Below are positions 1 to 38,552 of a stretch of DNA of 38,552 bases, piece by piece (position 1 is the first letter of the stretch; each line of letters opens with the position of its first letter). Origin of the DNA: a virus; the IMG/VR virus record IMGVR_UViG_3300028831_000592, positions 1 to 38,552 of that record. One strand, 5' to 3'. The notes under the pieces were generated by a model. It was given only the letters and a program-made list of their open reading frames with translations, did not search any database and had not been told where the DNA came from. The translations under genes were made by a program, and so were the position numbers.

Positions 1-7669: not shown

Positions 7670-7686
7670 TATAATTATGATATAAT
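7670..7686 (+). promoter_or_regulatory. Rightward promoter candidates for the middle/late operon
   Basis: TATAAT at 7670..7675, and TGaTATAAT (extended -10) at 7678..7686. No good -35 is present. AGGGAG and the ATG at 7711 follow. Confidence 0.45.
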
Positions 7687-7710
7687 ATTTCTATTTAGGG
7701 AGATTTTTGT

Positions 7711-7980
7711 ATGGAAGCTATCCGTAAAGGCTACGGCATGAAAGAAGACGAAAGGCTTTGTATCCGCTGCTATGGCCGAAAAAGGCTATATAAAGCTATG
7801 GGAGGCTGGAGCTTTTCTGATATGGGCGGTGCGTTAGCTGACTGTCCTATGTGCCTTGGCGAGGGTAAGATAAAGAAGGTGCCAGCTGAGGAGCTTTTTA
7901 AAGATGAAGAGAAAGAGGAGATAAAAGATGCCAAAAAAGCCAGACGAAAAGTGCCCAAAAAGTACGAAAAAGACTATTGA
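7711..7980 (+). CDS. Zinc-ribbon protein (CxxC ... CxxC) with a basic K/E tail
   Basis: CIRCYGRKRLY ... CPMCLGEGKI in an 89-aa ORF. Confidence 0.55.
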   Translation: MEAIRKGYGMKEDERLCIRCYGRKRLYKAMGGWSFSDMGGALADCPMCLGEGKIKKVPAEELFKDEEKEEIKDAKKARRKVPKKYEKDY

Positions 7981-8641
7981 AGGTTCTAAGCTTACTTCTA
8001 ACGGGCAGCCAATAGAGGAATTCGAAAGAACCAAAAGATTTCTCACGAAGCTCGTAAGTGAAGGGAAGCCTAAGAAGGAAAAGAATCCAAAAAGGGTTAA
8101 TGCGCCTTATAATTTGGCAAAGAAAGAAGAGTGCAGAAAATACAGAGAAGAAGTTTTGGAATCTGCTAAGCCAAAGGCAAAAATGGGAGCCCCTACCCTA
8201 TATAATGAAGAAATTGCCGATTACATTATCAATCGAGTTGCCTCATCAAAAGCAGGATTACACGTTCTATGCAAGGTCGATCCAAAGATGCCATGCCAGG
8301 ACACAATCAATGAATGGCGTTGGAAATACCCTGACTTCTCCGCAAGATACTTGTTAGCTAAACAACATCAATCCCACCTAATGGCTGAATATTGTGAGGA
8401 ACTTTCAGATGAGAAAGCTACCTATCTAGATGTCACAGGGCAAGAAAAAGTGGACCCTGGTTACATACAGCACCAAAGACTTCGCATTGATACGAGAAAA
8501 TGGTACGCTTCTAAAGTTGCACCTGCATCGTATGGAGATAGAAAGTTAGTGGAAGACCTTAAGAATGATAATGAAACGATTAAAGCAGATCTAATGGCGA
8601 TTAAAGCTGATCTAGATGAGAAGAATAAGAAGGAGTACTGA
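7928..8641 (+). CDS. terS: Terminase small subunit (HTH type)
   Basis: APTLYNEEIADYIINRVASSKAGLHVLC...MPCQDTINEWRWKYPDFSARYLLAK...RLRIDTRKWYASKVAPASYGDRK matches the widespread TerS pattern as I recall it (tYtpEia..I..G.sl..iC..mP...t...W....eF...Y..A ... R.riD.rKW...K..Pk.YGdk). The start is uncertain: ATG at 7928 or the Met at aa 86. Confidence 0.65.
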   Translation: MPKKPDEKCPKSTKKTIEGSKLTSNGQPIEEFERTKRFLTKLVSEGKPKKEKNPKRVNAPYNLAKKEECRKYREEVLESAKPKAKMGAPTLYNEEIADYIINRVASSKAGLHVLCKVDPKMPCQDTINEWRWKYPDFSARYLLAKQHQSHLMAEYCEELSDEKATYLDVTGQEKVDPGYIQHQRLRIDTRKWYASKVAPASYGDRKLVEDLKNDNETIKADLMAIKADLDEKNKKEY

Positions 8642-8778
8642 TGCTGATTGATACCGCTTACGCATGCCTTTTATATTCAGCCTCTATTACCCTTGTTCTT
8701 TTTGGGGTGGCGTGCTTTATGTCTTTCATTAGTTCCTGGATTAGCGATAGAAAAATGGACAAAAGGATGGATGAATAA
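8641..8778 (+). CDS. Small membrane protein, 45 aa (MLIDTAYACLLYSASITLVLFGVACFMSFISSWISDRKMDKRMDE)
   Basis: Hand translation. An AAGGAG RBS is present. TGATG and TAATG overlaps join it to its neighbours. Confidence 0.45.
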   Translation: MLIDTAYACLLYSASITLVLFGVACFMSFISSWISDRKMDKRMDE

Positions 8779-9242
8779 TGCAAGATGATACCGTTTGCCC
8801 AAGAGAAGGACAAGAACCTTATACCCCTACTGATGAAGAAATATTGCACGCTACAGAACAATTTGAAGTATTAGATGACTCTAGATATGACGATGATTAT
8901 ATTGAGATGCACTCAACGTACTACAGGAATCATATGAGAGTTTTCAAATGGTTTAAGGAACAATATGAAATATATAAAGAATGTTTAATTCGGGCTTGGA
9001 GAAAAGAAACGATTCTCCTTGAAAGAATAAAATGGTTAGAGATAGAAAAAATAGAACTAGAAGAACAAGAAGAAATACTAATGAAACAAGAAATCATAGA
9101 AAAGGCAATTACCGCCATGGCTAAAGCCGTTGATGATTTAGAAGCGAAAAACGAGAAGATCCTAGCTCTGAGCATCGAGGTAGAAAAACTAAAGTTTGAG
9201 GTTAAAGAGCTCAATGAATATATAAAGAGTCAGGAGTATTGA
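8778..9242 (+). CDS. Coiled-coil protein, function unknown
   Basis: A 154-aa ORF whose C-terminal half is heptad-like and E/K/L/I-rich. Confidence 0.55.
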   Translation: MQDDTVCPREGQEPYTPTDEEILHATEQFEVLDDSRYDDDYIEMHSTYYRNHMRVFKWFKEQYEIYKECLIRAWRKETILLERIKWLEIEKIELEEQEEILMKQEIIEKAITAMAKAVDDLEAKNEKILALSIEVEKLKFEVKELNEYIKSQEY

Positions 9243-9442
9243 TGAATTGTCCAAATAACGCTTTAGAAGAACTGCAATTAAAGTATGAGCAATTAGCCAG
9301 CGCGATGGATCACTATAAGTTGATCATTTTTTTAATGCATAAACTCCTAGAAGAACTCCATGAAGCACACAGCGAGTCGAGGTTTAAGCTTTTAAAGGAA
9401 AAATTAGATTTTATGATGGACGAAGTTGAAAAATATCAATAA
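9239..9442 (+). CDS. Small helical protein
   Basis: A 67-aa ORF with an ATGA overlap to the previous gene. Confidence 0.5.
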   Translation: MMNCPNNALEELQLKYEQLASAMDHYKLIIFLMHKLLEELHEAHSESRFKLLKEKLDFMMDEVEKYQ

Positions 9443-9445
9443 AAA

Positions 9446-9661
9446 ATGAAGCTATCTAGATGGATGGTAGGAATGACCGATTTCTCAAAGGATGGATATG
9501 AAACCTACCTATCTTACTGTCCTTTTCATGAAGAGAACACCTCTTCTTTCTTTATAGATGGAAGAACAGGGCGATACTATTGTCTGAGTTGTGGAGAGTG
9601 CGGAGAAGTGGGTAACGTTATCTATCTGAGATATACAAAATGGCCAAAAATTGAATGGTAA
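9446..9661 (+). CDS. Stand-alone CHC2 (primase-type) zinc-finger protein
   Basis: CPFHEENTSSFFIDGRTGRYYCLSCGECG matches CPFHxExxPSFxV....CFxCGxxG. There is no TOPRIM or polymerase domain. Confidence 0.6.
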   Translation: MKLSRWMVGMTDFSKDGYETYLSYCPFHEENTSSFFIDGRTGRYYCLSCGECGEVGNVIYLRYTKWPKIEW

Positions 9662-9854
9662 ACTAAAAATGAGACTAAAAGAATATGAAGCACATGAAAC
9701 AGCAGGAGAACTTGGCAAGACCCTACTTAGAATCATAGAAAGTATACATGAGCTTGATGATAATCTAGCTTGGGCCATGGATCAAATAAGCGATGTAAAA
9801 GATAGTATAAAAGATATTGAAAAGTCTCTTGAGAAGGCAGTATTCCATGATTAA
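9651..9854 (+). CDS. Small acidic helical protein
   Basis: A 67-aa ORF. An alternative start exists at 9669. Confidence 0.45.
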   Translation: MNGKLKMRLKEYEAHETAGELGKTLLRIIESIHELDDNLAWAMDQISDVKDSIKDIEKSLEKAVFHD

Positions 9855-10146
9855 AGTCGGGACTTACGTGCAGTGTGCTCACCTCTTCTATCAATATGAA
9901 GAGATGCTTCACAAGAACTTAGACAGAAAGCCAAGTGATGAGGAGCTAGCCTGTGGGCTAAACATAAAGCCCCGAATGTGCCAAGCAATCAAACTGCGCT
10001 TCGATAAGCATGGGGTGGTTAAGCTGAGGCTCATAGTTGTGGCAGAGCGAATGGGCATAAGCGTAGAAAGAGTCAGACAGCTCATAGGTATTGGACTAAG
10101 ACAAGTCAGACGACAGATAGCGGAGAATAGGAAAGAATGGCTATAG
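9847..10146 (+). CDS. Sigma-70 region 3/4-like protein, a candidate late-transcription factor
   Basis: ERMGISVERVRQLIGIGLRQVRRQI resembles sigma region 4.2 (lgvSreRVRQie..ALrkLR). I prefer the Met at 9847, which makes an ATGA overlap with the upstream stop. Confidence 0.55.
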   Translation: MIKVGTYVQCAHLFYQYEEMLHKNLDRKPSDEELACGLNIKPRMCQAIKLRFDKHGVVKLRLIVVAERMGISVERVRQLIGIGLRQVRRQIAENRKEWL

Positions 10147-10397
10147 ATAGGAAGCATTTTAGAAGTAATCAAATCTCACAAGCACGGGAAGAATGCCACG
10201 ACCTATTAAAAAAGCTGAATAAGGTTTATACCTATGGAAGTAGAACCACAAATTCATACAATAGTATCTATAGCCATCTTCATAAGATACAGGAATTAAT
10301 TGACTACGCATTTGACGTAAAAGTTAAAATCCGCGTTCAGAAAGACTTGAGGAAGGTTATAGAGGACGTGATGAAAATTGGATATGACGAGTTATGA
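10137..10397 (+). CDS. Hypothetical protein
   Basis: An 86-aa ORF that overlaps both neighbours, consistent with a coupled operon. Confidence 0.5.
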   Translation: MAIDRKHFRSNQISQAREECHDLLKKLNKVYTYGSRTTNSYNSIYSHLHKIQELIDYAFDVKVKIRVQKDLRKVIEDVMKIGYDEL

Positions 10398-10933
10398 AGA
10401 GAAAAATATTATACGAGGGGACAGGCTCCCAAAGGTATGTAAGAATATTTAAGCCAAACTTTGAGGATAGATACCGCCTGTTTCAGGTGCCTTGCAAAAT
10501 TTCATACTTAGTTAATTTTAAAGATAAAGAGGAAACGATGACAAAGCAAGAAAAAATAGACGCCCTTAGAAAAGAAATGCGCCAAAAGTACGAGGCCTTT
10601 GACGAATCCCCTACTCTCAATCCTTCTGATATTGAGGATGCTAAATCTTGGATATCATTTCGGGCTGAGTGCGAGAATGAAGCCCATGTATCAGATATGT
10701 GCCACGAAATACCAACCAAGCTGGCTTACAAAATGTATGAAGACATTAACAATCGACCTGGTGAGTATGAAGTCTTCTGCTTCGTGAAACGTGTAGGCGA
10801 CATAGATACGTCAGAAGCAGGTGAAGAGCGTAGAAAAAAAGTACATGAATTCAACAAGCAGATGCATAAATATGTTCAGGTTGAGCTTGCTAAGATAGAG
10901 CTCGAGTTTGCAGAAAAAGAAGCAACCCAATAA
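10394..10933 (+). CDS. Hypothetical protein
   Basis: A 179-aa ORF. An alternative start at the internal MTKQEKI is preceded by AAAGAGGAAA. Confidence 0.55.
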   Translation: MKRKILYEGTGSQRYVRIFKPNFEDRYRLFQVPCKISYLVNFKDKEETMTKQEKIDALRKEMRQKYEAFDESPTLNPSDIEDAKSWISFRAECENEAHVSDMCHEIPTKLAYKMYEDINNRPGEYEVFCFVKRVGDIDTSEAGEERRKKVHEFNKQMHKYVQVELAKIELEFAEKEATQ

Positions 10934-10944
10934 AGGAGAAAGTC

Positions 10945-11154
10945 ATGGAAGATTACAAAGACGATGCAGTACATATAGACACGAAGTATGCCATTTTAGT
11001 AGCTAGAAGGATTATAACTGACTTACAGTTCCTAGATAAGGTTAGAGCGCCTCTTCGACCAGAACTCTACGAAAGGGAGCGTGAGAGTATACAGCAAGTT
11101 AAAAGTGGGATATCAAAGTTAGACGAGCTATTTGCGGGTATGAACTTCGCATGA
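10945..11154 (+). CDS. Hypothetical protein
   Basis: A 69-aa ORF with AAAGGAG upstream. Confidence 0.5.
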   Translation: MEDYKDDAVHIDTKYAILVARRIITDLQFLDKVRAPLRPELYERERESIQQVKSGISKLDELFAGMNFA

Positions 11155-11172
11155 TGGCTTAAGGAGGGATAA

Positions 11173-11346
11173 ATGGGCATGTTCTGTAACTGCGAAGACC
11201 GATACTTAAAACTATTAGAAGCCATGATGGACTACAGTTCCATTCAGCTTAAGATAGCAGAAGCTATCCATGAGATAAGAATATCCGTAGCAAGAATTGA
11301 GAAACATATGAAATTGGAGTGTAAAAATAAAAATGTTAACCAATGA
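11173..11346 (+). CDS. Small protein, 57 aa (MGMFCNCEDRYLKLLEAMMDYSSIQLKIAEAIHEIRISVARIEKHMKLECKNKNVNQ)
   Basis: Hand translation, with an AAGGAGGG RBS. Confidence 0.45.
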   Translation: MGMFCNCEDRYLKLLEAMMDYSSIQLKIAEAIHEIRISVARIEKHMKLECKNKNVNQ

Positions 11347-11482
11347 AGAATTGAATTATGCCATTCAAGACAGAAGGTTAGATCAAGATCTAAAAGATTT
11401 TGCAAAGATGATATTGGACCAAGCAGAAATTATGAGGGAGATAGAAAAGATAGCTCATGAAGAAAATAACAAGCATAGATGA
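11333..11482 (+). CDS. Small protein, 49 aa (MLTNEELNYAIQDRRLDQDLKDFAKMILDQAEIMREIEKIAHEENNKHR)
   Basis: Hand translation. It overlaps the previous ORF. Confidence 0.35.
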   Translation: MLTNEELNYAIQDRRLDQDLKDFAKMILDQAEIMREIEKIAHEENNKHR

Positions 11483-11489
11483 AATTGAA

Positions 11490-11630
11490 ATGACAGGAAC
11501 CCATGATGAAAAAGTAGTTAAGTTTTTACAGTTTATAGCTTTTGCTGTTATACAGGTAGATTATAAACTCGATAGAATTGAAGATGAACTGAAAGACTGG
11601 CCTAAAGACTATTCAGGTGAAGTATTTTAA
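11490..11630 (+). CDS. Small protein, 46 aa (MTGTHDEKVVKFLQFIAFAVIQVDYKLDRIEDELKDWPKDYSGEVF)
   Basis: Hand translation. Its stop abuts the next ATG. Confidence 0.35.
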   Translation: MTGTHDEKVVKFLQFIAFAVIQVDYKLDRIEDELKDWPKDYSGEVF

Positions 11631-11867
11631 ATGACAAAAGAACATATATTCTCAATACCCATAAAAGACCTACCAGCCAGATTCCTTCTTGAACAGGCTA
11701 GGCGCGATGGAGATGAAAAGTTTTTACAGGAAATAAAAGACAGAGTAATTGAAGAGGATGCTATAGAAATTGAAGATTTAAATACCGAGATTGAATCTCT
11801 TGAGGAATATATAATTTTTTTAGAGAAGCGTCTTGCTAAGTTAGTCTCAGATAAAGATGAAAATTGA
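11631..11867 (+). CDS. Small acidic protein coupled to the ancestral terL start
   Basis: A 78-aa ORF. Its stop overlaps the ATG at 11857 of the truncated terL 5' copy. Confidence 0.5.
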   Translation: MTKEHIFSIPIKDLPARFLLEQARRDGDEKFLQEIKDRVIEEDAIEIEDLNTEIESLEEYIIFLEKRLAKLVSDKDEN

Positions 11868-11979
11868 CCTAGATAAAGAATCAATGGTCTCTGAGCTTCA
11901 AGGTAGCCTTCTTGAGTTCTGCAAAGTTTTCTATCCCCTCCTCACTGGGCGGGATTTTTATGGACAAGGAAGTTCGTAA
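11857..11979 (+). pseudogene. Truncated duplicate of the terL 5' end (MKIDLDKESMVSELQGSLLEFCKVFYPLLTGRDF then 6 unrelated aa and a stop)
   Basis: Apart from residue 2 (K vs H), the first 34 codons match the start of the full-length terL at 12225. Residues 6-34 are encoded by the near-identical 86-bp repeat. Confidence 0.75.
11872..11957 (+). repeat. 86-bp direct repeat, copy 1 (one mismatch to 12240..12325)
   Basis: Direct alignment at an offset of 368 bp. The only mismatch is 11880 a versus 12248 g. Confidence 0.9.
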
Positions 11980-12241
11980 GGAAAAATTAACAATGAAAAT
12001 TAAGTCTGACAAAAACATAAATGATTTTCTGACAGGTATTGAAGTAGAAGATAAACTTAGAAAGCTAATTCTTTATGGATCACGTATTAATTTTTCGTGT
12101 GTTCAGATGCTGTCTAATCCACAATACCGAGATCTTACTGAAATTCTATTTAATCTTGAATTGATTAAAAATGTAACCAATACCTTAATGAAAATTCATG
12201 ACGATAATGTAGAACAGTATATAAATGCACATAGATCTTGA
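11960..12241 (+). CDS. AT-rich inserted gene (93 aa) between the duplicated terL 5' ends, function unknown
   Basis: The ATG lies 3 nt after the end of repeat copy 1. The stop overlaps the terL start at 12225. The sequence is visibly more AT-rich than its flanks. Confidence 0.5.
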   Translation: MDKEVRKEKLTMKIKSDKNINDFLTGIEVEDKLRKLILYGSRINFSCVQMLSNPQYRDLTEILFNLELIKNVTNTLMKIHDDNVEQYINAHRS

Positions 12242-13790
12242 TAAAGAGTCAATGGTCTCTGAGCTTCAAGGTAGCCTTCTTGAGTTCTGCAAAGTTTTCT
12301 ATCCCCTCCTCACTGGGCGGGATTTCATAATATCAACACCGCTAGGGAGGGAGCCTCATGCGATTACGATCTCGCGTGCGCTTACGAGAGCAGCGCGTTT
12401 ACAAATTCCGAGTCAACGACTCCTCATCGCGGTGCCCCCAGGGCACGGTAAAAGCACGTTTCTGGCTCTTTGGGTTGCTTGGACTCTTAGCATTTATCCT
12501 GACAGTCGTTATTTGTATATTAGCTATTCAAAGTCTCTTGCAGCTAAGCATACTGAAACTATTAAGCGCATTATTAGCCTTAGGCATTATCAGTATCTTT
12601 TTGACGTGTCTATACGACATGATTCGAAGGCGAAAGAGTTCTTCCAAACCAACCACGGCGGCTCCATAGCAGCTTTTGGGTCAGGAGGTGCTATAGTAGG
12701 GCAAGATGGAGGACTTCCAGGGCTGGATAGGTTCTCAGGGGCCGTTATAGTCGATGACCCGCACAAGATAGACGAGGCCCACTCGGATACCATTCGACAG
12801 AGCGTTATTGAGAATTATAGAGAGACCATACAGCAAAGAGCAAGGGGCGTGAACGTTCCCTACATATACATAGGACAGCGGGTCCATGAAGCAGACCTTG
12901 CAGCGTATCTTCTGGACGGGAAAGATGGCTACTCATGGGAGAGAGTCATCCTAAAGAGCATAGACGATGCCGGAAATGCCCTCTACCCAGAGGCATTTCC
13001 GCTTGAGTCATTATTGATTAAGCAAGAGCGTGATCCGTACGTATTCGCATCCCAATTCCAACAGAACCCAATACCCGCAGGGGGTGGCCTATTCAAGCCT
13101 GAATGGTTTGTTGTCTTGCCTAGAGAGCCTGATATCCTATTCACATTCCTAACCTGCGATACAGCCGAGACCTCAAAGAGTTGGAATGATGCCACGAGCT
13201 TCTGTTTCTGGGGAGTCTATGAGATTGAGAACTTCGGAAGAAAGACGGGGGAACTTGGGCTCCACTGGTTAGACTGTATGGAGATTAGGGTTGAGCCCAA
13301 GGACCTTAGGGACCAGTTTATCATATTCTACAGTGACTGTTGCCGGCATAAGGTCCCTCCCCTCATGGCAGCGATAGAGAAGAAATCCACTGGTGTTACG
13401 CTTATCTCCATTCTAAAAGAAATCAGAGGGCTGACTATAAGGGAGATAGAAAGGACCAGGGCATCAGGCAGCAAGACGCAGCGCTTTCTTGAAATTCAGC
13501 CCTACATAGCCTCAAAATACGTATCCTTTACTGAGGGTGCATCTCACGTAACCATGTGCATTGACCATATGACGAAAATCACGGCAAACGAATCTCATCG
13601 CCATGACGATATCGCAGATTGCGCCTGTGATGCTATAAGACTGGCGCTTATTGATAAAACGGTATACAGTATAGATAAGAAAGATAACACACGCAGTGCT
13701 ATCTTAAGTGAGCTCAACAGGAAGTTGGGTGACAAAATAACAGCAGGGAACGCTAGATATGACGAAAGAGGTAGCGGCTCGCTACGGTGA
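12225..13790 (+). CDS. terL: Terminase large subunit
   Basis: Walker A VPPGHGKST and Walker B VIVDDPHK are present. The C-terminal nuclease-like motifs are LTCDTAET and HDDIADCACDA. The protein is 521 aa and lies directly upstream of the portal gene. Confidence 0.9.
   Translation: MHIDLDKESMVSELQGSLLEFCKVFYPLLTGRDFIISTPLGREPHAITISRALTRAARLQIPSQRLLIAVPPGHGKSTFLALWVAWTLSIYPDSRYLYISYSKSLAAKHTETIKRIISLRHYQYLFDVSIRHDSKAKEFFQTNHGGSIAAFGSGGAIVGQDGGLPGLDRFSGAVIVDDPHKIDEAHSDTIRQSVIENYRETIQQRARGVNVPYIYIGQRVHEADLAAYLLDGKDGYSWERVILKSIDDAGNALYPEAFPLESLLIKQERDPYVFASQFQQNPIPAGGGLFKPEWFVVLPREPDILFTFLTCDTAETSKSWNDATSFCFWGVYEIENFGRKTGELGLHWLDCMEIRVEPKDLRDQFIIFYSDCCRHKVPPLMAAIEKKSTGVTLISILKEIRGLTIREIERTRASGSKTQRFLEIQPYIASKYVSFTEGASHVTMCIDHMTKITANESHRHDDIADCACDAIRLALIDKTVYSIDKKDNTRSAILSELNRKLGDKITAGNARYDERGSGSLR
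12240..12325 (+). repeat. 86-bp direct repeat, copy 2
   Basis: See copy 1. Confidence 0.9.
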
Positions 13791-15918
13791 GCGTCTTAAA
13801 GACTTAAAGGAAACGGTCGAAAAGGCGAATGAGTACTTCAAAGAGAACGTAAATCGATATAACGACTTCGTTAACTTTGTGTTCAATACCTCAATGAACC
13901 AACAAGAGGTTGCCGCGCTTCTCAATACCGGACGCCCTACTCTTGAGTTCAATATACTGGAGGCCTATATAAGCCGACTACGTGGTGAGTTCGCAAAACA
14001 GCAGCCTTCCATCATGGTGAGAGCCGCCGACGGTGTCCCCCTATCCTCCTTAACGCCCGCATTTACAGAAACCCTAAAGGTCCTTGAAGGCCACTTAGGC
14101 TCCATATTCTCAGAATCTGCCAATGACATGCTTGCCTATAACGTCTACACTGACTTATTGGCTGGTGGCTTTTCGGCAGTTAAAGTTTTCACCGAATATG
14201 TAAACGAGATGTCATTTGAGCAAAAGGTATGCGTTGAGCGAGTCTTCGACCCTACCCTATGCTTCTTTGACCCGTTAGCACGAGAATCTCACAAGGGCGA
14301 TGGACGCTTTTGTGGAGAAGTAAGCCCAATGACTCGAGAAGCTTTTGAGGAGCAGTACGGCAAGGACGCCACTTCCTCTATGAATTTTACTCGCTCGCTG
14401 TCAGGCTTTAGTTGGTCCTTTACGAATGAAAAAGAGGACATCGTTTTAGTCTGTGACTTTTACGAAAAGAAAAAGAAAAAGGAAAAAATTGTTAAGCTCT
14501 CCAATGGTCATACGGTCACCGAGAAATCTTACAAAAAATTCCTGAAGGAATGGGAGGAAGGAGGCTTTATTGAGCAGCCTCCTATTCCGGTGGGTGAGCC
14601 TAGGATGACCACCATAGAAACCATCTGCCGGTATCGCTTCTGCGAAACGCGCGTGTTGGAATATGTCGAGACAGACTATAAGTATCTCCCCATTATATTT
14701 GTCGATGGTAACTCAATCACCATAACCAAATCCGGCTCCTCTAGCCAGATGACGAGGCCCTATGTGTATCATGCAAAGGGGCTTCAGAGGCTGAAAAATT
14801 ATGCCGGGCAATCCCTTGCAAATGAGTTGGAAAATACAATTCAACACAAATTCATAGTAGCCATCGAATCTATCCCAGAAGACTATCAAACAGCTTACCA
14901 AAATGTGCAAAAGGCAGATACTTTGGTTTACAATCATTTTCTGGACGCTCGCAACCCCGATGTACAACTCCCTCCCCCTCGTGAGGTTAATCGTACCCCC
15001 ATACCTCCAGAAATCCCCAATACGTTTAGAATGAGCGACGAAATGACACAGGTGATTCTGGGGTCGTATGATGGAGCCGCAGGTGTCGCTCAGGACAACC
15101 TAAGTGGAATAGCCTTCGCACGCTCAGCCCTACAAAGCAATAACGCATCGATGCCTTATATTATCGGTTACATTAAGGGCTTAAACCGCGTAGCCCAGCT
15201 TGTAATCGATTTAATTCCTAAGTACTACCGTACCCCTAGGACCCTACCAATCATGCTTCCTGATGGAAAGCGCTCGCATATAGAGATAAACAAAAAGGGC
15301 TCTCTCTATATGAACTACGACCCTAACTCGCTTGAGGTTAAGGTTGAGGTCGGCGTTAACTTCGCAATGCAGAAGGAAATTGCACTTAATACCATGATTG
15401 CCATGACAAGAGCTTCTCCCCTCTTCGCTGAATTCATTGGCCAACAAGGATTGCAACTCTGGCTGGATAATATTGATATCCGAGGCATTGAAGGGCTTAA
15501 AGAAAAAGCAGTTCAATTCGAGAAGCAACAAATGCAAAAAGCTCAACAAGCTCAAATGCAAGAAATGCAAATGCAACAAGCTCAGATACAGCAGATGCAA
15601 CAGCAAGCTCAAATCGAACAGCAAAAAGCCCAGCTTGAAATGCAGCAATTCCAAAGAACGATGCAATCTCCAACTATTGAAGAGCTTGGCCTTATGTCCA
15701 TACAAGAGAAAGCCAAGCTGGATGCAGCCAATGTAGCTATTAAAGAGCGAGATTCAGAAACCAAGTTTGTAGAGGCCATGGCCAAGATTGAACTACAAGG
15801 CCTTGAGCTTGATCAAAAGGCAGCTCAGCAGGACGCTGAAACTGCAAGAGAAGTCATCAGAGATATCAAAGACATGTCTGATACCTTTGAGCGCGTAAAC
15901 CAAAATAAGGAGAAATGA
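13759..15918 (+). CDS. Portal protein (P22 gp1-like) with a Q-rich C-terminal coiled-coil barrel
   Basis: The 719-aa protein follows terL. Its architecture and local motifs resemble the P22 portal as I recall it. The C-terminus reads QQMQKAQQAQMQEMQMQQAQIQQMQQQAQIEQQKAQ. Confidence 0.85.
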   Translation: MTKEVAARYGERLKDLKETVEKANEYFKENVNRYNDFVNFVFNTSMNQQEVAALLNTGRPTLEFNILEAYISRLRGEFAKQQPSIMVRAADGVPLSSLTPAFTETLKVLEGHLGSIFSESANDMLAYNVYTDLLAGGFSAVKVFTEYVNEMSFEQKVCVERVFDPTLCFFDPLARESHKGDGRFCGEVSPMTREAFEEQYGKDATSSMNFTRSLSGFSWSFTNEKEDIVLVCDFYEKKKKKEKIVKLSNGHTVTEKSYKKFLKEWEEGGFIEQPPIPVGEPRMTTIETICRYRFCETRVLEYVETDYKYLPIIFVDGNSITITKSGSSSQMTRPYVYHAKGLQRLKNYAGQSLANELENTIQHKFIVAIESIPEDYQTAYQNVQKADTLVYNHFLDARNPDVQLPPPREVNRTPIPPEIPNTFRMSDEMTQVILGSYDGAAGVAQDNLSGIAFARSALQSNNASMPYIIGYIKGLNRVAQLVIDLIPKYYRTPRTLPIMLPDGKRSHIEINKKGSLYMNYDPNSLEVKVEVGVNFAMQKEIALNTMIAMTRASPLFAEFIGQQGLQLWLDNIDIRGIEGLKEKAVQFEKQQMQKAQQAQMQEMQMQQAQIQQMQQQAQIEQQKAQLEMQQFQRTMQSPTIEELGLMSIQEKAKLDAANVAIKERDSETKFVEAMAKIELQGLELDQKAAQQDAETAREVIRDIKDMSDTFERVNQNKEK

Positions 15919-15919
15919 A

Positions 15920-16096
15920 ATGAAAGGTAAGATGAGCAACAAATGGGTGGCTAACAAGGATTGTGGTGAGAAAGCTTCAGTCGCTGTAAGCCGCGTCAGA
16001 GACGTTAACAAGGACCCTCTAAAGCACTCCGATATGGGTAAAAACCCTCAGGATAAAGGCCAGAAGATGGGCATCCACAAGAATGGGCAGAAATAA
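15920..16096 (+). CDS. Small basic protein, 58 aa (MKGKMSNKWVANKDCGEKASVAVSRVRDVNKDPLKHSDMGKNPQDKGQKMGIHKNGQK)
   Basis: Hand translation. An AAGGAGA RBS is present. It fills the gap after the portal gene. Confidence 0.45.
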   Translation: MKGKMSNKWVANKDCGEKASVAVSRVRDVNKDPLKHSDMGKNPQDKGQKMGIHKNGQK

Positions 16097-16098
16097 CC

Positions 16099-16290
16099 AT
16101 GGCTGAGAAAAAGAACTTTATAAAAAGCGCCATAAAGCATCCTGGCGCACTTCGGAAATCGCTTCACGTAAAAAAAGGTGAAAAAATTTCGGAAGAGAAG
16201 CTTGAGAAGGCCGAGCATAGTAAGAACCCTACAATGCGTCGCAGAGCCAATCTCGCCGAGACCTTAGGCAAGCTTAGAAGGAAGAAATAA
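16099..16290 (+). CDS. Small conserved phage protein (HPGALRKxL ... RRRANLAETL pattern; I recall this family as DUF3008)
   Basis: The 63-aa ORF carries that motif pattern, which is common between portal and scaffold genes of podoviruses. Confidence 0.55.
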   Translation: MAEKKNFIKSAIKHPGALRKSLHVKKGEKISEEKLEKAEHSKNPTMRRRANLAETLGKLRRKK

Positions 16291-16433
16291 TGCCCCTCGT
16301 TAAAGGACCCAAAGCTAGGACGAAGGCTGGCATAGCGAAAAATATACGTGCCGAATCTGTAAGTAAGCCGCATAAACAAGCTGTTGCAATAGCTATGTCT
16401 CTAGCTAAAAAAGGTACCAAAAAACGGAAATGA
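16290..16433 (+). CDS. Small basic protein, 47 aa (MPLVKGPKARTKAGIAKNIRAESVSKPHKQAVAIAMSLAKKGTKKRK)
   Basis: Hand translation, with a TAATG overlap to the previous gene. Confidence 0.45.
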   Translation: MPLVKGPKARTKAGIAKNIRAESVSKPHKQAVAIAMSLAKKGTKKRK

Positions 16434-16526
16434 CCCCTCCCCTACCGGCGAAAATGCTATTTTTTGGCTATTTTTATGGGAGTAGACCCTATTTTTGTGC
16501 GAGTAGGGCGGTATTTTCGAAGAAAG

Positions 16527-16555
16527 TTGACTTCATATATGGTCAGGAATAGACT
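16527..16555 (+). promoter_or_regulatory. Candidate promoter for the scaffold/coat operon
   Basis: TTGACT (16527..16532), a 17-nt spacer, then TAGACT (16550..16555). Helically phased CTATTTTT tracts precede it. Confidence 0.4.
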
Positions 16556-16732
16556 GAAATTGAAGTTAGATAAATTAGGTTAGGTTGAATTTTAACTGAA
16601 CTAAAAGATTGGTGGACCATCCACTTAAAAACTGGGTTTAACTTTGTGGTTTAAGGAATAAGCCACCGGACTCAACGATTGAGGTCTACCGCTGCACGCG
16701 GGTAACAGTGTAAAAGAAAGGAAGGATTGTTT

Positions 16733-17437
16733 ATGGATGAACAAGAATTAAGTGGCGGAGCCACGCCTTCTCAACCGGCTGAAAAGATGTTAAGCCAGGC
16801 TGAGGTGAATGCGATTGTAGCTCGTGAAAAACAGGCTGCAGCTGCGCGTGCACGGCAAGAAGCTGAGAGAGAGTATCAACAACGTGCTGAGCAAGCTCAA
16901 GCGCAAATGGCGCAACAGCAACCTCAGAGAGAGGAACAGCAACGCTACCCAAGCGATGCTGATGCCGATGCAATCTATCAGCAGGTCCAAGAGCGCTTCA
17001 ATAGGGAGATGCAAGAACGTCAGTTCCAATCGGAAATGACCAATGTTGCAAATGCTTATCACGCGAAGATGGACTTAGGCCGTAAAGGGTATACCGATTT
17101 CGATGAGGTGACAAAGGATTTCGATCCGACTGCATTTCCACAGCTCGTCTACTTAGTAGCAGGCGTGGAGAATGCGGGTGACATTATCTACGAACTCAGT
17201 AAGAACCCCCAAAAGCTCGTAACGCTCGATTCCTTGGCAAAGACGTCACCACGTCTTGCACAAGCTGAATTGGTGCGCCTGTCTCAGTCTATCACGCAAA
17301 ATAACGTGGCTAGAAATGAGGCACAGCAAAACCCAACTCAAGCTCCGTTATCTCCATTGCAACCTTCACGTGTATCCGGAAGCAATGGTCAGATGACGAT
17401 TCGAGATTTGCGCTCGCAGCCTTGGCTGAGAGGGTAG
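16733..17437 (+). CDS. Scaffolding protein
   Basis: It lies between portal and coat. AEVNAIVAREKQAAAARARQEAEREYQQRAEQAQAQ is typical of Q/A/E-rich helical scaffold proteins. I prefer the ATG at 16733, after GAAAGGAAGGA. Confidence 0.7.
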   Translation: MDEQELSGGATPSQPAEKMLSQAEVNAIVAREKQAAAARARQEAEREYQQRAEQAQAQMAQQQPQREEQQRYPSDADADAIYQQVQERFNREMQERQFQSEMTNVANAYHAKMDLGRKGYTDFDEVTKDFDPTAFPQLVYLVAGVENAGDIIYELSKNPQKLVTLDSLAKTSPRLAQAELVRLSQSITQNNVARNEAQQNPTQAPLSPLQPSRVSGSNGQMTIRDLRSQPWLRG

Positions 17438-17489
17438 AACGAATTTAGTTTGCCATTGCTCCACTTGTTAAACGCAAATGGAGATTGCA

Positions 17490-17930
17490 ATGTCAACTAA
17501 TAACATTTTGCAACAGGTTATTACCTATAACGAAAGTAACCTCGCGCTTCTATTAAACTCGTTCTGCTTTTTAAGCACAGCAAACAAGAAGTTTGTTGGC
17601 TTTAATGATTCGGTCCCTAAAAACTTGGGCGATACTGTATCGTTCGATTTGCCCCCTCGTTTTACCACAACGAATTCCTTGGTTGTTACATTCCAACCTG
17701 CGGTTCAAAGGGTGCAAACCTTAACGGTAAACCAACAAGTCAGCACTGCATATGAGTTCACTGCCCAACAATTTATATTCAACGTACGTGATTATATGGA
17801 ACGTTTTGGGATGTCTGCTGTGTCTGAAATTGGTACTCAGATTGAATCTAATATCGCTCAACTTGCCGAAACGAATACCTACCGTTTCTATGGAGATGGG
17901 GTGAATCCAATAAACAGTTATTTGCAGCTT
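17490..17930 (+). CDS. Major capsid (coat) protein, P22-like, exon 1
   Basis: The ATG at 17490 is preceded by GGAGA. The reading frame is interrupted by the intron, and the proposed exon end is after U17930 (...NSYLQL). Confidence 0.75.
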
Positions 17931-18179
17931 TGCGACAGTAGAGCCGCTGCTTAGTAATAAGCAGATGAAACCGGGTGAACTCAGGGGAAGTCTCAAGTAG
18001 ACAATCCTGATCTAAGCCTCGAAAGAGGAAAGAGCAACGACTAGAGAGAAATCTCGTACACTCAAGTGAGTGGAAGTGCCCGGCCCCTGAATCAGGGTGA
18101 AGATATAGTCTAATCTACCAGGCGACTGGTAGCTGCCGAAAGGCGGGTTAGGATTAACGACCTTAACTGAATATAAATG
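17931..18179 (+). ncRNA. Group I self-splicing intron, ORF-less, with a T4 td-like (IA2-type) core
   Basis: Paired stems are P2 17947-52/17959-64, P3 17971-75/18079-83 and P4 17981-85/18006-10. P6 18017-20/18025-28 has a GAAA loop and P8 is 18085-89/18093-97. P9 18115-21/18126-32 has a GCGA loop and P9.1 18133-37/18142-46 has a GAAA loop. Conserved strings are GTAGACAATCC, AGATATAGTC and the 3' end GATTAACGACCTTAACTGAATATAAATG. The intron ends in G. Confidence 0.8.
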
Positions 18180-18986
18180 GCAAATGCACTAGCCTTCTTC
18201 CGTAACTACGGCGCTGCTGTAATGGATACCAAGGGCTTCTTATCGGATTTAACATTCCCACTAATCGTAAACTCTGGCTTAAATCAATTTACGCTTAACC
18301 GTGGTAATGAAGAGGCTATGTCATGGGAAATCGGCGAATTCAGCAATTGCGAATGGTACCAATCTAACCTTCTTAAGACCCACATTGCAGGTACTGAAGG
18401 CCAACAAGCTTCTGTATTAACGGTTGTTTCTACTACTTTAGATGCTAATGGTGCCGTTATTGCTATTACCTTTAGTGGTACGAATGCAGCTAATGATGTT
18501 AACTCTGTTAAGGCTTATGACAAGTTCATGTTTAGTGATGGTGTATCTGGCCAACCTAACATGCGTTATTTAACTTTCATAGGTCATAAGGTCTCTCAAA
18601 ACCCTGTGCAGTTCCGCGCTACAGCAGATGCAGGTTCAACAGCCGGTTCTCAAGTAACGGTCAATATCTTCCCTCCATTGCAAGTTAATGCAGGCCAAGA
18701 TCAAAACATCAACAACCCAATCGTTGCTGGTATGCAGGTAACCGTTCTTCCAAGCCATAGATGCGGCTTAATTTACTCCGGTAACCCATTGTTCCTAGCG
18801 ATGCCAAGGCTACCAGAAGAAGTTCCATACCCAACTGCGATTGCGACCGACCCAGACTCAGGTGCCTCTTTAAGAAGCTACTACGGGTCATTGTTCGGTC
18901 AAAACCAACGTGGTTATGTAACCGATTGCATCTGGGGGTCTACATTGGTAGACGAATACGCTATGATGGTGGCACTTCCTGTGTAA
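18180..18986 (+). CDS. Major capsid (coat) protein, P22-like, exon 2
   Basis: In-frame TGA and TAA lie just upstream (18168-70 and 18174-76). The spliced product is 415 aa, with the junction reading ...INSYLQL|ANALAFFRNYG.... The C-terminus YGSLFGQNQRGYVTDCIWGSTLV resembles the P22 coat C-terminus. Confidence 0.75.
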   Translation, partial: ANALAFFRNYGAAVMDTKGFLSDLTFPLIVNSGLNQFTLNRGNEEAMSWEIGEFSNCEWYQSNLLKTHIAGTEGQQASVLTVVSTTLDANGAVIAITFSGTNAANDVNSVKAYDKFMFSDGVSGQPNMRYLTFIGHKVSQNPVQFRATADAGSTAGSQVTVNIFPPLQVNAGQDQNINNPIVAGMQVTVLPSHRCGLIYSGNPLFLAMPRLPEEVPYPTAIATDPDSGASLRSYYGSLFGQNQRGYVTDCIWGSTLVDEYAMMVALPV

Positions 18987-19041
18987 CCCATATTGGGCTT
19001 TTTGAGATATAATGTCGTTTTCTAACCAATAGGAGACGACA

Positions 19042-19611
19042 ATGACCGAAAGTAGTAAAGAAGTATATGTTGGTAGAGCAGATATGGGGAGCGGTAGAAG
19101 TCCTTTTTGCTCAACGTGTAGGCAGCTTAAAGAACCTGGTCGTGAAAACGAAAGCAGGTGCAAAAAATGCAAAAGTGATGCTAATAAGGCACGAAGAGCA
19201 AGAAAACGGGAAGAGAAGGGAATGCCTCCTTTCAATTCAGGACGAAAGCCAGAATGTTGCAGATGCGGTGGTCCGAAAGAAGTTTTGACTGCTGGATATT
19301 GTAACAAATGCCATAGTTATAAGGCTAGGGCCAGAAGAAAGGTAAACAGAGAAAGTGCTATATTTATTGAAAATGAGAGAAATAAAGTTAATGAAAGATA
19401 TAGAAACGATCCTGATTTTGCGCTTAAAAAGCTTGTTAGAGCTGCTACCAATAAATGCATCAAAGCTGGAATTTTGGTTAAAAAGCCCTGTGAGGTATGC
19501 GGGAATAAAAAGGTTGATGCACATCATGATGACTATCAGAAACCATTGGATGTTAGGTGGCTTTGTAGGCTTCATCATGTTGAACATCATAGAAACGAAC
19601 TTAATAAATAG
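19042..19611 (+). CDS. Free-standing HNH-type endonuclease with two N-terminal zinc-ribbon/basic repeats
   Basis: The C-terminus CEVCGNKKVDAHHDDYQKPLDVRWLCRLHHVEHHR matches the C..CG...v.aHH.DY.KPL.V.WLC..CH..H pattern seen in phage HNH proteins. The N-terminal repeats are CSTC..CKKC and CCRC..CNKC, each followed by a K/R-rich segment. Confidence 0.7.
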   Translation: MTESSKEVYVGRADMGSGRSPFCSTCRQLKEPGRENESRCKKCKSDANKARRARKREEKGMPPFNSGRKPECCRCGGPKEVLTAGYCNKCHSYKARARRKVNRESAIFIENERNKVNERYRNDPDFALKKLVRAATNKCIKAGILVKKPCEVCGNKKVDAHHDDYQKPLDVRWLCRLHHVEHHRNELNK

Positions 19612-19620
19612 GAGACTAAA

Positions 19621-20370
19621 ATGTCTGTAAACACCCCAATTGTGAATGCCCGCGTAGCTTACGTGAATGGCCTTCAACTCGCATGGGTTAGCACTACGAC
19701 CTTTACAATGGCCGCCGGTGCTGCCTCTAATAGCAATGATATCAATGACATCGTTCTTCCTGCTTTAGTAACCAACACGATTACTTCAGTTGGGCCTAAC
19801 GGTGTTGATATCGCTGCTGCTGTAGCTAGCTCATTCTACGCTGTTTATGTCATTGGTGACTCAACGGGTTATCAACCTACAGCTAGTTTGATCTCATTAG
19901 ACCTATCGGTTCCTTCATTGCCTTTTAACTACGATATGTACCGTCGTGTAGGTTTCATCCTAACTGACAGTTCATCTCATGTTCTTAAGTTCTGGCAATA
20001 TGGAAATGGTAGCTTAAAAGATATGTGGTATGACACACCTATCGCAACACCAGCCATCACGACAGCGACAAGCTACTCAACTCAATCGTTAGCAGCAGGT
20101 GTTCCTCCTATTGTATGTGAGGCATTTTTAGCTGTGAATTATGGAGCTGTAGCAGCGTCTGATGTCGTTAGCCTTGCTCCTTATGGCTCAACACCTTCTG
20201 TAGCGATGATTACCCTAGGTTCTGGTGTAGCACTTGCCACTTCAGATCAATTCTACTCGGTAGTTGTTCCGTCGGCTCTGCATAGCGGTGTTCCAACCAT
20301 TGAGCATAAGGAAACTTCAGCGTCAGATACATTGGCTATTTCTGTCGCTGGATATAGAGATAGCTTATAA
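19621..20370 (+). CDS. Virion structural protein, function unknown
   Basis: A 249-aa ORF in the structural operon with an AGGAGA RBS. It is S/T/A/V-rich and looks beta-rich. Confidence 0.6.
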   Translation: MSVNTPIVNARVAYVNGLQLAWVSTTTFTMAAGAASNSNDINDIVLPALVTNTITSVGPNGVDIAAAVASSFYAVYVIGDSTGYQPTASLISLDLSVPSLPFNYDMYRRVGFILTDSSSHVLKFWQYGNGSLKDMWYDTPIATPAITTATSYSTQSLAAGVPPIVCEAFLAVNYGAVAASDVVSLAPYGSTPSVAMITLGSGVALATSDQFYSVVVPSALHSGVPTIEHKETSASDTLAISVAGYRDSL

Positions 20371-20382
20371 AGGAGATCTCCT

Positions 20383-21093
20383 ATGGCTTATACAACGAAT
20401 CAACTCATAACAAACGCATTCTATTCCTCTGGTGTTGTTTCACGTGAGTTTGAAACGGTCAGTGGACAGCAGATAGGAGATGGCCTCTCTTGGCTTAACC
20501 AAATCATTGATGAGAAGGTGGTAGACGATGGAATGATTCCATACGAAAGCACCTATACATTCAATGCAGTACCAGGCCAAGAGATTTACTTTATACCGAA
20601 CCTTATTCAGATTGATACCTTAGTGTTCTTCCTGAATACGGTTCGATTCTCAATGATGTACAACAAGCGAAATAATTACTTTGGATCTAACCGCGTACAA
20701 AACATTAGGACGCTTCCTTATCAGTGGTACTTTGAAAGACAATTGCATGGTGGAAATCTATATATTTATTTCTCACCAGACCAAGCCTACCCAATGGAGC
20801 TTCACGGGACCTTTAGGCTTCCTGAGGTGACATTGGGTCAGGATTTAACGCTAACGTTGGATATGTTCTATATCACCTATCTGGTATATGCGTTAGCCGA
20901 TAGAATTTGTGCCGAATATAATTATGTAACACCGCCTGGAGTTACCAGGCAATTGGGTAAATATGAAGGATGGATTGATAAGAAATCTAGGTTATTGGAT
21001 TTGAGGCTTGAGAAGGTTTCATGCTTGAATAGCCATACAACTACCTATTCTTGGTCGTACATAAACTTGGGCCGAGGTTTCACTCCACCGTAA
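20383..21093 (+). CDS. Virion structural protein, possibly a head-tail adaptor by position (P22 gp4 position)
   Basis: A 236-aa ORF directly upstream of the gp10-like gene. The assignment rests on position only. Confidence 0.5.
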   Translation: MAYTTNQLITNAFYSSGVVSREFETVSGQQIGDGLSWLNQIIDEKVVDDGMIPYESTYTFNAVPGQEIYFIPNLIQIDTLVFFLNTVRFSMMYNKRNNYFGSNRVQNIRTLPYQWYFERQLHGGNLYIYFSPDQAYPMELHGTFRLPEVTLGQDLTLTLDMFYITYLVYALADRICAEYNYVTPPGVTRQLGKYEGWIDKKSRLLDLRLEKVSCLNSHTTTYSWSYINLGRGFTPP

Positions 21094-21120
21094 AAATGCT
21101 GATATAATCAGGGAATTTGA

Positions 21121-22710
21121 ATGTCGACAGAATTAGCGCAACAAGCCCCCGTTAACGTAGCAGGCTCCAGTAAGTTTGGAATTTGGCCCAAGATTAATCT
21201 TGAGAAAACGTATAACATGTACATTTCTGATAACTGGATGATATCTTTTCCTGGCTATAAAAAAATTGCCTTAGAAGCCTTAACAGGAGAAGGTAGAGCT
21301 ATATTTCGCTCTGTTCGTGGTGGATTTTTAATAGCGGTCATAGGTTCTGGAGTCTACCGATTAAATGCAAATCTAGCCCCAATATTCATAAGCAATATTG
21401 ACACAGTGCGTGGAGAGGTTTTTATAGATGAGAACCTCCTAGGTCAAATATGCTTAGTGGATGGAACGAAAGCCTACATATACTCTTATGCAAGTGGAAG
21501 CTTCACAACTCAGGATTTGAGAGATGAAAATAATAATCCAATAGTTCCAAACTACGTTTCCTATCACAATACTTTCTTTTTGATTTCGTCTTCAAAGACA
21601 AGTCAGAGCAACCAGAACTGGTATGCTTTTGAATGGGCATCAGATACCACTATTTCCGTTTTCTCTACTCAGTCTATATCTACCAAGCCAGATACAGCAA
21701 TCGCCGCTAGACGCATTCCAGGGCGCGGAAACAACGTGATTGTCCTTGGAGAGTCCGTATCTGAAATCTGGACCTTCACAGGCGCCGAGCCAGTTGCCGG
21801 GGTTGATAGAACCTATACCAGGGTATCGTCCTATAACATCGATAATGGCTGTATCAGCGTTTCAACCATTGCAGCAGGCGAGGATACCATAGCTTGGCTA
21901 GCTGTAAATGAGGTTAACTCTCCCGTCATCATGGTAACCAATGGAGCCGAAACGCGCCAGATATCAACCGACGGTATTGATCACCTTATGGAAAGCATTA
22001 AGTTTCCAGAACAATCTACTGCGTTCTTCTTCCGGCAAAATGGACACCTATTTTATCAGTTAACATTCTTTAACCCCGTCGATAATCTAACTCTAATTCA
22101 TGATTTTACGAATAATCAGTTCTACCATTTATCAGATGAGAACCTTAACTATCATATAGCTCGAGATATTGTTTACTTTAATGAGAGGTCATACTTTGTC
22201 TCGCTCAAGGATGCTTCTATCTATGAAATTGCAGACCAATATAATACTTATAGCTATTCGACTGCCAAAGACGATGTTGGCTTAACCATTCCTAGGATAC
22301 GTATATGCAAGACAATTAGAAAGGAAGATTCCTCAACCTTTAGGTGTGGAATGTTCACCTTTTGGATAGAGCAGGGCGTTAATAATTTCTTCGATGCGGG
22401 TGAATGCGATGGGGAAATGATAACCGAAATTACCGAACAAATAATGATAAGCGAAAGCGGCTTTACCATGCTAGACGAACAGGGATTCTGCCCTCCAGAG
22501 ATTGATGTACCGCGCGTTGATATGTCCTTCTCAAAGAACGGTAACGAATCATTTAGCAATTTCGTAGGTAGAGATTTGCAACCCATGGCTCATTTTAGAA
22601 ATCAAATACGCTGGCATAGAATTGGTCAGGCAAATGAGATTACAATTCAATTGAGATTCTGGGGCTTAAATCGCTTCGTGGTTCAAGATGGCGTTTTGGA
22701 GATGTATTAA
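21121..22710 (+). CDS. Packaged-DNA stabilisation / tail hub protein (P22 gp10-like)
   Basis: 529 aa. SFPGYKKIALEALTGEGRAIFRSVRGG..VYRL and the C-terminal IRWHRIGQANEITIQLRFWG parallel P22 gp10 segments as I recall them. Confidence 0.6.
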   Translation: MSTELAQQAPVNVAGSSKFGIWPKINLEKTYNMYISDNWMISFPGYKKIALEALTGEGRAIFRSVRGGFLIAVIGSGVYRLNANLAPIFISNIDTVRGEVFIDENLLGQICLVDGTKAYIYSYASGSFTTQDLRDENNNPIVPNYVSYHNTFFLISSSKTSQSNQNWYAFEWASDTTISVFSTQSISTKPDTAIAARRIPGRGNNVIVLGESVSEIWTFTGAEPVAGVDRTYTRVSSYNIDNGCISVSTIAAGEDTIAWLAVNEVNSPVIMVTNGAETRQISTDGIDHLMESIKFPEQSTAFFFRQNGHLFYQLTFFNPVDNLTLIHDFTNNQFYHLSDENLNYHIARDIVYFNERSYFVSLKDASIYEIADQYNTYSYSTAKDDVGLTIPRIRICKTIRKEDSSTFRCGMFTFWIEQGVNNFFDAGECDGEMITEITEQIMISESGFTMLDEQGFCPPEIDVPRVDMSFSKNGNESFSNFVGRDLQPMAHFRNQIRWHRIGQANEITIQLRFWGLNRFVVQDGVLEMY

Positions 22711-23006
22711 TGGCGAATCAACAGATACCTAGTTTACCACCTTTCTTCAATATGAATTATACTGATAAGGAAGGTAATTTAACAGTAAATGCTCAACTGT
22801 TTAACGATTTGACTTATCAAATATTGAATCAAGTAGTAGAGTATTTTAATACAGGTTTGCAGTTGCCACGGAAGACAACAGCAGAGATAATCGTATATTC
22901 AAATGATGCGAATATACCAAATGGGACATTGTGGTTTAATACAAATACAGGATTTTTACAGTTTAAAGATGGTCCTGGATCTATACGAACTGTAACCAGC
23001 ACTTAA
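22710..23006 (+). CDS. Small structural protein
   Basis: A 98-aa ORF with a TAATG overlap to the upstream gene. Confidence 0.5.
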   Translation: MANQQIPSLPPFFNMNYTDKEGNLTVNAQLFNDLTYQILNQVVEYFNTGLQLPRKTTAEIIVYSNDANIPNGTLWFNTNTGFLQFKDGPGSIRTVTST

Positions 23007-23018
23007 AAGGATTTTAAA

Positions 23019-23717
23019 ATGTGGCCATTCTCAAATAAATATGACCCAGCTGAAGAAGCAAATCAATATCTGAATCAAATACAGCCTATGCTCAATGAGC
23101 AATATGCGCCTTATCTTCAAGGTGGCATGGATCCTTCCGCGCTTCAAAACCAATGGATTAGTGATTTTACCCAATCTCCAGGTCAACGCATGGCCATGGA
23201 AGCCGCCCTAAAGCAACAAAGAGGCTATGCAGCGGGTCAAGGAATGATGGGTACCCCAAGTCAACAACTAGGCGCTGGAAGGCTTGCAGCTGCCTTACAG
23301 AACGATCAGATGCAACAGTACTTCAATAATAATCGAGATTTATTCAATACGGGATTTGGAGCAGCCCAAGGTTACTCAGGCGACATGTCGAATATTCTGG
23401 GTTTACAAGGTGGGATGGCCTACAACGAAGCTCAAAATAAGAATAAAGGATTAGGCGACATATTGGGCACACTTCTTAAGACTGCGGGTGGTGCTGGAAT
23501 GGGTTATGCAACGGGCGGATGGCCAGGCGCTATAGCAGGCGGGTTGGGTGCATTCTCAGGCGTAGGCGCCGATAGTAGCGGAAATAATAGCGAATTCATG
23601 AGCAAGTTTTTTGATAATTTAGGAAAACGAAACTCAACACCTGCTGCCCCTACTTACCCAAATAGTGGACAGCCAGTTCATGATCTTGGTTACTATTCCC
23701 CTCTGATGAGATATTAA
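23019..23717 (+). CDS. Gly/Gln/Met-rich internal virion (ejection-type) protein
   Basis: 232 aa, with low-complexity G/Q/M/A composition. Its position matches that of P22 ejection proteins. Confidence 0.55.
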   Translation: MWPFSNKYDPAEEANQYLNQIQPMLNEQYAPYLQGGMDPSALQNQWISDFTQSPGQRMAMEAALKQQRGYAAGQGMMGTPSQQLGAGRLAAALQNDQMQQYFNNNRDLFNTGFGAAQGYSGDMSNILGLQGGMAYNEAQNKNKGLGDILGTLLKTAGGAGMGYATGGWPGAIAGGLGAFSGVGADSSGNNSEFMSKFFDNLGKRNSTPAAPTYPNSGQPVHDLGYYSPLMRY

Positions 23718-23727
23718 GGAGATAAGG

Positions 23728-24771
23728 ATGCCATTTAACCCAAATAGTTTTTCAGCAGGCGCCTCATTACCCGTTGTGGGTCTTCCCTGGATACGGGATT
23801 TGCATGAGAACCTTCAAAAAGGCATGCAGACCTATAATATGCCTCAGCAGGTTAGACAGGAATTTGAAGCTAAACAACTTGCTAATGCTTTATCAAAAGA
23901 ACAAGCTTTGCAGGCCCAGGCTCAAACTCCGTATGCAGCCCAGAATGCTGCAAGTAATGCATCCATACTACAGAATACAGCGGCATATGCTCCTAGAATG
24001 TCAGAAGCTGAAATAAAAAAATTGGAAATGTTAGGTATGTTAGGTGGTATGCAATTTCCAGGAGGCATGGGTCTTGTTCAAGGAGAAGAGGCCGCCGCCA
24101 AGATGTATGGAAGGGGAAGCCCACAATATAAAAGAGCAGTCGCCTTTAACGATGCGCTTGAAAGGCAACGCTTGATGTCAGGTACGCCAGAATCTACTAG
24201 GCTAAGGGAAGACAATGAAAGGATAGCTCAAGATCCAAATATTCCAGCTGCAGACAAAGCAACTCTCATAGCTCTTAATAACGCAAAGAATGAAAAGAAC
24301 TCTGTTAATGCTGAATTAGCCGTAATGGGTGTAAGAGCTGAGATTACTGAGATGGGTTTTGACGAGCTTTTAAAGCCTGAAGTTTCTGAAGCTCTCACTG
24401 TTTATTCAGGGCCTTATGGATCCATTGAGTATGGGATAGATCAATTCACAAAGACGGTTACCGGTAAAACCCCTGAAAGGTTGTTGGCTCATCGCCATGC
24501 TGTAACAACCGCAAAGAATACAGCAAAAAATTTAAGGGCTGCAATTAAAGATTCAGTAACCCCCACCGCTGCTAAAGACATTTTATCTATGCTAGATGCG
24601 TCTAGTTTCGATAAGAGCCCAGAGGAAGCATTAGCTGTTTTAAAAGCAACAGCTATGTTTTTTGAGAAAGAAAAGCAAGCTATTGACGCAGCCACAGGAA
24701 AGTTTAAAAAGAAAAAACCATCTGCTCAAAAAGGATTTACGGTTAATGAATCTGATTGGGAGTTTAAATAA
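23728..24771 (+). CDS. Internal virion (ejection-type) protein
   Basis: 347 aa and helical, A/Q/K-rich. The assignment is by position. Confidence 0.5.
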   Translation: MPFNPNSFSAGASLPVVGLPWIRDLHENLQKGMQTYNMPQQVRQEFEAKQLANALSKEQALQAQAQTPYAAQNAASNASILQNTAAYAPRMSEAEIKKLEMLGMLGGMQFPGGMGLVQGEEAAAKMYGRGSPQYKRAVAFNDALERQRLMSGTPESTRLREDNERIAQDPNIPAADKATLIALNNAKNEKNSVNAELAVMGVRAEITEMGFDELLKPEVSEALTVYSGPYGSIEYGIDQFTKTVTGKTPERLLAHRHAVTTAKNTAKNLRAAIKDSVTPTAAKDILSMLDASSFDKSPEEALAVLKATAMFFEKEKQAIDAATGKFKKKKPSAQKGFTVNESDWEFK

Positions 24772-26912
24772 TGACTATCATTCATTACAAAGGTGAAGAT
24801 GTAGAAGTAGGCGATTTGCCAGAGAATGCAACGTCAGAGCAAAAACGGGCTGCATTATTTAAGGCCAGACCTGATGCCGAAGTTGCTTATAAAAAATATG
24901 TAGCAACCAAGCAAGGCGCGCCCAAACCAATTCCCGCAGCTCCTCTCTCGGAAACTGAATCAAAGGTGGCTGAGGATGTAAAGAGAATAAACGAGGGTCA
25001 ACTTCCTATATCGAAATCTGCAAATGCCCCACGTCGTCCTGAGGGTCCTAGAGCACCAATGACACCACAGCAAGAGCGGGCATCTAAAACAGGTAATTAT
25101 GGAAGAAGTGAAACGGTAGATAGACTATTTAAAAACTTAGGCGCAGGTGCGGCAGAAAGCATACACAATGCAGCTTCAAACCTTCCTGATATCTCAGGCG
25201 GAATGCCAGAGAGAGAAAAATTATTAAAACGTTATCTGAAACCACAAGAATCTGAAAAACTTAAATATCATTTAGGCAAGCAAGAAAGGCCAGATTACCA
25301 ACAGAAATTCGGAATCAATGAATCTAATTATAGCCCTGTTACTCAAAAGATTCCTGAGTTAGCAGCTATGTTATTAACGAAACGGCCTCCTTTGTCTAAT
25401 TTAGCAGCCAATGTTCCAGGGGTAGCTGGTGGATTAGCTAGGACAGGACTCAATGCTGCTTCAGAATTTGGCACACAAGCCTCTCTAGGCGCGTTATTCA
25501 ATCCAGAAGATAAAATGGGGCATGCAATACCTCAGGGCACATACGGAGCAGGCGGAAGCGTTTTAGCGGATGCTTTAGCCTCAGCGGATCCAAGATTAAG
25601 ATTTCTTAAAGCTGCTGTTCCTTTTGCGGGAGGTGGTTATGTGGGTTATAACTTACCGGGAGAAGAGGCGCCCGCGTGGAAAAAAATTGGAATGGGAACA
25701 GGAGGTGCTCTTTTAGGTTTAATGGGGCCTAATGCAATTCGTAAACTCCTAGGTGGAGATTCTGGACACTATGCTAGGCCCTACGCTCAAAAGATCATGA
25801 GAACTATGACTCCTGAAGATGCGGCAAGATTGTCAGAGGCTGAAGCAGCCGGAAACAGAGCCGGAATAACCAGTCAGACATTAGGTCAAAAGACGCAAAA
25901 TCCAATCCATTTGGAAGGTGAGAAAAAGCTTGGAACAAATGAGGTCAATGTTCAGAAGTTCAGGGAGAATCAAGAAAAGCAAGTCGAACAAATGACACAT
26001 TCTAAGGAGGCTACAGCCAGATCTCACAGACCGACAGATAGACAAATAAAAGATCAATATGCTGCTTCAGATAAAAGTGCGAATGCAAAGCAGGTTAAGG
26101 GATCTATCGCAAATACAAAAATTGGTGATCCAAGATTAAATAAAAAATTAATAGATGATCCAGAGTATCTAGCCGCTCTTAAAAAAACTTATGAGGATAC
26201 ATCACAAGTTTCTAGGTACGGTCATGAAGACAAATTTAGCATGGCTAGACAAGACAAAGTAAAAAGAAACCTAGATAAAAAAATAGAGAGCATGGAAAAA
26301 CAGATAGCTGAAAAATCCAAGGATGCTCCCTCTGCAGATGATGTTCATCGTGTTAAGGAAGTAAGGCAAGCTTTAATTGATACCTTAGATGAAACATCGA
26401 AAGGGGAATATAAATTAGCCAGAGAGCTTTATGAGAAAAAGGTTTGGGCTGATAAGGTTCATAATTCCTCAATTGAAGAATTTAGGAAGCTGCTTTCTAA
26501 TCCTAAGAGTTTTAAAGATCTAAAAGACACAGTTAAGGGTAATAAATTTCTAGAGCAACGTTACGACGATCTAAGGCTTATATTCCAAAATGTAAAAAGT
26601 ATTGATGTTAACAAGATGGCAAAAGCATTGCCAAAAACTACGTTCTCATCAGCTTTAACCAATCCTATAGAATCAGGGAAAGCTTTAGCAAGGCGTATGT
26701 TAGATGGAAGTTATGAGAAGGCTGCATTATCTTTGTCATTGAATCCTAGGGCTGCAAGGGAGCTACATGAATTATCAAAAGTTTCAGACCCAGCTAAAAG
26801 GGCAGCTTTATTGGTTCAACTTGCGTTCAGATATTCTGGCAACACACATGCGCAAGAACCAAGCTATAAGTTTACTAAAGAAGATTACAAAAAGATGGAA
26901 GGAACCAAATAA
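24771..26912 (+). CDS. Large internal virion (ejection-type) protein
   Basis: 713 aa, with a central Gly-rich hydrophobic stretch (PFAGGGYVGY...GMGTGGALLGLMGP). The assignment is by position. I saw no lysozyme motif. Confidence 0.5.
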   Translation: MTIIHYKGEDVEVGDLPENATSEQKRAALFKARPDAEVAYKKYVATKQGAPKPIPAAPLSETESKVAEDVKRINEGQLPISKSANAPRRPEGPRAPMTPQQERASKTGNYGRSETVDRLFKNLGAGAAESIHNAASNLPDISGGMPEREKLLKRYLKPQESEKLKYHLGKQERPDYQQKFGINESNYSPVTQKIPELAAMLLTKRPPLSNLAANVPGVAGGLARTGLNAASEFGTQASLGALFNPEDKMGHAIPQGTYGAGGSVLADALASADPRLRFLKAAVPFAGGGYVGYNLPGEEAPAWKKIGMGTGGALLGLMGPNAIRKLLGGDSGHYARPYAQKIMRTMTPEDAARLSEAEAAGNRAGITSQTLGQKTQNPIHLEGEKKLGTNEVNVQKFRENQEKQVEQMTHSKEATARSHRPTDRQIKDQYAASDKSANAKQVKGSIANTKIGDPRLNKKLIDDPEYLAALKKTYEDTSQVSRYGHEDKFSMARQDKVKRNLDKKIESMEKQIAEKSKDAPSADDVHRVKEVRQALIDTLDETSKGEYKLARELYEKKVWADKVHNSSIEEFRKLLSNPKSFKDLKDTVKGNKFLEQRYDDLRLIFQNVKSIDVNKMAKALPKTTFSSALTNPIESGKALARRMLDGSYEKAALSLSLNPRAARELHELSKVSDPAKRAALLVQLAFRYSGNTHAQEPSYKFTKEDYKKMEGTK

Positions 26913-29116
26913 TGGCATTGGATGCTCACTATGTAACAGACGGCCCATTAGAAGAATACTTTGTAAGTAAGGATACCGGCTTACCTCTAGCAGGCGGAAC
27001 TCTAACCTTCTACGAGGATTCATCAAGGATTACTCCAAAGCCCGTATACGAGCTTTCAGGCGCCCCTCCTAACTACACTTACACGCCTCTTGATAATCCA
27101 ATGACGCTAAGCGCGGTTGGTACAACTCAAAATGCTGGCGGAGACAATGTCGTTATTTATTATTTTCCTTGGAAAGCAGATGGAATAACGCCTGATTTAT
27201 ATTATATTGTCTGCAAGGATTCGAACGGCGTTGTACAGTTTACACGTGAAGCTTGGCCTAATGGTGTTGTTTCGGGTGGTAGTGGTGAATTAACTACACT
27301 TCCAGTTCAAAATCAGATATCTAACCCACAATTTACCAATATATTAATAAATGATGTTCCTGGATTAACGCCAACTACTACTACTTATACGGTTTCAGTA
27401 GCTAGCAACCAAGTATTTAACTTTGCGCCAGACTGGAATTTTATTATAAGTGGAACTGGAACGGTAACGGTTAGTCGAATAGCATTAACTGGATCTTCTC
27501 AGGTTCCTACTAGCCCTCCATACCTAATACAGGTTGCCGTAGGGACTGGGGTTACACATTGTTATCTTTCACAAAGATTTAACACAAACTCAGGATTATG
27601 GACCAGCACAGAATCTGAATCAATATTCCTCTCTACAAGCATAATGGCCAGAAATGAACAAGGCCTCGATACAAGCATTGAGATGTTCTATAACGCATCT
27701 TCTGGCACAGCAACGCTTATTCCAATATTTGATTCATTAATCCCAGCAGGCGCTCCCTATGCCGTTTATACGGGGTCCAGCGTCGTTCCTCTCCCCGCAT
27801 CGGATGACTCTAATAGCGGAACGGCAGGCTATGTAGATATTTATATTTCATTTGCCCCAAGCTCGAAAGTTAGCATTAGCAGCATCCAAGTTGTCCCAAC
27901 CTTTGATGCCGAAGCAGCTGCAACTTTTTCATATGATGAAACCTCAGCTAATAGAGATGAAGCCCTACAAGGCAGCTATTATTTACCTAGGGTAACGCGC
28001 TCGCCAATTCCAAGTTTACTAACTGGATGGGACTTTCCCCTTAATCCGGCCCAAAAAGGGGATTCTCAAACCGTAGTATTTGGAACTCCAGATTACGTTT
28101 GGGACCAAACCATTTGCAATAGCATTGTAGGGAATGTGGCCGTAACCAGAAATACAGCTACTGGAGGTTTAACGTTAACTCCAGCTGCCTCTAATGATGC
28201 TATGTATATATTGCAGTATCTTACAGGTGCCGAAGCTAAGGAAATGCTTTATACGAGGCTTAGCACCAATATTTCCGCATGGCTGTCTGCCGCTGTCGGA
28301 ACGGTTACCATAAGAGCTTATTTGTTTGTAGGGACTGCCGCATCAACCGTTCCCACGCTTCCGGCCTCAATTGGGAACACTGACAATGTAGGGGTATTTA
28401 CAAAATCTGCTTCTGGGTGGACTGAAATACCAAGAAGCGGATTAGATACGGCTAGGGCCCAAGTGGTAGCTGTTTCTCCTACGGTAAATAATGATATCCA
28501 ATTTACTGGTTGGGAAATAATAAATTCAGGCGTGTTAGCTGATACAAATAAGTTCGCTATGGTCGTAACGATAGCTTGGACAACACCTCCTGTTATTAAT
28601 ATAAATTCCATTTCTCTTAACAAAGGTGACTTACCAACTCGCCCAGCTCCACAAACAAAGGATGAGGTTTTATCTGAGTGCCAATATTATTTTGAAAAGA
28701 GCTATGATTCTGGTGTAAATCCTGGCGCAACCTCTACAAATGGCGCGATGTCATTCCAGTTGTTTACTGAGCCAACAGGGGGTAGTAGTTCGTTTATATT
28801 GGCTAGAAGCTTTTCAATTAGATACAATACTCCTAAAAGAGCAGCGCCAACAGTTGTGATATATTCTCCTGCCACCTTAAACGCATCAGGAAAAGTTCTA
28901 GTAAGAGAGTACTATCAAGGCTCACAGTTAAATACTGCAGATTTCACATTAACAGATTGGTGGGAAACATTCTTTCCTGGAATGAAAGGAATTACCTATC
29001 ATGCAATTGCTACAACATTTATGTTTCAACAAGTGGGTGGTAATTGGGACGGAACATCCGAGGCGCTAGCGTTCTTGCATTATACTGCTGACGCACGCTT
29101 AGGCGTAGTAGCTTAA
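26912..29116 (+). CDS. Tail spike / major tail fibre
   Basis: 734 aa. The N-terminus GLPLAGGTLTFYEDSSRITPKPVY is typical of podovirus fibre and spike N-termini. The rest is beta-rich and S/T/G/N-rich. Confidence 0.6.
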   Translation: MALDAHYVTDGPLEEYFVSKDTGLPLAGGTLTFYEDSSRITPKPVYELSGAPPNYTYTPLDNPMTLSAVGTTQNAGGDNVVIYYFPWKADGITPDLYYIVCKDSNGVVQFTREAWPNGVVSGGSGELTTLPVQNQISNPQFTNILINDVPGLTPTTTTYTVSVASNQVFNFAPDWNFIISGTGTVTVSRIALTGSSQVPTSPPYLIQVAVGTGVTHCYLSQRFNTNSGLWTSTESESIFLSTSIMARNEQGLDTSIEMFYNASSGTATLIPIFDSLIPAGAPYAVYTGSSVVPLPASDDSNSGTAGYVDIYISFAPSSKVSISSIQVVPTFDAEAAATFSYDETSANRDEALQGSYYLPRVTRSPIPSLLTGWDFPLNPAQKGDSQTVVFGTPDYVWDQTICNSIVGNVAVTRNTATGGLTLTPAASNDAMYILQYLTGAEAKEMLYTRLSTNISAWLSAAVGTVTIRAYLFVGTAASTVPTLPASIGNTDNVGVFTKSASGWTEIPRSGLDTARAQVVAVSPTVNNDIQFTGWEIINSGVLADTNKFAMVVTIAWTTPPVININSISLNKGDLPTRPAPQTKDEVLSECQYYFEKSYDSGVNPGATSTNGAMSFQLFTEPTGGSSSFILARSFSIRYNTPKRAAPTVVIYSPATLNASGKVLVREYYQGSQLNTADFTLTDWWETFFPGMKGITYHAIATTFMFQQVGGNWDGTSEALAFLHYTADARLGVVA

Positions 29117-29135
29117 TATTTAAAAGGATTTAATT

Positions 29136-29492
29136 ATGATTACACCATATGTCGCCCAACAAACCGTAACAGACTTTGGACTTAGGTTCTCTAACTTAAA
29201 ATATAGTTGCACCTTAGCCATAACGACTGACACGACCTTAACAATCCCAGGAGCTGCTCCAAGCTATAAAGCTGTCATTAAATGCATGCCGGCAGGCCAG
29301 GTTTGGGTTGCCCTAAATGCCACAGCAGCAGCGCCAGCAGGTAATACCTTTGCGGCAACGACCTCAGAACTCTTAACCCAGGATTATGAGCTTTGTAGAG
29401 AAGTAAAAGCGGGAGATGTGCTACACTTTTTTAGTAGCACAGCAACGACGAATGTAAGCGTAAGTTTATTCGCTTTAAATACACCTAACTAA
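29136..29492 (+). CDS. Small beta-rich structural protein
   Basis: A 118-aa ORF with an AAAAGGA RBS, lying inside the fibre cluster. Confidence 0.5.
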   Translation: MITPYVAQQTVTDFGLRFSNLKYSCTLAITTDTTLTIPGAAPSYKAVIKCMPAGQVWVALNATAAAPAGNTFAATTSELLTQDYELCREVKAGDVLHFFSSTATTNVSVSLFALNTPN

Positions 29493-29505
29493 ATGGAGGC
29501 CATGG

Positions 29506-30723
29506 ATGGCCGATATCAAATGGAGCCAGTTTACCTCTGGCGGTAATGTCCAAGTTGGCGATATAAGCGTTGGCCTTAGAAGTGCCGATAATATACAATT
29601 CACGTTTCCAGGTACTGGGATAGGGGATGCAAATGGCAATCTGATGCTTGGCTATACGTCCCCAGGTGTCGGAGCAATCAATCATGTGCTTATTGAGAAC
29701 GCCGTCACAACTACGCCTCCGTCTATCTCAGCGGCTGGAACCGATACAAATATAGACCTCAAACTATCCTCCAAGGGCGCGAGTAATATCCACCTCAATA
29801 ATGTGCTCGTTGATAATACGGGAGATATATCGGGGATTGCTACAGCAATGTTCTCTGGCTCATCTAGCGGCCAAGCCATATTGAAAGCCCAAGCGGCAGC
29901 TGGAACGCCAACTTTACAACTTCCCAATACTTCCGGCACCTTAGCCTTAACGAGCGCGCTGCCAAGTTTTCCTATCACCCTAGCGCAAGGAGGCACCGGA
30001 GCCTCTCTAACAGCCTCTAACGGGGGTATTTTTTATTCTAATGCATCTACAGGGCAAATACTCGCAGGGACCGCTACGGCGAACCAGGTGCTTTTATCTG
30101 GGGCTTCTACAATGCCTTCTTGGAGCATGGCTACTTATCCTGCGACTACGGCTGCCAATAAGATTTTGTACAGTTCTGCAACTAATACGGTTAGTGAATT
30201 AGCATCAGCGAATAGTGCATCTCTTGTGACCAATTCATCAGGCGTCCCTTCATGGGCTGGCCCTCTGAATGATGGTCAAGTGATTATTGGTGCTACGGGC
30301 GGTACACCACAGGCAGCTAATTTGTCCCAAGGGCCAGGAATCACTATTAATACAGCCGCTCATAATATCACTATCAGTGCAGCAACTGGCGGTGGTGGGT
30401 TAGCCTGGTCAACGATATCTGGCACCACTCAGACGGGCGTAGCAGGGGCGGCTTATATTCCAACAAATGGTGCACTGACCACTATTGATTTGCCGGCTAC
30501 ATGTAACCCAGGCGATATGATAGCCGTTCAGGGACAAGGGAGCGGAATGTGGACGATTCAAGCCAACACGGGCCAAACGATTCATATTGGATCATCCGCA
30601 AGTTCGGTTGCAGGAACCGTTTCTGCAGCAAATCAATATGATGCTATCACTTTAGTTTGTATTGTGGCCGATACGGATTGGGCCATGTATGGACCGGTTT
30701 CATCCGGCTTTGTAATTGTTTAA
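29506..30723 (+). CDS. Tail fibre paralogue F2 (unique N-terminus, GGTG connector, C-terminal module A)
   Basis: LAQGGTGASLTA is the connector. The C-terminal ~105 aa are homologous to the C-termini of 30739..31266 and 31280..31879. Confidence 0.65.
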   Translation: MADIKWSQFTSGGNVQVGDISVGLRSADNIQFTFPGTGIGDANGNLMLGYTSPGVGAINHVLIENAVTTTPPSISAAGTDTNIDLKLSSKGASNIHLNNVLVDNTGDISGIATAMFSGSSSGQAILKAQAAAGTPTLQLPNTSGTLALTSALPSFPITLAQGGTGASLTASNGGIFYSNASTGQILAGTATANQVLLSGASTMPSWSMATYPATTAANKILYSSATNTVSELASANSASLVTNSSGVPSWAGPLNDGQVIIGATGGTPQAANLSQGPGITINTAAHNITISAATGGGGLAWSTISGTTQTGVAGAAYIPTNGALTTIDLPATCNPGDMIAVQGQGSGMWTIQANTGQTIHIGSSASSVAGTVSAANQYDAITLVCIVADTDWAMYGPVSSGFVIV

Positions 30724-30738
30724 TAAAAGGATTTTAAA

Positions 30739-31266
30739 ATGGCTACAAATAATGCACTCAATACGGCAACTGTTCCCTTACCAGGTTCTTTTGGTGGAAC
30801 AGGGGTTAATAACTCAACAAGTACAATAACGATTGGCGGCAATGTAACATTTTCAGGTGCTCATACATTCACCGGAACATTGACTGGAAATACAAGCGTT
30901 ACATTTCCAACCTCAGGAACATTGGCTACAACGGCTAATAGTTTTGTTTGGAACGATGTTTCAGGCACAACTCAAGCTGCCGCGGTCAATAACGGCTATA
31001 TCTGCTCTAATGCTAGCGCCACTACTGTCACTCTTCCGGCGACGGCGGCTGAAGGTTCAGTTGTCTCAGTTCAAGGAAAGGGGGCAGCTGGTTGGGTATT
31101 AGCGGCTAATACAGGGCAAACGATTCAGGTAGGTCAAACAGCGAGCTCAACAGCCGGTTCTGTGACTTCAGCTGCTCAATATGACTCAATATCTGTGGTT
31201 TGTATCACGGCTAACACAACCTGGGCAACCACAAGTGTATTAAGCTCCGGCGTAACCGTAGCATAA
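30739..31266 (+). CDS. Tail fibre paralogue F3 (N-module 1 MATNN.LNTAT...GGTGV, C-module A)
   Basis: Its domains are shared with F2 and F4 (C-terminal) and with F5 and F6 (N-terminal). Confidence 0.65.
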   Translation: MATNNALNTATVPLPGSFGGTGVNNSTSTITIGGNVTFSGAHTFTGTLTGNTSVTFPTSGTLATTANSFVWNDVSGTTQAAAVNNGYICSNASATTVTLPATAAEGSVVSVQGKGAAGWVLAANTGQTIQVGQTASSTAGSVTSAAQYDSISVVCITANTTWATTSVLSSGVTVA

Positions 31267-31279
31267 GAGAGGAACTCAA

Positions 31280-31879
31280 ATGCCGATATTAAGTACAAAC
31301 TTTAATGATATAGCAAACTCAGGCCAGACTCCGACGCTTATAAGAATAGATACGGATGATAGCCTTTCAACGGTTTTGACCGCTGGTTATCTAAATGTCC
31401 TAAAAGAACAGAACCTTCCTTTGAGCGAAGATACGGTAGCTCTGGTTAGCACGGGCGTTGGAGTTCATAAAGCTGTAACAGCTTTGGCTATGGTCTTCTC
31501 AGCTGGCAATTGGAGCCTTGAGATTATGGAAGGCTACGAGCCTGTAGGAGGAGGGCAAGGTATAAGCTTTGTTGGTTTACCAGGCACTTCAAAAACGGCC
31601 GTAATCAATACCGGTTACGTAATTCAAAATGCTAGTCAAACAACGGTTACCCTTCCAGCTGTTGCTCCTGTAGGAGCTGTGGTGGCTATACAAGGTTATG
31701 GGGCAGCTGGTTGGGTATTAGCCCCAGGCGCCGGTCAGAACATTCAGGTAGGGCAATCAAATGCGACTACATCTGTAACCTCAGGTGCTCGATACGATGC
31801 AATCCAAGTAGTCTGCGTTGTAGCCAATACCACATGGACGACTTCTTATCTTGTCAGCGCCGGTGTAACAATTGCATAA
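31280..31879 (+). CDS. Tail fibre paralogue F4 (N-module 2 MPILS..., C-module A)
   Basis: The N-terminal ~90 aa are homologous to F7 and F8. The C-terminus is homologous to F2 and F3, and includes a 23-nt identity, 31700..31722 = 31081..31103. Confidence 0.65.
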   Translation: MPILSTNFNDIANSGQTPTLIRIDTDDSLSTVLTAGYLNVLKEQNLPLSEDTVALVSTGVGVHKAVTALAMVFSAGNWSLEIMEGYEPVGGGQGISFVGLPGTSKTAVINTGYVIQNASQTTVTLPAVAPVGAVVAIQGYGAAGWVLAPGAGQNIQVGQSNATTSVTSGARYDAIQVVCVVANTTWTTSYLVSAGVTIA

Positions 31880-31892
31880 AATGGAGATATAA

Positions 31893-32552
31893 ATGGCAAC
31901 GAATAATCAATTAAATACTGCTACAACCGCTATCTCGGTAGCAGAGGGCGGTACAGGTGTTGCAACCATGACGACCGCTTATACTCCGATTTGCGCCGGT
32001 ACCACTGCCACCGGAAACCTTCAACCAGTAAGTGGGACAGGCCTTGCAAACTCGGGCTGGATACTGACTAGCAATGGCGCTGCCGCCTTACCGACCTTCC
32101 AGGCTCCGGTTATAAATGTTTTATCAGTTCCTCTAACAGCCACTAATGTATTAGCAATGTATGCGACTCCGTTTCAAATAATTGCAGCTCAGGGAAGTAA
32201 TACGCTTATCGTTGTTTATTCGACTATTCTTGAGTATATCCATGGGGGCTCGGCTTTTGCAGGAGGTAGTGGCAGCGGAAATGGTCCTGTCCTTCAATAT
32301 GGAAACTCAGCCCATGCAGCCGGCGACTTATCTTTTATTTCACTTATGGATATAACCTCTGCATCAAGTCAAGTATCGTATGGAGCGGCAAACAATGGTA
32401 ATAATCAATATCCGCTTGTTTTAGCTAATCCATCCTCGGGTGCTGTGAACCAAGGTATTTACGCTACTAATGATACAGCTGCATACACCGGCGGTACAGG
32501 TTCTTCGCTTAGATATACTATTTACTATGCTGTATTGACCACAACTGTTTGA
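31893..32552 (+). CDS. Tail fibre paralogue F5 (N-module 1, C-module B)
   Basis: The N-terminus is MATNNQLNTATTAISVAEGGTGV...CAGTTATGNLQP. The C-terminus ...IYATNDTAAYTGGTGSSLRYTIYYAVLTTTV is homologous to F6 and F7. Confidence 0.65.
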   Translation: MATNNQLNTATTAISVAEGGTGVATMTTAYTPICAGTTATGNLQPVSGTGLANSGWILTSNGAAALPTFQAPVINVLSVPLTATNVLAMYATPFQIIAAQGSNTLIVVYSTILEYIHGGSAFAGGSGSGNGPVLQYGNSAHAAGDLSFISLMDITSASSQVSYGAANNGNNQYPLVLANPSSGAVNQGIYATNDTAAYTGGTGSSLRYTIYYAVLTTTV

Positions 32553-32561
32553 GGATAAAAA

Positions 32562-33227
32562 ATGGCTACAGTTACTAATCAATTAAACAGCGGCACAACA
32601 CCATTAAGCGTCCTGAGTGGAGGAACGGGGGTTAATACGCTGACTACAGCATATGCGCCAGTCTGCGCCGGAACGACTGCAACTGGGGCTCTCCAACCCG
32701 CATCTACCGGCCTTTCTTCTTCTGGATTTTGTCTTACTTCAAATGGTGCGAGCGCATTGCCTTCCTTTCAAGCTTTTCCGGTTACCGTTACAAAACTCTC
32801 TGTTAACCTAACTGCATTAAATCTTACAAGTATGTATACCACACCGGTGCAAATTTTAGCAGCTCAAGGCGCTCACAAACTTATAGTCGTACATGCGGCA
32901 GCAATAGAATATATATTTAACACAACATCATTTACGGGTGGTAGTTCAAATGGCCCCATACTTCAATATGGAAACACGCAACATGCAGGCGGAACTTTAA
33001 TTTTCGCATCAGCCCTGGACATTACAACCAATGTAAGCAAAGTTAGCTATGGCCCAGTCAATGGTTTAGCTGTTTCATCCTTCACGGACATTGCTTTAGT
33101 ATCAGGTACAGGTACATCAATGGTTAATAATGCGATATACGTTACCAACGATACAGCGCCTTATGCATTAGGAAATAGCACTGCACGAGTAACTATATAT
33201 TATTCCGTCTTAACGACCACTATATAA
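32562..33227 (+). CDS. Tail fibre paralogue F6 (N-module 1, C-module B)
   Basis: It is collinear with F5 along its whole length. Confidence 0.65.
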   Translation: MATVTNQLNSGTTPLSVLSGGTGVNTLTTAYAPVCAGTTATGALQPASTGLSSSGFCLTSNGASALPSFQAFPVTVTKLSVNLTALNLTSMYTTPVQILAAQGAHKLIVVHAAAIEYIFNTTSFTGGSSNGPILQYGNTQHAGGTLIFASALDITTNVSKVSYGPVNGLAVSSFTDIALVSGTGTSMVNNAIYVTNDTAPYALGNSTARVTIYYSVLTTTI

Positions 33228-33240
33228 AGGGATAAAAATA

Positions 33241-34752
33241 ATGCCAGTCCTATCGTATCAAGTTAATGCTCCGGGCTACGGGGGGGTCAATCCGAAACTC
33301 GTGTATATTTTTAGTGACGACCCAGTCTCAGTAATCACCGCGCAGGGCTATATAGATTGGTTAGCAAATGGGCAGGGAATCTATACCGGGGATGTCGCTT
33401 TAATTGTTAGCCGTCAAACACCTACATCCGTATTTGCTGCGAATTTTTATGAATTTCAAAGGGTAGGGAATGGTCCCCATTGGGATTTGATCCCTGAGTC
33501 TGGCGGCACTCCGCCTGTCGATTCTGTATCGGGGACATTACATGAAATTATCGCCTCCCCCACTACTGGCAATGTGGTGGTGTCTATTTCTCCTAATGCT
33601 ATTCTTCCTGGTAACGCATCAATCAACCTTCCCGTAGGCAATACCGCTCAGCGTGCTGGTGCTGCTGGCTCTATTCGATTTAATAGCCAACTCTCTCAGT
33701 TTGAAGTCACAGTTGATGGCTCTACATGGGTAGCTTTAACGACGGGAGGAGCAGGGGCCGTATCTAGCGTAACAGGAACCACAAATGAAATTGTCGCATC
33801 TCCAACCACGGGGAATGTCGTAGTTTCTATAGCCAGCAACCCTGTTCTCCCTGGAACAGCGGAAGTCGTTTTACCAACGGGAACCACAGGCCAACGCGGA
33901 AGCACGGCTGGTGGTTTGAGGATGAACACACAACTAAACGAGATAGAGCTTACAAACGATGGAACAAATTGGTACCCGGTTAGCACTGGTAACAACACAG
34001 TTAATAGCGTATCTGGAACCGCTAATCGGATCACCGTTACCGGAACCAATAATGTTATTGTTGATATTGCTTCCAATTATGTGGGACAAAACACCATAAC
34101 GACATTAGGTACTGTAACTACAGGCACATGGAATGCGACTACGATAGCCGTTGCTCATGGTGGAACATCAGGCACCAGCTTCACGGCGAATGCCCCTATC
34201 TGCGGCGGCACATCAAGCACGTCCGTTTTTCAATCAGCCGATGATCAATTTTCCAATGTAGGCTATGTCCTTACTTCCCGAGGTTCCGGAAGCACTCCGA
34301 ACTGGCAGCCAGCACCTGGAGGCGGAGGGTCATTTGTATCCTCTGTCACTCTAAATCAATCTGACATACAAAATATGTATGCGAGTCCGATCCAAATAGT
34401 AGCAGCTCCCGGAAGCAATATGCTAATCGTCGTAGATCAGGTTGTTTTTCAGTATAACCTAATCTCCGGCGGCCCAACATTTGGTGGAGGAGGAACAACA
34501 GGGCTTCAATATATTAATGCTGCGCATGGAGCTGGAACCATCATTGCTTCTTTTCCGGCAGCCATTGGAGGGGTAGATACTATGTATATTTTATCTCCGG
34601 ATTTAACTTTTGGAACGCATGCATCTATCGTAGCCATAATAAATCAGGGATTGTATTTATCAAACCAGACGGCGGCATGGACAGGCGGGAACGCAGGAAA
34701 CTCGGCTAAGATTGATGTTTACTATAGGATCGTATCTACGATTTTTACATAA
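33241..34752 (+). CDS. Tail fibre paralogue F7 (N-module 2, ~80-aa tandem repeats, GGTS connector, C-module B)
   Basis: The N-terminus MPVLSYQVNAPGYGG... parallels F4 and F8. Repeats start at about 33517, 33760 and 34000. The C-terminal ~150 aa parallel F5 and F6. Confidence 0.65.
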   Translation: MPVLSYQVNAPGYGGVNPKLVYIFSDDPVSVITAQGYIDWLANGQGIYTGDVALIVSRQTPTSVFAANFYEFQRVGNGPHWDLIPESGGTPPVDSVSGTLHEIIASPTTGNVVVSISPNAILPGNASINLPVGNTAQRAGAAGSIRFNSQLSQFEVTVDGSTWVALTTGGAGAVSSVTGTTNEIVASPTTGNVVVSIASNPVLPGTAEVVLPTGTTGQRGSTAGGLRMNTQLNEIELTNDGTNWYPVSTGNNTVNSVSGTANRITVTGTNNVIVDIASNYVGQNTITTLGTVTTGTWNATTIAVAHGGTSGTSFTANAPICGGTSSTSVFQSADDQFSNVGYVLTSRGSGSTPNWQPAPGGGGSFVSSVTLNQSDIQNMYASPIQIVAAPGSNMLIVVDQVVFQYNLISGGPTFGGGGTTGLQYINAAHGAGTIIASFPAAIGGVDTMYILSPDLTFGTHASIVAIINQGLYLSNQTAAWTGGNAGNSAKIDVYYRIVSTIFT

Positions 34753-35024
34753 TGAGTCACGCAATTATTAAAATAATGGGGGTATTTATGTCTCCAATAA
34801 CGATGATAGTAGCAGGCACTTTATTTGTTTCATGGAGTGCGGTTGTAATTTATTCGAAACTTTTTAATAAAGATGAATCGGGTATAGAAAAAAAAATAGA
34901 ACATGTAATAGAGCAAGATATTGAGAACGTTTTAAATTTACCATCAGGAACGATGGATGGAAAATTAGATTTTATGGTGCAGTCTCCGGAAGAGCCTGCT
35001 GAGACTAAGGAAGAAAATAAATAA
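34752..35024 (+). CDS. Single-pass membrane protein with an acidic tail, embedded in the fibre cluster (holin-like by shape only)
   Basis: 90 aa. The hydrophobic segment is ITMIVAGTLFVSWSAVVIY and the C-terminal half is acidic. It has a TAATG overlap with F7. Confidence 0.45.
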   Translation: MSHAIIKIMGVFMSPITMIVAGTLFVSWSAVVIYSKLFNKDESGIEKKIEHVIEQDIENVLNLPSGTMDGKLDFMVQSPEEPAETKEENK

Positions 35025-35034
35025 GGAGATTGAG

Positions 35035-36234
35035 ATGAGCATTTTAAGTTTTAACATTAACGAACCTGGTCAAGCTGGCGTTTTCCCTCCCATGATCAGA
35101 ATAAGCACCAATGACACATTAGCCGAAGTAATGGCAACCGGATATTTAAATGGGCTACATGAGGAAAATGTTCCCCTTGTAAGCGGTATGATGGCGCTTG
35201 TTGGAACAAAAACATCACCTAGTTCGCCTTACTCATCTAGTAGCTGGCTTGATATTCAATTCTCAAATGGAAATTGGAGCCTAGTGTCAATTGGTGTTGC
35301 ACCTGGAACTATACAAACACCCACCATCGCAAATCATATTGCTGTGTTCTATGATACAGCAGGTAGTTTAAAAGATAACGTTTCTACAGCGATTAACGGA
35401 GGCAATATCCAAGCTGGCCTTTCAGGAACTGCTGGCTATCTTGCATCTTTTCCTTCCGCTGCAACTTCTGGCTCTTTGCGCGTTGCTGCAGTTGCTAATA
35501 GCGGAGATTATGTTGTAGATATTTCCAATGCTTCTCACGGACAAGCAACAACCTACGTTATTCCTGATGTGGGCAATGCAAATGGTAGATTATTAGCTGC
35601 CGCAACGGCGACTCCATTTGTAGCCAATCACATTCTAACCGCTTCAGGAACGGGTGGTGTTGTATCTGATAATCCCGCGACCGCAATACAAGGGGGCAAT
35701 TTGCAGGCAGGACTCAGTGGAACTGCAGGTTATGTTGCTTCGTTCCCGTCTGCTGCAACAAGTGGATCGCTTAGATTGACTGCAGTTGCTAACAGTGTTG
35801 ATCAGGTTGTAACAATATCAAATGACTCACACGGTCAAGCAACGACCTACAGTATCCCCGACGTTGGAAATGCTGCAGGTCAAATACTGGTAGGAGCAAC
35901 AGCAACGCCGTTTACCTCAGGACATTTGCTATCGGCCTCTGGAACCGCTGGTATTGTAGCAGATTCAGGCGTCGCAACAAGTGCTGTCCAGTTGAGCGCA
36001 GATATCAAGGCGGTTACTACTGGTAATATTGGTGGAGCAGGGGCTGGACCACTAACTGTAACGCAAGCAGCTTGCACTTCATCGAGCGTTATATTATGCT
36101 CAGTACAATCATCAAGCAACCCCTGTTACGTAATTACAATTGTCCCTGGAACTGGCAGCTTTACTGTCACGACCAATACCGATCCAGGTGCATCTCTCAT
36201 ATTGAGTTACGTTTTATTCGTTGCTGCCCAGTAA
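35035..36234 (+). CDS. Tail fibre paralogue F8 (N-module 2, 98-aa tandem repeats, unique C-module C)
   Basis: The N-terminus is MSILSFNINEPGQAGVFPP.... The repeats lie at 35326..35619 and 35620..35913, with a partial third copy. Confidence 0.65.
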   Translation: MSILSFNINEPGQAGVFPPMIRISTNDTLAEVMATGYLNGLHEENVPLVSGMMALVGTKTSPSSPYSSSSWLDIQFSNGNWSLVSIGVAPGTIQTPTIANHIAVFYDTAGSLKDNVSTAINGGNIQAGLSGTAGYLASFPSAATSGSLRVAAVANSGDYVVDISNASHGQATTYVIPDVGNANGRLLAAATATPFVANHILTASGTGGVVSDNPATAIQGGNLQAGLSGTAGYVASFPSAATSGSLRLTAVANSVDQVVTISNDSHGQATTYSIPDVGNAAGQILVGATATPFTSGHLLSASGTAGIVADSGVATSAVQLSADIKAVTTGNIGGAGAGPLTVTQAACTSSSVILCSVQSSSNPCYVITIVPGTGSFTVTTNTDPGASLILSYVLFVAAQ

Positions 36235-36252
36235 GGAATTTTGGTCAGGAAG

Positions 36253-36277
36253 GGGAGCCTCAGTGCTCCCTTTTTTT
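36253..36277 (+). terminator. Rho-independent terminator at the end of the structural operon
   Basis: GGGAGC-ctcagt-GCTCCC followed by TTTTTTT. Confidence 0.7.
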
Positions 36278-36302
36278 AAATAGAAAAAGGAGAAAGGATA
36301 TT

Positions 36303-36470
36303 ATGAAAAAGGTTGGTTGGTTCTTGCTTGCCGTTTTAATTGGTTTTTTTTTAGTTGTTACGGTAGTTTATAGCGAATATGAATACGATGAAGAAAACCA
36401 ACTTATTTCTGATATCGATGATGACGATCCAGGCTGTCCGACGTGGCTAGTTAACCTGTCTATAGCCTAG
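36303..36470 (+). CDS. Small membrane-anchored protein, 55 aa, with an acidic C-terminus
   Basis: AAAGGAGAAAGGA lies upstream of the ATG at 36303. The sequence is MKKVGWFLLAVLIGFFLVVTVVY followed by D/E-rich residues. The longer 36072 track ORF overlaps F8 and the terminator. Confidence 0.5.
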   Translation: MKKVGWFLLAVLIGFFLVVTVVYSEYEYDEENQLISDIDDDDPGCPTWLVNLSIA

Positions 36471-36499
36471 TTAGAATTCTTAAAACCTGTAGATAATTG

Positions 36500-36523
36500 T
36501 GGTGATTATAGTAATAATCACCA
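36500..36523. repeat. Perfect 9-bp inverted repeat TGGTGATTA-n6-TAATCACCA
   Basis: Read directly. Confidence 0.8.
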
Positions 36524-36579
36524 TTATCAAAAAGCATGGCTACTCACTAACTTATTTAAGTTTGTTATCTGGTGTTAAC

Positions 36580-36596
36580 TTGTGAACGTTGTGAAC
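36580..36596 (+). repeat. Tandem TTGTGAAC x2 with a 9-bp period
   Basis: TTGTGAAC occurs at 36580..36587 and 36589..36596. Confidence 0.7.
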
Positions 36597-36658
36597 TTGT
36601 TTTTTGATGATGTTGGTTCATGAAGATATCGAGCAGAAGTGGGTATCTGTAGAAATCA

Positions 36659-36733
36659 ACATGTATAGAAAGAGATAATTTTCTATACACGATGAAGGGA
36701 ACATGTATAGAAAACTGCAAATATCTATACATG
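36659..36733. promoter_or_regulatory. Two operator-like palindromes, TGTATAGA-n12-TCTATACA, centred 42 bp apart
   Basis: The arms are 36662-69/36682-89 and 36704-11/36724-31. The flanks extend to CATGTATAGAA. Confidence 0.6.
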
Positions 36734-36939
36734 ATTCGATGAGTAATTATACAGTACTCAAAAGAAATATTAAACCATTAAAGCGTCTTGTACACGCTTC
36801 AACGGCTAACTGCAAAGCATACAAAAAGCATTATGAATCATATTGATTGGAAAAGCAAATTAGGACGGCTAGCAAGGTGGAGTGGGAACCTTACTAGCCT
36901 GGGAGGGGGTACTACACATGGACATACTCAAGGAGGAAT

Positions 36940-37062
36940 ATGTCCTTTAACCATAGCACCCTATTCGATACCCGTCAAACAAAACCCCAAATATGGAAAT
37001 TAGGACCCCAAATTGAAAAATCGGTACCCCAAATCGAAAAAAGCCTACCCCAAATATTATGA
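36940..37062 (+). CDS. Possible 40-aa repeat peptide (MSFNHSTLFDTRQTKPQIWKLGPQIEKSVPQIEKSLPQIL)
   Basis: AGGAGG lies 3 nt upstream of the ATG. The ORF is co-extensive with the 21-bp repeats, so it may simply be a by-product of them. Confidence 0.2.
   Translation: MSFNHSTLFDTRQTKPQIWKLGPQIEKSVPQIEKSLPQIL
36984..37055 (+). repeat. Four ACCCCAAAT motifs with an exact 21-bp phase (iteron or centromere-like)
   Basis: The copies lie at 36984-92, 37005-13, 37026-34 and 37047-55. Confidence 0.85.
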
Positions 37063-37341
37063 TATTTTGTTATGTTGGGTTTCTAGTTTTTTACATTCTG
37101 TTACAAATTTATTATATTTTTCTTCATCATCTGTCAAAAAATCTATCGGTATTTTATCTAGTTGGTTTATATCCACAAAGAATTCATCATCTTTTTGTTT
37201 TATAAGATCTAGGAAGTGTTCATTTATTTTAATTTCTAGTTTGCTTATTTTAAGAAAAACCAACTTATCTACTATTCCTCCTATTAGCGTATTCATGTTT
37301 TTCTTTTTAAAATCAAGGTATGGAATTAATTTTTCGTTCAT
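37057..37341 (-). CDS. Hypothetical protein (very AT-rich accessory gene)
   Basis: A 94-aa K/D/E/I/L-rich ORF with AAGGGA upstream. The opposite-strand 147-aa ORF is low-complexity. Confidence 0.5.
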   Translation of the reverse strand: MNEKLIPYLDFKKKNMNTLIGGIVDKLVFLKISKLEIKINEHFLDLIKQKDDEFFVDINQLDKIPIDFLTDDEEKYNKFVTECKKLETQHNKIS

Positions 37342-37376
37342 TTTAGTTATCCCTTTAGTTGTGCGATTTTTCCGAT

Positions 37377-37499
37377 CAACTGTTCGGAAATACCTAATAG
37401 TTGCACCCTCAAAACCCCCGAAACCTAGTTTTGTAGGTTTTGTAGGTTCGATTTAGGCCAACTGTCCGGAATTTCCGGATAGTTCAGTTATTCGGAATT
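37377..37499. promoter_or_regulatory. Repeated CAACTGTyCGGAAwT-type sites and a TCCGGAAtTTCCGGA palindrome between two accessory genes
   Basis: The sites are 37377-91, 37459-73 and 37485-99. The palindrome is 37465-79. TTTCCGA/TCGGAAA is an inverted repeat at 37368-74/37384-90. TTTTGTAGG occurs twice in tandem at 37429-46. Confidence 0.5.
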
Positions 37500-37772
37500 A
37501 TCTAATACCTCAATCAGCTCTTTGTGTATTACGAATACATCAGGAGCATTTTCAGGAAAGCCTTCTAGCTCTGAAATCCTTTTAGTCATTAACAATATGG
37601 AGTCATCTGGAACGGAAAAATTGAACTCCTCATTTGAAAGAAGAGATGCCCTGGATTTATAACCAAAGAAAGCTGCTATGATTTCGTGTGCGTGACAGTT
37701 AATTAGAAGGCATCCATTCTTTGCACAAAAGAATCTAAGGTAGATAGCCATCCATTTTAATTTTTCTTTCAT
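37488..37772 (-). CDS. Hypothetical protein
   Basis: A 94-aa ORF with a weak RBS. Confidence 0.45.
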   Translation of the reverse strand: MKEKLKWMAIYLRFFCAKNGCLLINCHAHEIIAAFFGYKSRASLLSNEEFNFSVPDDSILLMTKRISELEGFPENAPDVFVIHKELIEVLDNSE

Positions 37773-37816
37773 AATTTTAATTGCCCAGAATTCGAGGGTT
37801 TTAAACTGTTCACTTG

Positions 37817-37857
37817 TTGGTGAGATTATTTTTATTTTGGTAAGATTGGTGAGATTA
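37817..37857 (+). repeat. TTGGTGAGATTA x2 plus a degenerate TTGGTAAGATT
   Basis: The copies lie at 37817-28, 37837-47 and 37846-57, in the intergenic region between minus-strand genes. Confidence 0.75.
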
Positions 37858-37906
37858 AATTCCCCCCGCTCATGGAACGCTTGTCTTCTAGCCGAGGGGA
37901 AACTGG

Positions 37907-38155
37907 TTAACCTTGAGGCAAGTAGAATAACTTACGCCTTGGTTCTGATTTGTATTTCTCATGCCATGCCAAAGCTTCTGACTTCTTATACCAAGTCTTC
38001 CCCTTATCCTTCATATAAGGAGGCCCTCCTCCCTTTACGATCTTTGTATCCAAAAGTGACTTAAGGATACCGAGCCCAGCAGCCGTGGTCTCTTTATCAA
38101 GATAGGCGTCTGAGTTTGCTTTATTAAAGTTTGCTATTAAGGTTTCGTTCTTCAT
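37907..38155 (-). CDS. AlpA / excisionase-family (HTH_17-like) DNA-binding protein
   Basis: AYLDKETTAAGLGILKSLLDTKIVKGGGPPYMKDKGKTWYKKSEALAWHEKY fits the pattern yLt.ee.a..lg.s...l......g.fP....g....w....l..W. Confidence 0.5.
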   Translation of the reverse strand: MKNETLIANFNKANSDAYLDKETTAAGLGILKSLLDTKIVKGGGPPYMKDKGKTWYKKSEALAWHEKYKSEPRRKLFYLPQG

Positions 38156-38405
38156 TTATTTTTTTTATTATCCCTACCATTCGGTTGAGGGGACTTTGGA
38201 AAATATCGAAGTAAAGCCAAATAATATTTGCCGTCAAAACAAAACTAACTATTTGCCAATAAAAAAATCCATACCAACCTGTGTATTTAGCGTACGCGCA
38301 AATTCCAACCATCAATAATATGTACACCATTCTAATAATATTATAGAGGTTGTAGCGAACGCGCACCCTATATACTTCTGTCAATACATCATTCGTAAGT
38401 GGCAC
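38124..38405 (-). CDS. Small two-TM membrane protein directly downstream of the microcin-like genes, a candidate immunity protein
   Basis: The hydrophobic segments are MVYILLMVGICAYAKY and FFYWQIVSFVLTANIIWLYF. The start is uncertain, either GTG at 38405 or ATG at 38330. The track ORF extends into the terminal repeat in a different frame from ORF 6..299. Confidence 0.45.
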   Translation of the reverse strand: MPLTNDVLTEVYRVRVRYNLYNIIRMVYILLMVGICAYAKYTGWYGFFYWQIVSFVLTANIIWLYFDIFQSPLNRMVGIIKKINEERNLNSKL

Positions 38406-38411
38406 GACAAA

Positions 38412-38552
38412 ACCTTTTAATTTTTTGCTTTTTGGTACATCCAATAGGCATCTTCTATGAAAAACCCCATAGTGGTAGTTGCAGCCCCAATTCCTCCGCC
38501 TATTACGCACGCAGGGATACTCTTTCCACCTGCCAATCCGCCTATGCATCCG
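38412..38552. repeat. Terminal direct repeat, second copy of 1..141
   Basis: Identical by direct reading. Confidence 0.95.

Follow-up and report, generated by a model that had tools for sequence, protein, structure and literature searches.

A probable ORF-less td-type group I intron interrupting the major capsid gene in an uncultured lineage of P22-like phages

How is a major capsid protein obtained from a gene whose reading frame is broken well before its end? This question is raised by the window (the whole stretch of viral DNA analyzed here, a metagenome contig of 38,552 nt), in which the coat frame is open from 17478 and has a likely start codon at ATG 17490, preceded by GGAG at 17480-83. 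This frame runs into the stops TAG TAA TAA at 17952-17960, which belong to a 249-nt insertion carrying eight stops in the coat frame. The last of these are TGA 18168-70 and TAA 18174-76, and they are followed by ATG 18177-79, from which the frame is open again. Gene callers split the coat gene into two 'hypothetical proteins' of 158 and 269 aa, the latter corresponding to exon 2 and starting at ATG 18177, i.e. with the last three bases of the insertion. [quoted passage not shown] Our results make it very probable that 17931-18179 is an ORF-less td-type (IA2-like) group I intron in the major capsid gene, with splice sites after U17930 and G18179, a reading based on sequence evidence. The gene would then be organized as follows.

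17490-17930, plus strand: coat (major capsid) gene exon 1, from ATG 17490 to ...CAG CTT, ending at a codon boundary
17931-18179, plus strand: group I intron, 249 nt, ORF-less, as indicated by RF00028, exact insertion and covariation; architecture of subgroup IA (td-like)
18179, plus strand: terminal G (omega G), with the 3' splice site directly after it
18180-18986, plus strand: coat gene exon 2, from GCA AAT GCA ... to the stop codon

The insertion belongs to the group I family. The preliminary description had named Rfam RF00028 as the model to search, and this model yields a significant match to 17921-18132, with 77.5 bits (gathering score 50) and an E-value of 3.6e-18, over its full length (model positions 1-253). 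This is the sole Rfam match within the 38.5-kb window, and intron-less coat controls have no Rfam match. In the RF00028 alignment, U17930 and G17941 occupy the consensus U.G column of P1. No endonuclease ORF was detected within the intron, and no ORF of 40 aa or more is found inside 17931-18179. A blastn comparison of the intron with phage introns gives a figure of about 70% over the core.

The boundaries of the insertion are equally precise. When position 17930 is joined to 18180, a continuous coat protein of 415 aa is obtained, which matches the PHROG 283 major head protein family (1.6e-19) and has 2842 homologues in a large protein collection. The best of these are uninterrupted, 414-416 aa long and at most 95% identical. 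The junction ...NSYLQL^ANALAFFRN... (^ marks a junction or an insertion point throughout) aligns with intron-less homologues without any gap or insertion, the flanking residues being invariant, and both exons, which are highly conserved, keep the register of uninterrupted homologues. At the DNA level, alignment with L001, a 37.4-kb contig that is the nearest relative lacking the intron, shows a single 249-nt gap, located exactly here. The ligated exon DNA reads ...TATTTGCAGCTT^GCAAATGCACTA..., i.e. CAGCTT^GCAAAT. As the bases beside each junction differ, no alternative cut yields the same mRNA. The single gap relative to L001 and the gap-free protein junction thus place both splice sites exactly where the preliminary description had proposed them. 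The annotation problem is not confined to the window, as coat fragments of 369 and 269 aa from relatives are present on dozens of contigs.

The neighbouring genes place the interrupted gene, as the one for the major capsid protein, within a P22-type head module, which includes the following genes.

12225-13790: terminase
13759-15918: P22-type portal (PF16510 P22_portal, 9e-92)
16727-17437: scaffold-like gene
20383-21093: SU10-type adaptor

The remaining sequence of the window encodes the full head module. The gene had previously been called a P22-like coat gene. This designation is supported by the P22-type portal next door, by PHROG 283 and by a weak match (E 0.003) between the coat-family profile and the Sf6 gp5 structures ('Gene 5 protein', 5l35/7sp4), but not by Pfam, in which a search with the coat, P22 coat family included, returned no family at E <= 0.01. 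A megablast search of GenBank phages with the coat region found no close relative, and the nearest cultured coat proteins (annotated coats of Vibrio and Shewanella podophages) are only about 25% identical; the coat lineage is an uncultured one, from metagenomes. Names attached to its members vary: an uninterrupted coat homologue from JGI (P0013) is named 'phosphotransferase system HPr-like phosphotransfer protein', apparently by mis-annotation, and further homologues carry the name 'P22 coat protein - gene protein 5'.

Two other features of the window were recorded. Between the portal and the scaffold-like gene, at 16099-16433 on the plus strand, lies a pair of short ORFs with very basic, Lys/Arg-rich products of 63 and 47 aa, at a place where L001 has three small genes. 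On the minus strand, at 684-2454, a RecT gene (2.1e-40) adjoins a gene for a YqaJ-type exonuclease (3e-28), and this recombination pair could aid homing or repair between co-infecting genomes.

The intron sequence folds into a full group I secondary structure, consisting of the following elements (all on the plus strand).

17927-17944: P1, in which exon GCUU and intron UGC pair with GUAGAGC (17938-17944); loop GACA, guide sequence GAGC
17947-17964: P2, CUGCUU/AAGCAG, loop AGUAAU; contains the in-frame UAG UAA UAA (17952-17960)
17971-75/18079-83: P3, CCGGG/CCCGG, spanning 17971-18083
17981-86/18005-10: P4, within P3, TCAGG/CCTGA
17991-93/17999-18001: P5, within P3
18011-13/18031-33: P6, within P3
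18017-20/18025-28: P6a, within P3, GAAA loop
18039-43/18106-10: P7 pseudoknot, GACUA with UAGUC, 5' strand inside P3
18044-47/18052-55: P7.1, within P3, GAAA loop
18059-63/18068-72: P7.2, within P3
18085-18097: P8, CCCUG/CAGGG
18115-21/18126-32: P9, GCGA loop, in the peripheral 3' domain (18115-18166)
18133-37/18142-46: P9.1, GAAA loop, in the peripheral 3' domain
18148-52/18162-66: P9.2, loop with conserved UAACG, in the peripheral 3' domain

By analogy with td, P7 is the putative guanosine-binding helix. Seven stems had already been recognized by eye, namely P2, P3, P4, P6 (CCTC-GAAA-GAGG), P8, P9 (CTACCAG-GCGA-CTGGTAG), and P9.1 (CTGCC-GAAA-GGCGG), and we recovered all of them in the same places; P5, P7, P7.1, P7.2, and P9.2, which were absent from that list, are present too. 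The unconstrained minimum free energy fold of 17921-18185 reaches -92.3 kcal/mol (z = -5.0), a value as good as which was obtained for none of 200 dinucleotide shuffles, and this fold alone recovers P1, P2, P3, P4, P5, P6/P6a, P7.1, P7.2, P8, P9, P9.1, and P9.2.

To the window intron we added eight relatives found in coat genes and in T4-like td, as well as about 40 from environmental sequences, and covariation was evaluated in a MAFFT alignment of these 49 introns. Standard pairs are found in 90.5% of the cells, a share that drops to 32-45% once the 3' partners have been shifted by one to three columns. Both-sided changes affect 54 of the 70 pairs, and none of 500 column shuffles attains any of the observed measures. 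In these 49 introns, pairing amounts to 98.4% for P3, 98.3% for P4, 96-97% for P6/P6a, and 100% for P7. The values for P7.1 and P7.2 are 93.4% and 99.6%, respectively, with compensatory changes in all nine pairs, and such changes are also seen in all six pairs of P2. More generally, pairing amounts to 93-100% for each of the helices P2, P3, P4, P6a, P7.1, P7.2, and P9, and nearly every pair in them shows a compensatory change. P8 and P9.1 are paired in only 57.6% and 67.8% of cases in this broad alignment, probably because the length of these hairpins varies and MAFFT misaligns them. The U.G column of P1 is retained in all seven sequences covering P1. When we read the sequence by eye, we could not draw a convincing P10, in which exon 2 would pair with the guide region.

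How close is the resemblance to td? As a reference, we used the 320-nt intron of Tequatrovirus U115 (L218, 1063-1382), which has no annotated ORF and scores 70.3 bits with RF00028, compared with 77.5 bits for the window intron. (In the record of this Escherichia phage, MZ753803.1, the td exons are annotated as separate 'putative thymidylate synthase' CDSs, with no intron feature.) The strings that the preliminary description had ascribed to T4 td, namely GTAGACAATCC, GAAGATATAGTC, and the 3' end GATTAACGACCTTATCTGAACATAATG, are all present in this real td intron. Both introns have the same helix order, in which P7.1 (18044-18055 in the window) and P7.2 (18059-18072) come after the 5' strand of P7 and before the 3' strand of P3, and in which P9, P9.1, and P9.2 form the tail. 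They also have identical P7 strands (GACUA/UAGUC), a common J8/7 sequence (GAAGAUAUAGUC), the sequence GUAGACAAUCC, and a near-identical 3' tail (GAUUAACGACCUUAxCUGAAxAUAAUG). In contrast, their global identity is only about 54%, their host genes encode thymidylate synthase and a capsid protein, respectively, and the window intron has neither the I-TevI ORF nor the P6 extension of td, while its P1 and guide sequence are unrelated. The term 'td-like' is therefore appropriate for the architecture (P7.1/P7.2, P9.1/P9.2, P7 sequence, and 3' tail), but not as a statement of close kinship. We take the intron to belong to IA2 rather than to another IA subgroup, from its resemblance to td and the general classification of group I introns.

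Splicing is expected to proceed by the steps of standard group I chemistry. The coat pre-mRNA would fold into the ribozyme, and a free guanosine bound in P7 would attack the phosphodiester after U17930, at a site set by the U17930.G17941 wobble in P1. G18179 would next enter the guanosine site and the exons would be ligated as ...CAG CUU^GCA AAU..., producing an mRNA from which the continuous 415-aa coat could be translated. The stops within P2 (17952-17960) would release ribosomes ahead of the catalytic core. Splicing would have to be efficient, since no other late gene is expressed as heavily as that of the capsid.

How such an intron reaches its site may be approached through its relatives, as introns of the same lineage occupy four positions in coat genes of this family. 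These positions, with the pairing between the exon end and the guide sequence at each of them, are as follows.

Site A, between codons 47 and 48 (...AAC TTA GGT^GAT ACA...): intron of 247 nt, RF00028 72-76 bits, carried by L043 (2630-2876), L045 (2642-2888), and L048 (766-1012), with an immediate in-frame TAA at the intron start; exon aggU, guide GCCU
Site B, the site of the window, after Leu147: also carried by L208/L209, L224/L225, and L226, whose introns are 92-93% identical to that of the window, RF00028 77-88 bits; exon gcuU, guide GAGC in the window
L227, ~2765-3017: intron 7 nt upstream of site B, inside the Leu145 codon (TAC TT^G CAA), 80% identical to that of the window; exon acuU, guide GAGU
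L156, ~9339-9583, minus strand: intron 11 nt upstream of site B, inside the Tyr144 codon, 79% identical to that of the window, in a coat gene whose product is 51% identical; exon agcU, guide GGCU

Three of the four insertion positions fall within 11 nt. Site-A introns were found in five of the 80 best IMG/VR coat loci (three distinct intron sequences), and site-A-type exon 2 fragments of 369 aa are present on dozens of public contigs, one fragment occurring on 36 of them. Besides the window, three other genotypes have site B occupied (L208/L209, L224/L225, and L226), and the exons are intact in all four. All four site-B genotypes have CTT as the Leu codon, as required by P1, whereas intron-less alleles mostly have TTA or TTG. 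Each of the related introns at the three other positions also yields a spliced coat that is gap-free at the junction: the L227 product aligns with that of the window over all 415 residues without gaps, and no gap is seen near the junction for L156. The site-A intron is 87% identical to that of the window over the part that begins with P3 and includes the 3' end, whereas the value for P1-P2 is only 56%. In every copy, the last exon base is a U opposite a G, and the preceding three bases pair with the guide sequence.

The window and L227 sites have a common target motif, CUU^GCAA, and their guides are one base apart (GAGC vs GAGU), which is the pattern expected from reverse splicing into look-alike sites. 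It is possible, though on balance doubtful, that a single ribozyme lineage has moved to new targets several times within one capsid gene family, in which case the four positions would be a record of reverse-splicing transposition guided by a pairing of 4-6 nt, and not by a homing endonuclease. Exact-pattern scans of metagenome_contigs and genome_contigs for the site-B 5' end (TGCGACAGTAGAGCNGCNNNNNAGTAAT) gave 0 matches, with a pattern that would miss the variant P1 loop of L224. The four insertion positions, with their matched guides, could be used to test how ORF-less introns reach new sites, and this multi-site occupancy might be the sole aspect of the present data likely to draw specialist follow-up.

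Another route of dissemination has to be weighed, as the coat gene of the window is followed by a second insertion.

19042-19611, plus strand: free-standing Cys-rich HNH/EndoVII-like nuclease ORF, 189 aa, 56 nt past the coat stop codon

This ORF corresponds to an insertion of about 0.6 kb, located downstream of the coat gene and ahead of the following one and absent from L001, and is separated from the intron by 863 nt. It matches the PHROG 2340 endonuclease family (8e-15) and, weakly, PHROG 2255 (HNH endonuclease); Pfam and NCBIfam searches gave nothing useful, and nothing nuclease-like was found among PDB sequences. An AlphaFold model built with 44 homologues (pLDDT 90.9) displays a C-terminal beta-beta-alpha unit, in which C150, C153, H161, H162, D163, C175, and H179 are invariant. 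Foldseek retrieved no match to this model in the PDB with E <= 0.001, and HNHc-domain and endonuclease VII proteins among predicted viral proteins (BFVD), with E-values of 1e-4 to 1e-6. The designation of this ORF as a nuclease thus comes from PHROGs and BFVD. The protein has 749 homologues in the protein collection, none of which is named, and many coat genes of the lineage that have no interruption are followed by such a homologue in this position.

An ORF-less intron in a gene that is adjoined by a free-standing HNH/EndoVII-type nuclease gene is an arrangement also known from collaborative homing, as documented for the DNA polymerase intron of the T7-like phage phiI, which is paired with a free-standing HNH endonuclease, and for the psbA intron of S-PM2, paired with F-CphI (PMC3984707; PMC6083498 for F-CphI). 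Under collaborative (trans) homing, the nuclease encoded at 19042-19611 would cut intron-less coat alleles (e.g. the L010-type ...TTACAGCTTGCAAATGC...) at or near the insertion site, the intron would split the site in its own genome, and both elements would be co-converted. Consistent with this scenario, both elements are missing from L001, a second site-B intron carrier (L209) has an HNH-like ORF right after its coat gene, the confidently modelled beta-beta-alpha element, the viral HNHc/EndoVII matches and PHROG 2340 all point to a nuclease, and the window carries the recombination genes RecT and YqaJ.

However, intron and nuclease gene co-occur poorly. The nuclease ORF directly follows a coat gene with a site-B intron in the window and in L209, but it is missing after the intron-bearing coat genes of L224/L225, L227, and L156, at or near site B, as well as after the site-A coat genes examined (L043 and L045). 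Conversely, it follows 13 of the 75 intron-less IMG/VR coat loci and is also found without the intron in L210-L213 and L219-L223, and its four closest homologues (62-73% identical) are all located after uninterrupted coat genes. Unlike in the phiI and S-PM2 pairs, the two elements are thus more often apart than together in this lineage, and a general linkage between them was rejected once more carriers of each element had been retrieved. Furthermore, site-B DNA is nearly identical in intron-less genomes with and without the nuclease, so that a collaborative nuclease would cut its own genome. Finally, no co-conversion tract was seen around the intron, exon identity beside the intron being 79-80%, versus 91.6% within it. 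We therefore consider collaborative homing improbable at this locus. The HNH-like gene is most readily interpreted as a selfish element inserted independently at a hot spot, and this would most likely also be its part in the scenario that we prefer, in which the endonuclease-less intron would persist probably by vertical descent, with occasional spread through recombination of co-infecting phages or reverse splicing. The patchy occurrence of the adjacent HNH-like gene could be exploited to test whether free-standing nucleases help ORF-less introns.

Could the insertion have decayed, or never splice, the coat gene being a pseudogene in a defective genome or a source of two separate polypeptides? 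The two ORFs of 158 and 269 aa reported by gene callers would fit such a reading, but it is very unlikely in view of the conservation of the locus. Every core helix has been preserved, as have the U.G pair and the terminal G, and the differences among intron copies are overwhelmingly compensatory. Four genotypes keep the intron together with intact exons and the exon 1 end CTT that P1 needs, both coat exons are conserved in register with uninterrupted homologues, and the contig otherwise encodes a full head module. That some other form of recoding bridges the gap, be it an intein or translational bypassing of the T4 gene 60 kind, is suggested by the interrupted frame only and deserves next to no credence, since the eight in-frame stops of the 249-nt gap rule out an intein and the gap gives a strong and specific match to the group I covariance model; moreover, the bypass of gene 60 spans only a fifth of this length.

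If the coat gene of the window is interrupted by a group I intron, as we believe, how unusual is this situation? The preliminary description regarded introns in phage structural genes as uncommon, which is an overstatement given the published cases (PMC3706429, PMC7886860) and the environmental relatives found in head genes. Published capsid-gene introns include those of lactococcal phage Tuc2009 and of mycobacteriophage LittleE, the latter with demonstrated splicing (PMC3706429), and introns in the MCP gene are known from crAss-like Delta/Zeta phages (PMC7886860). All of these are tailed phages in which, as in the window, a group I (or probably group I) intron resides in the structural gene with the highest expression. 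The LittleE intron, however, is about 820 bp long and includes an endonuclease ORF, whereas that of the window is a minimal ORF-less intron of 249 nt, and the crAss-like introns were recognized through endonuclease domains, of which the window intron has none. The host also differs, being a P22-type podophage lineage from metagenomes alone. What is new here is the presence of an intron in this uncultured P22-like lineage, with no annotation in the records examined. Its recognition allows the major capsid protein to be annotated correctly in a widespread uncultured lineage (2842 homologues), and the accepted picture of phage group I introns is unchanged.

Introns of this lineage extend well beyond P22-like coat genes. 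The P7.2 motif GTACACTCAAGTGAGTGGAAG is carried by at least 120 IMG/VR contigs among the matches listed, and the environmental relatives have the same core and belong to the same size class (~215-290 nt). Among sampled contigs with this motif, 32 of the 67 distinct downstream exon peptides fall into one cluster, which includes PHROG 1328 major head protein genes. Two such genes contain three introns each.

L154, 1493-2886, minus strand: three introns of the lineage in a PHROG 1328 major head protein gene
L202, 2695-3720: three introns of the lineage in a PHROG 1328 major head protein gene

The PHROG 1328 carriers differ from the window in both capsid protein family and phage lineage. Capsid genes are thus an ordinary location for introns of this lineage among environmental phages. 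Other copies reside in genes which, from reading the peptides, we take to be DNA polymerase, tape-measure-like, terminase-like, and ribonucleotide-reductase-like genes.

Follow-up and report, generated by a model that had tools for sequence, protein, structure and literature searches.

A predicted nuclease gene behind an intron-bearing coat gene of uncultured podoviruses: a probable selfish cassette at a fixed slot

What is a nuclease-like gene doing between two structural genes of a phage, directly behind a coat gene that is itself split by an intron? The locus lies in the window, the whole stretch of 38,552 nucleotides of viral DNA that was analysed. A first, sequence-only reading had tied the two elements together as a case of collaborative homing, in which a free-standing endonuclease cuts intron-less alleles and the intron protects the genome that carries it. 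The locus raises three questions: (i) whether the open reading frame encodes a nuclease, (ii) whether it is a selfish element or serves the phage, (iii) whether it travels with the intron.

All features described here between 17490 and 20370 are on the + strand. The major head (coat) gene, assigned through phrog_283 (major head protein), begins with exon 1 at 17490-17930. Its ORF is open from 17478, and the ATG at 17490, with GGAGA just 5′ of it, is the likely start; alignments with the coat homologues of related phages begin at residue 2-9. A group I intron of 249 nt (17931-18179; Rfam RF00028, 77.5 bits) separates it from exon 2 (18180-18986), which includes the TAA stop codon at 18984-18986. 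The exon junction is confirmed because the spliced coat protein aligns without gaps to an intron-less homologue of 418 aa, with 83% identity; the insertion point falls in the conserved coat peptide SYLQL|ANALA. Homologous introns occupy the same coat site in lineages L036 and L037 and another coat site in L027 and L151. A 55-nt spacer (18987-19041) leads from the coat stop to the HNH-like ORF (19042-19611; 189 aa), a predicted free-standing nuclease gene that contains CEVCGN..VDAHHDDYQKPLDVRWLCRLHHVEHH. On the right, the cassette is bounded by the next structural gene (19621-20370; 249 aa, function unknown), whose RBS, AGGAGA, shares bases with the stop codon of the HNH ORF (19609-19616). The neighbours of the HNH ORF are genes for terminase, portal, major head protein and head closure protein, with the terminase gene (12225-13790) ∼5 kb upstream. 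Megablast of positions 17000-21000 against GenBank phages returned no match. The anatomy first described for the locus, an intron without an ORF and an HNH-type gene 55 nt after the coat stop, is correct in ORF, motif and spacer.

The encoded protein is modular. Its N-terminus holds two zinc ribbons, each followed by a basic helix, as had been noticed from the sequence: the first (19108-19170) has C23, C26, C40 and C43 and a helix of residues 41-58 (AF2 pLDDT 91.5), the second (19255-19311) has C72, C75, C87 and C90 and a helix of residues 88-102 in the AF2 model. The two repeats are similar in sequence (E=1e-4, with 41% identity in a 41-aa alignment), and none of the eight cysteines varies among 55 homologues. 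Members of the family vary in the number of such modules, from one to five. The C-terminus carries the overall motif CxxC..HH..R..CxxHH on a predicted beta-beta-alpha metal finger (19489-19605), recognised from conserved residues and the AF2 model. Little or no variation is seen in the 55 homologues at the residues of the finger, C150-x2-C153, H161 H162 D163, R172, C175-x2-H178 H179 and H183; among the invariant ones are C150, C153, H161, H162, D163, R172, C175 and H179. Two AF2 models (pLDDT 91.5 and 93.4) fold this motif into strands 159-162 and 171-174 and helix 176-188. The predicted structure places H161/H162 on strand 1 and H179/H183 on the helix, which is the layout of a His-Me finger, and the invariant C150-x2-C153 and C175-x2-H178 supply two Cys/His pairs flanking the finger, as expected of a structural zinc site. 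Residues of catalytic type are intact in every homologue examined, and one family member, P0072, carries a canonical LCxxCH. The family is large, with 749 full-length relatives and >4,000 proteins that share the C-terminal domain.

Family searches, suggested with the first reading as a check on the HNH assignment, gave a divided answer. PHROG profiles match (phrog_2340 ‘endonuclease’, 8e-15; phrog_11793, 1.8e-9; phrog_2255 ‘HNH endonuclease’, 8e-4) and agree with the motif and the predicted fold, but Pfam HNH, HNH_2-5 and Endonuclease_7 found no match at E<=1 in the 189-aa protein or in 55 family members, and no HNH model of NCBIfam matches the 189-aa protein. Foldseek against BFVD retrieved, among viral proteins, an ‘HNHc domain containing protein’ (E 4e-6, TM 0.91), another at E 1.7e-4 and a ‘Recombination endonuclease VII’ at 1.6e-4; the names of these matches (E 4e-6 to 1.7e-4, TM 0.8-0.9) rest on depositor annotation. 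Against the PDB, Foldseek of the whole model was uninformative, the model being an elongated multi-domain chain, and the domain model gave, near the top of its list, the HNH nucleases Cap5, the type I-E HNH Cascade and P1 Ref, at a non-significant E of 0.8-2.8. No significant hit came from sequence or profile searches of the PDB, in which 9qgx, a ‘Nicking endonuclease’, ranked first at E=1.2. The HNH ORF and 9qgx have the pattern CxxCG..H...LCxHHxxxH in common, at only E=1.2-9. An hhalign comparison of the domain profile with T4 EndoVII, and with 10 domains of related loci whose EndoVII type is verified by Pfam, was not significant. A transitive link through cultured-phage homologues named ‘endonuclease VII’ or ‘HNH restriction endonuclease’ was discarded, those proteins too being without a Pfam match.

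Could the protein be no nuclease at all? It might instead bind zinc and nucleic acids, as a regulator or RNA-binding factor would, and carry a C-terminal treble-clef-like finger that only looks like HNH. The silence of the curated HNH models would fit, as would the absence of the central Asn of the HNH motif and the PDB structures that rank first by E-value, zinc fingers without catalytic function like HDAC6 ZnF-UBP and the ClpG N-domain. This explanation is nevertheless very improbable in view of the invariant HH-D...R...C-x2-H-H on a predicted beta-beta-alpha scaffold, a pattern that parallels the EndoVII/DHHRN motif CxxC..DHDH..R..CxxC-N (PMC6083498), and in view of the significant BFVD matches annotated HNHc or EndoVII, the endonuclease PHROGs and a cassette that behaves like a homing endonuclease gene (HEG). 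At the level of predicted fold, motif and PHROG match, the ORF encodes a nuclease-type protein.

The distribution of the gene was followed through 69 distinct lineages of related podoviruses, uncultured and known only from metagenomes. An HNH homologue occupies exactly the slot between the coat gene and the next gene in 35 of them. The other 34 lack the gene, and there the two flanking genes are 12-94 nt apart, which bears out the description of the gene as an interruption of an otherwise contiguous structural operon. Close relatives are thus polymorphic for the gene, which is either there or missing at a single, exactly defined intergenic position. It is missing from 34 of the 37 lineages that were sampled through the coat protein, and it appears to be dispensable because so many lineages do without it. 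The slot itself is kept in phages whose coat proteins are only 42% identical, and ∼45 full-length homologues from IMG/VR all lie between a coat gene and a homologue of 19621-20370. True Pfam Endonuclease_7 genes of the F-CphI-like type are also present in these phages, in another slot. A scan of a single metagenome added few lineages. The phages in which the family holds this slot form a broad podovirus group with a P22-type portal.

The HNH gene is swapped as a cassette independently of its flanking genes. Pairwise identities of the coat gene and the next gene are correlated (rho 0.76), whereas those of the HNH gene follow neither the coat gene (rho 0.21) nor the next gene (rho 0.13). Individual pairs show where the histories part: the DNA of L084 and L108 is 93-100% identical up to the coat stop, ∼40% across the HNH gene and 73-85% beyond it, and the HNH genes behind these almost identical coat genes are 42% identical. 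In L036 and L143, a coat identity of 94% stands beside an HNH identity of 34%. The left boundary of the cassette is sharp and coincides with the coat stop codon. Such replacement by a very divergent variant, in genomes that are nearly the same elsewhere, is what selfish cassettes typically show.

The left end of the cassette is the 55-nt spacer (18987-19041), which replaces the hairpin-containing spacer of HNH-less relatives and opens with a small terminator-like hairpin, CCCATATTGGG followed by CTTTTT. The TATAAT at 19008-19013 had been noted as the gene's own box. It is present and recurs in relatives, but it has no acceptable -35 and is not called by a sigma-70 scan. Of 33 cassettes, 28 have a box with no more than one mismatch in six positions, versus 17.9 expected by shuffling, and in 19 of those 28 the -10-like box lies 34-42 nt upstream of the ATG. 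The window also has a 12-bp RNA hairpin (19013-19041), whose arms UGUCGUUUUCUA (19013-19024) and UAGGAGACGACA (19030-19041) pair the entire Shine-Dalgarno (SD) sequence AGGAG (19031-19035) and whose 3′ end is one base before the ATG. A hairpin around this RBS had been noted before and called weak; it does bracket the AGGAG, but with its 12-bp stem and a minimum free energy of -17.5 kcal/mol for 18987-19050 (z=-3.2) it is not weak, and its ACGAC lies at 19036-19040, not 19035-19039. Stem sequences differ among the window, L168, L002 and L143, and equivalent hairpins recur. The hairpins upstream of HNH genes have a median z of -3.0 versus -0.14 at next-gene starts.

What such a hairpin would do depends on where the RNA begins. 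In the window, the SD has a computed probability of 0.00 of being unpaired, which climbs to 0.36 if the RNA begins 7 nt past the -10 box; across cassettes, the median of this probability is 0.00 for read-through RNA versus 0.63 for promoter-initiated RNA (n=18, p=3e-4). A regulatory arrangement that combines the -10 box with an RBS-sequestering hairpin is supported as a prediction from these data. In read-through transcripts of the coat gene the RBS would stay paired and the HNH gene silent, while transcripts from its own promoter, without the 5′ arm of the hairpin, would be translated, as for T4 I-TevI, segB and Aeh1 mobE. The RBS hairpin was also considered as a hallmark of nuclease genes and rejected as such; SD-pairing hairpins precede the coat gene too.

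It is probable, at roughly 60%, that the ORF is a free-standing, homing-endonuclease-like gene of a large uncharacterised family, a selfish cassette at the fixed slot between the coat gene and the next gene. Genes of this free-standing, homing-endonuclease-like kind are already known. The zinc-ribbon/basic-helix modules would recognise DNA, and the C-terminal, zinc-stabilised beta-beta-alpha His-metal finger would act as the nuclease. The protein may cut related genomes that lack the gene, or hold another variant of it, near the slot, and recombinational repair would then copy the cassette in, which amounts to intron-less homing. Several observations weigh against this explanation: the protein matches no curated HNH or His-Me model, and its PDB and EndoVII comparisons are non-significant; the -10 box stands without a -35; the coat gene also has an SD-pairing hairpin, which hence is not nuclease-specific; and a conserved position could also mean an ancestral accessory gene lost many times.

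A rival explanation is a domesticated nuclease of use to the phage, kept in the late operon possibly to exclude competing relatives that co-infect, to degrade host or satellite DNA or to help packaging in the manner of HK97 gp74. Such a role would sit well with the invariant, intact catalytic-type residues, the strict position in very divergent phages and the apparently regulated expression, and homing and domesticated roles can coexist (PMC10448857). It is still rather unlikely for a gene that about half of the lineages, and nearly all of those sampled through the coat protein, go without. Very divergent variants replace each other in near-identical genomes, the terminase gene does not adjoin, and the PADLOC defence models gave no match. 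The selfish cassette remains the better account.

The intron is the remaining question. Under collaborative homing, the HNH protein would cut intron-less coat alleles at or near ..CAGCTT|GCAAATGCA.., the intron would shield its carrier, and both would spread together. The window has the anatomy for it, an ORF-less group I intron that interrupts a conserved peptide and, 1.1 kb downstream, a free-standing predicted nuclease gene, and there are precedents in F-CphI/psbA and T3-like phages (PMC6083498, PMC10448857) and in mobE/I-TevIII (PMC2790892). One further lineage (L036/L035) combines this intron with an HNH gene in the slot, and in the coat-sampled set the odds ratio exceeds 1, with the HNH gene in 1/2 lineages with the site-1 intron versus 2/35 without it. 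The wider comparison points the other way. The coat gene is uninterrupted in 33 of the 35 HNH-carrying lineages, and the five closest HNH relatives are all intron-less (L168, 73%; L001/L002, 69%; L169, 63%; L170, 62%; L171, 57%). The HNH protein of L036 is 37% identical to that of the window; the two joint occurrences therefore involve different nucleases. Conversely, in three of the five lineages with an intron, no nuclease gene lies within ∼5 kb: L037, which has the same intron, and L027 and L151, which have the intron family at the second coat site. The site-1 intron is found in 2/35 HNH-positive versus 1/34 HNH-negative lineages, and close relatives display all four combinations of intron and nuclease gene. 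In every sampling frame the association is non-significant (Fisher p=0.16-0.75), a weak test with only five intron lineages. The intron insertion site bears no HNH-correlated signature, only scattered synonymous differences, and an exact-pattern search of IMG/VR for the intron core returned five contigs, all already known. The protein, moreover, is not demonstrably of F-CphI/EndoVII type.

Collaborative homing, the central proposal of the sequence-only reading, is consequently unlikely and, for this phage, unsupported: in the synteny comparison that it had called for, the gene keeps company with intron-less coat genes and the intron is not elevated in frequency beside it. The ORF-less intron, 1.1 kb upstream, is a mobile element in its own right, and the presence of both is most likely a coincidence in a region rich in mobile elements.

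Taken by itself, the HNH gene is an ordinary kind of selfish element. It might, at long odds, belong to something larger: an uncharacterised class of homing endonucleases that target DNA with an array of 1-5 zinc-ribbon modules, whose variants compete for one slot by cutting empty or rival sites, the sub-lineage of the window also cutting the intron-less coat junction. If so, the population captures collaborative homing, or HEG turnover, while it arises. The selfish cassette has an interest of its own. Free-standing homing endonucleases shape the mosaicism of phage genomes, and the few characterised families are mostly T4-like. This family is missed by curated HMM libraries, and a Pfam-type domain model would improve phage annotation. 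The locus offers a strict position after the major head gene together with cassette replacement between nearly identical genomes, and a conserved promoter/anti-SD hairpin arrangement that resembles that of T4 nuclease genes. Relatives with and without intron and nuclease form a natural panel on which collaborative homing can be set against nuclease turnover for ORF-less introns.

Among known systems, the HK97 gp74-type packaging HNH proteins are also small, HNH-like and encoded in the head-morphogenesis region. In contrast with them, the present gene lies ∼5 kb from terminase and adjoins neither that gene nor a cos site; most close relatives, and 34/69 lineages in all, do without it, instead of its being conserved throughout the group. 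The F-CphI/psbA intron of cyanophage S-PM2 and the DNA polymerase intron plus HNH of T3-like phages share with the window an ORF-less group I intron in a conserved gene, with a free-standing nuclease gene of beta-beta-alpha type directly downstream (PMC6083498, PMC10448857); here, however, intron and nuclease gene are not co-distributed, the gene is 1.1 kb from the insertion site and the protein is not a detectable EndoVII/DHHRN member. T4 mobE/I-TevIII likewise places a free-standing HNH gene near an intron without a working endonuclease of its own, which it could mobilise by co-conversion (PMC2790892), whereas the present intron is also found without any nuclease gene nearby.

The cleavage sites of free-standing HEGs lie hundreds to thousands of bp away from the gene itself, and such genes employ this promoter/hairpin logic (PMC2988022). 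In I-TevI, segB and Aeh1 mobE, only transcripts from the gene's own promoter escape the RBS-sequestering hairpin (PMC2988022), the behaviour computed here from the sequence. The seg/mob genes of T4-like phages are inserted between genes beside an essential conserved gene, as with T4 segD between capsid genes 23 and 24, they are present or absent among relatives, and they join a DNA-binding part to a small nuclease domain, as predicted for the HNH gene. They differ in that the predicted catalytic domain here goes unrecognised by Pfam HNH models, the putative DNA-binding part is built from arrayed zinc-ribbon/basic-helix repeats, 1-5 in number, and the promoter resembles a host-type -10 box rather than a T4 late promoter. 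HEGs are concentrated around the genes for capsid and terminase, and they mark the boundaries of recombination (PMC10448857). In the HEG islands of ICP1 and other phages (Barth et al. 2023; PMC10448857), the families are T5orf172, IPA-HNH and HNH_3, whereas the present phages are uncultured podoviruses known from metagenomes; in both, the nuclease gene adjoins a capsid gene, variants with 30-40% identity take each other's place at a single locus, and sequence identity breaks sharply at the nuclease gene.

The gene under study lies on the + strand at 19042-19611 of the window, which is the whole of a 38.5-kb metagenomic contig (JGI), and encodes a 189-aa HNH-like protein (P0001) that carries the motif quoted in the sequence-only reading. 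As that reading had it, the gene starts 55 nt downstream of the coat stop codon (18984-18986), and the coat gene, which is the major head gene (phrog_283), contains an intron; Rfam places it in group I (RF00028, 77.5 bits, E=3.6e-18). When 17930 is joined to 18180, the resulting 419-aa head protein shows a gap-free alignment (83% identity) with a 418-aa coat protein encoded without interruption by an uncultured Caudovirales phage (LR796232.1; L001, the L handles denoting related podovirus contigs and lineages), which sets the intron at 17931-18179 and the junction at SYLQL|ANALA. The neighbourhood encodes the large terminase, the portal, a likely scaffold protein, the head protein, two proteins of unknown function and the head closure protein Hc3. 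On its right the cassette adjoins the RBS of the next gene (AAATAGGAGACTAAAATG), and the HNH stop codon falls within that RBS.

Several features surround this arrangement. Immediately 3' of the coat stop, a small hairpin at 18987-19003 (CCCATATTGGG) is followed by CTTTTT and may be a weak terminator or attenuator; relatives without the HNH gene have longer hairpins at the same place, such as TTGCGACGCA..TGCGTCGCAA (L009, L005, L033, L007). Across 18800-19700 the HNH gene differs in composition from its neighbours (GC 0.40-0.43 versus about 0.44-0.45; GC skew +0.21 and AT skew +0.19 versus near 0), which fits a Lys/Arg/Glu-rich protein of separate origin. The next gene (19621-20370, unknown function) is far more variable than the coat gene and is repeated in tandem in several relatives, with three copies in L144 (4326-6649), L154 (4373-6716) and L027 (6601-8947) and two in L037/L138, L070 and L151. 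In lineage L170 a sigma-70-like factor gene (97-726; Pfam Sigma70_r2/r4) separates the portal gene from the scaffold gene.

The protein itself lies outside every curated family. Alignment A1, comprising 55 of its 749 database relatives, has an N-terminal part of 1-5 zinc ribbons (CxxC-x(12-15)-CxxC), each followed by a basic helix; the two repeats noticed earlier in the window protein are present and share 41% identity (E=1e-4). The C-terminal block of A1 is PCEVCG..(V/E)AHHDDYxKPLDVRWLCRxHHxEHH, with C150, E151, C153, H161, H162, D163, Y165, P168, R172, L174, C175 and H179 invariant. Taken by itself, this block delimits a family of more than 4,000 proteins, one of them named 'HNH endonuclease' in UniRef, and the C-terminal domain by itself finds matches in unrelated contexts across many cultured phages. 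In confident AlphaFold2 models (whole-protein pLDDT 91.5, domain pLDDT 93.4) the His pair sits on strand 1 of a beta-hairpin, H179 and H183 on the next helix and Cys/His pairs at the base, and the predicted fold has the architecture of a zinc-stabilised His-Me finger. The pattern CxxC..HH..R..CxxH-H, which lacks the central Asn, parallels the EndoVII/'DHHRN' motif of F-CphI, CxxC..DHDH..R..CxxC-N (PMC6083498).

Tests of family membership gave a mixed answer. PHROGs matched phrog_2340 'endonuclease' (8e-15) and phrog_2255 'HNH endonuclease' (8e-4), and Foldseek against BFVD found significant matches (E 4e-6 to 1.7e-4, TM 0.8-0.9) to viral entries that bear the annotations 'HNHc domain containing protein' or 'Recombination endonuclease VII'. 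The Pfam search proposed in the sequence-only reading, extended to NCBIfam, matched no model; no precomputed Pfam domain is present in any of the 749 relatives, no Pfam HNH family among the 55 A1 members, and neither sequence-profile searches and Foldseek against the PDB nor hhalign against verified EndoVII domains gave a significant match. The label 'HNH-like' is therefore used here on the strength of motif and predicted fold. A 148-aa 'Nicking endonuclease' (PDB 9qgx_A / 9qgv_A) shares a helix and the pattern CxxCG..H ... LCxHHxxxH with the C-terminal domain at a non-significant E=1.2-9.2, and is the sole solved structure with that pattern. A non-catalytic zinc-finger protein is a highly improbable reading; the protein is probably a nuclease.

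How the gene is distributed bears directly on the role first proposed for it, collaborative homing, in which the HNH protein cuts intron-less coat alleles and the intron protects the carrier. Relatives were gathered in three ways, by coat protein (IMG/VR and metagenomes; unbiased as to the nuclease), by nuclease family and by exact look-up of the closest nuclease homologues, leaving 69 distinct lineages after de-duplication in which coat junction and downstream slot could both be scored. An HNH homologue is present in 35, each time in the coat/next-gene slot and behind coat proteins 42-87% identical to that of the window. In the other 34, a spacer of 12-94 nt separates the coat stop from the RBS and start of the next-gene homologue, and this spacer usually contains a terminator-like hairpin. 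The intron is rare at the window site, occurring in three lineages (the window, L036/L035 and L037). A homologous intron lies at a second coat site, after residue 51, in L027/L028 and L151 (L027 5145-5391, L151 3148-3394, and L028; in homologues of window coat exon 1); it belongs to the same group I family (Rfam 75 bits), with a core about 85-90% identical, a different 5' end (P1/guide region) and no nuclease gene nearby, so an ORF-less intron has moved between two sites of one gene.

The coat gene is uninterrupted in 33 of the 35 HNH-positive lineages, and in three of the five intron lineages no nuclease-like gene lies closer than about 5 kb. On this small sample of five intron lineages, one-sided Fisher tests of intron against HNH give p=0.51 over all lineages, 0.16 for those sampled by coat protein and 0.28-0.53 in the close clade. 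The five closest relatives of the window nuclease, L168 (73%), L001/L002 (69%), L169 (63%), L170 (62%) and L171 (57%), sit in every case behind a coat gene of 414-418 codons that has no intron. Apart from the window, L036 alone combines both elements, and its nuclease is just 37% identical to that of the window. Around the intron insertion site there are scattered synonymous differences only and no HNH-linked pattern. Collaborative homing thus suits the anatomy but not the distribution, whose lack of excess co-occurrence is the outcome that its proposer had named as refuting, and it is now quite improbable.

The cassette has a history of its own. Over 30-34 distinct carriers, nuclease identity barely follows coat identity (rho 0.16-0.21) or next-gene identity (rho 0.13); coat and next-gene identities correlate at rho 0.76. 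Between L084 and L108, DNA identity is 93-100% through the coat gene; right at its stop codon it falls to about 40%, and it is partly restored in the catalytic domain and reaches 73-85% in the next gene. The two nucleases are 42% identical. The pairs L036/L143 (coat 94%, nuclease 34%) and L003/L051 (95%, 56%) behave in the same way. Point mutation is ruled out as the source of such pairs, and replacement by recombination can produce them. A domesticated accessory nuclease is an unlikely explanation: half of the lineages do without the gene, the terminase gene is distant from it, and it matches no defence model. The reading we favour, with a probability of about 0.6, is a selfish, free-standing homing-endonuclease-like cassette, whose product would have its target near the coat/next-gene slot and which would spread, or be replaced, through recombination there, independently of the intron.

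The leader of the cassette is conserved in layout. In the window, the hairpin described earlier as weak has a stem of 12 bp (19013-19024 / 19030-19041) in which all of AGGAG is paired, and it folds at -17.5 kcal/mol (z -3.2; 3/200 shuffles equally stable); its ACGAC arm exists but lies at 19036-40 rather than 19035-39. The TATAAT box, a candidate promoter element, is likewise present, with no usable -35. A candidate -10 box (at least 5/6 positions) occurs in 28 of 33 cassette spacers, where shuffles expect 17.9; it is a perfect TATAAT in 12, and in 19 of the 28 it starts 34-42 nt 5' of the ATG. The 48 nt upstream of nuclease starts fold at a median of -12.7 kcal/mol (median z -3.0), against -5.3 kcal/mol (z -0.14) at next-gene starts (p=5.5e-6). 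In the stems an anti-SD (CUCC, CCCU or UUUCU) pairs with the SD, and stem sequences vary by cassette: UGUCGUUUUCUA/UAGGAGACGACA in the window, AUCGCCUUC/GGAGGCGAU in L168, UGUUGC/GCAACA in L002 and UGCCGU/ACGGCA in L143. For the 18 cassettes whose -10 box is well placed, the SD has a median computed probability of being unpaired of 0.00 in read-through RNA and of 0.63 in RNA that begins 7 nt downstream of the box (p=3e-4); the corresponding values for the window are 0.00 and 0.36.

The hairpin would thereby control translation of the nuclease gene. This layout is the one documented for T4 I-TevI/II/III, segB and Aeh1 mobE (PMC2988022), and its recurrence across cassettes therefore supports, by sequence comparison, the translational-control likeness first suggested for the window. 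As the same review points out, other kinds of gene use the device too, and in these phages the coat start also lies within a hairpin. At 17445-17500 of the window, the coat RBS (GGAGA, 17480-84) and start codon (probably ATG 17490 rather than 17478) fall inside a stable hairpin of -16.2 kcal/mol (z -3.2; 0/200 shuffles equally stable); coat starts of relatives are likewise structured, with the SD paired in most.

A second nuclease slot lies at 21094-21120, between the homologues of 20383-21093 and 21121-22710. It is empty in the window and filled in at least 10 relatives (L017 3811-4449, L038 6400-7149, L052-L054, L063, L073, L083, L089, L092, L098), twice in tandem in L063. The encoded proteins (180-255 aa) begin with zinc ribbons and end in a Pfam Endonuclease_7 domain (E 1e-18 to 1e-20), the F-CphI-like 'DHHRN' architecture. 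In L061 (insertion at 1988-2305), L081, L034/L156, L063 and L029 (insertion at 7536-8240), the homologue of the 236-aa gene (20383-21093) is interrupted after residue 155 by about 320-700 nt of additional in-frame sequence. Rfam finds no group I intron there and Pfam no domain in the translated insert, which may represent a mini-intein, an inserted domain or an intron that escapes recognition.

Free-standing HNH genes in phage structural modules, collaborative homing and promoter/hairpin control are already known, as are capsid-gene introns, for example in Tuc2009 and LittleE (PMC3706429). The novelty lies in a well-defined family that carries arrays of zinc ribbons, strictly prefers one slot and is missed by curated models. 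The pattern of cassettes agrees with reports from ICP1 and other phages, in which nuclease genes mark the boundaries of genetic exchange and differing nuclease variants occupy one locus (PMC10448857).

What the first reader, a model, noticed from the sequence alone, without database searches (positions are those of the whole stretch)
29506..36234. Seven paralogous fibre genes built combinatorially from two N-terminal and three C-terminal modules
Downstream of the 734-aa spike gene there are seven further fibre genes, F2 to F8. They reuse discrete modules.

**N-terminal modules**
- N-module 1 (MATNN.LN..T...GGTGV) occurs in 30739, 31893 and 32562.
- N-module 2 (MP/SxLS....N.PG.....P.L..I..DD....V.TAGYL, about 90 aa) occurs in 31280, 33241 and 35035.

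**C-terminal modules**
- C-module A (...TV/IxLPAT...G..V.VQG.G..GW.L.AN.GQ.I.VG......G.V.S...YD.I..VC...) occurs in 29506, 30739 and 31280.
- C-module B (...MY..P.QI.AAQG...LIV.........GG....P.LQYGN..HA.G ... IY.TND.A.Y.....S....IYY.VLTTT) occurs in 31893, 32562 and 33241.
- C-module C is unique to 35035.

The combinations N1-A, N2-A, N1-B and N2-B are all present. Together with the spike gene and two small ORFs, this block occupies roughly a quarter of a 38-kb genome.

This suggests two alternative attachment adaptors, possibly a branched fibre complex, each displaying a set of interchangeable receptor-binding tips. Short stretches of exact nucleotide identity, for example 31081-31103 = 31700-31722, could drive further shuffling.
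- Inference: the attachment-adaptor and branched-fibre interpretation.
Basis: partly seen in the sequence, partly recalled or inferred. Interest (0 to 1): 0.7.

Follow-up and report, generated by a model that had tools for sequence, protein, structure and literature searches.

The report
Modular head and tail fibre genes
A small uncultured phage spends a quarter of its genome on seven mix-and-match fibre genes, and three of them carry an anchor related to a known capsid-decoration protein, so they probably stud the phage head, not its tail.

Summary
The seven ORFs exist as described. Modules A, B and N2 give significant pairwise scores (1e-30 to 7e-5). N1 is a real 12-15-aa N-terminal peptide. 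The 23-nt identity is exact.

The layout is a family trait. About 38-kb metagenomic podophages (P22-type portal) share the frame spike, 118 aa, F2, variable small genes, F7, small membrane ORF, F8. All genes have ribosome-binding sites and dN/dS of 0.05-0.18.

The interpretation needs revising.
- Module B is homologous to the distal C-terminal domain of the Legionella phage LME-1 head decoration protein (PDB 9EG4; profile E 2.6e-24).
- N2 is homologous to that protein's capsid-binding base (hhalign 95%, P 2e-8; Foldseek TM 0.63).
- F7 therefore has the LME-1 decoration-protein architecture, and F4, F7 and F8 are most likely capsid-anchored head fibres.
- Module A is a beta-sandwich knob resembling CBA120 TSP4-N and the Pa223 capsid spike.
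- N1 resembles the docking peptides of secondary receptor-binding proteins, but its partner is unknown.

N2 occurs at the extreme N-terminus of 659 protein clusters with many different cargoes, or none. I rate this a new variant of known kinds, of moderate interest. Virion location remains inferred.

The parts
26912..29116 (+). 734-aa conserved 'spike' gene that opens the block. Function unassigned.
   Evidence: ORF. 42-72% identical orthologues at the same position in L001, L002, L003, L005 and L008. No Pfam, PHROG or PDB match. dN/dS 0.08.
29136..29492 (+). 118-aa conserved small protein between the spike and F2. Function unknown.
   Evidence: 55-92% identical orthologues in all relatives. 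dN/dS 0.05. No family hits.
29506..30723 (+). F2 (405 aa): own N-terminal region (residues 1-~290, including GGTG-type shaft units) plus module A knob (residues 298-405, nt 30397-30720).
   Evidence: The length of 405 aa is invariant in four relatives. In L008 its first ~210 aa are replaced by N2.
30739..31266 (+). F3 (175 aa): N1 peptide (nt 30739-30783) plus short shaft plus module A (residues 69-175, nt 30943-31263).
31280..31879 (+). F4 (199 aa): N2 base (residues 1-84, nt 31280-31531), 8-residue linker, module A knob (residues 94-199, nt 31559-31876).
   Evidence: AlphaFold model with pLDDT 87 and two domains. Foldseek matches: 9eg4_H TMt 0.63, TSP4-N E 3e-6, Pa223 capsid spike 1.3e-4.
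31893..32552 (+). F5 (219 aa): N1 peptide (nt 31893-31937) within a GGTG shaft unit (residues 1-73), then module B jelly-roll (residues 75-219, nt 32115-32549).
   Evidence: BLASTP to LME-1 Dec 2e-11.
32562..33227 (+). F6 (221 aa): N1 peptide (nt 32562-32609), GGTG unit, module B (residues 76-221, nt 32787-33224).
   Evidence: BLASTP to LME-1 Dec 6e-15. tblastn hit on KT271770.1.
33241..34752 (+). F7 (503 aa): N2 base (nt 33241-33504), 2 x 80-aa repeats (nt 33526-34008), GGTG unit (nt 34117-34320), module B (nt 34333-34749). [quoted passage not shown]
34752..35024 (+). 90-aa ORF with one hydrophobic segment, conserved between F7 and F8 in all relatives. Start overlaps the F7 stop.
   Evidence: Kyte-Doolittle 19-residue maximum of 2.0 at residue 8. 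dN/dS 0.13.
35035..36234 (+). F8 (399 aa): N2 base (nt 35035-35295), 2 x 100-aa repeats (nt 35335-35934), module C (nt 35935-36231).
   Evidence: In L005 the repeats are absent (163 aa). In L008 only the 85-aa N2 domain remains.
31081..31103 (+). 23-nt exact repeat, copy 1 (in module A of F3).
31700..31722 (+). 23-nt exact repeat, copy 2 (in module A of F4).

Best explanation
The block is a conserved, expressed set of trimeric virion appendage genes in a family of ~38-kb podophages. The genes are built from a small pool of domains.

Shown:
- There are three N-terminal types: N2, N1 and the F2-specific region.
- There are several C-terminal knobs: A (beta-sandwich), B (jelly-roll) and C.
- Repeat-based shafts of variable length link them.
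- N2 is homologous to the capsid-binding trimeric base of the Legionella phage LME-1 head decoration protein, and B is homologous to that protein's distal C-terminal domain.

Inferred:
- F4, F7 and F8 are head fibres. Their N2 domains trimerise and sit on three-fold or quasi-three-fold sites of the capsid lattice, projecting a short A knob (F4), a long shaft with a B knob (F7) or a long shaft with a C knob (F8).
- These probably act as adhesins that hold the particle at the cell surface. The bare N2 domain may also cement the capsid.
- F3, F5 and F6 carry the same A or B knobs behind a 12-15-aa conserved N-terminal peptide (N1). By analogy with the 'conserved peptide' of secondary receptor-binding proteins in branched systems, N1 docks them non-covalently onto another virion protein. 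The partner is unidentified; the candidates are the 734-aa spike, F2, the 118-aa protein or an A knob.
- B knobs evolve fast and are exchanged, so they are the likely specificity determinants.
- New combinations arise by recombination at domain borders, plausibly helped by the phage's own RecT and YqaJ system.
For: The modules are real and counted exactly.

B and LME-1 Dec (ALK43931.1, PDB 9eg4_H):
- phmmer 4e-6, profile 2.6e-24, BLASTP 6e-15.
- The gene identity was fixed through KT271770.1 coordinates 8061-8870.
- PMC12407071 places this protein on the capsid, with a trimeric base and an unmodelled distal part.

N2 and the Dec base:
- Only 89 residues of 9eg4_H are modelled. They superpose on the F4 model with TMt 0.63 and probability 0.91.
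- The well-folded B domain of the F7 model does not retrieve 9eg4_H. The modelled part is therefore the N-terminal base and the B-like part is distal.
- Profile-profile hhalign of N2 against the Dec N-terminus rises from P 0.005 to 2.4e-5 to 2.3e-8, at 95% probability over 63 columns, as the profiles deepen. Reversed and shuffled controls give P >= 0.05.

N2 as an anchor:
- N2 is always at residues 1-~86 in 659 clusters, on proteins of 54-1071 aa.
- Its cargo is A, B, C, other or none.
- A complete stand-alone 85-aa N2 gene exists in L008.
- The LME-1 Dec family also swaps distal domains on the same base.

Other support:
- A domain: Foldseek matches to TSP4-N E 3e-6, Pa223 capsid spike 1.3e-4 and CpaA 6O38. 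The interpretation uses.
- The block is conserved by position in six relatives.
- Every gene has a Shine-Dalgarno site and dN/dS of 0.05-0.18.
- Conservation falls from N2 to B along F7.
- N1 is kept even when the following GGTG unit is deleted (L005) or when the cargo differs (L008).
- The docking-peptide precedent is in PMC13352976.
- RecT and YqaJ are present.
Against: - No direct evidence shows where any of these proteins sits in this virion.
- The N2 genes lie in the distal fibre block after the ejection-protein genes. They are not next to the capsid gene as in LME-1.
- The N2 to Dec-base similarity is remote: hmmsearch of the first N2 profile against the PDB found nothing and the Foldseek E-value is only 0.73. 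A homologous domain can change its binding partner.
- The capsid proteins of LME-1 and this phage belong to different PHROG families.
- Three N2 paralogues per genome is unusual for decoration proteins.
- The N1 docking role is purely analogical, and N1 could equally be a capsid-anchoring arm like the 40-residue attachment domain of the Pa223 capsid spike.
- The tools did not report which F4 domain aligns to TSP4-N, Pa223 or 9eg4_H. The domain assignment rests on aligned lengths and TM scores.
Confidence: 0.6

Rival explanations
1. All seven proteins are tail fibres forming a branched receptor-binding complex on the spike or hub. N2 and N1 are two alternative tail adaptors. In this family the LME-1-like base domain has been recruited to bind a tail component instead of the capsid.
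For: - The genes lie at the end of the late operon, after the hub and ejection-protein genes, where podophage tail fibres usually sit.
- No other obvious tail fibre is annotated in the genome.
- Three distinct, position-specific N2 subtypes are conserved across genomes.
- The A domain resembles the assembly region of CBA120 TSP4 and Ackermannviridae tailspikes.
- In L008, N2 replaces the F2 N-terminal region on the same distal part, so the two anchors look functionally interchangeable.
Against: - The only experimentally located homologue of N2 and B is a capsid decoration protein.
- The F4 model does not match any solved tail-fibre anchor (T7, P22, SU10 or LME-1 fibre types) among its PDB hits.
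- Stand-alone, cargo-less N2 proteins are hard to explain as fibre adaptors.
- The Pa223 capsid spike gene also lies beside ejection-protein genes, so position is weak evidence.
- The 734-aa spike and F2 remain available as the tail-borne proteins.
Confidence: 0.25
2. This is a daisy-chain variant. Module A is not a receptor-binding tip but a trimeric docking platform, working like the T4 gp10-type domains. The N1 peptides of F3, F5 and F6 plug into the A knobs of F2, F3 and F4. This would build branched fibres on both head and tail, for example F2-F3-F5 and F4-F6.
For: - A is conserved by position (54-92%), whereas B is hypervariable.
- A resembles the TSP4-N assembly region.
- Both A and N1 are present in every genome examined.
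- The numbers of A and N1 are equal in the window (3:3), L003 (2:2) and L008 (1:1).
Against: - The numbers are unequal in L001 (3 A, 4 N1), L002 (3:4) and L005 (2:4).
- The fold most likely matched is XD1. PMC8825819 says XD1 does not itself bind trimeric partners.
- A also resembles the distal TNF-like knob of the Pa223 capsid spike and glycan-binding modules of CpaA.
- No interaction was tested.
Confidence: 0.12
3. This is the spare-cassette model. Only one or two paralogues are built into virions. The small N1 genes are a reservoir of alternative tips that replace the distal part of F7 or F2 by recombination.
For: - F5 and F6 are collinear with the distal two-fifths of F7.
- A RecT and YqaJ system is present.
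- The copy number of the small genes varies from 2 to 6 between genomes.
Against: - Every gene has its own start codon and Shine-Dalgarno site and is under purifying selection.
- N1 is conserved as an exact N-terminal peptide, which is pointless for a silent cassette.
- All genes are on the same strand, with no inverted repeats, invertase or reverse transcriptase.
- Nucleotide identity between paralogues is too low for frequent exchange, with a single 23-nt match.
Confidence: 0.05

Closest known systems
Head decoration protein of Legionella phage LME-1 (ALK43931.1; PDB 9EG4 chain H; Sci Adv 2025, PMC12407071)
   Same: - F7 shares both terminal domains and their order: an N-terminal ~90-aa base (hhalign 95%, P 2e-8; Foldseek TMt 0.63), a repeat-containing linker, and a C-terminal jelly-roll domain (profile E 2.6e-24).
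- Both families keep the base and swap the distal domain.
   Different: - LME-1 has one such gene next to its capsid gene, in a T7-like genome.
- This phage has three N2 paralogues, in the distal fibre block of a genome with a P22-type portal.
- The shafts here are longer (F7 503 aa against 269 aa), there are two further distal knobs (A, C), and the B knob is also on N1-type proteins that lack the base.
- Capsid binding is not shown here.
Branched receptor-binding complexes (CBA120 TSP1-4, G7C gp66/gp63.1, Klebsiella KP32/K11): anchor, T4 gp10-like branching domain, conserved N-terminal docking peptide
   Same: - Several co-encoded trimeric proteins have conserved N-termini and variable C-termini.
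[quoted passage not shown]
- The A domain of F4 matches TSP4-N by Foldseek (E 3e-6).
   Different: - There are no beta-helix depolymerase bodies. The distal parts are small knobs.
- The TSP4-like domain is C-terminal, not placed between an anchor and a catalytic domain.
- It is probably XD1-type, not the XD2/XD3 branching type.
- No sequence-level gp10 domain is detected.
- The docking partner of N1 is unknown.
Capsid spike gp52 of Pseudomonas phage Pa223 (PDB 9NY6; bioRxiv 10.1101/2025.06.11.659172)
   Same: - It is a trimeric fibre-like protein on capsid three-fold sites with a C-terminal TNF-like knob.
- Its gene is beside the ejection-protein genes.
- It is proposed to be an adsorption aid and is more variable than the tail fibre.
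- The F4 model matches it (E 1.3e-4, 105 columns, rmsd 3.7 A).
   Different: - Pa223 anchors through a 40-residue extended arm and has a triple beta-helix body.
- F4 anchors through a globular N2 domain and has no beta-helix.
- Pa223 has a single gene, not a paralogous set.
Jelly-roll capsid cement proteins (KHP40, Pam1, GP4)
   Same: The B domain of the F7 model shares the jelly-roll fold (Foldseek E 2e-3 to 1e-2).
   Different: - The resemblance is at fold level only.
- In LME-1 the B-like domain is distal, not the capsid-contacting part.

Membership tests
LME-1-type head decoration protein | N-terminal ~90-aa trimeric base domain | tested here: met
   - N2 family profile against Dec N-terminal family: hhalign 95.3%, P 2.3e-8, 63 columns; controls P >= 0.05.
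- F4 model against 9eg4_H (89 modelled residues): TMt 0.63, probability 0.91.
- Applies to F4, F7 and F8.
LME-1-type head decoration protein | C-terminal distal domain homologous to ALK43931.1 residues ~134-269 | tested here: met
   - B-module profile against 9eg4_H: E 2.6e-24.
- Met for F5, F6 and F7.
- Not met for F4 (A) or F8 (C).
LME-1-type head decoration protein | Binds the capsid lattice as a trimer at three-fold or quasi-three-fold sites | not testable with these tools
   Needs cryo-EM, virion proteomics or multimer modelling with the capsid protein.
LME-1-type head decoration protein | Gene located next to the major capsid protein gene | tested here: not met
   - In LME-1 the gene (8061-8870) follows the MCP gene (7162-8031).
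- Here the N2 genes are at 31280, 33241 and 35035, about 12-16 kb downstream of the MCP gene at ~17478-18986.
Branched RBP system (anchor, T4 gp10-like branching domain, docking peptide) | Primary RBP with XD2/XD3 (T4 gp10-like) branching domain after the anchor | tested here: inconclusive
   - F4 model matches TSP4-N (AD-XD1-XD2-XD3) at E 3e-6, but the sub-domain is not reported.
- The co-hit with CpaA 6O38 points to XD1.
- No Pfam hit.
- The domain is C-terminal.
Branched RBP system (anchor, T4 gp10-like branching domain, docking peptide) | [quoted passage not shown] | tested here: inconclusive
   The conserved 12-15-aa N1 peptide is present on F3, F5 and F6 and on most small fibre proteins of the relatives. 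Binding was not tested.
Branched RBP system (anchor, T4 gp10-like branching domain, docking peptide) | Distal parts are enzymatic tailspikes or long fibres that determine host range | tested here: not met
   - No depolymerase or beta-helix families.
- The models show small beta-sandwich and jelly-roll knobs.
Programmed tail-fibre switching (invertible segments, shufflons, diversity-generating retroelements) | Inverted repeats with an invertase, or template/variable repeats with a reverse transcriptase | tested here: not met
   - No inverted repeats in 29000-36500.
- All genes are on one strand.
- No reverse-transcriptase or invertase hit among the window proteins that were scanned (the ten fibre-block proteins, the structural genes and a few early genes). 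The whole window was not searched for these enzymes.

The most novel reading that the evidence does not exclude
The capsid of this phage family acts as a programmable adhesin platform.
- The three conserved N2 subtypes (F4, F7 and F8 types, 25-45% identical to each other but 52-95% identical within a type) each occupy a different class of three-fold site on a T=7 shell: icosahedral, penton-adjacent and hexon-only.
- The head therefore displays three different knobs at defined positions.
- Head-anchored (N2) and peptide-docked (N1) appendages draw on one shared pool of distal knobs, which the phage's own RecT and YqaJ system exchanges.
- Host-recognition modules thus move between head and tail.
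Probability: 0.15. Interest if true: 0.8.

Novelty: new variant of a known kind. Interest (0 to 1): 0.55.

Why it matters
Head fibres and decoration proteins are usually single, idiosyncratic genes. Host-range modularity is usually discussed only for tail fibres.

In this phage family an anchor homologous to a structurally defined capsid-decoration base is present in three paralogues per genome. The same anchor heads 659 protein clusters with highly diverse cargo. It also shares its distal knobs with a second class of proteins that have a docking-type peptide.

If the N2 proteins are on the capsid, three things follow:
- A quarter of a small genome is devoted to surface adhesion.
- Capsids can carry several exchangeable adhesins.
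- The LME-1 decoration fold, described in 2025 as unlike any previous example, is the founding member of a large modular family in freshwater and other environmental podophages.

It would also provide a natural anchor-plus-cargo scaffold for capsid display.

Tried and rejected
- **Family searches:** Pfam and PHROG scans of all ten block proteins gave nothing usable.
- **Phage records:** Megablast of 24.5 kb against GenBank phages gave no match. tblastn of F7 and F4 against phage records gave only weak repeat-level hits to cyanophage proteins.
- **Exact look-up:** The exact-sequence look-up of F5 found nothing.
- **PDB searches:** Sequence searches with F2, F8 and the spike, and profile searches with spike and F2 orthologue alignments, gave nothing informative.
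- **First N2 tests:** The first N2 profile (14 sequences) against PDB sequences by hmmsearch found nothing. The link to LME-1 Dec appeared only with deeper profile-profile comparison and with structure.
- **Identifying 9EG4 'orf16':** The paper's supplements are not held. Searching the window's capsid protein against the PDB did not identify which 9EG4 chain was the capsid protein. I resolved it through the KT271770.1 annotation.
- **Independent genome contexts for N2:** All distant N2 proteins examined lie in the same ~38-kb phage family.
- **Rejected ideas:**
  - Compositional artefact: the E-values and controls rule it out.
  - Inversion or DGR switching: no inverted repeats, one strand only.
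  - Silent cassettes: the genes have ribosome-binding sites, are under purifying selection, and keep a conserved N-terminal peptide.

Full report
**Context**

The window is a complete genome of ~38.4 kb. It has a 141-bp terminal direct repeat, and it is the whole of a 38,552-bp JGI metagenome contig.

It is a podophage. I found:
- a large terminase (12225-13790),
- a P22-type portal (13759-15918, PF16510, E 9e-92),
- an SU10-type adaptor (20383-21093),
- a P22 gp10-like hub (21121-22710, phrog_578), and
- ejection-protein-like genes upstream of the block.

Nothing in GenBank phages is close. Megablast found no match, and the portal is ~25% identical to Xfas53 and VvAW1.

**Checking the observation**

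All-against-all BLASTP with composition correction gave strong scores for module A (1e-30 to 3e-14), module B (6e-70 to 1e-22) and N2 (4e-16 to 7e-5).

N1 aligns over only 23-25 residues (E 0.002-0.03). It is nevertheless a genuine conserved N-terminal peptide, M[AS]T.NNQLNT..TP, found at residue 1 of most (about 16-17 of 19) small fibre proteins in five related genomes. That includes proteins where the following segment is deleted or the cargo differs.

HMMs built from the modules find exactly 3 N2, 3 A, 3 B, 1 C and 3 N1 in the six-frame translation, and nothing elsewhere.

The 23-nt identity is exact, and it is the only repeat longer than chance (shuffles give 11-16 nt). It encodes GAAGWVLA in module A.

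- F2 has its own N-terminal region, not N1 or N2.
- The first ~73 residues of F5 and F6 are homologous to F7 residues 293-360. F5 and F6 are therefore collinear with the distal two-fifths of F7.
- F7 and F8 contain tandem 80-aa and 100-aa repeats.

**A family trait**

F7 has hundreds of metagenomic homologues, many on 35-39-kb contigs. Six related genomes were examined: L001, L002, L003/L004, L005/L006, L008 and L011. They share this frame:
- spike (~730 aa),
- a ~118-aa gene,
- F2 (405 aa),
- 2-6 small genes,
- F7 (~500-1071 aa),
- a small membrane ORF, and
- F8 (85-399 aa).

Module swaps between genomes are evident:
- L005 has an N1...B protein where F3 (N1-A) sits.
- L002's F7 has extra repeats and a different C-terminus.
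- L005's F8 lacks the repeats.
- L008's F8 is a bare 85-aa N2 domain.
- L008's F2-position gene is N2 fused to the F2 (212-396)-like shaft and A knob.

All ten genes of the block have Shine-Dalgarno-like sites. Nine of the ten, compared with L001, give dN/dS of 0.05-0.18; for F6 dS is saturated, with pN 0.35 against pS 0.83.

Conservation falls along F7: N2 68-95%, repeats 58-91%, GGTG unit 54-62%, and B 32-44% or replaced. B domains are only 14-62% identical across genomes whose neighbouring genes are 70-90% identical. A domains, by contrast, are conserved by position (54-92%).

**What the modules are**

*Module B.* F7 hits PDB chain 9eg4_H ('orf16'), and a B-module profile raises this to E 2.6e-24. 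9EG4 is the capsid model of Legionella phage LME-1. tblastn and the KT271770.1 annotation show that the matching gene is ALK43931.1 (8061-8870, 269 aa). The paper names this the head decoration protein. It is a trimer whose base links capsomers and whose distal part was too weak to model. The PDB table lists seven chains of this sequence in the entry.

*Which end is which.* The AlphaFold model of F7 has a confident B domain, a jelly-roll whose best matches are viral jelly-roll capsid proteins and the phage cement proteins of KHP40, Pam1 and GP4. It does not retrieve 9eg4_H. The F4 model (pLDDT 87, two domains) retrieves 9eg4_H, whose coordinates hold only 89 residues, with TM 0.63 over 93 columns. 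Together these show that the modelled capsid-bound base of LME-1 Dec is its N-terminal domain and that the B-like C-terminal domain is the distal part.

*Module N2.* The N-terminus of LME-1 Dec carries the same motif as N2: ...D.VATIAASGYFN...GD.I.I... against ...DD..S.V...GYLN...G..ALVS.... Profile-profile comparison strengthened as the profiles deepened:
- P 0.005 with one Dec sequence.
- P 2.4e-5 with a Dec-family profile.
- P 2.3e-8, 95% probability, over 63 columns, once 150 N2 representatives were included.

Reversed and column-shuffled controls never fell below P 0.05. I therefore regard N2 as homologous to the LME-1 Dec base. F7 then shares the decoration protein's full architecture of base, repeat linker and jelly-roll.

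*Module A.* The best Foldseek matches of F4 are:
- the N-terminal anchor and assembly region of CBA120 TSP4 (E 3e-6),
- a Klebsiella KP1 baseplate protein,
- the Pa223 capsid spike (E 1.3e-4, 105 columns, rmsd 3.7 A), and
- CpaA (6O38).

PMC8825819 lists CpaA and T4 gp9 as neighbours of the nine-stranded XD1 sandwich. The Pa223 preprint describes a 93-residue TNF-like C-terminal knob on a capsid-anchored spike. The TM scores (~0.4 of 199 residues) imply that only the A domain superposes. The tool does not report coordinates, so this assignment is an inference.

*Wider distribution.* BFVD hits are mostly uncharacterised freshwater phage proteins, plus Ackermannviridae tailspikes.

N2 occurs in 659 clusters at 50% identity. 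It is always at residues 1-~86, on proteins of 54-1071 aa. Among 145 representatives the cargo is A (26), B (12), C (31), something else (44) or nothing (15).

The LME-1 Dec family shows the same behaviour. The same base carries other C-termini, and B-like domains sit on other N-termini.

**Mechanism**

The best reading is that the block encodes a set of trimeric virion appendages with three kinds of attachment.
- **N2 proteins (F4, F7, F8)** most likely sit on the capsid lattice, as LME-1 Dec does. They project a stubby A knob, a long shaft with a B knob, and a long shaft with a C knob. They would serve as adhesins and perhaps as cement.
- **N1 proteins (F3, F5, F6)** carry the same knobs behind a short conserved peptide. 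The nearest functional analogue is the docking peptide of secondary receptor-binding proteins. The partner is unknown.
- **F2** has its own anchor.

B is the fast-evolving, exchangeable tip. The phage encodes RecT (684-1532, minus strand) and YqaJ (1522-2454, minus strand). These could mediate exchange at short homologies, although only one 23-nt exact match exists within this genome.

The modules, the homologies, the family conservation and the selection are shown. Capsid location, adhesin function and N1 docking are inferred.

**Rivals**

The genes lie where tail fibres usually lie, no other fibre is annotated, and in L008 N2 replaces the F2 anchor. Against it, the only located homologue is on a capsid, stand-alone N2 domains exist, and no solved tail anchor matches.
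- **A daisy-chain variant**, with N1 plugging into A knobs, is attractive. A is conserved, and A and N1 counts match in three genomes. They do not match in three others.
- **A silent-cassette model** is unlikely.

**Verdict**

The system combines two known kinds, LME-1-type decoration proteins and modular or branched receptor-binding sets. The arrangement itself has not been described: three paralogous decoration-type anchors, with knobs shared between the two anchor classes. I rate it a new variant of a known kind, of moderate interest.

Noticed in passing
window 17921-18132 (+), within the capsid gene ~17478-18986: The major capsid protein gene is split by a group I self-splicing intron (Rfam RF00028, 77.5 bits, E 2e-19, full-length model). 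The two ORF pieces match PHROG 283 positions 37-142 and 202-377.
   Followed up: yes
window 19042-19611 (+); L002 4055-4567; L011 2474-3157: Free-standing homing-type endonuclease genes are scattered in the late operon of this phage family. The window has an HNH gene just after the capsid gene. L002 has an HNH gene between the spike and the 118-aa gene. L011 has an Endonuclease_7 gene before the spike.
   Followed up: partly
window 1-141 and 38412-38552: An exact 141-bp terminal direct repeat shows that the contig is a complete, circularly assembled or terminally redundant genome.
   Followed up: partly
window 34752-35024 (+): A 90-aa ORF with one hydrophobic segment lies between F7 and F8 in every relative (44-83% identical, dN/dS 0.13). 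Its start overlaps the F7 stop. A membrane protein inside a fibre block is odd. It could be a holin-like protein or an assembly factor.
   Followed up: partly
window 29136-29492 (+): A 118-aa protein immediately after the spike is the most conserved gene of the block (55-92% identical, dN/dS 0.05) and has no detectable family. It may be an assembly chaperone or an adaptor for the spike or the fibres.
   Followed up: no
L008 8001-8258; proteins P0333, P0342, P0366, P0397 and others: Stand-alone 80-88-aa proteins consisting only of the N2 domain are complete genes in several related phages. This looks like a minimal form of the decoration-type base.
   Followed up: partly
window 684-2454 (-): A RecT (PF03837, E 2e-40) and YqaJ exonuclease (PF09588, E 3e-28) recombination pair is conserved in most relatives. 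In L003 and L011 only RecT was annotated, and in L008 only YqaJ.
   Followed up: partly
L007 (KT271770.1) 8061-8870 and homologues P0260-P0322: The LME-1 decoration-protein family is itself modular. About 200-aa variants keep the base and linker but carry a different C-terminal domain, and some 150-aa proteins carry only the B-like domain.
   Followed up: partly
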